A DNA stretch of 32,000 nucleotides. Origin: Acutalibacteraceae bacterium (lineage in GTDB: Bacteria; Bacillota; Clostridia; Oscillospirales; Acutalibacteraceae). Each line of letters opens with the position of its first letter. Positions within the stretch are counted from its first letter, which is position 1. The stretch spans positions 55,031 through 87,030 of the forward strand of contig JAZQVR010000003.1 in NCBI GenBank assembly GCA_045631965.1. The letters run 5' to 3'. The notes beneath the pieces were generated by a model, which had not been told where the DNA came from, ran no database searches, and saw only the letters and a program-made list of their open reading frames with translations. Position numbers and translations under genes: made by a program. This document shows, in pieces, positions 1 to 32,000 of the stretch.

Positions 1-39
1 CGCAAAGAAAAAACAGATATTAGATTTATAATTATATTT

Positions 40-67
40 GACCTCACCTTGTGTGAGGTCTTATTTT
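40..67 (+). terminator. Rho-independent terminator of an off-window upstream plus-strand gene
   Basis: 8-bp stem GACCTCAC/GTGAGGTC (40-47/53-60), 5-nt loop, followed by TTATTTT. Confidence 0.6.
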
Positions 68-269
68 ATGCAACAAAACTTGACTGTTCTGAAATTTCGA
101 AAATCGGTTAATTTTCAGCAATTCTGATTTTTGTCATTCTGAAAGAAGGTGAAGAAACTTAAATCTATTGTTGTTAACAATCGCGGGTAGGGCAGGGGCT
201 TGCCCCTGCCGCAATAAAACAAGCGTAAAAAGAACAAACGGCAGAGGATTGCCTCTGTTCTACGATATT

Positions 270-697
270 GCATGGGTTTCGAGTCCTTTAATTACACAAA
301 AAAATAAGCAGCACACCTAAAGGTGTACTGCTTATTTTGGCGCACCGGAAAGGACGACCGCCTGCTTTGCAGGCTTATGGCTCGCATAAATGCTCGCCGC
401 TCAAAGCTAAAAACAGTTCACTGAACTGTTTTCTTAACGCTTTGACCCTCTCAGGGTTCGAGTCCCTCGAACACAAAAAATAAATGCCGCAACCTAACGG
501 TTACAGCGTTTATTTGGCACGCCGGAAGGGACGACCGCCTGCTTATCGCAGGCTGACGGCTCGCATAAAATGCTTCGCCGCTCAAAGCTAAAAACAGTTC
601 ACTGAACTGTTTTCTTAACGCTTTGACCCTCTCAGGGTTCGAGTCCCTAAATCACACAAAAAAACAAGCAGCACATCTGACGATGTACTGCTTATTT
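270..697. repeat. Tandem ~180-bp units carrying degenerate tRNA-Arg 3'-end-like segments plus terminator-like hairpins
   Basis: Unit heads are TGGCGCACCGGAAAGGAC (338), TGGCACGCCGGAAGGGAC (515) and the true att copy TGGCGCGCTGGAAGGGAC (698), spaced 177 and 183 bp. Cores 338-472 and 515-650 are about 90% identical by eye, with the last ~85 nt identical. Each unit ends GGGTTCGAGTCCCT + A-run + hairpin + T-run. A more degenerate unit end lies at 272-337. Confidence 0.8.
655..697 (-). terminator. Native terminator of tRNA-Arg, displaced from the gene by the insertion
   Basis: 12-bp stem AAGCAGCACATC/GATGTACTGCTT (666-677/683-694). Its single mismatch becomes a G-U wobble only in the minus-strand RNA. 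A T-run follows on the minus strand (plus-strand A-run 657-664). It lies immediately after the partial tRNA copy. Confidence 0.7.
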
Positions 698-743
698 TGG
701 CGCGCTGGAAGGGACTCGAACCCCTGACCTTTTGGTTCGTAGC
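698..743. repeat. attL: 46-bp duplicate of the tRNA-Arg 3' portion (anticodon loop through CCA)
   Basis: TGGCGCGCTGGAAGGGACTCGAACCCCTGACCTTTTGGTTCGTAGC is identical to 9324-9369. The sequences diverge immediately after (TGATAAA versus CAAACAC). Confidence 0.9.
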
Positions 744-845
744 TGATAAAATTTCTTTTTACAACTTTTTGTTACTTGTTACAAATGGCTATATATCAAC
801 ATATTTTGTGCTTTTCTGTTTACGGCGTTTCATCCTTTTTGAACG

Positions 846-880
846 TTTTGTGTACTATTGGTACACAAATGGTACACAAA
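846..880 (+). promoter_or_regulatory. Putative integrase arm-type sites, left arm (GTACACAAA repeats)
   Basis: TTTTGTGTAC (inverted copy) followed by TGGTACACAAA TGGTACACAAA. A near-identical doublet lies at 9221-9243 in the same orientation. Confidence 0.5.
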
Positions 881-892
881 AATCAGGTGTAA

Positions 893-931
893 AATTAAAA
901 TAAAATCGGGTACCGGTGGTGCAGTACCCGA
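893..931 (-). terminator. Rho-independent terminator of the leftward accessory operon
   Basis: 8-bp stem TCGGGTAC/GTACCCGA (906-913/924-931), followed on the minus strand by TTTTATTTTAATTTT. Confidence 0.7.
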
Positions 932-973
932 ATAAATATGTTGATGCTTTATTATTGGTGTTTGGCATTGTTT

Positions 974-1249
974 TTATGATATGAAACAATCTTTTTCGAT
1001 GTTGCTTATTTCACGGCTGAACCGTTCTATATTTGCCGATAAACTATTGTTGACTACGCGCATATATGCAGCACATTTTGAGAAAGTTTCCTCTGAATGG
1101 TTGACTTTTATGGGCTTGTCACTAAAAAGCATTTTTTCTATATCCTGAAGAATATATAGCAAATCGTTTGTTTCTTCTATTACAAGCCCTGCAGCATCAA
1201 ACAGGTCGATAAAGTTTACTTCAACGTTATTAAGTGTTCGTTTATTCAT
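974..1249 (-). CDS. Hypothetical small, likely helical protein (91 aa), island cargo
   Basis: Intact ORF. GGAGAGGA lies upstream of the ATG. Separated by 23 nt from the upstream ORF on the same strand. No motif recognised. Confidence 0.6.
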   Translation of the reverse strand: MNKRTLNNVEVNFIDLFDAAGLVIEETNDLLYILQDIEKMLFSDKPIKVNHSEETFSKCAAYMRVVNNSLSANIERFSREISNIEKDCFIS

Positions 1250-1272
1250 TTTTCTATCCTCTCCTTATTTGT

Positions 1273-1566
1273 CTATTCAACAAAACGAGAAGCGCCAAGT
1301 TTCTGAAGCTCATAATATGCATCGCTTATTAATATACTTGCACACTCCGTGTAAGCCCTATACCTGCTAAAATTGAAAACTATGGTAGAGTGCCTATTTT
1401 TATTTTCTTCATTGAGAGCTCCAAAATATTCGTCTACTGTATCTTCCAACAAATGCTTAGCTCTGTCAAGAGCGATGAAGGCGTTAAGAATACCGTTTTC
1501 AAGTTCAACATTTCTTTTGGTAATAGCTTCGTTGTTCTGTGTTTGTGCAATTGTTTTGTTATTCAT
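1273..1566 (-). CDS. Hypothetical small, likely helical protein (97 aa), island cargo
   Basis: Intact ORF with AAAGGAG 7 nt upstream of the ATG. Similar in size and apparent helical character to the 974-1249 product. Confidence 0.6.
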   Translation of the reverse strand: MNNKTIAQTQNNEAITKRNVELENGILNAFIALDRAKHLLEDTVDEYFGALNEENKNRHSTIVFNFSRYRAYTECASILISDAYYELQKLGASRFVE

Positions 1567-1588
1567 AATAATGCTCCTTTTATATTTC

Positions 1589-1632
1589 TTGACATTCAGG
1601 AGCGGTAAGTTTATAATATACTCAACCGCTCC
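1589..1632 (+). promoter_or_regulatory. Consensus sigma-70 promoter embedded in an 8-bp inverted repeat, antisense to the surrounding operon
   Basis: TTGACA (1589-1594), 17-nt spacer, TATAAT (1612-1617). GGAGCGGT (1599-1606) and ACCGCTCC (1625-1632) bracket the -10 box and the predicted start site. Confidence 0.55.
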
Positions 1633-1689
1633 GGCGGTGGTGTGTGGCTCTTATCTGTGCTTTGGTCGGCGTTCAGATAAGGGCTTTAC

Positions 1690-1983
1690 TTATGCAACGC
1701 TGAAACGCATTGAGGTTGTGGGCTTGCTGAATGCTGCGTAAAGGTCATTGTACTTTGCCTTAAATGCTGTGCTGTCAAAGCGATTCGAAGTAACAGCCTT
1801 GTATCTGAGCTTGAAAACTCCAACCGTCATTTCGTCTGTTCCCTGAGCGGCCATGTGTGCCTTGAGCTCATCTTTGATGCTGTCCGCCTGAGCTGTAGCT
1901 TCCTCAATAAGCTGCTGCAGCTCCTTAAGCTCAATAACCTTTGCATTGATTTCGCTTGTACTCATGTTTGACTTTCCTTTCAT
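1690..1983 (-). CDS. Hypothetical coiled-coil protein (97 aa; more likely 91 aa starting at 1965)
   Basis: Intact ORF. The internal ATG at 1965 has an AAAGGAAAG Shine-Dalgarno 7 nt upstream, whereas the 1983 ATG has none. The N-terminal half is rich in heptad-like E/K/L residues. Confidence 0.65.
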   Translation of the reverse strand: MKGKSNMSTSEINAKVIELKELQQLIEEATAQADSIKDELKAHMAAQGTDEMTVGVFKLRYKAVTSNRFDSTAFKAKYNDLYAAFSKPTTSMRFSVA

Positions 1984-2002
1984 TGTGTGTTATATTAGGA
2001 CT

Positions 2003-2077
2003 GTAACCAAAAGGCTGCAAGCCAGCTTTAGGGATTTAACCGCTTTTCACTTTGCTACGGTGGGCGGTTATTTTTTT
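2003..2077 (+). ncRNA. Putative antisense sRNA (antitoxin-like) of cassette 2
   Basis: Promoter TTGACT (1968-1973), 17-nt spacer, TATATT (1991-1996). Terminator stem AACCGC/GCGGTT plus TTATTTTTTT ends near 2077. The 3' end overlaps the 3' end of the convergent 20-aa ORF by about 10 nt. Confidence 0.45.
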
Positions 2078-2130
2078 ATGGTTATAAGCAATAACAGAAT
2101 CAAAACCAGGATTATTGTTATGTACTCCAT
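2068..2130 (-). CDS. 20-aa hydrophobic peptide MEYITIILVLILLLLITIKK (type I toxin-like or leader peptide)
   Basis: ATG at 2130 preceded by AAGGGGGTGAG. Shares the N-terminus M-x-YIT, the terminal lysines and the flanking sequence TAACCGCC...GCGGTTAAATC with the 32-aa ORF at 3327-3425. Too short for the supplied ORF track. Confidence 0.45.
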   Translation of the reverse strand: MEYITIILVLILLLLITIKK

Positions 2131-2202
2131 AAAGCTCACCCCCTTTCTATGTCCTTGTTCGAGGGAGTTTGCTAACCGTCGCAACCTCTTGATTACAATA
2201 TT

Positions 2203-2231
2203 ATTGTACACTAAAAAATGTACAAAGTCAA
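2203..2231 (-). promoter_or_regulatory. Near-consensus promoter for the cassette-2 peptide transcript
   Basis: On the minus strand: TTGACT (plus AGTCAA 2226-2231), 17-nt spacer, TACAAT (plus ATTGTA 2203-2208). Confidence 0.55.
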
Positions 2232-2256
2232 TGCTTTTTAATTAAAAAGTTAACTA

Positions 2257-2329
2257 AAAAGTGTACAAATATTGCAGCGTAAGTTTGTTAAATATGTACA
2301 TTGAAAAGTGTACAAATATCTGCTATACT
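2257..2329 (+). promoter_or_regulatory. Promoter and repeated operators of the HTH-HTH-zinc ribbon operon
   Basis: TTGAAA (2301-2306), 17-nt spacer, TATACT (2324-2329). The 16-mer AAAAGTGTACAAATAT occurs twice (2257-2272 and 2304-2319), the second copy filling the spacer. Extra TGTACA half-sites lie at 2205-2227 and 2292-2300. Confidence 0.55.
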
Positions 2330-2350
2330 ATGTTATAGTGGGAGGAGAAT

Positions 2351-2611
2351 TTGACTATAACTCCACCCCGAGATTATCGAAATGAGGTGTTTTACGTGTC
2401 CGTATCAGCTGTAATAAAGCAAAGGCTTTCGGAGCTTAATATGACACAAACGGAACTTGCCGAAGCTGTTGGTACTACTCGGCAGAATTTTGCAAACAAA
2501 ATGGCAAGGGATAACTTTTCATCAAAGGAATTGTGCTCCATTGGTGAAGTCTTAGGTGTTAAGCTTGTTTACAAAGATTCAACAGGCAAAGAATATAATA
2601 TTGAGTATTGA
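2351..2611 (+). CDS. XRE-family helix-turn-helix protein (likely GTG start at 2396, 71 aa)
   Basis: The segment IKQRLSELNMTQTELAEAVGTTRQNFANKM is a typical XRE HTH. GAGGTG lies 6 nt upstream of the GTG at 2396. Confidence 0.75.
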   Translation: MTITPPRDYRNEVFYVSVSAVIKQRLSELNMTQTELAEAVGTTRQNFANKMARDNFSSKELCSIGEVLGVKLVYKDSTGKEYNIEY

Positions 2612-2614
2612 GAG

Positions 2615-2836
2615 ATGCATACAATGACAAAGATTGAAGAACGCAGGAAGGCTGCAGGTATGTCCCGGTCAGAACTCTCTCGTCAGTCTGATGTATCGCT
2701 CCGAACCTTGGAAGATTGGGAACACGAAAAAACAATACCAACAAATGTGTATCAGCTTGCCAAGGTTGCAAAGGCTCTGAACTGCCTGATTGAGGATTTA
2801 ATTGTTATTGAAGATTTAACAAGAAAGGAACGATGA
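2615..2836 (+). CDS. XRE-family helix-turn-helix protein (73 aa)
   Basis: The segment RRKAAGMSRSELSRQSDVSLRTLEDWE is a typical XRE HTH. It starts 4 nt after the previous stop codon. Confidence 0.75.
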   Translation: MHTMTKIEERRKAAGMSRSELSRQSDVSLRTLEDWEHEKTIPTNVYQLAKVAKALNCLIEDLIVIEDLTRKER

Positions 2837-3069
2837 TAATGCCGATTAAATTTTCTGATAATCACATCTGCGAAAAGTGCGGAAAGATTTTTGAATGGAA
2901 TTATTTTGAAAGCGTTAGAACTCGTATAGATTCTCCGTACTTTGTTGTTGAAAAAATGCCCACCGACAAAACTTTGGTGCATCGTTTTGAAAAAAGCGAT
3001 GATGGTTATATGGTTGCTGTTAATTGTCCGTATTGTGATTTTTACAACCGATTTGTTTTTACAGATTAA
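2833..3069 (+). CDS. Small zinc-ribbon protein (78 aa)
   Basis: Two CxxC pairs (CEKCGK and CPYCDF). Overlaps the upstream stop codon (ATGA). An alternative ATG at 2839 has better Shine-Dalgarno spacing. Confidence 0.65.
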   Translation: MIMPIKFSDNHICEKCGKIFEWNYFESVRTRIDSPYFVVEKMPTDKTLVHRFEKSDDGYMVAVNCPYCDFYNRFVFTD

Positions 3070-3245
3070 AACAACTCGCTCCGCTGCTCTCTGTTCGTCA
3101 AATTCGCAGTTTGCGTTCGATTTGGTGTAAACGTTCAATGAAAATAAAAAAGCGGTTAAACAGCCGTTTTTAGCTGAATAACCGCATACACTTATTTTAG
3201 TGCAAAGCACTTGACAATATACCCCAAGGGGCATATAATAAAGGT

Positions 3246-3338
3246 GCAAGGCGTTACCGATAGACGGTTTCGCCCTCAATAGTCGAAGATTAAGATTTAA
3301 CCGCCAACTTTCTCAGGGTCCGGCGGTTATTTCTTTTT
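3246..3338 (+). ncRNA. Putative antisense sRNA (type I antitoxin-like) of cassette 1
   Basis: Perfect consensus promoter TTGACA (3211-3216), 17-nt spacer, TATAAT (3234-3239). Terminator stem AACCGCC/GGCGGTT (3299-3305/3322-3328) plus ATTTCTTTTT. No ORF. The 3' end overlaps the last ~12 nt of the convergent 32-aa ORF. Confidence 0.55.
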
Positions 3339-3425
3339 ATGCTCAAGGGCTGTAAAAACAACCCCGATAATGCCGATAATAACAAGTGCGAATTGTAATA
3401 AATCCGAAAGTGTTATGTATTGCAT
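3327..3425 (-). CDS. 32-aa hydrophobic peptide MQYITLSDLLQFALVIIGIIGVVFTALEHKKK (type I toxin-like)
   Basis: ATG at 3425 preceded by GGGGGTGGTG. One predicted TM helix and a lysine tail. Has its own consensus promoter, stands alone, and converges with the sRNA. Too short for the supplied ORF track. Confidence 0.6.
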   Translation of the reverse strand: MQYITLSDLLQFALVIIGIIGVVFTALEHKKK

Positions 3426-3493
3426 AAGCACCACCCCCTTGCGAGGGCAAAGAGTGAAACCGCCTACCGTTCAGGCAACGCCTTACGCAGGGC

Positions 3494-3522
3494 ATTATAG
3501 CCTTTATTTGATGCTTTGTCAA
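3494..3522 (-). promoter_or_regulatory. Perfect consensus promoter for the cassette-1 toxin mRNA
   Basis: On the minus strand: TTGACA (plus TGTCAA 3517-3522), 17-nt spacer, TATAAT (plus ATTATA 3494-3499). Predicts a 5' UTR of about 60 nt. Confidence 0.65.
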
Positions 3523-3608
3523 TATCCGAAGGGAAGTATCAGAAGACGGTGCTGCTCTTGTTATTTGCGGCAAAATCAGGCACTTTTATTGATAAATAAC
3601 TTTTGTGT

Positions 3609-3650
3609 GGCTGCAAGCTTTGTTTAAGGCTTGCGGCCGCTTTTGATTTT
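3609..3650 (+). terminator. Orphan plus-strand intrinsic terminator in a 440-bp non-coding stretch
   Basis: 10-bp stem GGCTGCAAGC/GCTTGCGGCC. Its one non-Watson-Crick position is a G-U only in the plus-strand RNA. GCTTTTGATTTTT follows. I found no convincing promoter upstream. Confidence 0.35.
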
Positions 3651-3866
3651 TATCACCACCGGCTAAGCGTAGTCACATCAGATAAGTTCAACTGTAGTGC
3701 TTAGGCTGCCGAGTGAATTGTTTTCGCATTGCTTTTACTTGCAAAAGGTACTGTATAAGCATTTTGCCATTGCGGGGCAAGGAAGGTGCGGAAGTTGCCT
3801 CTGAAAAATAAAAATAAATTTTGCAGTGGCGGGACACACAACAGGCTCCCAGAAGGAAAAAAAGTA

Positions 3867-4121
3867 TTATTTTATTGAAAATTTCACATCAGCCGCACAA
3901 TCTTTTGCTGCTTGCCCAAGGATAAAACCTGCAGTCAATGCTTGTGTTGCAATTTCTTTACTAATCTCGTCAACATAATCTTCTAAAATTAAGCTAAGTT
4001 CGTCATCTGAAATACCGAGCGATTTTAAATAATCGACAAGCTTCTTTTCACGTTCTGTTCGCTCGTCTGTTTCGCAAGCAAAATCGACGAAATTTTCACC
4101 TTTGACGGTAATAACAAACAT
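3867..4121 (-). CDS. Hypothetical acidic protein (84 aa)
   Basis: Intact ORF with AAAGGAG 8 nt upstream of the ATG. Confidence 0.6.
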   Translation of the reverse strand: MFVITVKGENFVDFACETDERTEREKKLVDYLKSLGISDDELSLILEDYVDEISKEIATQALTAGFILGQAAKDCAADVKFSIK

Positions 4122-4192
4122 AAATAAATCTCCTTTACCTTTTTAAAATTGTAACTTCTTTTGCTATTTTTAATAGCGTGTTGAGGATCCGC

Positions 4193-4546
4193 TCAAGAAC
4201 CGATCATACCAACCCCTACAGCGCGGTTATAAAGCTCAATCATAGCCTCGCGATAAAGCTTATAACAACTATCGCGGCTAAGGTCCATATCCTTGTTTAT
4301 TTTTCGCCAGGATAAGCCTAAAATAAAACGCTTTTCAATGAGTGTTTTTTCCCGGCTAACATCGAGTAACACAATAATCCGCTCAACGTCGCGCATAATA
4401 GCTTGACTGCGTGTACGCTGCTGCCGGGCATAGGCTGTATCTATTCCTTCAAGTGAGCGGCAGTTTTCCTCTGCCGGTAAATACCGGCTTAGATATTCTT
4501 TTGTTGTTTGAAGCTTGAAGCGGTCTATTTCTGATAATTTTTTCAT
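4193..4546 (-). CDS. Sigma-70 region-4-like / ArpU-RinA-like transcriptional regulator (117 aa)
   Basis: The C-terminal segment EKRFILGLSWRKINKDMDLSRDSCYKLYREAMIELY resembles a sigma region 4 HTH. Strong Shine-Dalgarno (GGAGGT). Sits downstream of the replication module, as in Gram-positive satellites and phages. Confidence 0.6.
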   Translation of the reverse strand: MKKLSEIDRFKLQTTKEYLSRYLPAEENCRSLEGIDTAYARQQRTRSQAIMRDVERIIVLLDVSREKTLIEKRFILGLSWRKINKDMDLSRDSCYKLYREAMIELYNRAVGVGMIGS

Positions 4547-4589
4547 AATATTACCTCCTACAAGCTCCGGGCGGTGTGTAAAATATAAG

Positions 4590-4905
4590 GCATGACAAAA
4601 TCAAGGTTTTCGAATGACAAAATTAATGACAAAAATAATAGCCTTTTTGTCACCTTAATATCGCTGTATATCAACGGTTTGGGGCTTTTGTGTCAAAAGT
4701 GACAAATTTTTTGGAATTGCTTTTCGTGTGTGCGTGTGCGCACGTGCGAGATAAAATATATTATAATGCGTGCGTGTGTGTGAGCGGCTAATTGATATTT
4801 TTTGTCATTTTTGTCACAAATAGAAAAAAGCTATATTTATCAACGGATTTAGCGTGACAAAATCGGTGACAAATTTGCAATTTAGTGACATTTTTTTGTC
4901 ACGGT
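4590..4905. other. Putative replication origin: iterons flanking a GT/GC-rich tract and an AT-rich core
   Basis: At least 10 copies of TGACAAA(A) in both orientations (4593, 4615, 4626, 4645 inverted, 4689-4706, 4800-4817, 4854-4873, 4885-4902). TATCAACGG(T/A)TT is duplicated (4669, 4838). The core CGTGTGTGCGTGTGCGCACGTGCGAG-ATAAAATATATTATAA-TGCGTGCGTGTGTGTGAGCGG spans 4724-4787. The region lies directly 3' of the primase-helicase gene. Confidence 0.6.
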
Positions 4906-6570
4906 TACTTGTGTTGTGCTGTCGTAGCCGTAAACACGTTCATATTCTTTTTTTGCATCAAGTGTTAATGTAAAGATGTAGAAACGGTCACTATTTGAAC
5001 GGGTGGTGATTTCATCCACGGTCATATTCAAAAACTCGGCAATTTCTTTCTTGAATTCACTTTTTTTAGCTGTATAACCGTTATTGGTATCAACACACCA
5101 GGCTCTGAAAACATCAAACATTCTTCGGCAACTGCAATTATCTTTTGGGATATCAGAAGAACGCAAAACACAACATTCTTTGTAAAAAGAAATAACAGGG
5201 CTGTTGCTTTCGGCGTATTCTTTCAAAAGTTCTTTACTGCTTTCAGGTATGCTGAATATATAGCCATTGTCAATTGCTTGTTTTAGGGCAACGAGAGCCT
5301 TTTGAACAATTCCTTCACGCTCTGCAAACATTTTATCGCATAAGTGCTTATCCTGCTTATTTGACGGTATAACGTTATTGCATTCAACAATTATAAAACG
5401 GTCATATACCCATTGCCCACGGTCACCACCAAAACGGGGGAGTTCGTTAGTTCCAAACCACAATAAACCGTTATAACGTGCCGAAAACTTATCCTTGCCT
5501 TTTCGTTCAAAGTCGATTGAATCGCCGCCGGTTAAAAGTTTCAGTTTCTTTAACTGTCCGATTTTCATAAAGCTCATGTCGGCGCATCCGGCAAGTCGTT
5601 TACCGTACAAATTTGCCATGCCGAAACGGCTTTCGATGTCGGCAAGATCAACAGCACAACTGTTATTATTTCCTATAATCCGCTCAACAAGGAGTCTGAG
5701 CTGTGACTTGCCTGTATCACCTTTGCCAACAAGAAACAAAACCTTTTTGAAACGGTAACCGCATATATTTGAGAAAACCGCTCCGATGAATTCAAGCAAT
5801 AATTTCTGCTTTTTATCATCGCCATCGGTTAAAGCTTTCAAGTAATTATCAAATATCGGCGTATCACACGGTTGGTTGGACCATTGCAACGGCAGCTGAA
5901 TACTTGATAAGCATTCGGGGGAATGTTCGGTAAGCTCCATAGTTTCAAGGTTTAACAAACCGTTTTGAAAATTGATTATATTTTCATTTTGGTCGAGTTC
6001 ATCAGGTGTTATGTATGTCAAGTCAGTCGAGAGATTTTTAAATACCTCATCAACATCTCGCATAAGCAACAGGCTTTCATCAAAATCGGTTATATATCGT
6101 TTGATATAGCCTTTGAATGTAGCATCAGAAACGGCTGCATAAACACCATTGCGGTAAAAATAAAAGTTTGCTGTATTAGTTAGAGGGTCACGAACAAGTT
6201 TAAAATGTTCTCTTTCTCTGAAAGTTTTGGCAAGCAATGCAGGATTAATGAACTTGTTGCCGCTTTTATCTTTAATAATAAAGCTTGGTTCCGTGTAGCT
6301 TTCATCATATCCTTTGCTTATTCTTTTGTATTCTTCAGCACGATGTTTGATAAGTTTCTTAACTTCTGATTTTATACCAAGCTCTGCCGCTCTGTCAGTA
6401 ACAAGGCATATTACCCGTTCGCGTTGAAAATCATCTTGAATACTATCAAAGATTTTATAAAAAAATTCTGTTGAGAGCAAATCTTCTTTAGTTACTGATT
6501 CAAAATCTGGAACATTCAGTTCTTCGATTTTTTCAAAATCAATCAAGGAATTATCCTCCTTAACCGACAC
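4882..6570 (-). CDS. Phage/plasmid primase-helicase, P4/D5 family (SF3 NTPase)
   Basis: Walker A motif LVGKGDTGKS. The segments NGLLNLETMELTEHSP..., LLEFIGAVF and LKLLTGGDSIDFERKGKD match the P4-type primase C-terminal region as I recall it. The likely true start is the TTG at 6546, 7 nt after AAGGAGGA. The GTG at 6570 overlaps the upstream gene. Confidence 0.8.
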   Translation of the reverse strand: MSVKEDNSLIDFEKIEELNVPDFESVTKEDLLSTEFFYKIFDSIQDDFQRERVICLVTDRAAELGIKSEVKKLIKHRAEEYKRISKGYDESYTEPSFIIKDKSGNKFINPALLAKTFREREHFKLVRDPLTNTANFYFYRNGVYAAVSDATFKGYIKRYITDFDESLLLMRDVDEVFKNLSTDLTYITPDELDQNENIINFQNGLLNLETMELTEHSPECLSSIQLPLQWSNQPCDTPIFDNYLKALTDGDDKKQKLLLEFIGAVFSNICGYRFKKVLFLVGKGDTGKSQLRLLVERIIGNNNSCAVDLADIESRFGMANLYGKRLAGCADMSFMKIGQLKKLKLLTGGDSIDFERKGKDKFSARYNGLLWFGTNELPRFGGDRGQWVYDRFIIVECNNVIPSNKQDKHLCDKMFAEREGIVQKALVALKQAIDNGYIFSIPESSKELLKEYAESNSPVISFYKECCVLRSSDIPKDNCSCRRMFDVFRAWCVDTNNGYTAKKSEFKKEIAEFLNMTVDEITTRSNSDRFYIFTLTLDAKKEYERVYGYDSTTQVTVTKKCH

Positions 6571-6808
6571 GGCGAATGCAGCTCACGTTTGATAATGCAT
6601 CTGTATCAGTTACAAGCTGGCCGCTCAGATATTGCTGCAAGGTGTCAAAGTTTACAAGTATTTTATTGCCGGCGCGGATATGCGGCAGTGCTCCGGAGCG
6701 AACAGCTCGGCGTAAGGCTGATTCTGTAAATGAAGTACCGCTGTCAATTTCTTTCAGCTCAGCTATTGCTGCCTTAATTGTTCGCATACGTGGTGTAGTG
6801 TTGCTCAT
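6560..6808 (-). CDS. Excisionase-family / MerR-like HTH DNA-binding protein (82 aa)
   Basis: The segment FTESALRRAVRSGALPHIRAGNKILVNFDTLQQYL is typical of excisionase-type HTH_17 domains. Its start is coupled to the upstream stop (TAATG). Confidence 0.7.
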   Translation of the reverse strand: MSNTTPRMRTIKAAIAELKEIDSGTSFTESALRRAVRSGALPHIRAGNKILVNFDTLQQYLSGQLVTDTDALSNVSCIRRVG

Positions 6809-6984
6809 TAATTCGCCCCCTTCAACTCTAAAATGATAGCTCTGATTTCTGCTTTTTCTTCATCCGAAAGTTCTTTACGAAGTTTACGGCTGAAATGACT
6901 ATCTGTGATACCGAGTTTATCAGCTATTTGCCAAAGTTTTACACCTGCATTCATAGCTTCGCTTTTAATGTCTAAATTGCTCAT
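6808..6984 (-). CDS. Unannotated 58-aa Cro-like HTH protein MSNLDIKSEAMNAGVKLWQIADKLGITDSHFSRKLRKELSDEEKAEIRAIILELKGAN
   Basis: ATG at 6984 with GAGGTGA 5 nt upstream. The segment VKLWQIADKLGITDSHFSRKL looks like an HTH. First gene of the leftward operon, divergent from the repressor. Below the 60-aa cutoff of the ORF track. Confidence 0.65.
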   Translation of the reverse strand: MSNLDIKSEAMNAGVKLWQIADKLGITDSHFSRKLRKELSDEEKAEIRAIILELKGAN

Positions 6985-7008
6985 ATCTTCACCTCTGAAT
7001 AAATATTA

Positions 7009-7070
7009 TTGACACAAAGCAACCTCTGTGTTACAATTCAAATTGTAATGCAACAGCATCAACTTGTCAA
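7009..7070. promoter_or_regulatory. Interdigitated divergent promoter pair (genetic switch)
   Basis: Plus strand: TTGACA (7009-7014), 17-nt spacer, TACAAT (7032-7037). Minus strand: TTGACA (7070-7065), 17-nt spacer, TACAAT (7047-7042). The two -10 boxes form the arms of the perfect palindrome TTACAAT-TCAA-ATTGTAA (7031-7048). Confidence 0.65.
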
Positions 7071-7131
7071 CATATATATTGCCAAAAAATATTAAAAGCA
7101 ACAAAACAATGACATATCGGAGGCGTATAAA

Positions 7132-7776
7132 ATGTTATGTGGTGATAAAATAGGAAAAAGACTTAAAGAATGCAGGCTGTTATTGGGAGAAAAACAAACA
7201 GAAATTGCAAAACTCCTCAATGTTCAAAGACAAGTTATTAGTTATTATGAAACCGGATTACGTATACCTAATATAAATGATTTGGTTATGTTAGCCGAAC
7301 ATTTTGGCGTGTCAGTCGATTATCTTTTGGGATTATCGGAATACAAGAGCAGAGATGCTCAAAAAGCTGCAGCGTGTAAAGTTACGGGTTTAACAGAAAT
7401 GGCAGCTGATGTTTTGGAAAAGTGGAATAAGCAAGGTGATATTGACTATCTGTCAGTAGTAAACTTGCTTATAGAAAGTCACGGGTGTAAGGCGATAAAT
7501 TTAGATACACCAACTGTTAAATATGATTTGAATCTGATTGCTAAAATAGCAACATATTTATTTGTGAATATAAAAAATGATCCTGAGACTTCTGTATCGA
7601 TTTCTGATAATAATTGTTTATCTAACATGAATTCCGGCATTTCTTATGATATTAAGATAAATCAATCAGATCTTATTGAAAGAATTTTGCTTGATAGCAT
7701 AGTTGATTCGCTTAAAACCGCTCGAAAAATTATTTCTGCAAGTAAAGAAGGTGCAATCGGTGGCGAACATAACTAA
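7132..7776 (+). CDS. XRE/cI-like repressor with a non-peptidase C-terminal domain (214 aa)
   Basis: The N-terminal segment IGKRLKECRLLLGEKQTEIAKLLNVQRQVISYYETGLRIPNINDLVMLAEHFGVSVDYLLGL is an XRE HTH. GGAGG lies 8 nt upstream of the ATG. I saw no S24 Ser/Lys (LexA-like) motif in the C-terminal ~140 aa. Confidence 0.75.
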   Translation: MLCGDKIGKRLKECRLLLGEKQTEIAKLLNVQRQVISYYETGLRIPNINDLVMLAEHFGVSVDYLLGLSEYKSRDAQKAAACKVTGLTEMAADVLEKWNKQGDIDYLSVVNLLIESHGCKAINLDTPTVKYDLNLIAKIATYLFVNIKNDPETSVSISDNNCLSNMNSGISYDIKINQSDLIERILLDSIVDSLKTARKIISASKEGAIGGEHN

Positions 7777-9142
7777 ACGTGGGGACACGTACACAATAAG
7801 GGTTTCTGCCGGGTATGACATAAACGGTAAAAAGATGCTGCGTAATATGACCTGGAAGCCTGAACCGGGTATGACGAAACGGCAGATTGAAAAGGAGCTT
7901 GAGCGGCAGGCGGTTTTGTTTGAGGAAAGTGTAAAAAATGGCCTTTGCATGGGTTCAAATATCAAGTTTGCGGACTTTGCTGAAAAGTGGATGAACGAAT
8001 ATGCAAGAAAGCAGCTCAGGCCGAAGACGGTTGCACATTATGAAGCATTATTACCGAGAATAAATGCAGCCATGGGACACTTGAAAATTGAGAAAATACA
8101 GCCGCACCATTTGTTATCGTTTTATAATAACCTGGCAGAAAAGGGCATCAGGCTCGATACAAAGTACATTGCTACAGTAGATTTGCGGAAAGTTATAAAG
8201 GAAAATAAATTCACTTTTAAGACGCTTGCAGAGAAAGCCGGCATATCTGAACAGAGCATTTCAGCTGCCGCAAAAGGCAATACCATTTCTATAAAGACCG
8301 CTCAAGCGATTAGTTCCGCTCTCGGTGTGAATATTAAAAAGCTGTTCAAAGCGGTTGATGAAGATAAAACTCTTTCCGGCAAGACAATGCAGCATTATCA
8401 CCGCCTTATTTCGTCAATAATGAATACGGCTGTGCAATGGCAAGTTATAAGTAATAACCCTTGCAGCCGTGTGAAGCCGCCAAAAGCTGAGCGGAAAGAA
8501 GCGGAATATCTTGATGAGGTTCAGGCCGTGCAGCTGCTTCAATGCCTCGAGAACGAACCGATAGTATATAAAACACTTTTTACGGTGATTTTATATTCCG
8601 GTATGAGAAGGGGCGAAGCTTGCGGTCTGGAATGGTCCGATATTGACCTTGAGAATGGAATTGTAGATATAAATAAATCAAGTTTATATTTACCGGGCAA
8701 AGGTGTTTTTGACGATGATACAAAAAACGCAACCTCACGCCGTGTTATAAGATTACCTGCGCCGGCTGTGGCCGCTCTCAAAGCATTAAGGATATACCAA
8801 GCTCAAGAGCGGTTGAAGCTCGGTGAACAATGGCAAAATAGTGGTAAAGTTTTCACTGCCTGGAATGGTGTTCCGATACACCCGGACACTGTAAGCAGTT
8901 GGTTTCACGATTTTGTTAAAAGGCATAACCTTCCTAACGTTCACGTTCACAGTCTGCGACATACAAACGCAACGTTGCTGATTTACAACGGCACCGATAT
9001 AAAAACGGTTTCTCAACGCTTAGGCCACGCAAACGTAACCACTACCGGCAATATCTACACCCACGCAATAAAAACAGCTGACGAACGAGCGGCCGAAGCC
9101 TTGGCTGATATTCTTGTACTAAAAGAGAAAAAGAATGCATAA
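7760..9142 (+). CDS. int: Site-specific tyrosine integrase (about 460 aa from the GTG at 7760)
   Basis: Catalytic-region motifs SGMRRGEACGLEW, HSLRHTNATLL and GHANVTTTGNIYTH. The typical N-terminus ANITKRGDTYTIRVS follows the GTG at 7760, which has GAAGG upstream. The track ORF start at 7703 overlaps the repressor and is probably not used. Confidence 0.9.
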   Translation: MANITKRGDTYTIRVSAGYDINGKKMLRNMTWKPEPGMTKRQIEKELERQAVLFEESVKNGLCMGSNIKFADFAEKWMNEYARKQLRPKTVAHYEALLPRINAAMGHLKIEKIQPHHLLSFYNNLAEKGIRLDTKYIATVDLRKVIKENKFTFKTLAEKAGISEQSISAAAKGNTISIKTAQAISSALGVNIKKLFKAVDEDKTLSGKTMQHYHRLISSIMNTAVQWQVISNNPCSRVKPPKAERKEAEYLDEVQAVQLLQCLENEPIVYKTLFTVILYSGMRRGEACGLEWSDIDLENGIVDINKSSLYLPGKGVFDDDTKNATSRRVIRLPAPAVAALKALRIYQAQERLKLGEQWQNSGKVFTAWNGVPIHPDTVSSWFHDFVKRHNLPNVHVHSLRHTNATLLIYNGTDIKTVSQRLGHANVTTTGNIYTHAIKTADERAAEALADILVLKEKKNA

Positions 9143-9217
9143 AACACAAAGGAGCGCAACACCCGGAAAGAGTGAAACGCTCCATATTTTTTGCCGCTCA
9201 ACAGTACATTTTTAATG

Positions 9218-9243
9218 CATTGGTACACAAATAGTACACAAAT
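9218..9243 (+). promoter_or_regulatory. Putative integrase arm-type sites, right arm
   Basis: CATTGGTACACAAATAGTACACAAA matches 857-880 at 23 of 24 positions in the same orientation. A further GTACA half-site lies at 9204-9208. Confidence 0.5.
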
Positions 9244-9323
9244 CGCTCGTTTTAGCTTGCTTTTTAAGCCGCTCGATAAAAAAGAAAAAGCCCAAAACCG
9301 TTGATTTAAAGCGGTTTTAGGCT

Positions 9324-9369
9324 TGGCGCGCTGGAAGGGACTCGAACCCCTGACCTTTTGGTTCGTAGC
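9324..9369. repeat. attR core within the tRNA gene
   Basis: Identical to 698-743. Confidence 0.9.
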
Positions 9370-9400
9370 CAAACACTCTATCCAGCTGAGCTACCAGCGC
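9324..9400 (-). tRNA. tRNA-Arg (anticodon ACG), CCA encoded
   Basis: The reverse complement GCGCTGG TA GCTC AGCTGGATA GAGT G TTTGG CTACGAA CCAAA AGGTC AGGGG TTCGAGT CCCTT CCAGCGC G CCA folds by hand into a canonical cloverleaf. The acceptor stem has 7 perfect base pairs. Confidence 0.9.
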
Positions 9401-9516
9401 AAAAGTGCGGTTTTTTGACCGCTCAAGTATATTAGCACACTTGTTTGAAAAAAGCAAGTGTTTTTTAGTTATTTTTCAAAAATATTTTTCAAGCTGTCCG
9501 ATTTTCTTTGCTTGGA

Positions 9517-9563
9517 ATAAAAAACAAGCTGTCATTCCGTATTGTTGCGGTGATGACAGCTTG
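9517..9563 (-). terminator. Rho-independent terminator of the MBOAT-DHHW operon
   Basis: 11-bp perfect stem CAAGCTGTCAT/ATGACAGCTTG (9525-9535/9553-9563), followed on the minus strand by TTTTTTATT. Confidence 0.8.
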
Positions 9564-9569
9564 AATGTT

Positions 9570-10880
9570 TTATGAAATTTTGCCGAGCTGATTTACGAGA
9601 GAATTGTTTCGTGTGGCGGATATATTGTTGACGAATATTACATCGTCAATGCCGTTTGTTTCGACAAACTCGGTGATGTTGCCGCTCCAGTATCTGTAGT
9701 CGATAACGTGTATCTCACCATAGTTTTCGGTAAGGAAGGGTACCATAGCGTTGCCGAATGATTCTTTGATAACTACGCACGATGAGCCGTCGGTGATTGC
9801 AGGGTTGACGATATGGGTATAGGGATTATCACCGCCGATGAATGCGTTGTACTTTGAGCCTCTGCTCCAGTCCGAAACATCGGTAATAACATTCCACTTG
9901 ACCTGCTTGCCGTCGTGATTGGTATAAGTGAGCTTTACATTACCCTTGGGTGCATAGGCGTATACGGTGTCGGGATTCTTCTCGAGTGCGGGATTCTTTT
10001 CGGAGTCATTGTAGAATGCACCTACAAAGTTGTCAAACTTCCGCTCGTTGAAATCTGACAAAGCGGCAGTCTTTATTCCTGCAGCCTTGGTGTATTCGCA
10101 GTAGGCGTAGTATGCACCGAGTGCCGTCCAGTGGTGGTCGGTGCGGAAATAGACATATTCGTTTCTGTGGGCATAAATCGAGTCGAAAGCATTGACTTTA
10201 TATGCGTTGGCAGAAATGTTGCGATAGATATAGTTGATAGCATCTTTCTGATTACTTGTGTTTATGTCTTTGCGTACTGCAGCACTGAGCGTGATATCGG
10301 TACTGGTGGGTACGACGATATCGAAAACTCTTGCCTTACCGTTGAGTTTATCGGCTGTATAGCTTACGGTAAGTGCATATCTGTCGGCAGTTGCTTTTAC
10401 GAAACTGTAGTATTCGTAAGCTGAATCATCGACAATCAGCACCGCTCCAAGCTTTTGCACAAGGTTGCTGTCTACCGCTTCATCTTCCGGAAGAGTGTTT
10501 TCTTCAAAATCATCGTACTCCAGGGTGAGCGGAGGAGTGTCTGTATCCGGAATTTCATCGGCGATGGTATCTGTTGAACCGCTTATGCTGCTGCCTATGC
10601 CGTAGAATGATTCGATTTTGGCTTTTGCACCGATGAACATCTCGCGGAACGGAAATGTGTCGGCATACCAAGTGCTGATATCGCTGAAATAGCTGCCGTC
10701 GACAAGTGCAGAAAAGCTGAACTCGGGGAATTTAGCAAGCTCACGCTTTTCTTCTTCCGAATAAGTCGGCCTGAGCGGCAGATAAAGTGCAACCGCAGCC
10801 CCTAAAAACAGCAACACAAAAAAGCTGATTGCAACAGGCTTTGCACCTTTGAACTTTGGTTTGTTTGTTTCTTTCATCAA
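9570..10880 (-). CDS. DHHW-family protein (AlgJ/DltD-like partner of the MBOAT acyltransferase)
   Basis: N-terminal TM anchor and the signature motif YFRTDHHWT. Lies immediately downstream of an MBOAT gene. Confidence 0.8.
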   Translation of the reverse strand: MMKETNKPKFKGAKPVAISFFVLLFLGAAVALYLPLRPTYSEEEKRELAKFPEFSFSALVDGSYFSDISTWYADTFPFREMFIGAKAKIESFYGIGSSISGSTDTIADEIPDTDTPPLTLEYDDFEENTLPEDEAVDSNLVQKLGAVLIVDDSAYEYYSFVKATADRYALTVSYTADKLNGKARVFDIVVPTSTDITLSAAVRKDINTSNQKDAINYIYRNISANAYKVNAFDSIYAHRNEYVYFRTDHHWTALGAYYAYCEYTKAAGIKTAALSDFNERKFDNFVGAFYNDSEKNPALEKNPDTVYAYAPKGNVKLTYTNHDGKQVKWNVITDVSDWSRGSKYNAFIGGDNPYTHIVNPAITDGSSCVVIKESFGNAMVPFLTENYGEIHVIDYRYWSGNITEFVETNGIDDVIFVNNISATRNNSLVNQLGKIS

Positions 10881-10903
10881 TTAATCCTCTGTATAAAGTG
10901 TTG

Positions 10904-12331
10904 TCAGAATTGGAAGTAAAGGAAGGGGTTATAGCTGTCGCCTACAAGTAAAGCTGTAGAGAGCAGAAGCATTGCGCAGGGATAAGCTGTTCTGCATACG
11001 GTTACAAATGTTGCACCTGCTTTGCTCTTTACGAATATACTGTTGAGTATGCCTTTTATGAGCTTGGCAATCGGTATGCAAGCCAGCACAGCGACAATCA
11101 GCAGGAAGATATGACTCTTGAAATCTATATCTGCTTCGTAGCTTGTGAACGGATTTCCGTTGCCGCCAAACATACCTTTGAGTGCAGTGAACATAGTGGA
11201 AATGTTTTCAAACTTAAAGAGTACCCAACCAAAGAAAACAATAACCAACGTATAGATGTGCGAGAATATTCTCGGAAGTTTTTCAAGTATTTTGCCGAGG
11301 AACAGCTTTTCGAGGGCGATAAATATGAAATAATAAAGGCCCCAGAACATATAGTTCCAGCTTGCGCCGTGCCAGAAACCTGTGAGGAACCAGGTTATAA
11401 GCAGGTTTACTATGGTGCGTGCACCGCCTTTGCGGTTGCCGCCGAGAGGAATGTATACATAGTCCCGGAAGAAAGAGCCGAGCGAAATGTGCCACCTTCT
11501 CCAGAATTCGCTTATTGAACGTGAACAGTAAGGATAATCGAAATTCTCTTTGTAGTGGAAACCGGTCATTCGTCCCATACCTATCGCCATATCTGAGTAA
11601 GCGGAGAAATCGAGATATATCTGCAGAGAAAAGAACAGCATACCGAGCCACAGTGCAGATGCGGGTCGTGCCTGAATATTCTGAGCGAAAAGAAGAGAAT
11701 CTGCCATTTCGCCGCAGCTGTTTGCAAGAAGTGATTTTTTGGCAAGACCTGTAGCAAAGCGGATTATGCCTGCTGCCATATCGGATTCGTTTACACTTCG
11801 GCTGGATATTTCACGTGCAATATCCTTATATCTGACAATCGGACCTGCAACGCACTGATGGAACAGGCTTGCGTAAAGCAGGACGTTGAAGAAATTTCTT
11901 TCTGCTTTTACATCGCCTCTGTAAACATCGACAACATAGGTCAGAAGCTGGAATGTATAAAAAGAAATACCTATAGGCAGGGCAATCTGAGTTATTACGG
12001 ACGGATGGCCTGTTACGGACTGAAGGTTTTCCTGGAAAAATGTACCGTATTTGAATATGCCGAGCAGACCGAGGTCGACAACACAGGTTGTAATAACGGC
12101 AAGCTTTGATATAAGACTGCCTCTGTTTTTTTCGACGGCAAGCGATAACAGCCAGTCGATAAAACTCATCGCGACAAGCAACAATACATATTTTGGCTCA
12201 CCCCAAGCATAAAATACGAGGGAAAAAATGAGCATTATCGCATTTCGCACGGGTGTGCTTTTTGCCAGATAATACAAGGCGATATTCAAAGGCAGGAAAA
12301 GGAATACAAAAAACAAACTGGAAAATACCAT
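10904..12331 (-). CDS. MBOAT-family O-acyltransferase (AlgI/DltB-like)
   Basis: Polytopic membrane protein with the conserved segment FWRRWHISLGSFFRDYVYIPLGGNR, which includes the MBOAT catalytic His region. Confidence 0.85.
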   Translation of the reverse strand: MVFSSLFFVFLFLPLNIALYYLAKSTPVRNAIMLIFSLVFYAWGEPKYVLLLVAMSFIDWLLSLAVEKNRGSLISKLAVITTCVVDLGLLGIFKYGTFFQENLQSVTGHPSVITQIALPIGISFYTFQLLTYVVDVYRGDVKAERNFFNVLLYASLFHQCVAGPIVRYKDIAREISSRSVNESDMAAGIIRFATGLAKKSLLANSCGEMADSLLFAQNIQARPASALWLGMLFFSLQIYLDFSAYSDMAIGMGRMTGFHYKENFDYPYCSRSISEFWRRWHISLGSFFRDYVYIPLGGNRKGGARTIVNLLITWFLTGFWHGASWNYMFWGLYYFIFIALEKLFLGKILEKLPRIFSHIYTLVIVFFGWVLFKFENISTMFTALKGMFGGNGNPFTSYEADIDFKSHIFLLIVAVLACIPIAKLIKGILNSIFVKSKAGATFVTVCRTAYPCAMLLLSTALLVGDSYNPFLYFQF

Positions 12332-12525
12332 ATTTCTCTTTCAGTAACTATTGGTTACTTTACTCCACACTAAATTTTCAAAATAGAATTACAGAACACT
12401 ATAACGGACATTATAATAATACAAAAAAGGACAAAGTTCAAGCAAAATAACAAAGCTGTAACCAACATGTCATTATTTTGTAAACTATGCCCTTTTATTC
12501 GTATTATACTATGTAGTTTTTGGTG

Positions 12526-13962
12526 TTATTTCTGAGGAGTGAGCGTCTGCTCGGAGATATTGTTCTGGAGGAACTGGGGATAAGCAGGGTTGGAGTGCAC
12601 GTTGAGAACCTCGGGGTTGTTATCATTCTCGAAGAACCAACGGTAAAGCTCGCCGTGACCGTCGTGAGTTGTGCAGTGTACCATATCTTTGGCAAACCAT
12701 GTGTTTTCGGGGAGAGCGCATGTGGATGCATCGATATGATTGTCGGGTGAAATGTGATTGTGGCCGTCATTAATCTTCTGTGTATAACCTTCGCCGAGAG
12801 ACTCGCCGAGAGGAGCAACCGTTGCACCTACTGAAGAATACTTGAGGTCAACCGTACCGTCGGAATCGTTGTGCCATGTGGGGACAAGAGGTGTACGCTG
12901 TACGTCCCAGGCGGCAAGAATCATAACGGGAACACCGCTGTCGAGCACACCGTTGAGAATTTCATCTGCCTTGCACTGAACGTTGTAGTGATAGTAGTCG
13001 ATTCTTGCTTCAAGCTCTGCATTGGGGTTGTCGCCAAGCATAAATGCTTTGGCATCGTTATAGTACTCATCCGGTACGAACGACCAGATACCGCAGTTTG
13101 CTTTGAATACAGGTACAAGAAGTTCGTCAAAAACTCTGTCTGCACAGTTGTCAACAACGCGGTTTACAACATTGATAAGCGAACCGAGAACGCCGCTGTA
13201 TTTGAGTACGTTGATTATAACCATCAGGAAGTTTGCAAGATCTTCGTCCATTATAAGCGGAAGGGCTGTTGCACCGTAGCGGTAGAGCGATTCTTCGTTT
13301 ATTTCAAGTCTGCCGCAGAAAAGGTCGCCTGCAACTGCAGTGCCTGAAATGGGGCAATTCTGGAAGATAACGGACTTTATCTTTTCGCATCCGAACTGCT
13401 CGAAGTAAGCCATTGTCATAACGCCGCCCATTGATGAGGCGCGAAGTCTGACCTTATCGTGGCCTGTAAGCTCACGGATATGGTCGATGTATTTATCGAG
13501 ATCCTTTGCTACTACAAGCGGATCGGCACGGAAATCGTAACCGAAATAGTAGTTGTGGTCAAGGTCGTGTGTAGGGTCTGTAGGAAGCTCTTCTTTAGTG
13601 GTGATATCTGCTGTGGAGTCGCCGTTTTCAGCGTTTGCAAGAGGACCGAAAACATCGCCTACAGCAGGAATCAGTGCGTCTGCAAATGTATCGTAATCCT
13701 GGGTGACAATAAGAAACGCAAGAGAGGGAAGTAACTTTACGATAAGCTTTACATAGGTCATGGCTTCGGGACGGAATACGACCTTTTCATCGTCTGTTCC
13801 GGCGTTCTGGTAGAGAGTTGCACTGCCGAGCGCTGCGACGTAGATGATTGGTTCCTCGCCGCATTGGCATTCATCGGAAACTGCTGCAGTCTGCAGTACA
13901 ACCGAAAAGCTGAGCACCAGGACAAGAACCAGACTTACTGATACTTTGAAAAATCTTTTCAC
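12526..13962 (-). CDS. Secreted alpha/beta-hydrolase (lipase/esterase-like)
   Basis: Signal peptide MKRFFKVSVSLVLVLVLSFSVVLQTAA. Nucleophile-elbow-like motif ASSMGG. First gene of the three-gene leftward cluster. Confidence 0.6.
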   Translation of the reverse strand: MKRFFKVSVSLVLVLVLSFSVVLQTAAVSDECQCGEEPIIYVAALGSATLYQNAGTDDEKVVFRPEAMTYVKLIVKLLPSLAFLIVTQDYDTFADALIPAVGDVFGPLANAENGDSTADITTKEELPTDPTHDLDHNYYFGYDFRADPLVVAKDLDKYIDHIRELTGHDKVRLRASSMGGVMTMAYFEQFGCEKIKSVIFQNCPISGTAVAGDLFCGRLEINEESLYRYGATALPLIMDEDLANFLMVIINVLKYSGVLGSLINVVNRVVDNCADRVFDELLVPVFKANCGIWSFVPDEYYNDAKAFMLGDNPNAELEARIDYYHYNVQCKADEILNGVLDSGVPVMILAAWDVQRTPLVPTWHNDSDGTVDLKYSSVGATVAPLGESLGEGYTQKINDGHNHISPDNHIDASTCALPENTWFAKDMVHCTTHDGHGELYRWFFENDNNPEVLNVHSNPAYPQFLQNNISEQTLTPQK

Positions 13963-14149
13963 AGATTATCTCTCCTATCTGAATTGAGTTTGATATATTG
14001 TATCACATCGGAAATATAAATTCAATAAACTTAAATATTATTTTACGGCGAAAATATATTCTTTTGTAATTTATAAAATTACCTCTTGTAATATCGGAAA
14101 ATTTATAGTAGAATGTATGATATCTATCCGTAACAAAGGAGTTGTAATA

Positions 14150-15895
14150 ATGGATCCTATCAAAGTCGATTTTTCAGGCGGTGGCTCAAAAAAGGGCAAG
14201 TCTGTAGTTATTCCGCCCAATAAAGCAGGTCTGAAAATTGCAATTAATCTTATAGGCACAGCGGTTATTGCTGCTATTGCTTATTATTTTTATCTTCCTG
14301 CCTTTAACTTCCAGGCAATCGAGATGTATATCTATTTCGGAATTATTATTTTAGCTTACTGTGTAATGTCATTTATTACATCAGGTGCTATATTATCGCC
14401 GGAGTATTCGCCTTATGCACGCAAGCGTGTCAAGGTGCCGCTTCTTATAGGTCTTGCAATCGCAATTGTAGTCGGTATCGGTTTTGCTGCATCCAGCGTT
14501 TTCTTCCGTGCAAAAGATTATCATGAAATTATCACTGTAAACAGTGCGGATTTTGCTTCCGATATCGAAGAAGTCGATTTCGCAAACGTACCTTTGCTTG
14601 ATAAGGATTCTGCAGAAGCACTTTCTTCAAGGGCTCTTACCGACCTCTATAAGCAAGGCCTTGTTTCACAGTTTGATGTAAATTCATGCGAAACACAGAT
14701 TAACCTCAACCAGAAGCCCGTACGTATAGGTACTCTCAAATATGAAAATATCATCAAGTGGTTCAATAACTGCAAGACAGGTCTTCCCGGCTATCTTGTT
14801 ATTGATATGAACACACAGGAAGTTGAATATAAGAAGGTTGACGGCGGTATCAGATACTCCGATGCCGACCATTTCAATCACCTTCTCAAGCGCCACCTTC
14901 GCTTCAAGTATCCCACAAAGCTTCTCGGCGATTCCGTGCTTGAGGTAGACGAGAGCGGTAAGGCATGGTGGATATGCCCTATTTATAAAAATACAATCGG
15001 TCTCTTCGGCGGTCGTGATGTTATAGGTGCAATCCGTGTTGACCCCACAACAGGCGAATGTACAGAGTACACAATTGATCAGATCAAAAATAATGATGAC
15101 CTCAAGTGGATTGACCGTGTTTACGATCCTGAGCTTCTTGTTGAGCAGTATGATTACTACGGCAAGTATGTTGAAGGCTTCTGGAACTCAATCCTCGGCC
15201 AGGACAACGTTGTTGTTACAACCGACGGCTATAACTATATCGCTCTCAAAGATGACGTTTATATGTATACCGGCGTTACATCTATTGTAGCAGGTGACAG
15301 CTCGATTACAGGTTTCACGCTGATTAACCAAAGAACGAAGGAAGCACTGTTCTACCAAGTAAGCGGTGCGACCGAAAATGCCGCACAGGAAACTGCACAA
15401 GGTGAAGTTAAGAACTACCAGTATAAGGCATCGTTCCCGTTGCTTATAAATGTAGGCGGTCAGCCGACTTACTTTATGGCACTTAAGGATGACAGTAATA
15501 TCGTTCACCAGTACGCACTTGTAAACGTCAACCAGTACACAACAATCAAGGTTGCGGATACAACAATCGAGGGTTGCCGTGAGAAGTATATTAAGCTTCT
15601 TAAGGACAATAATATCAATGTCGATGCTGATGCAGGTCTTAAGCCATCAGACGATGATGCTGACAATAAGCCTGTAGAGCTGAAGGTTGAAGGCGCGGTT
15701 ACCGATATCTTTAGACAGATTATTGACGGTAACACCCGTTACTACATCACTGTTGAAGGTGTAGATACTCACTTTGGTGTTTATGCTTCAGAGTTTGAGG
15801 AAGCTGTTTTTGTTAAAAAAGGTGACATTGTTGAAATCACATACCAAGAGAGCGAAGATGCTATAATCAAGGCTGAAAGCTTTATACGTAAATAA
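14150..15895 (+). CDS. Hypothetical membrane protein with a large extracytoplasmic domain (581 aa from the ATG at 14150)
   Basis: AAAGGAG lies 8 nt upstream of the ATG at 14150 (MDPIKVDF). Three N-terminal hydrophobic helices precede a ~450-aa soluble region. No motif recognised. Confidence 0.7.
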   Translation: MDPIKVDFSGGGSKKGKSVVIPPNKAGLKIAINLIGTAVIAAIAYYFYLPAFNFQAIEMYIYFGIIILAYCVMSFITSGAILSPEYSPYARKRVKVPLLIGLAIAIVVGIGFAASSVFFRAKDYHEIITVNSADFASDIEEVDFANVPLLDKDSAEALSSRALTDLYKQGLVSQFDVNSCETQINLNQKPVRIGTLKYENIIKWFNNCKTGLPGYLVIDMNTQEVEYKKVDGGIRYSDADHFNHLLKRHLRFKYPTKLLGDSVLEVDESGKAWWICPIYKNTIGLFGGRDVIGAIRVDPTTGECTEYTIDQIKNNDDLKWIDRVYDPELLVEQYDYYGKYVEGFWNSILGQDNVVVTTDGYNYIALKDDVYMYTGVTSIVAGDSSITGFTLINQRTKEALFYQVSGATENAAQETAQGEVKNYQYKASFPLLINVGGQPTYFMALKDDSNIVHQYALVNVNQYTTIKVADTTIEGCREKYIKLLKDNNINVDADAGLKPSDDDADNKPVELKVEGAVTDIFRQIIDGNTRYYITVEGVDTHFGVYASEFEEAVFVKKGDIVEITYQESEDAIIKAESFIRK

Positions 15896-15901
15896 TCAGA
15901 C

Positions 15902-15932
15902 AGCCGCATCTTAACCGATGCGGCTTGTTTTA
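15902..15932 (+). terminator. Rho-independent terminator
   Basis: Stem AGCCGCATC/GATGCGGCT, 6-nt loop, then TGTTTTA. Confidence 0.75.
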
Positions 15933-15948
15933 TAGCAAGGAGAAAACA

Positions 15949-16815
15949 ATGAAACTTCTCGAAACAACTACCGCAGTATCAGGCGGAATATCGGAAGATG
16001 TATCGGCATTCAGAATGTGGCTAAACAGCTTACCTCAAAGGGTTTTTGATTCAATACCTGAAATAGTTGCTGCTATAATTATAATTGTTGTCGGTTTCTT
16101 TTTCAGCGGCTTGGTTGGTAAGCTGCTTGTCAAAATAATGCAGAAAAGGAATGTGGATGAGTCTGTGCATCACTTCCTCAGAAGTATGCTTGTTGTGTCA
16201 ATGCGTATTGTGTTTGTGCTGTTTGCACTGTCTGCAATCGGCTTTAATATAAGCTCGTTTGCGGCAGCACTCGGTGCTGCAGGTATTACTGCAGGTTTAG
16301 GTTTACAGGGTCTGATATCGCAGTTTGCAAGCGGTGTCGAAATAATGTTCAACAAGCCTTTCCGTGCAGGCGATTTTATCGAGCTTGAAAATATTTCGGG
16401 TAAGGTTGTTGAGATACGCTTTATGAATACAACCCTGCTTACCAAGGATAACAAGCGTGTTATTGTGCCGAATTCCCATATCACCTCAAACAACCTCATC
16501 AATTACACCGCGCAGAAACATCGCAGAATAGACTTGAATTTTAAAGTATCGTATAACAGTGATATAGCTCTGACAAAAGAAGTTGTACGCAAAGCTGTGG
16601 AGGAATGCCCTCATATACTCAAAAAGCCCGAACCTGTTATAGCTGTTGGCTCTCACGGCGAAAGCTCGCTTACAATAGATGCTCTTGTATGGTGTAAAAG
16701 CGAAAATTACTGGGCGGCATATTATGATATGCAGGAACGTGTCAAGCTCGATTTTGATAAAGCAGGTATAAATATTCCGTTTAATCAGATGGATGTGCAT
16801 ATCAAGCAGAACTGA
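15949..16815 (+). CDS. Small-conductance mechanosensitive channel (MscS family)
   Basis: TM helices followed by FNKPFRAGDFIELENISGKVVEIRFMNTTLLTKDNKRVIVPNSHITSNNLINY, which is typical of the MscS beta-domain. AAGGAG lies 7 nt upstream of the ATG at 15949. Confidence 0.85.
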   Translation: MKLLETTTAVSGGISEDVSAFRMWLNSLPQRVFDSIPEIVAAIIIIVVGFFFSGLVGKLLVKIMQKRNVDESVHHFLRSMLVVSMRIVFVLFALSAIGFNISSFAAALGAAGITAGLGLQGLISQFASGVEIMFNKPFRAGDFIELENISGKVVEIRFMNTTLLTKDNKRVIVPNSHITSNNLINYTAQKHRRIDLNFKVSYNSDIALTKEVVRKAVEECPHILKKPEPVIAVGSHGESSLTIDALVWCKSENYWAAYYDMQERVKLDFDKAGINIPFNQMDVHIKQN

Positions 16816-16829
16816 ATAATAAAGTTAAA

Positions 16830-16871
16830 GACAGCGGTGCTGAGGATTTTCCTCGGTGCCGCTGTCTTTTG
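16830..16871 (+). terminator. Rho-independent terminator after the mscS-like gene
   Basis: 16-bp stem GACAGCGGTGCTGAGG/CCTCGGTGCCGCTGTC with three G-U wobbles, followed by TTTTG. Confidence 0.7.
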
Positions 16872-17138
16872 TATGGAAAAGGATGTGTGAGAACATATTA
16901 TCACCGTCAGCCTGCTCCGTTTAAAATCACAGCATCTTTAAAAATTTATGCTGCTTATGTTTAAAATAATTGCGAATTTGTGAGAGGCAGTGACAGAAGC
17001 TTTCGTCGGTGTCTCACTGTTGCTCTGAGAAAGTCGGGTTATTGAGGCATTAAAAATGTGAATATTTGTTTAACATTCAGAAAAAACGACGGAAGTATCA
17101 CCTGTTTGCATTGAAAAAACGGCTGTTTCAGCCTTTGA

Positions 17139-17681
17139 GTGAGGGGAGTAACCGATATCCTCTCAGAAATTTGCAAGGAAGGTGAAAAAATAGCAAAGAA
17201 ATCACTAAGCAAAAGAGAGAAGCTTTTTTGTCTGAATTATGTGATACTGCCTGACGGCCGTGACGCAGCGATAAAGGCAGGTTACACAATGAGTCCTCAG
17301 ACTGCGGCGGCTAAGCTGCTCAGCCGAAAGGATATTACAAACGAAATAGCTTCTCTCGCAAAGGCACTCACGCCGCACCGTAATGAGGCGGCGGCAGGCT
17401 ACCGCAGGTTAGCCTTCGGCAGTGTATCGGACGCACTTCGACTTGTTTTCTGTGAGGACCCTCCCTCGCGGGAAGAGCTGGACAAAATGAATCTTTTCAA
17501 TGTTGCGGAAATCAAAAGGCCAAAGGGCGGCGGCATTGAAATCAAGTTTTTCGACAGGCTCAGACCTCTCGAGCGGCTTGCGGAAATGAGCAGCGAAGAA
17601 GCGGAAAGCGGTGCGTTGCCGTTTTATCAGGCGCTGGAAAGCTCGGCAAGACAGATAAGGACAAGTGTTGCAGATGAGTAG
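17139..17681 (+). CDS. terS: Terminase small subunit
   Basis: The segment LSKREKLFCLNYVILPDGRDAAIKAGYTMSPQTAAAKLLSRKDITNEI matches the Terminase_2-type N-terminal HTH as I recall it. The start is uncertain: the GTG at 17139 lacks a Shine-Dalgarno, and a strong AAGGAAGGTGA (17172-17182) is followed only by an in-frame ATA. Confidence 0.75.
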   Translation: MRGVTDILSEICKEGEKIAKKSLSKREKLFCLNYVILPDGRDAAIKAGYTMSPQTAAAKLLSRKDITNEIASLAKALTPHRNEAAAGYRRLAFGSVSDALRLVFCEDPPSREELDKMNLFNVAEIKRPKGGGIEIKFFDRLRPLERLAEMSSEEAESGALPFYQALESSARQIRTSVADE

Positions 17682-18954
17682 AAAGGCAAAACAGCAGGTT
17701 GCTTTCAGAACTTTCTCAGCCAAACAGCTGACAGTGCTGACCTGGTGGTGTCTGTCATCACCTTACAGCCGTAAGGATGCAATTATATGTGACGGTGCAG
17801 TACGCTCGGGCAAAACGGTATGTATGTCGCTGTCATTCATATCGTGGGCAATGGCAGCCTTTGAAGATACGTCATTTGCTATCTGCGGCAAAACAATCGC
17901 ATCGCTCAGGCGTAACGTTATACGCCCTATGTTGCCTGTGCTCACACAGCTCGGCTTTGAGTGCACCGAAAAGGTTTCGCGTAACGAAATCGAAATCAGC
18001 TTCGGCGGCAAAACAAACAGCTTCTGGCTTTTCGGCGGTAAAGACGAAAGCTCTGCTTCGCTTATTCAGGGTATGACACTCGGGGGTGTACTTCTCGATG
18101 AGGTCGCTCTTATGCCCCGTTCATTTGTTGAGCAGGCTCTCGCACGCTGTTCGCTTGACGGATCGAAATTCTGGTTTAACTGCAACCCCGATAACCCCTT
18201 GCACTGGTTTCATGAGGAGTGGATAAAGAAGCACGATGAGAAAAACTGCCTTTATCTTCATTTCCTTATGGAGGATAACCCATCCCTGACACCGGAAATT
18301 ATCAGCAGATACCGTAACCTTTACAGCGGTACGTTTTACGAGCGGTTTGTCGAAGGAAAGTGGGTTGCTGCTGAAGGTCTTGTCTATCCGTTTTTCAGTG
18401 CCGAAAGGCATATCTGCCCTGTGCCGCAGGGTGATTTCGAATGCTGGTACATTTCCTGCGATTACGGTACGGTAAACCCGAGCTCATTCGGGCTGTGGGG
18501 TTTGCTTGACGGAGTATGGTACAGGGTGGCGGAGTATTATCACGACTCACGTGCACTCGGTGTACAACGCACAGATGAAGAGCATTATTCCGCACTTGAG
18601 GAGCTTGCAGGCGGCAGAGACATAAGTGCGGTTGCGGTAGACCCTTCGGCCGCAAGCTTCATCGAGTGCATCCGCCGCCACGGTAAGTATAAGGTAGTTC
18701 ACGCAAAAAACGATGTTACGGACGGTATACGCAAGGTTTCCGAAGCACTTAAATCGGAAAAAATAAAAATCTGCACACCGTGCCGTGACATCGTGCGTGA
18801 ATTTTCGCTCTACCGTTGGGATAACAACTGTGTCAGGGATACACCGTGCAAAACAAATGACCACGCAATGGACGATATGCGTTACTTTGTCACAACGCTT
18901 ATGAGTAGCGGTGATTGCTCGTTTTTTGCCATTGCAACAGAAAGGAAGGAGTAA
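17674..18954 (+). CDS. terL: Terminase large subunit (PBSX-like family)
   Basis: Walker A-like motif DGAVRSGKT and Walker B-like motif LLDEVA. The C-terminal nuclease region includes NDHAMDDMRY. The ATG at 17674 overlaps the end of terS. Confidence 0.85.
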   Translation: MSRKAKQQVAFRTFSAKQLTVLTWWCLSSPYSRKDAIICDGAVRSGKTVCMSLSFISWAMAAFEDTSFAICGKTIASLRRNVIRPMLPVLTQLGFECTEKVSRNEIEISFGGKTNSFWLFGGKDESSASLIQGMTLGGVLLDEVALMPRSFVEQALARCSLDGSKFWFNCNPDNPLHWFHEEWIKKHDEKNCLYLHFLMEDNPSLTPEIISRYRNLYSGTFYERFVEGKWVAAEGLVYPFFSAERHICPVPQGDFECWYISCDYGTVNPSSFGLWGLLDGVWYRVAEYYHDSRALGVQRTDEEHYSALEELAGGRDISAVAVDPSAASFIECIRRHGKYKVVHAKNDVTDGIRKVSEALKSEKIKICTPCRDIVREFSLYRWDNNCVRDTPCKTNDHAMDDMRYFVTTLMSSGDCSFFAIATERKE

Positions 18955-20073
18955 ATGAAAAAGAAGAAAAAGGCTGATACCTCACCTGAAGTATGTTCTG
19001 TGCAGACGGGTAATGTGTCAAATCCGTTTTCGGTTTTTGAAGCATCGGCACTCGGCAGACACGATTTGCAGCTTTACGGTGCTCTGCGTGATGCTGTGCC
19101 TATAATCGATGCGGCAATTACAAAGCTTGTCCGTTTGTCCGGAGGCTTTGAAGTAAGGTGTACGCACGCAAAATCGCAACCGTATATGGACAGCTTTGTG
19201 TCAGGTGTATGTGTAAACGGCAACAGCACGGGACTCGAAGCTTTTGTATCAGGTTATTTTGAGCAGCTTCTGACCTACGGCACTGCAATAGGTGAGGTTG
19301 TGACCGACTGTAACGGAATACCGTGTGCACTGTTTAATGCGCCGCTTGAAAACATCGAGCTTCGCCGCAGTGAAAACGGACTGAATATTGATATGTATTC
19401 GCTCACTTCGGGCAAGCCCGAAAAAATTGCTTATCCCGAGCTTACCGTAATGAGTGTGCTCAATCCCGAAGCAGGCTCTCTTACGGGTAACTCACTGCTC
19501 AAAGGCTTGCCGTTTGTTTCCTCGGTGCTTATGAAGATTTTCCGTACGGTAGGTAACAACTGGGAGCGGCTCGGCAACGTACGCTTTGCCGTTACATACA
19601 AGCCGCAGAACGATACGCTTGACCGTGCTTATGCAAAGGAAAGAGCGATGCAGGTTGCGGAAGAATGGAGCAGTGCGATGAGCAGCGGCAGCGTGAAGGA
19701 TTTTGTCGCTGTAGGCGATGTGCAGATTAAGGTTATCGGTGCCGAAGCACAGCTGCCTGACAGCGAAGTGTCCGTACGACAGTTGCTTGAACAGATTGTT
19801 GCAAAGACAGGCTTACCTCCGTTTTTGCTCGGACTTTCGTGGTCGAGTACGGAGAGAATGTCGTCACAGCAGGCGGATGCGCTGACGAGTGAGCTTGAGT
19901 CATATCGCAGAATCCTTACACCTGCAATTGTCAAGGTCTGCAATACTGTTCTCAGACTTACGGGACTTCCCGGAGAAGTCAATGTCATCTGGGACGAAAT
20001 TATGCTTCAGGATATGGTTGAAGCTTCACGCGCAGAGCTCTATTCGGCTCAGGCGCAGAAACTGATTGATTAA
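18955..20073 (+). CDS. Portal protein (372 aa)
   Basis: Canonical position directly after terL (TAA then ATG, with AAGGAAGGAG upstream) and appropriate size. No sequence motif recognised, so the call rests on synteny. Confidence 0.65.
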   Translation: MKKKKKADTSPEVCSVQTGNVSNPFSVFEASALGRHDLQLYGALRDAVPIIDAAITKLVRLSGGFEVRCTHAKSQPYMDSFVSGVCVNGNSTGLEAFVSGYFEQLLTYGTAIGEVVTDCNGIPCALFNAPLENIELRRSENGLNIDMYSLTSGKPEKIAYPELTVMSVLNPEAGSLTGNSLLKGLPFVSSVLMKIFRTVGNNWERLGNVRFAVTYKPQNDTLDRAYAKERAMQVAEEWSSAMSSGSVKDFVAVGDVQIKVIGAEAQLPDSEVSVRQLLEQIVAKTGLPPFLLGLSWSSTERMSSQQADALTSELESYRRILTPAIVKVCNTVLRLTGLPGEVNVIWDEIMLQDMVEASRAELYSAQAQKLID

Positions 20074-20115
20074 AGTAACTGCATATTATTTGCGGTTACC
20101 TCAAAAGGAGGAAAA

Positions 20116-21093
20116 ATGAACACACTTTATAAAAACATTTCAAGCAGTGTTGTTGCCGATACGGCGGCGGAGGATGAGCTTGAGCTTATCAACCGCCATA
20201 CCATAAAGCCGCTTACTGCAGACGAGGTTTTCTGCTTCACTCTGACTCTCTGCGATAACGAAATCGACAGAGACTTTGAGAGATTCAGCGTAGCTTCACT
20301 GGTTAAACTTGCTGCGATGTTTGACGGCAGGACGGGCATCACCGACCACAATATGAAGAGCGACTGCCAGACGGCAAGAATTTTCAAAACGTGGATTGAA
20401 GAGAGTGAAAGTGAAATTACCTCAACGGGTGAAAAATACACCTGTCTAAAGGCAAGAGCATATATGCCGAGGACACCTAAAAACGAAGAGCTTGTAAGAC
20501 AGATTGAAGCAGGTATCAAAAAGGAAACAAGCGTAAGCTGCTCTGTAGCAAATATGAGCTGTTCGGTATGCGGTGCGGATTTGAGAAAGAAAGGGTGTAA
20601 GCACCGTAAGGGCGAAGTGTATGACGGCAGAGTATGTCATACATTGCTCGAAGAACCTACGGATGCTTATGAATGGAGCTTTGTTGCAGTGCCTGCACAG
20701 CCCAGAGCAGGCGTAACAAAATCGTTTGAAGCCGAGGACGGTATGAGCATTTCACAGCTTAAAGAAAAATCAAGCGGCTTTGATTCGATTACGCTCAGCC
20801 TTTCGGCATTCGGCAAGCTGACAGACGAAATAAATCGCCTCGAGGTACTTGCAAAGGATGCCGAGCTTTACCGCAAAGGGCTTGAACAGCAGGTAATAAA
20901 GCTTGCTTCAATGGCAGTGCCGTCGCTCGGCTCGGATGATTTTGCAGATATCTGCAGCTCTCTTACTGCCTCACAGCTTTCGGTGCTCGAAAAAGCATTT
21001 GCCGACAGGGCATCAAAGCTTTACCCGATAAAGCCGCAACTCAGCGGCAATACGGTAACGACAAAAACAAACAACAATGAATTCAAAATTTAA
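20116..21093 (+). CDS. Prohead protease (HK97/S78-like) fused to a C-terminal scaffold-like coiled coil
   Basis: The segments DNEIDRDFERFS...GITDHN...KARAYM...EAGIKKETSVSCSV...YEWSFVAVPAQPRAG follow the S78 prohead protease pattern. The C-terminal ~110 aa are helical (LEVLAKDAELYRKGLEQQVIKLA). Contains an inserted Cys/His cluster, CSVCG-x9-CKH-x11-CH. Confidence 0.65.
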   Translation: MNTLYKNISSSVVADTAAEDELELINRHTIKPLTADEVFCFTLTLCDNEIDRDFERFSVASLVKLAAMFDGRTGITDHNMKSDCQTARIFKTWIEESESEITSTGEKYTCLKARAYMPRTPKNEELVRQIEAGIKKETSVSCSVANMSCSVCGADLRKKGCKHRKGEVYDGRVCHTLLEEPTDAYEWSFVAVPAQPRAGVTKSFEAEDGMSISQLKEKSSGFDSITLSLSAFGKLTDEINRLEVLAKDAELYRKGLEQQVIKLASMAVPSLGSDDFADICSSLTASQLSVLEKAFADRASKLYPIKPQLSGNTVTTKTNNNEFKI

Positions 21094-21110
21094 GGAGGAA
21101 ATAATAACAT

Positions 21111-22115
21111 ATGGCTAATTATGATAACATCAGACTCGAAAAGGGTCTTTACTGCACAGGTTCATTCACATCCGCACTTGAGAGCATTGACCCTTCGGAA
21201 AACTACAAGGGCAGTTCACTTGAAGGCCTCGATGCATATCAGCGTCAGCTCAAGCGTTTTGATATCAAGGTAAGCGGTGCAGGCAGTGATACTGTTGAAA
21301 AATTCTTCAAGACAACCGACAGTGCAACACTCTTCCCCGAATATGTTGCAAGAGCTGTACGCCAGGGTATCGAGGAGGCAAACAATCTGCCTCAGATTAT
21401 CGCATCCGTAACAAATATCGACTCGCTCGATTACCGTTCAATCACAAGCGTTCCCACTGATGAGGAAAAATCACTTCTTGCGGTTGCTGAAGGTGAGGTT
21501 ATCCCCGAAACAACCGTCAGAACACGTGAGAATCTCGTCAAGCTCCACAAGCGCGGCAGAATGCTCGTAGCATCTTACGAGGCAATCCGTTTCCAGCGTC
21601 TTGACCTTTTTACCGTAACACTCCGCCAGATTGGTGCACATATTGCAAAGGCACAGCTTGCCGATGCGATTGACACAATCATCAACGGTGACGGCAACGA
21701 CAATGCTGCTGCAGCTACAACTGCAATCAGCTCCGGCAGCCTTACATATGCGGATATCGTCAATCTTTGGAAAGACCTTGACCCGTACGAGATGAACGTG
21801 CTTATCGCAAACAATGCGGATGCAGTAAATATGCTCAATATCAGCGAGTTCAAGGATTCTGCGGCAGGTCTCAATTTCCACGCAACAGGTAAGATGATTA
21901 CACCTATCGGCGCAGAGCTTATCCGCTCTTCTGCAGTGCCTGCAGGTACTGTTATCGGTCTTGACAAGCGCTGTGCACTCGAAATGGTCAAGGCAGGCGA
22001 GGTTATGACCGAGTATGACAAGCTCATCGACAGACAGCTTGAGCGTGCGGCAATTACCTCTATTGCCGGCTTTGCAAAGATTTTCACAGACGCATCACGC
22101 ACACTCAAAGTCTGA
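21111..22115 (+). CDS. Major capsid protein (presumed HK97 fold)
   Basis: Position after the protease-scaffold gene, size of 334 aa, and a strong Shine-Dalgarno (AAGGAGG). The call rests on synteny. Confidence 0.7.
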   Translation: MANYDNIRLEKGLYCTGSFTSALESIDPSENYKGSSLEGLDAYQRQLKRFDIKVSGAGSDTVEKFFKTTDSATLFPEYVARAVRQGIEEANNLPQIIASVTNIDSLDYRSITSVPTDEEKSLLAVAEGEVIPETTVRTRENLVKLHKRGRMLVASYEAIRFQRLDLFTVTLRQIGAHIAKAQLADAIDTIINGDGNDNAAAATTAISSGSLTYADIVNLWKDLDPYEMNVLIANNADAVNMLNISEFKDSAAGLNFHATGKMITPIGAELIRSSAVPAGTVIGLDKRCALEMVKAGEVMTEYDKLIDRQLERAAITSIAGFAKIFTDASRTLKV

Positions 22116-22131
22116 TTCGGGAGGGTAACGT

Positions 22132-22500
22132 ATGATTAACAGTCACACTGTGCTCGCAAGGCTCAGACAGCTCGTTACCCTTGACGAAGAAGGGGCAGAA
22201 AACGCTCTGCCCCTTTGCAGGCTGTGCCTTGAGGAAGTACAGCACAGATTAAAAGACTCAGCTGATAAGGATGACCCCAGAGTTGCACAGGCCGCCGCGG
22301 GTCTTGCGTATTACCGCACTATAATCCGTGAGGCGGCAGACAGCGACGGTACAACAAGCTTCAAAGCAGGCGATGTAACTGTTACACGAACACCTGCGGC
22401 AATGCTTGAAATAGCTTGTGCCGTACGTGATGAAGCTCTTTTGCAGGCGGCAGACCTTTTTGTTGATTGCGGCTTTGCTTTCAGGCAGGTAGATGTATGA
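22132..22500 (+). CDS. Head-tail connector/adaptor (gp6-like)
   Basis: 122 aa, helical N-terminus, and a TSFKAGDVTVTRT segment typical of gp6/Phage_connect_1-type adaptors. Synteny supports the call. Confidence 0.55.
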   Translation: MINSHTVLARLRQLVTLDEEGAENALPLCRLCLEEVQHRLKDSADKDDPRVAQAAAGLAYYRTIIREAADSDGTTSFKAGDVTVTRTPAAMLEIACAVRDEALLQAADLFVDCGFAFRQVDV

Positions 22501-22826
22501 GGGTTGAACCGATTTTTACAAAGCTCGGCAGAGAAGTTACGCTGACTGACGGCGATAAAACAGAGAGCGGAAAAGCTCTCATTCAGCCGTTGAGATATAA
22601 GAACAAGATGTACCTTGACGGCGTATATACCGAAATCGGCTTCAACAGCCAGGGCAGATATCTTTATATAGGACCTCCTGTACCTGATCTCACTCTTGTG
22701 AGCGATACGGCAACGCTTTCTTCGGGCGGTACAAGCTACCGTATTGACCGCGCCGAAAGAGTTTACAACGGCAGTGAAGTGTTTTATATCTGGGCGATAA
22801 TACGTACAATAGTGGAAGGAGAATGA
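22497..22826 (+). CDS. Head-closure / head-tail joining-like protein (109 aa)
   Basis: ATGA overlap with the upstream gene. Small and probably beta-rich. The C-terminal segment GGTSYRIDRAERVYNGSEVFYIWAIIR resembles head-tail joining proteins. Confidence 0.45.
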   Translation: MRVEPIFTKLGREVTLTDGDKTESGKALIQPLRYKNKMYLDGVYTEIGFNSQGRYLYIGPPVPDLTLVSDTATLSSGGTSYRIDRAERVYNGSEVFYIWAIIRTIVEGE

Positions 22827-22827
22827 T

Positions 22828-23673
22828 ATGGCAGATTCAATAAGCTCTATGCCCAAGGAAATATCCGAATGGCTGAGCAAACAGACAAAGATTTTCGGCG
22901 ACATAAAATTTCTTACGGAGTTTCCGCCTCGGCCAAAGGCGACACCGCTCAGGCAGACCATAGTTTCCGTAGGTCTCGAAAATGTCAAGATTACGGACTT
23001 TTTTACCGAAAACAACGAAGGTGAATTAGTGCCTGAAGAATATTGCAGATTGGCAGAAATCAAGGTGCGCTTTTCGGTCTATGTTCCGTACTCCGCAGGC
23101 GGTACGGCTTGCCACGAGGCCTTCACGAAAATTGTTGACTGCCTTAACTTTAAAAGTGATCTCAATCTTAAAGAATCAGGCTGTGAAGCGATAGAAGCCG
23201 ACAGAGATGCCGAAGCTTTTGTTATGAAAAGCTGGGTTATAGTTGAAGCGAAATTCTGCCCCGAATCTTCAAGTGCCGTGCAGTATGAGGCGTTTATGCC
23301 AAAGACTTTTTTCTGCGGCTCGCATATAAATGACAGCTCAAAGCACGTAACTGCCGAAGAAAAGGAATCGTGGGGACTTAAGCCTGTAATAGGTGCATAT
23401 TTCGGTACGGGTGAATATGAGCAGAGCATACGCGTCGGCTTCAAGCCGAGTTTCGTTATAATTTGCAGAGCCACCGGGCCGGCTATGGGCACTGACGGAA
23501 ACGGTACGCTTAACAGCTATATCGGCATGGCAAACCATACTTTTGCAAGTACAGGTCTGAAAGTAACGTCGACGGGCTTCAAGGTGTTTCACAGCTCTTC
23601 GCTCGACTATGAAAACACATCAACTCAGCTCAATGCCTTTGGCGAAGACTATGTGTATATAGTATTCAGATAA
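22828..23673 (+). CDS. Two-domain neck/tail-adaptor-like protein (281 aa), last gene of the module
   Basis: The start lies 1 nt after the upstream stop. The N-terminal ~140 aa occupy the position of a third connector gene. The C-terminal ~140 aa (SHINDSSKHVTAEEKESW...YFGTGEYEQSIRVGFKPSFVIIC) form an unrecognised extension. Confidence 0.4.
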   Translation: MADSISSMPKEISEWLSKQTKIFGDIKFLTEFPPRPKATPLRQTIVSVGLENVKITDFFTENNEGELVPEEYCRLAEIKVRFSVYVPYSAGGTACHEAFTKIVDCLNFKSDLNLKESGCEAIEADRDAEAFVMKSWVIVEAKFCPESSSAVQYEAFMPKTFFCGSHINDSSKHVTAEEKESWGLKPVIGAYFGTGEYEQSIRVGFKPSFVIICRATGPAMGTDGNGTLNSYIGMANHTFASTGLKVTSTGFKVFHSSSLDYENTSTQLNAFGEDYVYIVFR

Positions 23674-23700
23674 AAATTTATATAAAAAGTCCTCTTTTTA

Positions 23701-23729
23701 TTGATTTTTCTTTTTGTGTGCGTTATACT
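23701..23729 (+). promoter_or_regulatory. Promoter of the DapA-family gene
   Basis: TTGATT (23701-23706), 17-nt spacer, TATACT (23724-23729). Confidence 0.5.
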
Positions 23730-23761
23730 GAAGAAAAAATAATGAACAAGAGGGCTTTATT

Positions 23762-24670
23762 ATGTCAAAAGAATTCAATAACCGTGGCGTATATTCACTC
23801 ATCCTCACACCGTTTAATGAGGATCGTTCAATTAACTTCAACACATACGAAAAGTATGTTGAATGGCAGGCACGTCAGGGTGCCGACCATCTTTTTGCCT
23901 GCTGCGGCAGCTCCGAAATGATGGAGCTTACACTTGACGAGAGAGAGAAGCTTGCAAAGATTGCTGTTGAAAGAGCAGGCGGTATGTCTGTTGTTGCAAC
24001 TGCTAACCTCGAGCCTACATGGCACGGTCAGCTCGAAGAGCTCAAGCGTATGGAGCAGACAGGTGTTGACGGCCTTGTTTTCGTTTCAAAGGGTTATTGC
24101 GGCGATAATGACCGTCTCTTTACATATCTTTCAGAGCTCAGTACTCACACAACTCTTCCCATCGTTCTTTACGAGTTCCCGGGTCTTCGTCCTCACCTTA
24201 TGGATGCTTCCGTTTACGGCAAGCTTGTCGAAACAGGCAGATTCGTAGGTATCAAGGACACAACCTGCAAGATTGAAACAATCAAGGAAAAGATTGCCGT
24301 TCAGGGCGATTCAGCAGTGCTTCAGGCAAATATTCCTTACCTTATGGAAGCATACGAAGCAGGTGCACGCGGTGTTGTTGCAACACCCACAAGCTGCGGT
24401 GCATATCTGTTTGCAAAGATGTACGACGAGTTCTTTGTACAGAACGACCGCGAGGCAGCAAACCTTACACATCAGCAGATTTGCCTTCTTGATAACTGCA
24501 TCGATTCAGGCTTCTGTGCATCAGCAAAGTACCTTGTAAGCCTTTGCGGTATTGATGATTTCAACTGGTACACAAGAGGCTCACACGAGCTCAGTCCTTG
24601 CCGTCTCAAGTCCATCCGTACATTCTTCGAGTGGGCAAAGGCAACAGGTCTCAAATTCTACAACGACTGA
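23762..24670 (+). CDS. Dihydrodipicolinate synthase / N-acetylneuraminate lyase family (class I aldolase) protein
   Basis: Family-typical segments PFNEDRSINF, a GSSEM segment in place of the usual GTTGE, PIVLYEFPG, and the Schiff-base lysine context VGIKDTT. Confidence 0.75.
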   Translation: MSKEFNNRGVYSLILTPFNEDRSINFNTYEKYVEWQARQGADHLFACCGSSEMMELTLDEREKLAKIAVERAGGMSVVATANLEPTWHGQLEELKRMEQTGVDGLVFVSKGYCGDNDRLFTYLSELSTHTTLPIVLYEFPGLRPHLMDASVYGKLVETGRFVGIKDTTCKIETIKEKIAVQGDSAVLQANIPYLMEAYEAGARGVVATPTSCGAYLFAKMYDEFFVQNDREAANLTHQQICLLDNCIDSGFCASAKYLVSLCGIDDFNWYTRGSHELSPCRLKSIRTFFEWAKATGLKFYND

Positions 24671-24688
24671 TAAAGGCAGGTTTTTACA

Positions 24689-25228
24689 ATGGCCGAAAGC
24701 AAAAACTTCTCAACAGCACGCAAGGGTTACAATACCGCCGAGGTTGATGAGTATGTAGCTTCATCCGAAAGAGTTAACGCAGAGCTTCGCGAAAGCTATG
24801 CCGGGCTTCAGGCAAAGTACGACAGCCTTTTTGAAGAAAACGGCAAGCTCATCAAAGAGCGTGAGCAGCTTCGTCAGGGCTGCAAGACTATGGCTACGGC
24901 TCTCAAACAGCTTCGCGAAAACGCAGGCGAAGACTACAAGACAAAATATGAAGAGGCTATAGTTCAGCTTGAGGAGCTTAAGGCTCAGAAAGCAGATGCT
25001 CCTGCCGCTGTCGAGTCTGTATCGGCTTCGCAGATGATTGAAGAGGTAGCTCAGGTTGTAAAACGTGTCGAAAGCGATGCACGCCGTAAGGCAGAGGCTG
25101 TTACTGCGGCTGCAAAGCTTGAGCAGACTCAGGCTCAGCTTATCCGCTCGAGAGTAAATGATGAGGTCAAGAGCCTTATTCAGATGCTTGAGGGTTTTCT
25201 TGAGGAGCATGAAGAAACCGAAGAATAA
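24689..25228 (+). CDS. DivIVA-domain protein
   Basis: N-terminal segment FSTARKGYNTAEVDEYV followed by a long coiled coil. Confidence 0.8.
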   Translation: MAESKNFSTARKGYNTAEVDEYVASSERVNAELRESYAGLQAKYDSLFEENGKLIKEREQLRQGCKTMATALKQLRENAGEDYKTKYEEAIVQLEELKAQKADAPAAVESVSASQMIEEVAQVVKRVESDARRKAEAVTAAAKLEQTQAQLIRSRVNDEVKSLIQMLEGFLEEHEETEE

Positions 25229-25234
25229 AAAACC

Positions 25235-25266
25235 AACAGGCGTACTTTTTTGTACGCCTGTTTTTA
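25235..25266 (+). terminator. Rho-independent terminator
   Basis: Stem AACAGGCGTAC/GTACGCCTGTT, TTTTTT loop, and a trailing T-run. Confidence 0.85.
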
Positions 25267-25287
25267 ACAGTAAAGGAAATAACCGCT

Positions 25288-25956
25288 ATGAGAATGAGAA
25301 AGAAAAAATATCTTGATGAGCGTCTTGCGGAATGCGACAATATCATCAAGCTTTTCAGTGATGACCGCAATTTCCTCACGGCAATCGAAAAGAAAGAGTA
25401 TATTGATACCGAGGCCCTTTTCGGCAACAACAACCCTGTTGTCCTTGAGGTAGGTTGCGGTAAGGGTAAATTTGCCTGCGAGCTCGCAAAGCAGAATCCC
25501 GACATCAACATACTTGCTATGGAAAAGGTCGCAAACGTAATTGTTGCGGCAAGTGAAAATGCAAAGCGTGAAGGGCTTACAAACGTAATTTTCCTTCACG
25601 GCGGTGCGGAATATCTTGAAAAATTCATAAAGCCCGAATCAATCGAGCGTATTTATCTCAACTTTTCCTGCCCCTATCCCAAAAAATCATACGCTAACCA
25701 CAGGCTGACTAATGCTCGCTTTTTGAAGAGCTATGAGGTTATACTCAAAAAAGGTGCGGAGATTCATCAGAAGACAGATAATATGCACTTTTTTGAGTAT
25801 TCTATAGAGCAGTTTACGGGTTGCGGCTTCAGCCTCAAAAACGTTTCGCTCGACCTTCATAACAGCGATTTTGAGGGCAATATAGAAACCGAGTACGAGC
25901 ACAGATTTGCTTCGCAGGGAATGCCTATTTACAGGCTTGAAGCATACCTGAAATAA
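25288..25956 (+). CDS. trmB: tRNA (guanine46-N7)-methyltransferase
   Basis: SAM-binding motif LEVGCGKGKF, followed by NILAMEK, IYLNFSCPYPKK and HRL segments typical of TrmB. Confidence 0.85.
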   Translation: MRMRKKKYLDERLAECDNIIKLFSDDRNFLTAIEKKEYIDTEALFGNNNPVVLEVGCGKGKFACELAKQNPDINILAMEKVANVIVAASENAKREGLTNVIFLHGGAEYLEKFIKPESIERIYLNFSCPYPKKSYANHRLTNARFLKSYEVILKKGAEIHQKTDNMHFFEYSIEQFTGCGFSLKNVSLDLHNSDFEGNIETEYEHRFASQGMPIYRLEAYLK

Positions 25957-25979
25957 TTTTACGAAAGGGCGGCAAGAAA

Positions 25980-26624
25980 ATGAAAAAATGTTATATTGTC
26001 GGTGGCGGTAATTTCTTTGCAGATGTATTTCGTCCCGATGAAAAAGCTGTAATAATTGCCGCTGATGCAGGCTATAAAGCACTTGTCGATATCGGAATCA
26101 CACCGCACATTGTTGTGGGTGATTTTGATTCGCTCGGCTATACTCCCGACCATCCCGAAACAGAGGTGCACTCGCCGATTAAAGACGATACGGATATGAT
26201 GCTTGCCGTTGAAAAGGGTATTGAACTCGGCTGTGATGAGTTTTATATTTACGGTGCAACAGGCGGCAGGCTTGCCCATACTATGGGTAATATGCAGGTG
26301 CTTTGTTATCTTGCAGAAAAAGGCTTTGCAGGCTATATTTTCGACCGCGATACCGTAATTACCGCCGTGAATAACCGTACGCTTTTGTTTGATAAAAATG
26401 CGAGCGGTTATATTTCTCTTGTGCCTTTCGGCTGTGACAAAGCAAATGTAACGCTTACAGGCTTTAAATACGAGGTTGCGGCTTGCGATTTGCCGTATGG
26501 CAGACCGCTTGGTATCAGTAATGAATTTACCGGTAAATCGGCAAGGCTGACGGTGCACAGCGGCACAGTTGTTGCAGTATGGGAAAATACCGATGTTATG
26601 CCCGTAAAAGAGGTGTCGGAATGA
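25980..26624 (+). CDS. thiN: Thiamine diphosphokinase
   Basis: Motifs IVGGG, IAADAG, VGDFDS, KDDTD and GATGGRLAH. Confidence 0.85.
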   Translation: MKKCYIVGGGNFFADVFRPDEKAVIIAADAGYKALVDIGITPHIVVGDFDSLGYTPDHPETEVHSPIKDDTDMMLAVEKGIELGCDEFYIYGATGGRLAHTMGNMQVLCYLAEKGFAGYIFDRDTVITAVNNRTLLFDKNASGYISLVPFGCDKANVTLTGFKYEVAACDLPYGRPLGISNEFTGKSARLTVHSGTVVAVWENTDVMPVKEVSE

Positions 26625-27277
26625 AAATAAGCGGTGCAATTTTCGACCTCGATGGCACTCTCATAGATTCAATGTCAATATGGGATGATATAGCCTATAA
26701 TTTCCTTGTTTCACAGGGTGTTATCCCGAAGCCCGACCTAAGAGAAAAGGTTGCGACTATGTATCTCAACGAATCCGCACAGTATCTTGTTGACGAATAT
26801 TCGCTTGACTGTACACCGCAGGATTTTAAAGATTATACGGAGAAAATAATTGAAGATTTTTATGTGCGTACAGTACCTCCGAAGCGTGACATTGTTGAGT
26901 TTTTGCACAAGCTAAAGGCAAACGGCGTGAAGATGTGTGTTGCAACCGCAACCGAGCGTAAGCTTGCTGTGCCTGCACTTGAGCACAACGGTATGCTCGG
27001 CTTTTTTGATGCGATTTTCTCCTGTGCCGAAATAGGTATAAGCAAGCAAAGCCCCGAAATATTCGATACGGCACTTGAATTTCTCGGCACTCCGAAAGAT
27101 GAAACCTTTGTTTTTGAGGATTCGTATCACGCTGTTGCAACAGCCGCAAAAGCAGGCTACAATGTGATAGCAATAGCTGACAAATCGGCGAGCAAAGATG
27201 AAGAGAAAATCAGAAAGCTCAGCGTGAAATTCATAGAAAATTACGCCGAGCTTGAAAAATATTTTGATATTGAATAA
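26621..27277 (+). CDS. HAD-superfamily hydrolase (subfamily IA phosphatase-like)
   Basis: Motif I FDLDGTLIDS directly after the ATG at 26621 (ATGA overlap with the thiN stop). Also VATAT and a late FEDS acidic motif. Confidence 0.85.
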   Translation: MKISGAIFDLDGTLIDSMSIWDDIAYNFLVSQGVIPKPDLREKVATMYLNESAQYLVDEYSLDCTPQDFKDYTEKIIEDFYVRTVPPKRDIVEFLHKLKANGVKMCVATATERKLAVPALEHNGMLGFFDAIFSCAEIGISKQSPEIFDTALEFLGTPKDETFVFEDSYHAVATAAKAGYNVIAIADKSASKDEEKIRKLSVKFIENYAELEKYFDIE

Positions 27278-27280
27278 GTA

Positions 27281-27316
27281 AAAGCGAGAGCAGATAATTC
27301 TGCTTTCGCTTTTTGT
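27281..27316 (+). terminator. Rho-independent terminator, possibly bidirectional
   Basis: Stem AAGCGAGAGCAG/CTGCTTTCGCTT with one wobble, followed by TTTTG. Confidence 0.75.
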
Positions 27317-27415
27317 TATAAGGCGATGGGTTAAAAAGCAGTCCTTACTTTCGCATCACCGTAAATCGTTTCATCCCTCTCTTAATAATAGGGGAGAGAT
27401 ACACAGTAACAATTA

Positions 27416-28804
27416 TTATTCTTTCCAAAGCAAAATATCCGACATAATAATGTCGCTGTCATGATAATCATCAGTATATCCTACATCTTCTCCCAATATC
27501 GCAACGATCTTGATATACTCTGCACCCGATATATCACTCTCAAAAGAAAATATATCGGTTTTTCTGGCAACTATCGGAGATGTGTATACCAGTTTGTCAT
27601 CTGCATATATCTGGATATACGCCATACCACTTATTCTCATATTGGTGTACGGTGATATATTGCCTGTAAGAGTAGAATAATCACCATATACTCTCCATTC
27701 AGCAAAGATGGTTTTGTTGTTTTCACCTTGGAGAATTGCATAGTTTATAGAATTAGAATAATTATTCCCAAAAGGATCTGTGGGTGCACCTTGGTTCCAT
27801 TCCCAACCACCATTGATAGGGGTAAGATTTGTAATCGAAACCGGAGATTTTTCTTCAATTTCAGTCAACTTATCACTCAAAGTACTGTTGTTAGGAAGCA
27901 GTTTGATTGCTTCATTAATCAGCTTTTTAGCAGAGCTGTAGTTGCGTTCGGACATCAAGACATCTGCTTGATTCACTGTTTTGGAAACGAAATCATTTAC
28001 TGTTGATATTTTAAGATTTCTGAAGTATTCGTTGTCATCGAAAATCACTGCTTCATTGATTATATCGAACACCTCTGACCATTTTTCGTTTGCTTTCAGT
28101 TCGCTAACCTTGTTTGTAACCTCAGTTTTATAGGATGCAAGAATTTCTTCCTTGATCGTGTCAAGTTCTGTTGTATCAACGCTGTCGGGTAATATATCAT
28201 AAGCGGTGTTTATTACCTGTACGGCTAAATCGAAGTTTTTCTCTGCAATGTATTGGCTTGCTGAATTAACGGTTGAGCTGATATAATCCGTATAGAGCTT
28301 GTTGAGTTCAGCCAGTGCGGCTTGATAGTGCTTGCTGTCACTGCTTATCTTTAAGTATTCGGTGATGGCGTTTTCGTAATCATTTTTGGCCTGAAGCTTT
28401 TGTGCGTTTGAAAAAGCTTCGTCGGCCTTATGTATTTCAGTCAGCTTATCTGTGTACTGACCTGCACTTGAAAAGCCCATTTCTTTCATAACTTCCAGTG
28501 CTTCGCTTGCGGTCTGATAATCTGTTTCGCCTTTTTCAAACTGCTCGAAAATTGTTTGGTCATATCCGCTTAGCTTTTTTGTTAATATCAACTTGTGCAA
28601 ATCGTTTCTTCTTACTTCGCTTTTGTATAGCCTTTCTGCTTTTTCAAATTCACCCTCTTTTACATACTCGCACACTTTGTTTGCAGGGCTTGTTATTATC
28701 GTTATGCCTACACCGCCTGCGAGAAGCACGGCGAGGCCCAACACGGCCGCAATGACGATAAGGGCGATTTTTTTGTTTTTGTTTCTGTCCTTTTGTTTTG
28801 ACAT
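27416..28804 (-). CDS. Membrane-anchored TPR-like repeat protein with a C-terminal beta-sandwich (NPCBM-like) domain
   Basis: N-terminal lysine-rich segment plus a TM helix. The helical repeat region has recurring Y/A/L patterns. The C-terminal ~140 aa are beta-rich (WEWNQG..., YGDYSTLTG). Domain names are tentative. Confidence 0.6.
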   Translation of the reverse strand: MSKQKDRNKNKKIALIVIAAVLGLAVLLAGGVGITIITSPANKVCEYVKEGEFEKAERLYKSEVRRNDLHKLILTKKLSGYDQTIFEQFEKGETDYQTASEALEVMKEMGFSSAGQYTDKLTEIHKADEAFSNAQKLQAKNDYENAITEYLKISSDSKHYQAALAELNKLYTDYISSTVNSASQYIAEKNFDLAVQVINTAYDILPDSVDTTELDTIKEEILASYKTEVTNKVSELKANEKWSEVFDIINEAVIFDDNEYFRNLKISTVNDFVSKTVNQADVLMSERNYSSAKKLINEAIKLLPNNSTLSDKLTEIEEKSPVSITNLTPINGGWEWNQGAPTDPFGNNYSNSINYAILQGENNKTIFAEWRVYGDYSTLTGNISPYTNMRISGMAYIQIYADDKLVYTSPIVARKTDIFSFESDISGAEYIKIVAILGEDVGYTDDYHDSDIIMSDILLWKE

Positions 28805-29112
28805 TGTTTTTTACCTCCTGATAAATAAAAAAGTGCGCAGCCGAAGCCACGCACCGAAAAGCGCATAGCTCAACTGTCGCCAAACAAAATTCCACTTCCT
28901 CAAAAAAAGAATACGTGAAAAAGAGCATATGCGTTTTTACCTGAAAATAAAAACACGTATCCTCTGAGGAAAAATATAGAATTTTGTTTGGCATCTCTTA
29001 TTTTATCATTTTTTTGCCCGAAAATCAATAAACAAGCAAAATTTTAACTTGTCTTGAATTGATGTCGGTAAAGTGTTATTCTTAAACCAACAGATTTTTT
29101 TCAGATAGGGAA

Positions 29113-30090
29113 ATGGTTATGAGCACAAAAACAGATATTTTTATAAAAGACAGGGCAGACCCTTACGTAACAAAGGGCAGTGACGGCTTTTATTACTTTA
29201 CGGCCTCATATCCGATGTACGGCAAGGATGACCCTGAAGGATATGACCGCATAATTCTGCGCAGAGCCGAAAGCATAGATGAGTTGGCTTCTGCGGAAGA
29301 AAAGGTTATATGGGATGAAAAAGGCAGTGAAACAGCTCACCGTTTTATATGGGCACCCGAAATACACGAGATAGGCGGCAGGTGGTATGTGCTTTTTGCC
29401 GCAAGCGGCAGTGCCGACAATGTGTGGGACATAAACTGTCACTGCATTGCGTGTAAAGGTAGTGACCCTTACAATGATGAATGGGAAGACAAAGGCAAAT
29501 TTACTGCTCCGGACGATTTTTCTTTTACGCGTTTTTCGCTTGATATGACTCATTTTGAGTGTAACGGTAAGCACTATGTTGCCTGGGCACAGCACGGCGG
29601 TAATTCGAACGTTTATATAGCGACTGTTGACCCGAATGAGCCGTGGAAAACAACCTGCCCTGCGGTGCTTCTCACAAAGCCCGAGTATGATTGGGAGAGA
29701 GTAAATATTCCCGTCAACGAAGGCCCTGCGTTTATGCGACACGGCGGCAGAGTTTTTATGGCTTTTTCCGCTTCGGCAACAGGACCCGAATACTGCATAG
29801 GTCTGATGTATGCAGATGAAAATGCCGACCTGACCGACCCCGCCGTATGGACAAAGCTGAGTGAGCCTTTGCTTACTTCCGATGACCTTGTCGGCGAGTA
29901 CGGCCCGGGTCACAACAGCTTTGTAAAAGATGAAAAAGGCGACTGGGTATTTGTTTACCACAGCCGCGATGAGAAGTGCTTTGACGGCAAATGCGGATAT
30001 TCGGATTGCGATCCGCTTTACGACCCTTGCCGCAGTGCAAGAAAAAGAAAAGTGATGTGGGATAAAAACTTGCCCATACTTAACGGGTAA
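29113..30090 (+). CDS. Glycoside hydrolase family 43 (arabinofuranosidase/xylosidase-like)
   Basis: Segments RADPYVTKGSDGFYYFTAS, FIWAPEIHEIGGRWYVLFAAS, NEGPAFM and GPGHNSF are typical of a GH43 five-bladed propeller. Confidence 0.8.
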   Translation: MVMSTKTDIFIKDRADPYVTKGSDGFYYFTASYPMYGKDDPEGYDRIILRRAESIDELASAEEKVIWDEKGSETAHRFIWAPEIHEIGGRWYVLFAASGSADNVWDINCHCIACKGSDPYNDEWEDKGKFTAPDDFSFTRFSLDMTHFECNGKHYVAWAQHGGNSNVYIATVDPNEPWKTTCPAVLLTKPEYDWERVNIPVNEGPAFMRHGGRVFMAFSASATGPEYCIGLMYADENADLTDPAVWTKLSEPLLTSDDLVGEYGPGHNSFVKDEKGDWVFVYHSRDEKCFDGKCGYSDCDPLYDPCRSARKRKVMWDKNLPILNG

Positions 30091-31878
30091 TTATTCTACC
30101 GTTACTGATTTTGCGAGGTTTCTCGGCTTGTCGATATCACAGCCTCTCAGCCTTGCAACGTGATAGCTGAGTAGTTGCAGAGGAATTATCTGCGTGCTGA
30201 CGCTCATCATAGGATGAGGTGCATCGGCGGTCAGTATACAAATATCGGCCTTTGTTTCGTGAGTACAGGTTACAGCGATAACTTTTGCACCTCTTGCTTT
30301 CACTTCGTCAACATTGCTCTGCATTTTGGCATTAAGTCCGTTTGGTGCACATATCGCTATAACCTTTGTGCCGTGCTCTATGAGCGAAATTGTGCCGTGC
30401 TTCATTTCACCTGCAGCATAGGCTTCGGAGTGAATGTAGCTTATTTCCTTGAGCTTTAGCGATGCTTCTGCCGCAACTGCATAGCCAGAGCCTCTGCCGA
30501 TAAAATATGCGTGCTCGGTGTTGATGAATTCCGTGGCTGTTTCTCTGATTTGTTCTTCGCATCCGAGTGCATTTTTTATACTTGCATGCAGCTTGCCGAG
30601 TCCGTTTTTGAGGTCGGTGAGCTGTTTTTCTTCTGCAGTTTTCCATTTTTCGGCAAGAAAAATTGCGAGCATATAAAGTGCCGCAAGCTGAGCAGAATAG
30701 GCCTTTGTGGTTGCTACGGCAATCTCTGTGCCTGCCTTGGTGTATATTACGCTGTCGCTTTCTGTCGCAATACTGCTTTCGGGCACGTTTACAATTCCTG
30801 TTGTCGGCGCACCTCTCTTTTTTGCTTCACGCAGGGCGGCAAGACTGTCTGCCGTTTCGCCGCTCTGGCTGATTATTATGACAGGTGTTTTTTGGTTAAT
30901 AAGCGGCGAGCAGTAGCGGAATTCCGAAGCGACTTCAACAAAAACAGGTATGCCGAGCAGTTGCTCAAAACATGGCTTGCCTGCAAGACCTGCGTGGTAT
31001 GCCGAGCCGCACGCGACGATATAAATTCTGTCCGGTTTGTCGATTTCAACAGGCAGATTGAGTGTGCCGTTTTGCAGATAGCTGTCGACAGTGCGTTTTA
31101 CAGCATCTGGTTGCTCGTATATCTCTTTGAGCATATAGTGCTCGAATTCACCTTTTTCCGTGTGTGTGCAGCTGACGTAGAATTCGGATTTTTCTTTGTC
31201 GATTTTATTGAGATTGAAATCATAAAATTTCACACTGTCTTTCTTTACTGCGGCGATTTCACCGTCTGCCATTCTGTAAAGTATATCGGCTTTACTGCTG
31301 ATTGCCGAAATATCCGAGGCTATGCTCGCTTCTTCGCCGATTCCGATTAGCAACGGACTCGCTTTCCTTACGCAAAAAACGGTGTCAGGCTCATCCTCGC
31401 AAAGTATTGCCATGGCAAAAGAGCCTTCGAGCAGCTTGGCCGTGTGTGCAATCGCATCAAGGCAGTTGCCGCTGTAATGCCTGTTGATAAGATGCACCGC
31501 CGTTTCGGTATCGGTTTCGCTTCTGAAGTCACAGAGCTTGAGATATTTCTCTTTCAGCTCTTTGTGGTTTTCGATTATTCCGTTGTGAACAAGCGTGAAT
31601 TTGCCGCTTTGGTGGGGATGTGCATTTTCGTCGGTAGGCGCACCGTGAGTTGCCCACCTTGTGTGACCGATGCCGATTGTGCCGCTCATATCATCACGTT
31701 TTTTAAGCGCTGACGAGAGCGCGGCAATTCTGCCTCTTTTCTTTTCCTGTATTATATTTCCTTTGTTTATCACTGCAATTCCCGCTGAATCATATCCTCT
31801 GTATTCAAGCTTTTTCAGTCCGTCGATAAGGAAAGGTACCGCACTTGAAACACCGTTGTATCCTATAATTCCGCACAT
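30091..31878 (-). CDS. glmS: Glutamine--fructose-6-phosphate aminotransferase
   Basis: Ntn start MCGIIGY at 31878 with GAGGTGA upstream. Contains GHTRWATHG and SIS-domain motifs, and ends with the canonical KSVTVE. The track ORF start at 31932 is an upstream extension. Confidence 0.95.
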   Translation of the reverse strand: MCGIIGYNGVSSAVPFLIDGLKKLEYRGYDSAGIAVINKGNIIQEKKRGRIAALSSALKKRDDMSGTIGIGHTRWATHGAPTDENAHPHQSGKFTLVHNGIIENHKELKEKYLKLCDFRSETDTETAVHLINRHYSGNCLDAIAHTAKLLEGSFAMAILCEDEPDTVFCVRKASPLLIGIGEEASIASDISAISSKADILYRMADGEIAAVKKDSVKFYDFNLNKIDKEKSEFYVSCTHTEKGEFEHYMLKEIYEQPDAVKRTVDSYLQNGTLNLPVEIDKPDRIYIVACGSAYHAGLAGKPCFEQLLGIPVFVEVASEFRYCSPLINQKTPVIIISQSGETADSLAALREAKKRGAPTTGIVNVPESSIATESDSVIYTKAGTEIAVATTKAYSAQLAALYMLAIFLAEKWKTAEEKQLTDLKNGLGKLHASIKNALGCEEQIRETATEFINTEHAYFIGRGSGYAVAAEASLKLKEISYIHSEAYAAGEMKHGTISLIEHGTKVIAICAPNGLNAKMQSNVDEVKARGAKVIAVTCTHETKADICILTADAPHPMMSVSTQIIPLQLLSYHVARLRGCDIDKPRNLAKSVTVE

Positions 31879-32000
31879 AAATAAAATCACCTCTGGTAAT
31901 AGTATGCACAGTGAATGCAAAACAATAATCATTACCCTGTGACTTTTGCCTTATATTTTCAGCTTTATTTGCATATACTGGAATATTCAATTACAGAAAC

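Follow-up and report, generated by a model that had tools for sequence, protein, structure and literature searches.

A putative type I toxin-antitoxin cassette with a predicted, conserved long-distance mRNA helix on an integrative island of a gut Clostridia bacterium

Introduction

A small integrated mobile element in the genome of a gut Clostridia bacterium carries a cassette of 380 bases. [quoted passage not shown] The element is an 8.6-kb integrative island inside a tRNA-Arg gene, and the whole 32-kb stretch of DNA that was analysed around it is referred to here as the window. The framework for recognising type I systems is taken from earlier work (PMC2887945, PMC8594479, PMC7472228, PMC6563280); within the Clostridia, work on such systems has been almost confined to C. 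difficile (PMC6563280).

An initial annotation had read the cassette as a type I system of the TxpA/RatA kind. The conserved peptide, the promoter and terminator of the antisense RNA, the hairpin at the Shine-Dalgarno (SD) sequence and the fold-back of the mRNA, all predicted from sequence, uphold that reading. We conclude that the locus is probably (at a probability of roughly 0.7) a TxpA/BsrG/SprG-like type I toxin-antitoxin cassette, with a putative toxin and the mechanism proposed below. On comparative evidence it is a previously unannotated gut-Clostridia branch of these well-known systems, and the support for a fold-back of its mRNA on to the segment covered by the antisense RNA is unusually good.

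Results and Discussion

Cassette organisation and distribution

The two perfect, convergent TTGACA-17-TATAAT promoters that drew attention to the locus are both present, each with a score of 12/12 (Table 1). Sites with this score number three in the entire 32-kb window, against 0.011 expected for a uniform base composition. At the matching relative position in related loci the promoter of the antisense RNA (sRNA) scores 12/12 in 18 of 32 cases and at least 11/12 in 25, the -10 element of the toxin promoter ends 64-71 nt upstream of the ATG, and both promoters are kept at fixed distances. Weakened promoters occur in six loci, all within the chromosomal lineage typified by L008 and L012.

Table 1. 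Features of the cassette, in window coordinates.
Feature	Position	Strand	Details
Second terminator, T2	3141-3185	-	toxin-sense read-through; hairpin 3152-3185, then UUUUUUAUUUU 3151-3141; inverted repeat I8
Antitoxin sRNA promoter, TTGACA-17-TATAAT	3211-3239	+	score 12/12; -35 3211-3216, -10 3234-3239
3' strand of long-distance helix	3246-3277	-	exact antisense of sRNA 5' domain; only in transcripts reading through T1
Predicted ORF-less antisense sRNA, ~93 nt	3246-3338	+	5' hairpin, A-rich linker, terminator; fold z = -3.7; ends predicted
sRNA 5' hairpin (GGCG..ACCG-AUAGA-CGGU..CGCC), then CCCUC	3250-3274	+	CCCUC is the same motif as the toxin anti-SD
Shared bidirectional terminator, T1	3299-3338	both	stem 3299-3305/3322-3328; sRNA U-tract 3330-3338
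Toxin ORF, 32 residues	3327-3425 (stop codon included)	-	one transmembrane helix, HKKK tail; translation MQYITLSDLLQFALVIIGIIGVVFTALEHKKK
Shine-Dalgarno GGGGGTGG	3431-3438	-	5 nt before ATG; G-run conserved in all loci
Anti-SD GCCCTC	3443-3448	-	hairpin with SD, loop GCAA; predicted in MFE folds
Toxin 5' UTR, 5' strand of long-distance helix	3450-3486	-	predicted transcription start ~3487
Toxin promoter, TTGACA-17-TATAAT	3494-3522	-	score 12/12; -35 3522-3517, -10 3499-3494

Searches recovered 36 related loci, nearly all of which keep both promoters, the peptide, the SD-hiding hairpin and the shared terminator. Matches to a degenerate pattern in metagenomes account for 31, all encoding full-length peptides; L002 and L035-L038, together with 7 representative proteins, were found by other routes. 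The 5' UTR, the SD hairpin, T1 and the sRNA core are all conserved, and the recurrence of this architecture in 36 other loci makes it more than a chance arrangement. Copies lie on an integrative island, next to integrases, in a prophage tail module, in the neighbourhood of a terminase and at core-chromosome sites, and some occur in tandem; such habits are like those of type I systems. The copy in L032 is frameshifted. A search of a genome collection with the primase gave just two loci, one of which (L002) carries the cassette, and in protein clusters the peptide family is represented by only 4, all nameless, among 5.8 billion.

Phage and plasmid collections gave no match by blastn in distant mode (positions 3100-3700) or by tblastn with the peptide. 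In viral contigs the degenerate peptide pattern found no match and the primase no relative, and a viral-contig match to an exact 18-mer of the SD hairpin (L001) was set aside as an unrelated chance match. Exact-sequence look-ups with the 32-residue form, a 35-residue form, the primase and a chromosomal gene returned no match. The cassette represents a family that had lacked annotation and that occurs in uncultured gut Oscillospirales and their relatives. The family offers a ready search pattern for the annotation of gut genomes and a candidate stabiliser or defence module of small integrative elements.

The putative toxin peptide

The minus-strand ORF at 3425-3327 was correctly described from the outset as encoding 32 residues with a transmembrane helix and a lysine tail, preceded by a strong SD. 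Its hydrophobic core of 20 residues is followed directly by HKKK, which is the form expected of a type I toxin (fewer than 60 residues and a single transmembrane helix). A GTG at 3434 falls within the SD and is not conserved as a start, and an ATG-CAR-TAY start is conserved in all relatives, whose peptides have 32-34 residues and follow the pattern MQY[VI]T...KKK.

Comparison with small-toxin families, proposed as a check with the initial annotation, revealed a distant kinship with Hol_Tox and PepG1, but the window peptide itself stays below threshold, scoring 14.1 bits (E = 0.045) against Hol_Tox (Pfam PF16935), whose gathering threshold is 23.3 bits. Matches to Hol_Tox were obtained for 5 of 9 members (best E = 2.1e-5), and members re-scanned individually score 15.8-22.5 bits, also short of 23.3, whereas the reference toxins TxpA, BsrG and SprG1 all pass with 31-35 bits. 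The NCBIfam model PepG1 matches 7 of 19 members (best E = 2.2e-4; 12.8 bits against an equivalog cut-off of 70). Profile-profile comparison (hhalign) of the family with TxpA/BsrG/SprG1 gives a probability of 90% (E = 1.4e-6), with the caveat that short hydrophobic peptides inflate all such profile scores. No member scanned matches Fst_toxin (Pfam PF13955), a profile that Fst itself does match. These comparisons indicate that the predicted peptide is a distant relative of the TxpA/BsrG/SprG (Hol_Tox) toxins and not a threshold-passing member of the family.

The peptide might instead be a small membrane protein of no special kind, or a lysis factor resembling phage holins, brought under antisense control by chance and with no role in addiction or defence, as could be read from its best PHROG match (PHROG 3488, labelled 'holin'; E = 1.8e-4), from the several copies at core-chromosome sites and from the precedent of YhzE-2, a candidate type I peptide that proved non-toxic on overexpression (Fozo et al., PMC2887945). 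We consider this very unlikely. The closest profile matches are to the proven type I toxin families TxpA, BsrG and PepG1, no copy is placed in a lysis module in the loci examined, and the frameshift in L032 and the six weakened promoters represent the decay expected of toxic genes. The conserved devices for repression, namely a consensus antisense promoter, the SD hairpin and the 5'-3' helix, are likewise hallmarks of genes with harmful products.

The Shine-Dalgarno hairpin

A hairpin of the form GCCCUC-loop-GGGGGU is predicted in every lineage folded, with an unpaired probability for the SD of 0.00-0.15 in most of them. Across 30 loci 91-93% of its cells are paired and two of its pairs have changed on both sides. 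Both prediction and conservation thus point to sequestration of the SD by an anti-SD, a cis element against premature translation that is characteristic of type I systems.

The predicted antisense RNA

The plus-strand RNA, first put at about 95 nt and without an ORF, is now predicted to have ~93 nt, from ~3246 to ~3338, and contains no ATG; its fold, with a 5' hairpin and a terminator, has z = -3.7. The core CCGATAGACGG is nearly invariant across loci, and the consensus structure of 19 relatives consists of the 5' hairpin ACCG-AUAGA-CGGU and an 8-bp terminator. Because these hairpins are nearly invariant, they display almost no covariation of their own. The CCCUC motif that the sRNA shares with the anti-SD is found in every lineage. 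Rfam searches of window positions 2500-4500 at E <= 10 gave noise-level matches alone, none of which overlaps the cassette, and the predicted antitoxin RNA matches no described Rfam family, RatA, SR4 and SprF being among those considered.

We also considered, and rejected, the possibility that the plus-strand RNA is the 3' UTR of the neighbouring 2833-3069 operon. The transcript itself is predicted, but its promoter and terminator signals are conserved in 25-32 loci in unrelated contexts, and a consensus promoter of its own that is maintained beside unrelated neighbours indicates that the RNA is not merely an extension of one of them.

The layout is that of TxpA/RatA-type 3' organisation as defined in PMC8594479, with a convergent antitoxin gene on the 3' side that overlaps the mRNA at its 3' end and reaches into the last part of the ORF. 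The predicted 3' end of the sRNA (~3338) lies 9-12 nt inside the toxin ORF, whose stop codon occupies 3327-3329, and this arrangement is conserved.

Terminators and possible read-through

The sRNA terminator had been placed over the toxin stop codon, and this is where it lies: the 3322-3328 arm at the end of the T1 stem overlaps the stop codon (3329-3327), and the T-run at 3330-3338 is the complement of the KKK lysine codons, AAAAAGAAA. At the sequence level the cassette thus has convergent promoters and one bidirectional intrinsic terminator, as in par. The two directions are not equivalent. Over 30 loci the mean energy of the T1 hairpin is -15.0 kcal/mol in the sRNA sense and -10.7 kcal/mol in the toxin sense, with mean U contents of 7.9 in 10 and 5.5 in 10, respectively, and mismatches in its stem are C.A in the toxin sense that become G.U in the sRNA sense (30 cells versus 1). 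At many loci the toxin-sense form of T1 does end in a U-rich stretch, as with UUUAUUUCUUU in L007.

Beyond the sRNA promoter lies T2, whose motif GGCTGTTTAACCGCTTT also follows the cassette in L002 and in L035-L037, where the genomic context is different, and roughly two lineages in three have T2-like terminators inside the sRNA promoter or beyond it. The weaker action predicted for T1 in the toxin direction, together with the presence of T2 beyond the sRNA promoter, makes read-through of toxin transcripts plausible. A hairpin on the toxin strand in the spacer of the sRNA promoter was also evaluated; it occurs in the window, L002, L006, L011, L021 and L033 but is not general (mean z = -1.1), and it was set aside as a feature of the family.

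A probable long-distance helix in the toxin mRNA

The resemblance first reported between the sRNA 5' region and the toxin 5' UTR is real, although its coordinates were off by 1-2 nt (3248-3277, not 3249-3279). The segment, AAGGCG...CCCTC, appears as the inverted repeats I2, I14 and I7. When a 348-nt toxin-sense transcript is folded, the 5' UTR pairs with the 3248-3277 segment (z = -9.0), and the helix in the window comprises 31 bp, 6 of them G.U, with -48.7 kcal/mol compared with -35.8 kcal/mol for the opposite strand. Across 30 aligned loci the helix extends over ~29 bp and 91.7% of its cells are paired, compared with 36-54% in controls in which the strands were slid; at least 10 distinct variants exist, all still paired.

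Changes on both sides of a pair are seen for 16 pairs, against 6.3 +/- 1.4 in shuffles, none of which (0/500) reaches 16, although an inverted DNA repeat whose arms evolve in concert could give rise to some of this covariation. Mismatches, read in the toxin sense, are G.U in 139 cells and A.C in 13, counts that overstate the number of independent events because many of the 30 loci are close relatives; by column the figures are 21 and 7. The toxin-sense duplex is more stable than that of the opposite strand in 29 of 31 haplotypes.

These observations bear on a reading in which the inverted repeat acts at the level of DNA only and the toxin mRNA ends at T1, so that no 5'-3' helix forms in RNA. 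The repeat would then be a relic of the inverted duplication of promoter and leader that created the sRNA gene, its arms kept similar by gene conversion, or else two operator sites of a single DNA-binding protein. Even then the locus would count as a type I system, its two RNAs overlapping in just the ~45-nt terminator region. The two promoter-leader units are indeed clearly homologous in inverted orientation, gene conversion would yield covariation between the arms, and the U-rich T1 tails in the toxin direction would suit an mRNA that stops there. The arms are not homogenised, however, and one difference between them is a conserved bulge of 5-6 nt. Moreover, a DNA-level role predicts symmetry between the strands, contrary to the excess of G.U over A.C in the toxin sense, and two invariant G-to-A differences give G.U pairs only in toxin-sense RNA. 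Base composition does not account for this bias, since the asymmetry in T1 runs the opposite way. Toxin-strand terminators beyond the sRNA promoter, and the lack of any DNA-binding protein that accompanies the cassette across its contexts, also count against this reading, which we regard as distinctly unlikely. A further DNA-level candidate, an invertible-promoter switch, was discarded by reasoning: the repeat arms are flanked by the two inward-facing promoters, so that inverting the core would recreate the same architecture, and the arms are just 73-78% matched, with indels.

The 5'-3' fold-back of the toxin mRNA thus has comparative support, and it would depend on read-through of T1, to which the hairpin strengths and U contents point. 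Comparative sequence indicates a toxin mRNA whose two ends pair over a long distance, as in hok/sok.

The initial annotation had likened this pairing to the 5'-3' lock of hok. Covariation and the G.U bias support the long-distance pairing. In the predicted folds the SD is hidden with or without the fold-back. It remains paired in the long form in 7 of 9 lineages, and its predicted accessibility is low in short and long forms alike. What changes on fold-back is the mRNA 5' end, whose unpaired probability falls from 0.3-0.55 to about 0 in the long form. In these models the fold-back would mainly bury the mRNA 5' end, and it resembles the 'upstream helix' of par RNA I more closely than the fbi translational lock of hok.

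Some lineages differ. For L027, L032 and the L002/L035/L038 lineage, the most favourable duplex is one between the 3' segment and the anti-SD itself, which raises the possibility that the helix activates translation: a GAGGGC motif in the 3' segment would mimic the SD, capture the anti-SD and free the ribosome-binding site in the long mRNA, until the sRNA covers the motif and the anti-SD snaps back on to the SD, in parallel with the effect of SR4 on bsrG. The presence of the anti-SD motif CCCUC on the sRNA of every lineage is consistent with this, and in the long form of L027 the unpaired probability rises from 0.15 to 0.42 for the SD and from 0.30 to 0.70 for the AUG. In the window and most lineages, however, the SD hairpin stays closed in the long form (unpaired probability 0.00-0.03 by MFE and ensemble calculations) and the 3' motif pairs instead with a neighbouring CUCUU, the two states being close in energy. 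We regard such activation as rather unlikely.

RNA co-folding had also been suggested as a check. In it, 5' ends paired in trans behave like shuffled sequences: co-folding of the sRNA 5' domain with the 5' UTR yields a ddG of -0.7 to -7.6 kcal/mol, against -3.9 to -6.9 kcal/mol for shuffled sRNAs. This bears on the par model (Fst/RNA II), in which the 5' ends of sRNA and mRNA, after contact between the terminator loops, would pair in trans and block the start site. The cassette has the convergent promoters, shared bidirectional terminator, SD stem-loop and repeated 5' sequences that such a model calls for (PMC7472228). Its repeats are inverted, however, so that both 5' regions have the same sense and no pairing of 5' ends in trans is expected; with a co-folding gain like that of shuffled sRNAs and no match to Fst_toxin, we consider a par-type mechanism extremely improbable and have rejected trans pairing as a candidate.

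Proposed mechanism

In the mechanism that we propose, one consensus promoter would drive an mRNA for the 32-residue membrane peptide, the ribosome-binding site of which would be held in a local hairpin by the upstream GCCCUC, and the convergent consensus promoter would drive the ~93-nt ORF-less RNA, which would stop at the hairpin on the toxin stop codon. Comparative sequence suggests that T1 is a good terminator for the sRNA and a poor one for the toxin mRNA, so that a substantial share of toxin transcripts would run on for ~150 nt to the second terminator, passing through the antisense of the sRNA gene on the way. The first ~35 nt of this long mRNA would pair with the antisense of the sRNA 5' domain over ~29 bp with several G.U pairs, closing the mRNA into a ring in which the 5' end is buried and the SD hairpin is kept closed. 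Analogy with RatA/txpA, SR4/bsrG and par suggests that toxin message may be stored in this closed form, stable and little translated.

The final ~95 nt of the long form, and ~45 nt of the short one, would find a perfect complement in the sRNA. By the same analogy, the sRNA could out-compete the less perfectly matched 5' UTR for the 3' segment that both can bind, and expose the mRNA 5' end; the long sRNA/mRNA duplex would pass to RNase III, keeping toxin synthesis off while the element is present, and loss of the sRNA supply would leave the longer-lived mRNA for translation.

A more tentative extension, which we hold to be possible but less than probable, is that antitoxin RNA and toxin 5' UTR, being near-copies, compete for the 3' segment of the read-through mRNA in a three-way switch based on mimicry of the leader. 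Its states would be the closed ring with a protected 5' end; the sRNA-bound form, with the 5' end exposed and cleavable by RNase III; and, in some lineages, a third in which the 3' segment steals the anti-SD and translation is on. To our knowledge no type I system has been reported to contain a three-way switch of this topology, in which the antitoxin imitates the toxin leader. If it exists, it would be widespread in Clostridia of the human and animal gut, on islands, in prophages and at core-chromosome sites. The cassette also offers a clean comparative example of a message with a 5'-3' helix, the 3' strand of which coincides exactly with the stretch that the predicted antitoxin covers, and its many natural compensatory variants make it a good system in which to study how an antisense RNA that binds a 3' end could control events at the mRNA 5' end.

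Comparison with known systems

The cassette differs in several respects from TxpA/RatA and BsrG/SR4 of Bacillus subtilis. Its peptide is sub-threshold (14-22.5 bits against 23.3), its ~93-nt sRNA resembles neither RatA nor SR4 (no Rfam match), its hosts are gut Oscillospirales rather than Bacilli, and its predicted antitoxin has a 5' domain complementary to the 3' strand of a conserved 5'-3' helix. We know of no comparable helix in txpA or bsrG. Much is nevertheless shared with these systems, which reside on the skin element and the SPbeta prophage: a small transmembrane peptide with a lysine-rich tail in the Hol_Tox neighbourhood, a location on integrated mobile elements, a partly sequestered SD and a convergent antitoxin RNA that covers the mRNA 3' end and runs into the ORF (PMC8594479, PMC6563280). 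By analogy, cleavage of the duplex by RNase III would be the expected outcome here as well.

SprG1/SprF1 of Staphylococcus aureus (PepG1) provides the best NCBIfam match, with a similar residue pattern (I-T-x-S-x-x-L-Q-F-x-L...KK), and shares both the antisense RNA over the 3' end and a location on a genomic island. Unlike SprG1, the cassette ORF has no second in-frame start for a longer peptide, and the RNAs are unrelated.

With par of pAD1 (Fst/RNA II) from Enterococcus faecalis the cassette has in common convergent promoters with one bidirectional intrinsic terminator, an intramolecular stem-loop that masks the SD, a helix within the toxin mRNA in which its extreme 5' end is buried (5'-UH) and a toxin of about 32-33 residues (PMC7472228). 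The cassette peptide, however, lacks the Fst motif, its repeats are inverted where those of par are direct (DRa and DRb), and its sRNA overlaps the end of the ORF. The partner of the mRNA 5' end also lies elsewhere, beyond the terminator and within the antisense of the sRNA gene rather than upstream.

In hok/sok of plasmid R1 and aapA1/IsoA1 of Helicobacter pylori, too, the full-length mRNA is closed by 5'/3' pairing (PMC8594479, PMC6733600). There it is the 5' part of the mRNA to which the antisense RNA is directed, and translation is activated once processing has removed the 3' element, whereas in the cassette the antisense RNA would cover the 3' element itself and the SD is predicted to be hidden by a local hairpin regardless of the long-distance helix. 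The toxins are unrelated, and theirs come from Gram-negative hosts.

The type I toxins of Clostridioides difficile have 34-59 residues and were reported to be without homology to known toxins (PMC6563280); profile searches gave no link between them and the cassette family, whose profile matches are to Hol_Tox and PepG1 only. These systems (CD0956.2/RCd10, CD2517.1/RCd8 and others) share with the cassette the class Clostridia, a convergent, overlapping arrangement of genes and peptides with a hydrophobic N-terminus and a lysine-rich C-terminus, and they are frequently located on prophages (PMC6563280).

Organisation of the cassette

Both perfect convergent promoters reported in the initial annotation are present in the window, as are the minus-strand ORF with its strong Shine-Dalgarno (SD) sequence and the sequence signals for an ORF-less plus-strand RNA that is predicted to end at a terminator over the toxin stop codon. 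Such 12/12 promoter sites number three in the 32-kb window, against ~0.011 expected at uniform base composition. In the predicted fold of the sRNA (z = -3.7), an A-rich linker connects a 5' hairpin to a terminator, with a T-run at 3330-3338 that is the complement of the toxin lysine codons. The likeness of an sRNA segment to the toxin 5' UTR also holds, although the segment lies at 3248-3277, 1-2 nt away from the coordinates first given.

Positions of the cassette features and of the repeats left of attL in the window
Feature	Position	Strand	Remarks
sRNA promoter TTGACA-17-TATAAT	3211-3216, 3234-3239	+	12/12 in consensus scan
Toxin promoter TTGACA-17-TATAAT	3522-3517, 3499-3494	-	12/12 in consensus scan; faces sRNA promoter
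Toxin 5' UTR	between the two promoters	-	~60 nt
Shine-Dalgarno	3438-3431	-	GGGGGTGG
Toxin ORF	ATG at 3425, TAA at 3329-3327	-	32 codons; product MQYITLSDLLQFALVIIGIIGVVFTALEHKKK
Predicted sRNA	~3246 to ~3338	+	without ATG
Terminator stem	3299-3305/3322-3328		overlaps toxin stop codon
Degenerate repeat pairs left of attL	275-355/635-715, 394-483/575-664, 336-367/513-544		

Family members and conserved order

When 1.84 billion representatives were scanned in full with HMMER, seven relatives of the peptide appeared at E < 1e-3, and a degenerate DNA pattern built from their invariant positions found 31 loci in one metagenome scan. All 31 encode a 32-34-aa MQYVT...KK(K) peptide, complete or frameshifted/truncated; four further loci came from two protein clusters. 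Related loci carry L-numbers, L002 being a related island found through its primase. Neither cassette nor peptide was found in phage and plasmid collections, and a record look-up did not return the peptide as a called gene. The family is effectively unannotated. It forms only four clusters among 5.8 billion proteins, all nameless and without Pfam hits.

Nearly all loci keep the same order of elements: a toxin promoter, with its -10 ending 64-71 nt ahead of the ATG; a UTR that opens, at the predicted start, with GUGGCACUACC or a covarying variant; the motif CGGUAGGCGGUUAC; an anti-SD GCCCUC, separated by a 4-nt loop from the SD; the ORF, then a hairpin terminator (T1) that sits on the stop codon itself; a linker rich in U; GAGGGCGUAACCGUCUAUCGGUAGUGCCAC, which is antisense to the sRNA 5' domain; and the antisense of the TATAAT/TTGACA promoter. 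Of 32 loci, 18 have an sRNA promoter that scores 12/12, and 25 have one of at least 11/12.

Relatives of the toxin peptide

Matches of the window peptide to Hol_Tox (14.1 bits, gathering score 23.3), NCBIfam PepG1 (E = 0.069) and PHROG 3488 'holin' (E = 1.8e-4) are weak. Hol_Tox is matched by 5 of 9 family members (best E = 2.1e-5), members re-scanned individually scoring 15.8-22.5 bits, and PepG1 by 7 of 19. As references we used TxpA, BsrG and SprG1. All three score above the Hol_Tox threshold, which confirms Hol_Tox as the TxpA/BsrG/SprG family. Profile-profile comparison of our family with these three toxins gives 90% probability (E = 1.4e-6) with the invariant Phe residues aligned. We read the peptide as a probable distant homologue of TxpA/BsrG/SprG that falls short of the Pfam threshold for membership, with hydrophobic bias as a caveat. 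Members of that family are sometimes annotated 'holin-like toxins' (Fozo et al., PMC2887945).

A probable long-distance helix in the toxin transcript

Pairing of the toxin 5' UTR with its own 3' segment, proposed initially as a 5'-3' lock, is supported by an alignment of 30 distinct toxin-sense cassettes, on which we specified this long-distance helix (11 + 13 + 5 bp), the SD hairpin and T1. Standard pairs occupy 91.7% of cells. Double-sided change is seen in 16 pairs; shuffling of columns gives 6.3 ± 1.4, with none of 500 shuffles getting as high as 16, and sliding the partners by 1-3 columns lowers pairing to 36-54%. In the outer helix 6 of 8 pairs change on both sides, and at least 10 different helix sequences all remain complementary, including GUGGCAC/GUGCCAC, GUGGUGC/GCACCAC, AUGGCAU/AUGUCAU, AAGGCGUUGCC/GGUAACGCCUU, CAAGGAGUUAU/AUAACUCCUUG, GGAGGUAUUACC/GGUAAUGCCUCC and AAGGCACAGCC/GGCUAUGCCUU.

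Gene conversion of a DNA repeat could also produce covariation between the arms, and keeps some small probability since many alignment rows are closely related. However, mismatches between the DNA arms, read in the toxin sense, are G.U in 139 cells and A.C in 13 (21 and 7 when each column and type is counted once), 29 of 31 haplotypes have a duplex that is more stable in the toxin sense than on the other strand, and two helix G.U pairs are invariant. In T1 the asymmetry is reversed, toxin-sense C.A becoming sRNA-sense G.U (30 cells vs 1); because this runs opposite to the helix arms, a simple composition effect is ruled out. Taken together, these features favour selection acting on an RNA helix of the toxin transcript over gene conversion.

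Possible read-through of T1

T1 averages -15.0 kcal/mol with 7.9 U in 10 in the sRNA direction, against -10.7 kcal/mol and 5.5 U in 10 in the toxin direction, and is thus predicted to be consistently the better terminator for the sRNA. Its toxin-sense tail in the window is AAUCUUAAUC. About two thirds of lineages have a toxin-strand hairpin and U-tract inside the sRNA promoter or shortly after it. The motif GGCTGTTTAACCGCTTT follows the cassette in the window-lineage island, in L002 and in L035-L037, where unrelated chromosomal genes flank the cassettes; in the window it forms, in the toxin sense, a hairpin (3152-3185) followed by UUUUUUAUUUU. Because T1 is weaker in the toxin sense and terminators lie further along the toxin strand, read-through to a full-length toxin mRNA of ~345 nt is plausible.

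The sRNA-promoter spacer (3217-3236), read on the toxin strand, contains a stable hairpin, AUAUGCCC-CUUG-GGGUAUAU, with equivalents in several lineages, not all: L002 (z = -6.8), L006, L011, L021 and L033. In L006, L014, L017 and L032 this hairpin extends across the -35 and precedes a U-run, giving it the appearance of a terminator of the long toxin mRNA.

Predicted role of the helix and the sRNA

Partition-function folds of the short (T1-ended) and long (read-through) mRNAs from nine lineages predict that the first seven nucleotides, 0.3-0.55 unpaired in the short form, fall to ~0 in the long form. Such burial of the 5' end is more like the upstream helix of par RNA I than the hok fbi lock; the par helix shields the 5' end and extends the lifetime of the mRNA (PMC7472228). 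The SD hairpin is predicted to be closed in both forms in most of the nine lineages, which weighs against activation of translation by the helix. An activating role is nevertheless conceivable: in L027, L032 and the L002/L035/L038 lineage a G-rich 3' motif is predicted to pair with the anti-SD itself, and in L027 this capture raises the predicted accessibility of SD and AUG in the long form.

Because the sRNA is the exact complement of the helix 3' strand and the 5' UTR an imperfect one, the sRNA should displace the 5' UTR, giving a duplex of ~95 bp that would be degraded by RNase III, by analogy with txpA/RatA (PMC6563280). Trans pairing of the sRNA and toxin 5' regions, as in par, was not favoured.

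Comparison with known type I systems

By analogy, the cassette would work like a TxpA/RatA- or BsrG/SR4-type system. To this plan it adds a bidirectional terminator and a 5'-end helix, as in par, but it is set apart from par by the lack of an Fst toxin and by repeats that are inverted, not direct. From hok/sok it differs in having its antisense RNA at the 3' end and a local SD block. It stands out by an antitoxin that nearly copies the toxin leader and covers the segment with which the leader is predicted to pair over long range. The sRNA matched no Rfam family, and a literature search of limited coverage, which is not proof of absence, turned up no account of type I systems from Oscillospirales.

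Tandem and apparently decaying copies

L007, L032, L033 and L035 contain the cassette in tandem. In L007 the second copy (780-1120, minus strand) retains promoter, 5' UTR, SD hairpin, terminator, sRNA domain and long-distance helix, and encodes an unrelated, shorter 24-aa peptide, MEYLVIMAVILLFATGYIYTVKKK; the RNA scaffold thus appears able to host different toxin peptides. Both L032 copies (1480-2200) have lost 1 nt ahead of the lysine tail, and with it the EHKKK-stop ending; they look like decaying copies. Six loci within the L008/L012-type chromosomal lineage, at the GNAT/CrtO/GH38 site (L008, L009, L010, L018, L020, L028), have weakened promoters on both sides, with the sRNA promoter at 9/12 and a weakened toxin -35; in all except L018 the sRNA CCCUC motif is mutated to GCUCUC. 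This looks like joint decay.

Host element and genomic settings

The cassette belongs to an integrative element of 8.6 kb. The att sites at the two ends of this element, 697-743 and 9323-9369, are a perfect direct repeat of 47 nt, and the right copy forms the 3' part of a tRNA-Arg(ACG) gene. The element encodes a tyrosine integrase, XRE/CI-type regulators and a D5_N/DUF5906 primase. A related island in an Acutalibacteraceae metagenome-assembled genome has a primase 80% identical and a homologous cassette at the same place. Elsewhere, cassettes adjoin integrases (L006, L023), lie inside a prophage tail module (L019) or beside a terminase (L038), or occupy fixed chromosomal sites (GNAT/CrtO/GH38, QueT, tRNA_edit/FGGY).

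Left of attL, within 275-743, two to three degenerate repeats of ~180 nt carry tRNA-3'-end-like fragments uncalled by ARAGORN, and may have been left behind by earlier integrations at the same tRNA. Immediately upstream of the cassette, a 78-aa ORF (2833-3069, plus strand) without a Pfam match has two CxxC pairs (CEKC...CPYC) and is zinc-ribbon-like; a different CxxC protein lies nearby in the L002 island (11959-12276). Back-to-back 11/12 promoters (TTGACA-17-TACAAT; 7009-7037, plus, and 7070-7042, minus) separate a 58-aa HTH-like gene (6808-6984, minus) from a divergent 214-aa XRE/CI-like gene (7132-7776, plus), arranged as in a lysogeny-type genetic switch of the island.

The sole other 12/12 TTGACA-17-TATAAT promoter in the window (1589-1617, plus) lies between minus-strand island genes (1273-1566 and 1690-1983), directed antisense into the 3' end of a Gp157-like gene. 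Its region is 86% identical in L002 (13046-12891), and the RNA downstream (~1624-1700), with hairpins ACCGC-UCCG-GCGGU and CUUAUCUG...CAGAUAAG, could represent another antisense or small RNA encoded by the island.

What the first reader, a model, noticed from the sequence alone, without database searches (positions are those of the whole stretch)
17139..23673. Tail-less, integrase-less capsid/packaging module embedded between housekeeping genes
Eight co-directional, tightly packed or overlapping ORFs run in canonical siphovirus head order: TerS, TerL, portal, protease-scaffold, major capsid, then three connector-like genes. The cluster stops dead at 23673. The next gene is a DapA-family aldolase with its own near-consensus promoter. 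No tail tube, tape measure, baseplate, holin/lysin, integrase, repressor or replication gene occurs within 7.8 kb to the left or 8.3 kb to the right. All eight ORFs are intact, and the GC content looks higher (about 50%) than the neighbouring genes (about 43-47%) on hand-counted 60-nt samples. This gene content matches the packaging module described for capsid-forming PICIs, and more loosely GTA head clusters. In cf-PICIs, however, the module sits inside the int/rep island. Here the only int/rep island (698-9369) is a separately bounded element 7.8 kb away. Three explanations are possible: a split satellite whose capsid genes act in trans, a domesticated capsid system, or a cleanly truncated prophage.
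Basis: partly seen in the sequence, partly recalled or inferred. Interest (0 to 1): 0.8.

Follow-up and report, generated by a model that had tools for sequence, protein, structure and literature searches.

The report
Domesticated phage head that lost its tail
This is an ancient phage-derived capsid and DNA-packaging gene cluster that is fixed in the chromosome, inherited vertically and kept intact by selection in hundreds of gut Clostridia species; in this lineage the tail genes were deleted and the neck protein was fused to a fibre-like domain, which makes it a candidate for the unexplained gene-transfer-agent-like particles reported from these bacteria.

Summary
Eight intact co-directional genes at 17139-23673 encode TerS, a PBSX-family TerL, portal, a scaffold-like protein, an HK97-type capsid protein and three neck proteins. 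There are no tail, lysis, integrase or replication genes beside them.

It is not a satellite and not a recent prophage stump. The same tail-less module sits at the same site in relatives and diverges in step with the flanking housekeeping genes. dN/dS is 0.03-0.25 at dS from 0.3 to saturation. The capsid gene occurs in at least 588 species-representative genomes of Oscillospirales.

The family has three layouts:
- C: head plus a short contractile tail and baseplate, in PBSX gene order.
- B: head plus a tube-like gene and baseplate.
- A: head and neck only, as here (Acutalibacteraceae).

The last gene here (281 aa) is an in-frame fusion of the tail-terminator gene with the C-terminal domain of the last, fibre-like gene of the tailed versions. 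That fusion is the scar of the tail deletion.

The most likely function is a GTA-like particle: a small DNA-filled capsid with a minimal neck "tail". This function is inferred, not shown. The family differs from the published Faecalibacterium FpGTA and was not found described in the literature searched.

The parts
16827..16869 (+). Hairpin just after the mscS stop codon. It is the likely mscS terminator and marks the left boundary of the module's own transcription unit.
   Evidence: Inverted repeat I4: 20-nt arms, 85% complementary, 3-nt loop; sequence.
16870..17138 (+). Upstream intergenic region holding three weak sigma-70-like sites (16874-16901, 16898-16927, 16938-16967). It is the putative promoter or regulatory region.
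   Evidence: 9 of 12 matches each, not above the shuffle expectation. Function is inferred only.
17139..17681 (+). Small terminase (TerS, 180 aa). It keeps the N-terminal helix-turn-helix-type motif of the Terminase_2 family.
   Evidence: PF03592 at 2.7e-9 and phrog_51 at 5.9e-12. Translation shows LSKREKLFCLNYV...AAIKAGY. Present as a single tblastn match in nearly all 78 loci compared. dN/dS 0.12-0.20.
17665..18954 (+). Large terminase (TerL, 429 aa), PBSX family, which is a headful-type packaging enzyme family.
   Evidence: TIGR01547 at 2.3e-57, 195 bits against a cut-off of 105. PF03237 and phrog_2. 48-51% identical to TerL of Bacillus, Staphylococcus, Lactobacillus and Clostridium phages. 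dN/dS 0.03-0.12.
18955..20073 (+). Portal protein (372 aa).
   Evidence: phrog_30703 at 4.8e-122. Relatives carry weak PF04860 hits. dN/dS 0.04-0.21. No close homologue in cultured phages.
20116..21093 (+). 325-aa head-assembly protein. It has a conserved His/Ser/Cys-rich N-terminal domain of unknown fold and a long-helix C-terminal part that looks like a scaffold. It occupies the XkdF position of PBSX.
   Evidence: phrog_16951 at 2e-99, function unknown. Invariant H78, S139, C142, C149, C152, C161, H163, C174, D183 and E186. AF2 model pLDDT 78.6 with helices at 229-302. No PDB fold match, best E 0.7. dN/dS 0.08-0.23.
21111..22115 (+). Major capsid protein (334 aa), HK97 type.
   Evidence: PF25209 at 1.7e-16, phrog_3922 at 3.3e-99, TIGR01554 at 2.4e-7. 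More than 8000 homologous 90% clusters. At least 588 species genomes. dN/dS 0.04-0.22.
22132..22500 (+). 122-aa neck protein in the head-tail adaptor position (XkdH position).
   Evidence: Conserved directly after the capsid gene in all three layouts. The L064 homologue gives a weak phrog_132 'head-tail adaptor' hit, E 0.005. No Pfam or PDB sequence match. The role is inferred from position.
22497..22826 (+). About 109-aa neck protein in the stopper / head-closure position (XkdI position). The ORF listing gives a start at 22467, but the likely start is ATG 22497.
   Evidence: Conserved in layouts A, B and C. No family match. The role is inferred from position.
22828..23259 (+). N-terminal domain (residues 1-144) of the 281-aa fusion protein, with a tail-terminator / neck-terminator fold.
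   Evidence: Foldseek against PDB: Pa193 neck 9b42_G at 2e-5, pyocin R2 collar 6u5f_A at 9e-5, SaPI1 neck 9mu3_D, lambda gpU 3fzb, RcGTA 6tba_4A. BFVD gives 'neck terminator gp12-like' and 'tail completion' proteins. phrog_25177 is shared with the stand-alone 165-aa gene that precedes the sheath in L115. Aligns to nearly the whole stand-alone L022 190-aa protein at 1e-20.
23260..23301 (+). Low-confidence linker (about residues 145-158). This is the fusion junction left by the deletion of the tail and baseplate genes.
   Evidence: AF2 pLDDT below 50 at residues 146-158. The N-only and C-only homologue classes meet here.
23302..23673 (+). C-terminal beta-rich domain (residues 159-281), derived from the last gene of the tailed versions, which sits in the tail-fibre position after the Mu gp48 / XkdU-like gene.
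   Evidence: Homologous to L022_177 (2e-17), L051_194 (3e-14) and L088_153 (6e-11). Stand-alone proteins of about 156 aa match query residues 163-281. The motif at the domain start matches Listeria phage PSA Gp15, 6r5w_A, at E 0.015, which is weak. pLDDT 83-95.

Best explanation
The cluster is the head-and-neck part of an ancient, chromosomally fixed, phage-derived particle system (a viriform or GTA-like element of PBSX ancestry) that is conserved across the order Oscillospirales.

Origin. The ancestral form, still present in Pseudoflavonifractor and other Oscillospiraceae, encodes a small head plus a very short contractile tail and a Mu/P2-type baseplate, in the same gene order as Bacillus PBSX. 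Ruminococcus-type versions have lost the sheath and the three genes that follow the tube gene. In the Acutalibacteraceae lineage that includes this window, one deletion removed the tube-like gene and all baseplate genes. It joined the tail-terminator gene in frame to the C-terminal domain of the last, fibre-position gene. The resulting 8-9-gene module has since been inherited vertically under purifying selection.

Mechanism (inferred). TerS and TerL package DNA by the headful through the portal into a small HK97-type capsid that is assembled with the help of the 325-aa scaffold-like protein. The capsid is closed by an adaptor, a stopper and a ring of the terminator fusion protein. That ring's fibre-derived domains are displayed around the neck and may act as a minimal adsorption device in place of a tail. 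Release would need lysis genes encoded elsewhere in the genome.

The expected product is a GTA-like, tail-less-looking particle carrying cellular DNA. Because TerS keeps its DNA-binding-type N-terminus, packaging may start at a pac site in or near the module and run into the neighbouring chromosome rather than being random.

Shown: gene identities, architecture, the fusion, distribution, synteny, co-divergence and selection. Inferred: particle formation, DNA content, the adsorption role of the fusion domain, and gene transfer.
For: - Gene content and order are confirmed.
- The same tail-less module lies at the same mscS-aldolase junction in relatives with 96% and 88% capsid identity. The same module with the same right flank occurs at 84% and 80%.
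- In a sister clade MgtE is the left neighbour in 23 layout-A and 3 layout-B loci.
- Module proteins diverge in step with flanking housekeeping proteins. In L013, TerL is 96%, portal 95% and MCP 96%, against DHDPS 97%, TrmB 98%, TPK 86% and MscS 81%.
- dN/dS is 0.03-0.25 for all eight genes at dS from 0.3 to above 2, the same range as the flanks.
- 40 of 48 layout-A loci have all eight genes as single in-frame matches. The other eight are cut by contig ends or fall just under a coverage threshold.
- No att-like repeats, integrase or replication genes.
- Three layouts with sheath, LysM protein, hub, gp25-like wedge, Baseplate_J and Mu gp48-like genes in relatives.
- The layouts follow the TerL+MCP tree in the order C, then B, then A.
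- The fusion is shown by BLAST, by an exhaustive phmmer search that gives three length classes, and by a two-domain AF2 model with a disordered junction. The N-domain has a terminator fold.
- The fused form is full length in at least 90 protein clusters down to 40% identity.
- GTA-like packaging of 4-10 kb host DNA has been observed by others in Ruminococcaceae, Oscillospiraceae and related uncultured taxa, with the responsible loci unidentified except in Faecalibacterium (PMC12946183; bioRxiv 10.64898/2026.07.08.737213).
Against: - There is no direct evidence here that particles are made or that they carry or deliver DNA.
- No lysis gene, regulator or tail gene is in the window, so release and delivery are unexplained.
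- A capsid with only a neck has no established DNA-delivery route into a Gram-positive cell.
- The assignment of the fusion's C-domain to receptor binding rests on gene position and one weak motif match (E 0.015).
- The adaptor and stopper roles of the 122-aa and 109-aa proteins are positional only.
- TerS retains a DNA-binding-type N-terminus, unlike the TerS of RcGTA and FpGTA as described in PMC12946183. Packaging may therefore not be random.
- This lineage has lost the 114-aa gene that most relatives carry between the 325-aa gene and the capsid gene.
- In the NJ tree five layout-B loci fall inside the layout-A clade. A single deletion event is therefore likely, because the alignment is collinear and full length, but it is not proven.
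- Almost all relatives are MAGs.
Confidence: 0.6

Rival explanations
1. Multi-locus tailed GTA. The module is only the head locus. Tail, baseplate and lysis genes of the same system were moved to other places in the genome, as in RcGTA or FpGTA operon II, and the particle still has a tail.
For: - Known GTAs are multi-locus (PMC12946183).
- Lysis genes must be elsewhere in any case, since none is in the cluster in any layout.
- Only 32 kb of this genome, and +/-10 kb of the relatives' genomes, could be inspected.
Against: - The terminator gene is fused in frame to the distal fibre-position gene exactly where the tube and baseplate genes lie in relatives. That is the signature of a deletion, not of a relocation.
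- A terminator carrying a bulky C-terminal domain may not cap a tube normally.
- No baseplate homologue lies within 10 kb of any of the 52 layout-A loci.
Confidence: 0.15
2. Helper-dependent capsid, working like a cf-PICI. The module makes DNA-filled heads that are completed with tails stolen from co-resident phages. This includes the first reader's version, in which the int/primase island at 698-9369 is the DNA that gets packaged.
For: - The gene content (TerS, TerL, portal, capsid, connectors, no tail or holin) resembles the packaging half of cf-PICIs (PMC10085698).
- An int/regulator/D5-primase island lies 7.8 kb away.
Against: - The three integration and replication core components are absent from the module, so it reaches at most 4-6 of the 11 cf-PICI core components, where 9 are needed.
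- It is fixed in the chromosome, syntenic and vertically inherited over an order.
- The island has a different GC content (0.391 against 0.483), sits at tRNA-Arg, has no TerS or pac-related gene, and is not part of the conserved neighbourhood.
- The module encodes its own tail terminator. In tailed phages this protein belongs to the tail side of the head-tail joint (established knowledge for lambda gpU), so pre-assembled foreign tails, which carry their own terminator, would not be expected to dock.
- Its ancestry is a self-sufficient tailed element.
Confidence: 0.1
3. Exapted or non-transfer function. The capsids are kept for something other than DNA delivery, for example protected extracellular DNA, a decoy against phages, or a link to spore biology. 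Alternatively the genes are retained for an unknown cellular role.
For: - Strong purifying selection persists after loss of the delivery apparatus.
- The closest characterised relative by gene order, PBSX, does not transfer DNA productively, according to PMC12946183.
- GerA spore-germination genes flank the Ruminococcus versions.
Against: - TerS, TerL and portal are all conserved under selection. This argues that DNA packaging itself is still the selected activity.
- There is no cargo or targeting gene.
- The adjacency to GerA is lineage-specific.
Confidence: 0.12
4. Decaying prophage remnant. A recent deletion left a non-functional stump that has not yet accumulated mutations.
For: - Tail genes are absent and tailed relatives exist.
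Against: - The same truncated form is present in 52 loci whose capsid proteins are 63-97% identical to the window's.
- dS reaches saturation, dN/dS is 0.03-0.25, and the genes are intact in all loci that are complete.
- Close relatives at this junction carry the same module, not a complete prophage.
Confidence: 0.02

Closest known systems
PBSX, the defective phage-like element of Bacillus subtilis (xtmA-xtmB-xkdE...xkdU)
   Same: - TerL belongs to the PBSX family (TIGR01547).
- In tailed relatives the gene order is TerS, TerL, portal, XkdF-position protein, capsid, two small neck proteins, terminator-like protein, sheath, tube-like protein, small proteins, LysM protein, hub, gp45-like protein, gp25-like wedge, Baseplate_J and gp48/XkdU-like protein. 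This mirrors PBSX; the comparison with the PBSX order is from my own knowledge.
- Both are chromosomally fixed, lack an integrase, and are not self-transmissible.
   Different: - The window has no tail at all.
- Even the tailed relatives have only about 13 kb, with a tape-measure-position protein of about 180 aa instead of the long tape-measure protein of PBSX (length from my own knowledge), and no adjacent lysis genes.
- Capsid and portal have no detectable close homologue in cultured phages.
- It is conserved over an entire order rather than a few Bacillus species.
- Direct homology to PBSX proteins other than the TerL family was not tested.
FpGTA of Faecalibacterium prausnitzii (Borodovich et al., Nat Commun 2026, PMC12946183)
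   Same: - A head-type operon (TerS, TerL, portal, scaffold, capsid and hypothetical proteins) fixed in the chromosome of a gut Oscillospirales bacterium.
- FpGTA particles look tail-less by EM and carry short pieces of host DNA.
- The other functions of FpGTA are encoded at a second locus.
   Different: - The FpGTA capsid protein is annotated as N4-gp56 family, and a Prp-like protease gene lies between portal and capsid.
- The capsid here is HK97 type (TIGR01554, PF25209) with no N4-family hit, and the intervening proteins are unrelated to Prp.
- FpGTA TerS is reported to lack a DNA-binding domain. This TerS keeps the N-terminal motif.
- The FpGTA I operon was reported only in Faecalibacterium. 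This family spans several families of the order.
RcGTA-type gene transfer agents of Alphaproteobacteria
   Same: - Phage-derived structural cluster without replication or integration genes.
- Vertical inheritance with purifying selection across a large clade.
- Small head.
- The terminator fold matches RcGTA chain 6tba_4A.
   Different: - Independent origin, from a myovirus/PBSX-type ancestor rather than a siphovirus-type one.
- The window version has no tail tube, tape measure or distal tail proteins.
- Packaging and transfer are not demonstrated.
Capsid-forming PICIs (cf-PICI)
   Same: TerS, TerL, portal, capsid and connector-type genes are present without tail or holin genes.
   Different: - No integrase, regulator, primase-replicase or HNH gene.
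- Not mobile, and vertically inherited.
- Derived by tail loss from a self-sufficient element.
- Encodes a tail-terminator fusion protein.

Membership tests
Gene transfer agent / viriform (domesticated phage-like particle) | Phage-derived structural and packaging gene cluster that lacks genes for its own replication, integration and excision | tested here: met
   No att-like repeats.
Gene transfer agent / viriform (domesticated phage-like particle) | Vertical inheritance with the host lineage and purifying selection on the structural genes | tested here: met
   Synteny. Co-divergence with the flanks and dN/dS 0.03-0.25. Layouts follow the gene tree.
Gene transfer agent / viriform (domesticated phage-like particle) | Particles package host DNA, not preferentially their own genes, in pieces too small to hold the whole system | not testable with these tools
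   Needs sequencing of encapsidated DNA. Such packaging in related taxa is reported only by others.
Gene transfer agent / viriform (domesticated phage-like particle) | Particles deliver DNA to recipient cells | not testable with these tools
   There is no tail in this version, and the delivery route is unknown.
PBSX-like defective phage element | PBSX-family large terminase and PBSX-like head gene order | tested here: met
   TIGR01547 at 195 bits against a cut-off of 105. Order TerS-TerL-portal-X-capsid-neck.
PBSX-like defective phage element | Contractile tail (sheath, tube, tape measure) and baseplate encoded in the element | tested here: not met
   Absent from the window. Present only in layout-C relatives, and partly in layout-B relatives.
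PBSX-like defective phage element | Adjacent holin and endolysin genes | tested here: not met
   None in the window or next to the cluster in the annotated relatives.
Capsid-forming PICI | Integrase, transcriptional regulator (AlpA/MerR/Stl type) and primase-replicase within the element. At least 9 of 11 core components are required (PMC10085698). | tested here: not met
   None of the three lies between 16816 and 23761. The nearest integrase and primase belong to a separate element at tRNA-Arg. Definition.
Capsid-forming PICI | TerS, TerL, portal, capsid, head-tail adaptor and connector present; tail and holin genes absent | tested here: met
   The adaptor and connector assignments are positional only.
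Capsid-forming PICI | Mobile: variable presence among strains, horizontal spread, helper-phage induction | tested here: not met
   Fixed position and co-divergence with the flanks. Induction could not be tested.
FpGTA (Faecalibacterium) | [quoted passage not shown] | tested here: not met
   The FpGTA annotations are in Supplementary Data 2 of PMC12946183. The window capsid hits TIGR01554 and PF25209 only. Neither the 325-aa protein nor the relatives' 114-aa protein hits Prp. The test is indirect, because the FpGTA sequences themselves were not available.
Intact or recently truncated prophage | Integrase and att sites, replication and lysogeny genes, tail and lysis modules; or pseudogenes and relaxed selection if decaying | tested here: not met

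The most novel reading that the evidence does not exclude
A phage-derived particle system fixed in gut Oscillospirales shows stepwise tail reduction in living lineages: mini-myovirus, then head plus baseplate, then head plus neck. The end state, seen in this window, would be a self-sufficient 'neck-tailed' capsid. In it the tail-terminator ring, fused to a fibre-derived receptor-binding domain, replaces the whole tail as the adsorption and DNA-exit device. This family would then be the unidentified machinery behind much of the GTA-like packaging of 4-10 kb host DNA recently seen in Ruminococcaceae, Oscillospiraceae and Acutalibacteraceae.
Probability: 0.3. Interest if true: 0.9.

Novelty: new variant of a known kind. 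Interest (0 to 1): 0.8.

Why it matters
Long-read virome studies (PMC12946183; bioRxiv 10.64898/2026.07.08.737213) report that GTA-like packaging of short host DNA fragments is the commonest form of capsid-mediated DNA mobilisation in human and mouse gut Clostridia. The responsible genes are known only for Faecalibacterium.

This family gives a concrete, testable candidate locus present in at least 588 species. These include cultured strains of the tailed layouts: Pseudoflavonifractor capillosus ATCC 29799 (layout C) and Ruminococcus sp. JE7B6 (layout B).

It also offers a natural series of tail loss in a domesticated virus, with an identifiable deletion scar. That makes two questions directly approachable. 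What is the minimal apparatus a capsid needs to be useful to its host? What does selection maintain once the tail is gone?

Practically, prophage and satellite finders will keep mislabelling these loci. IMG/VR holds at least 495 of them as viral contigs, and GenBank holds several as 'Bacteriophage sp.'.

Tried and rejected
- **Exact-sequence look-ups.** Look-ups of the window's portal and of the 100%-identical 325-aa protein gave no retrievable contig. The rest of the source genome (a 127,761-bp NCBI contig) could therefore not be inspected.
- **Profile searches against PDB sequences.** Searches for the capsid, portal, 122-aa, 109-aa and 325-aa proteins found nothing usable.
- **Pfam on members of the small-protein families.** This covered the 122-aa, 109-aa, 114-aa, tube-like, 140-aa and 184-aa proteins and found nothing.
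- **325-aa protein.** Foldseek on its model found no fold match, so the 'prohead protease' label was dropped.
- **GlyRS as a synteny anchor.** This was considered and rejected. The recurrent upstream gene of about 460 aa is MgtE in one clade and GerA in another; GlyRS is upstream in only 10 loci.
- **Conserved upstream k-mers.** These were probably leader sequences of neighbouring host genes and were not pursued.
- **Rfam.** It found only the tRNA-Arg.
- **Flanking repeats.** No att-like repeat flanks the module.
- **FpGTA orthology.** Considered and rejected on the capsid family.
- **Encapsulin-type nanocompartment.** Rejected because terminase and portal are conserved under selection.
- **Literature.** Searches for PBSX or GTA together with these taxa returned only the two VLP-sequencing studies and the transductomics method paper.

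Full report
**1. The observation**

The ORF listing returns the eight + strand ORFs at exactly the stated coordinates. Profile searches identify five of them.
- 17139-17681 is a small terminase (PF03592, phrog_51).
- 17665-18954 is a large terminase (PF03237; NCBIfam TIGR01547 'PBSX family', 195 bits against a cut-off of 105).
- 18955-20073 is a portal (phrog_30703, 4.8e-122).
- 21111-22115 is an HK97-type major capsid protein (PF25209, phrog_3922 at 3e-99, TIGR01554).
- 20116-21093 belongs to phrog_16951, a family of unknown function.
- The last three genes have no family, apart from a weak phrog_25177 hit for 22828-23673.

All genes for 7.6 kb to the left and 8.3 kb to the right have ordinary cellular domains or none: DHHW, MBOAT, MscS, a DHDPS-family aldolase, TrmB, thiamin pyrophosphokinase, HAD, GH43 and GlmS.

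The integrase, HTH regulators and D5-type primase lie at 698-9369, next to a tRNA-Arg gene at 9324-9400.

GC content is 0.483 in the module, 0.435 and 0.441 in the host flanks, and 0.391 in the island. Single host genes reach 0.49, so the module is not compositionally foreign.

**2. Relatives show a fixed, vertically inherited module**

The capsid protein has more than 8000 homologous clusters, with a smooth identity gradient from 97% down to about 70% on contigs of 100-400 kb from Clostridia MAGs.

Context look-ups give the following.
- At 96% and 88% capsid identity the layout is the same as here: mscS, then the module, then aldolase, TrmB and TPK.
- At 84% and 80% the module and right flank are the same, with different left flanks.
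- At 71% the same nine-gene module lies between GlyRS and other host genes.
- None of these has tail, lysis, integrase or replication genes beside it.

They come from Acutalibacteraceae, Ruminococcus, Oscillospiraceae, Candidatus Fimenecus, Pseudoflavonifractor capillosus ATCC 29799 and the complete genome of Ruminococcus sp. JE7B6.

Amino-acid identities of module proteins track those of the flanking genes. Pairwise dN/dS for all eight genes is 0.03-0.25 at dS from 0.3 to saturation, indistinguishable from the flanks. TerS is present as a single uninterrupted match in nearly all loci. In 40 of 48 tail-less loci all eight genes are single in-frame matches; the remainder are cut by contig ends or fall just under a coverage threshold. 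No att-like repeats flank the module.

These results exclude both a recent deletion remnant and a mobile satellite.

**3. Three architectures and the deletion scar**

A gene-order survey of 171 related loci shows three layouts.

- **Layout C (34 loci, including P. capillosus).** After the capsid gene come two small neck genes and a 165-aa phrog_25177 protein. Then comes a 353-aa tail sheath (PF04984 plus PF17482, phrog_279 at 1e-43) and a 129-aa tube-position protein (phrog_27038). Three small proteins follow, including a tape-measure-position protein of about 180 aa. The cluster ends with a LysM/DNA_circ_N protein, a baseplate hub, a Mu gp45-like protein, a gp25-like wedge, Baseplate_J (1.5e-50 in L064) and a Mu gp48-like protein. 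To my knowledge this is the PBSX gene order with a drastically shortened tape measure.
- **Layout B (52 loci, mostly Ruminococcus).** It lacks the sheath and the three small genes but keeps the tube-like gene and the baseplate.
- **Layout A (52 loci, Acutalibacteraceae, including this window).** It stops after a protein of about 281 aa.

That protein is a fusion.
- Its residues 10-143 align with almost the entire stand-alone terminator-position protein of layout B (1e-20).
- Its residues from about 160 to 281 align with the C-terminal 120 residues of the last gene of the tailed clusters (2e-17).
- An exhaustive phmmer search over 1.84 billion representative proteins returns three length classes: fused proteins of about 270-282 aa, N-only proteins of about 140-175 aa, and C-only proteins of about 150-160 aa.
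- The AF2 model (pLDDT 79.8) has two domains separated by a disordered segment at residues 146-158.
- The N-domain matches tail or neck terminators: Pa193, pyocin R2 collar, SaPI1 neck, lambda gpU and RcGTA.
- The C-domain starts with a motif that weakly matches the receptor-binding protein Gp15 of Listeria phage PSA (E 0.015). It derives from the gene in the tail-fibre position.

The fused form is full length in at least 90 protein clusters down to 40% identity.

In a midpoint-rooted NJ tree of TerL plus capsid, the tips run C, then B, then A. Five B loci fall within or beside the A clade. Those B loci share the MgtE left neighbour with 23 A loci, so the deletion happened in place. Whether it happened once or more than once is not resolved. 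The collinear, full-length alignment of the fusion across the A clade favours a single event.

**4. What the parts are**

- TerS keeps the N-terminal LSKREKLFCLNYV...AAIKAGY motif typical of the DNA-binding end of Terminase_2 proteins.
- TerL is 48-51% identical to terminases of Firmicute phages, some annotated in their records as PBSX family.
- The portal and capsid have no close homologue in 50,697 phage records. The only matches are five 'UNVERIFIED Bacteriophage sp.' scaffolds from a human faecal virome, at least one of which (MT835508) is a chromosomal piece carrying this cluster.
- The 325-aa protein has invariant His, Ser, Cys, Asp and Glu residues in a beta-rich N-terminal half and long helices in the C-terminal third. 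It has no fold match in the PDB. I call it scaffold-like, with an unassigned N-domain.
- The 122-aa and roughly 109-aa proteins are conserved in all layouts, in the adaptor and stopper positions, but match no family.
- Most relatives have an extra gene of about 114 aa before the capsid gene. The window and its three closest relatives lack it, as do some layout-B loci.

**5. Mechanism**

Shown: a complete, selected set of genes for capsid assembly, headful DNA packaging and closure of the portal channel by a three-layer neck. No tail, lysis or mobility genes are in cis.

Inferred: the cell makes small DNA-filled capsids. A ring of the terminator fusion protein closes the neck and displays the fibre-derived domain, which could serve as a minimal adsorption device. 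Lysis genes elsewhere in the genome release the particles.

Because TerS keeps its DNA-binding-type end and the element cannot excise, packaging may begin at a pac site in or near terS and proceed into the adjacent chromosome. Alternatively it may be random, as in classical GTAs.

I put 0.6 on this overall reading. The evolutionary part (domesticated, vertically inherited, tail lost by deletion and fusion) I consider close to certain. The functional part (active particles that move DNA) is moderately likely.

**6. Comparison with known systems**

- **PBSX** is the closest by terminase family and by the gene order of the tailed relatives. The window fails the tail and lysis criteria.
- **FpGTA** (PMC12946183) is the closest by biology: a gut Oscillospirales bacterium, tail-less-looking 40-nm capsids carrying 8.4-8.9 kb of host DNA, and a second locus for the baseplate and lysis genes. 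Its capsid is annotated as N4-gp56 family, with a Prp-like gene beside it. The window capsid is HK97 type and has no such neighbour. They are therefore different elements.
- **Unassigned packaging events.** The same paper lists GTA-type packaging with no locus identified in Ruminococcus_C callidus (4.6 kb), CAG-115, UBA11524, Onthomonas, Gemmiger and others. A mouse study reports the same problem for Oscillospiraceae and Butyricicoccaceae. The family described here is a candidate for some of these, which I could not test.
- **cf-PICI.** Membership fails on integrase, regulator, primase-replicase and mobility.

**7. Novelty and verdict**

I found no description of this family, or of a terminator-fibre fusion, in the literature available here. 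It belongs to a known kind, the domesticated phage-like particle or GTA-like element. It is a new variant in two respects. It has an independent PBSX-type origin in Oscillospirales, and it shows a graded loss of the tail that ends in a head-and-neck-only module maintained by selection.

The finding is real.

Noticed in passing
window 698-9400: A separate low-GC (0.391) integrative element abuts tRNA-Arg(acg) at 9324-9400. It carries a 479-aa tyrosine integrase with an HTH (Cro/C1-type) domain inserted between its SAM-like and catalytic domains, a 214-aa HTH regulator, a D5-type primase-helicase, a RecE/Gam-like 97-aa protein and small regulators. It has no TerS or capsid gene. It looks like a PICI-like island or integrative mobilisable element, unrelated to the capsid module.
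   Followed up: partly
window 23762-25228: The aldolase downstream of the module scores well below the dapA cut-off (86 against 206 bits), so it is a DapA-family enzyme of unknown specificity. Together with the following 179-aa coiled-coil protein it is the constant right neighbour of the module in every relative whose capsid protein is about 80% or more identical to the window's. No terminator-like site separates it from the module, so co-transcription is possible.
   Followed up: partly
window 21093-21111, compared with L006:9637-9978: A gene of about 114 aa that lies between the 325-aa gene and the capsid gene in most relatives is cleanly absent in the window and its closest relatives (L004, L012, L013), and independently in some Ruminococcus-type loci. 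It matches no family and is not Prp-like.
   Followed up: partly
L010:13017-16624 and L018: In the GlyRS-flanked clade the module is followed directly by a 623-aa protein, an LHH-domain polymorphic toxin (403 aa) and a SUKH-family immunity protein.
   Followed up: no
L001 (MT835508.1), L002, L003 and MT836604, MT838993: GenBank records labelled 'UNVERIFIED: Bacteriophage sp.' from a human faecal virome carry this cluster. In the 46.7-kb MT835508 it is flanked by host-type genes: a MarR-family regulator gene directly upstream, and no tail genes on the scaffold. IMG/VR likewise holds at least 495 contigs, mostly 10-14 kb, that appear to be just the cluster. This is either mislabelling by virus-calling tools or a hint that such chromosomal DNA is present in VLP fractions.
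   Followed up: partly
L064:4213-5607 and 16432-19113, plus nine other Ruminococcus loci: In Ruminococcus the head-plus-baseplate version lies downstream of a GerA spore-germination gene in ten loci. Pyruvate phosphate dikinase follows the cluster in L064. In another clade MgtE is the conserved left neighbour.
   Followed up: partly
L115:8343-8897 and equivalents in layout-C loci: In the sheath-bearing relatives the tape-measure position is occupied by a protein of only about 160-220 aa. This implies an extremely short contractile tail. It has no family match.
   Followed up: no
L006:18740-20199, L007/L008, L017, L104: Several relatives have an integrase-bearing element inserted a few kb downstream of the module, in the TrmB/TPK/HAD neighbourhood. 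This suggests a local hot spot for integration that is unrelated to the module itself.
   Followed up: no
window 9570-12331: Adjacent DHHW-family and MBOAT-family genes on the minus strand form a pair typical of cell-envelope polymer O-acylation systems. This is ordinary host content.
   Followed up: no
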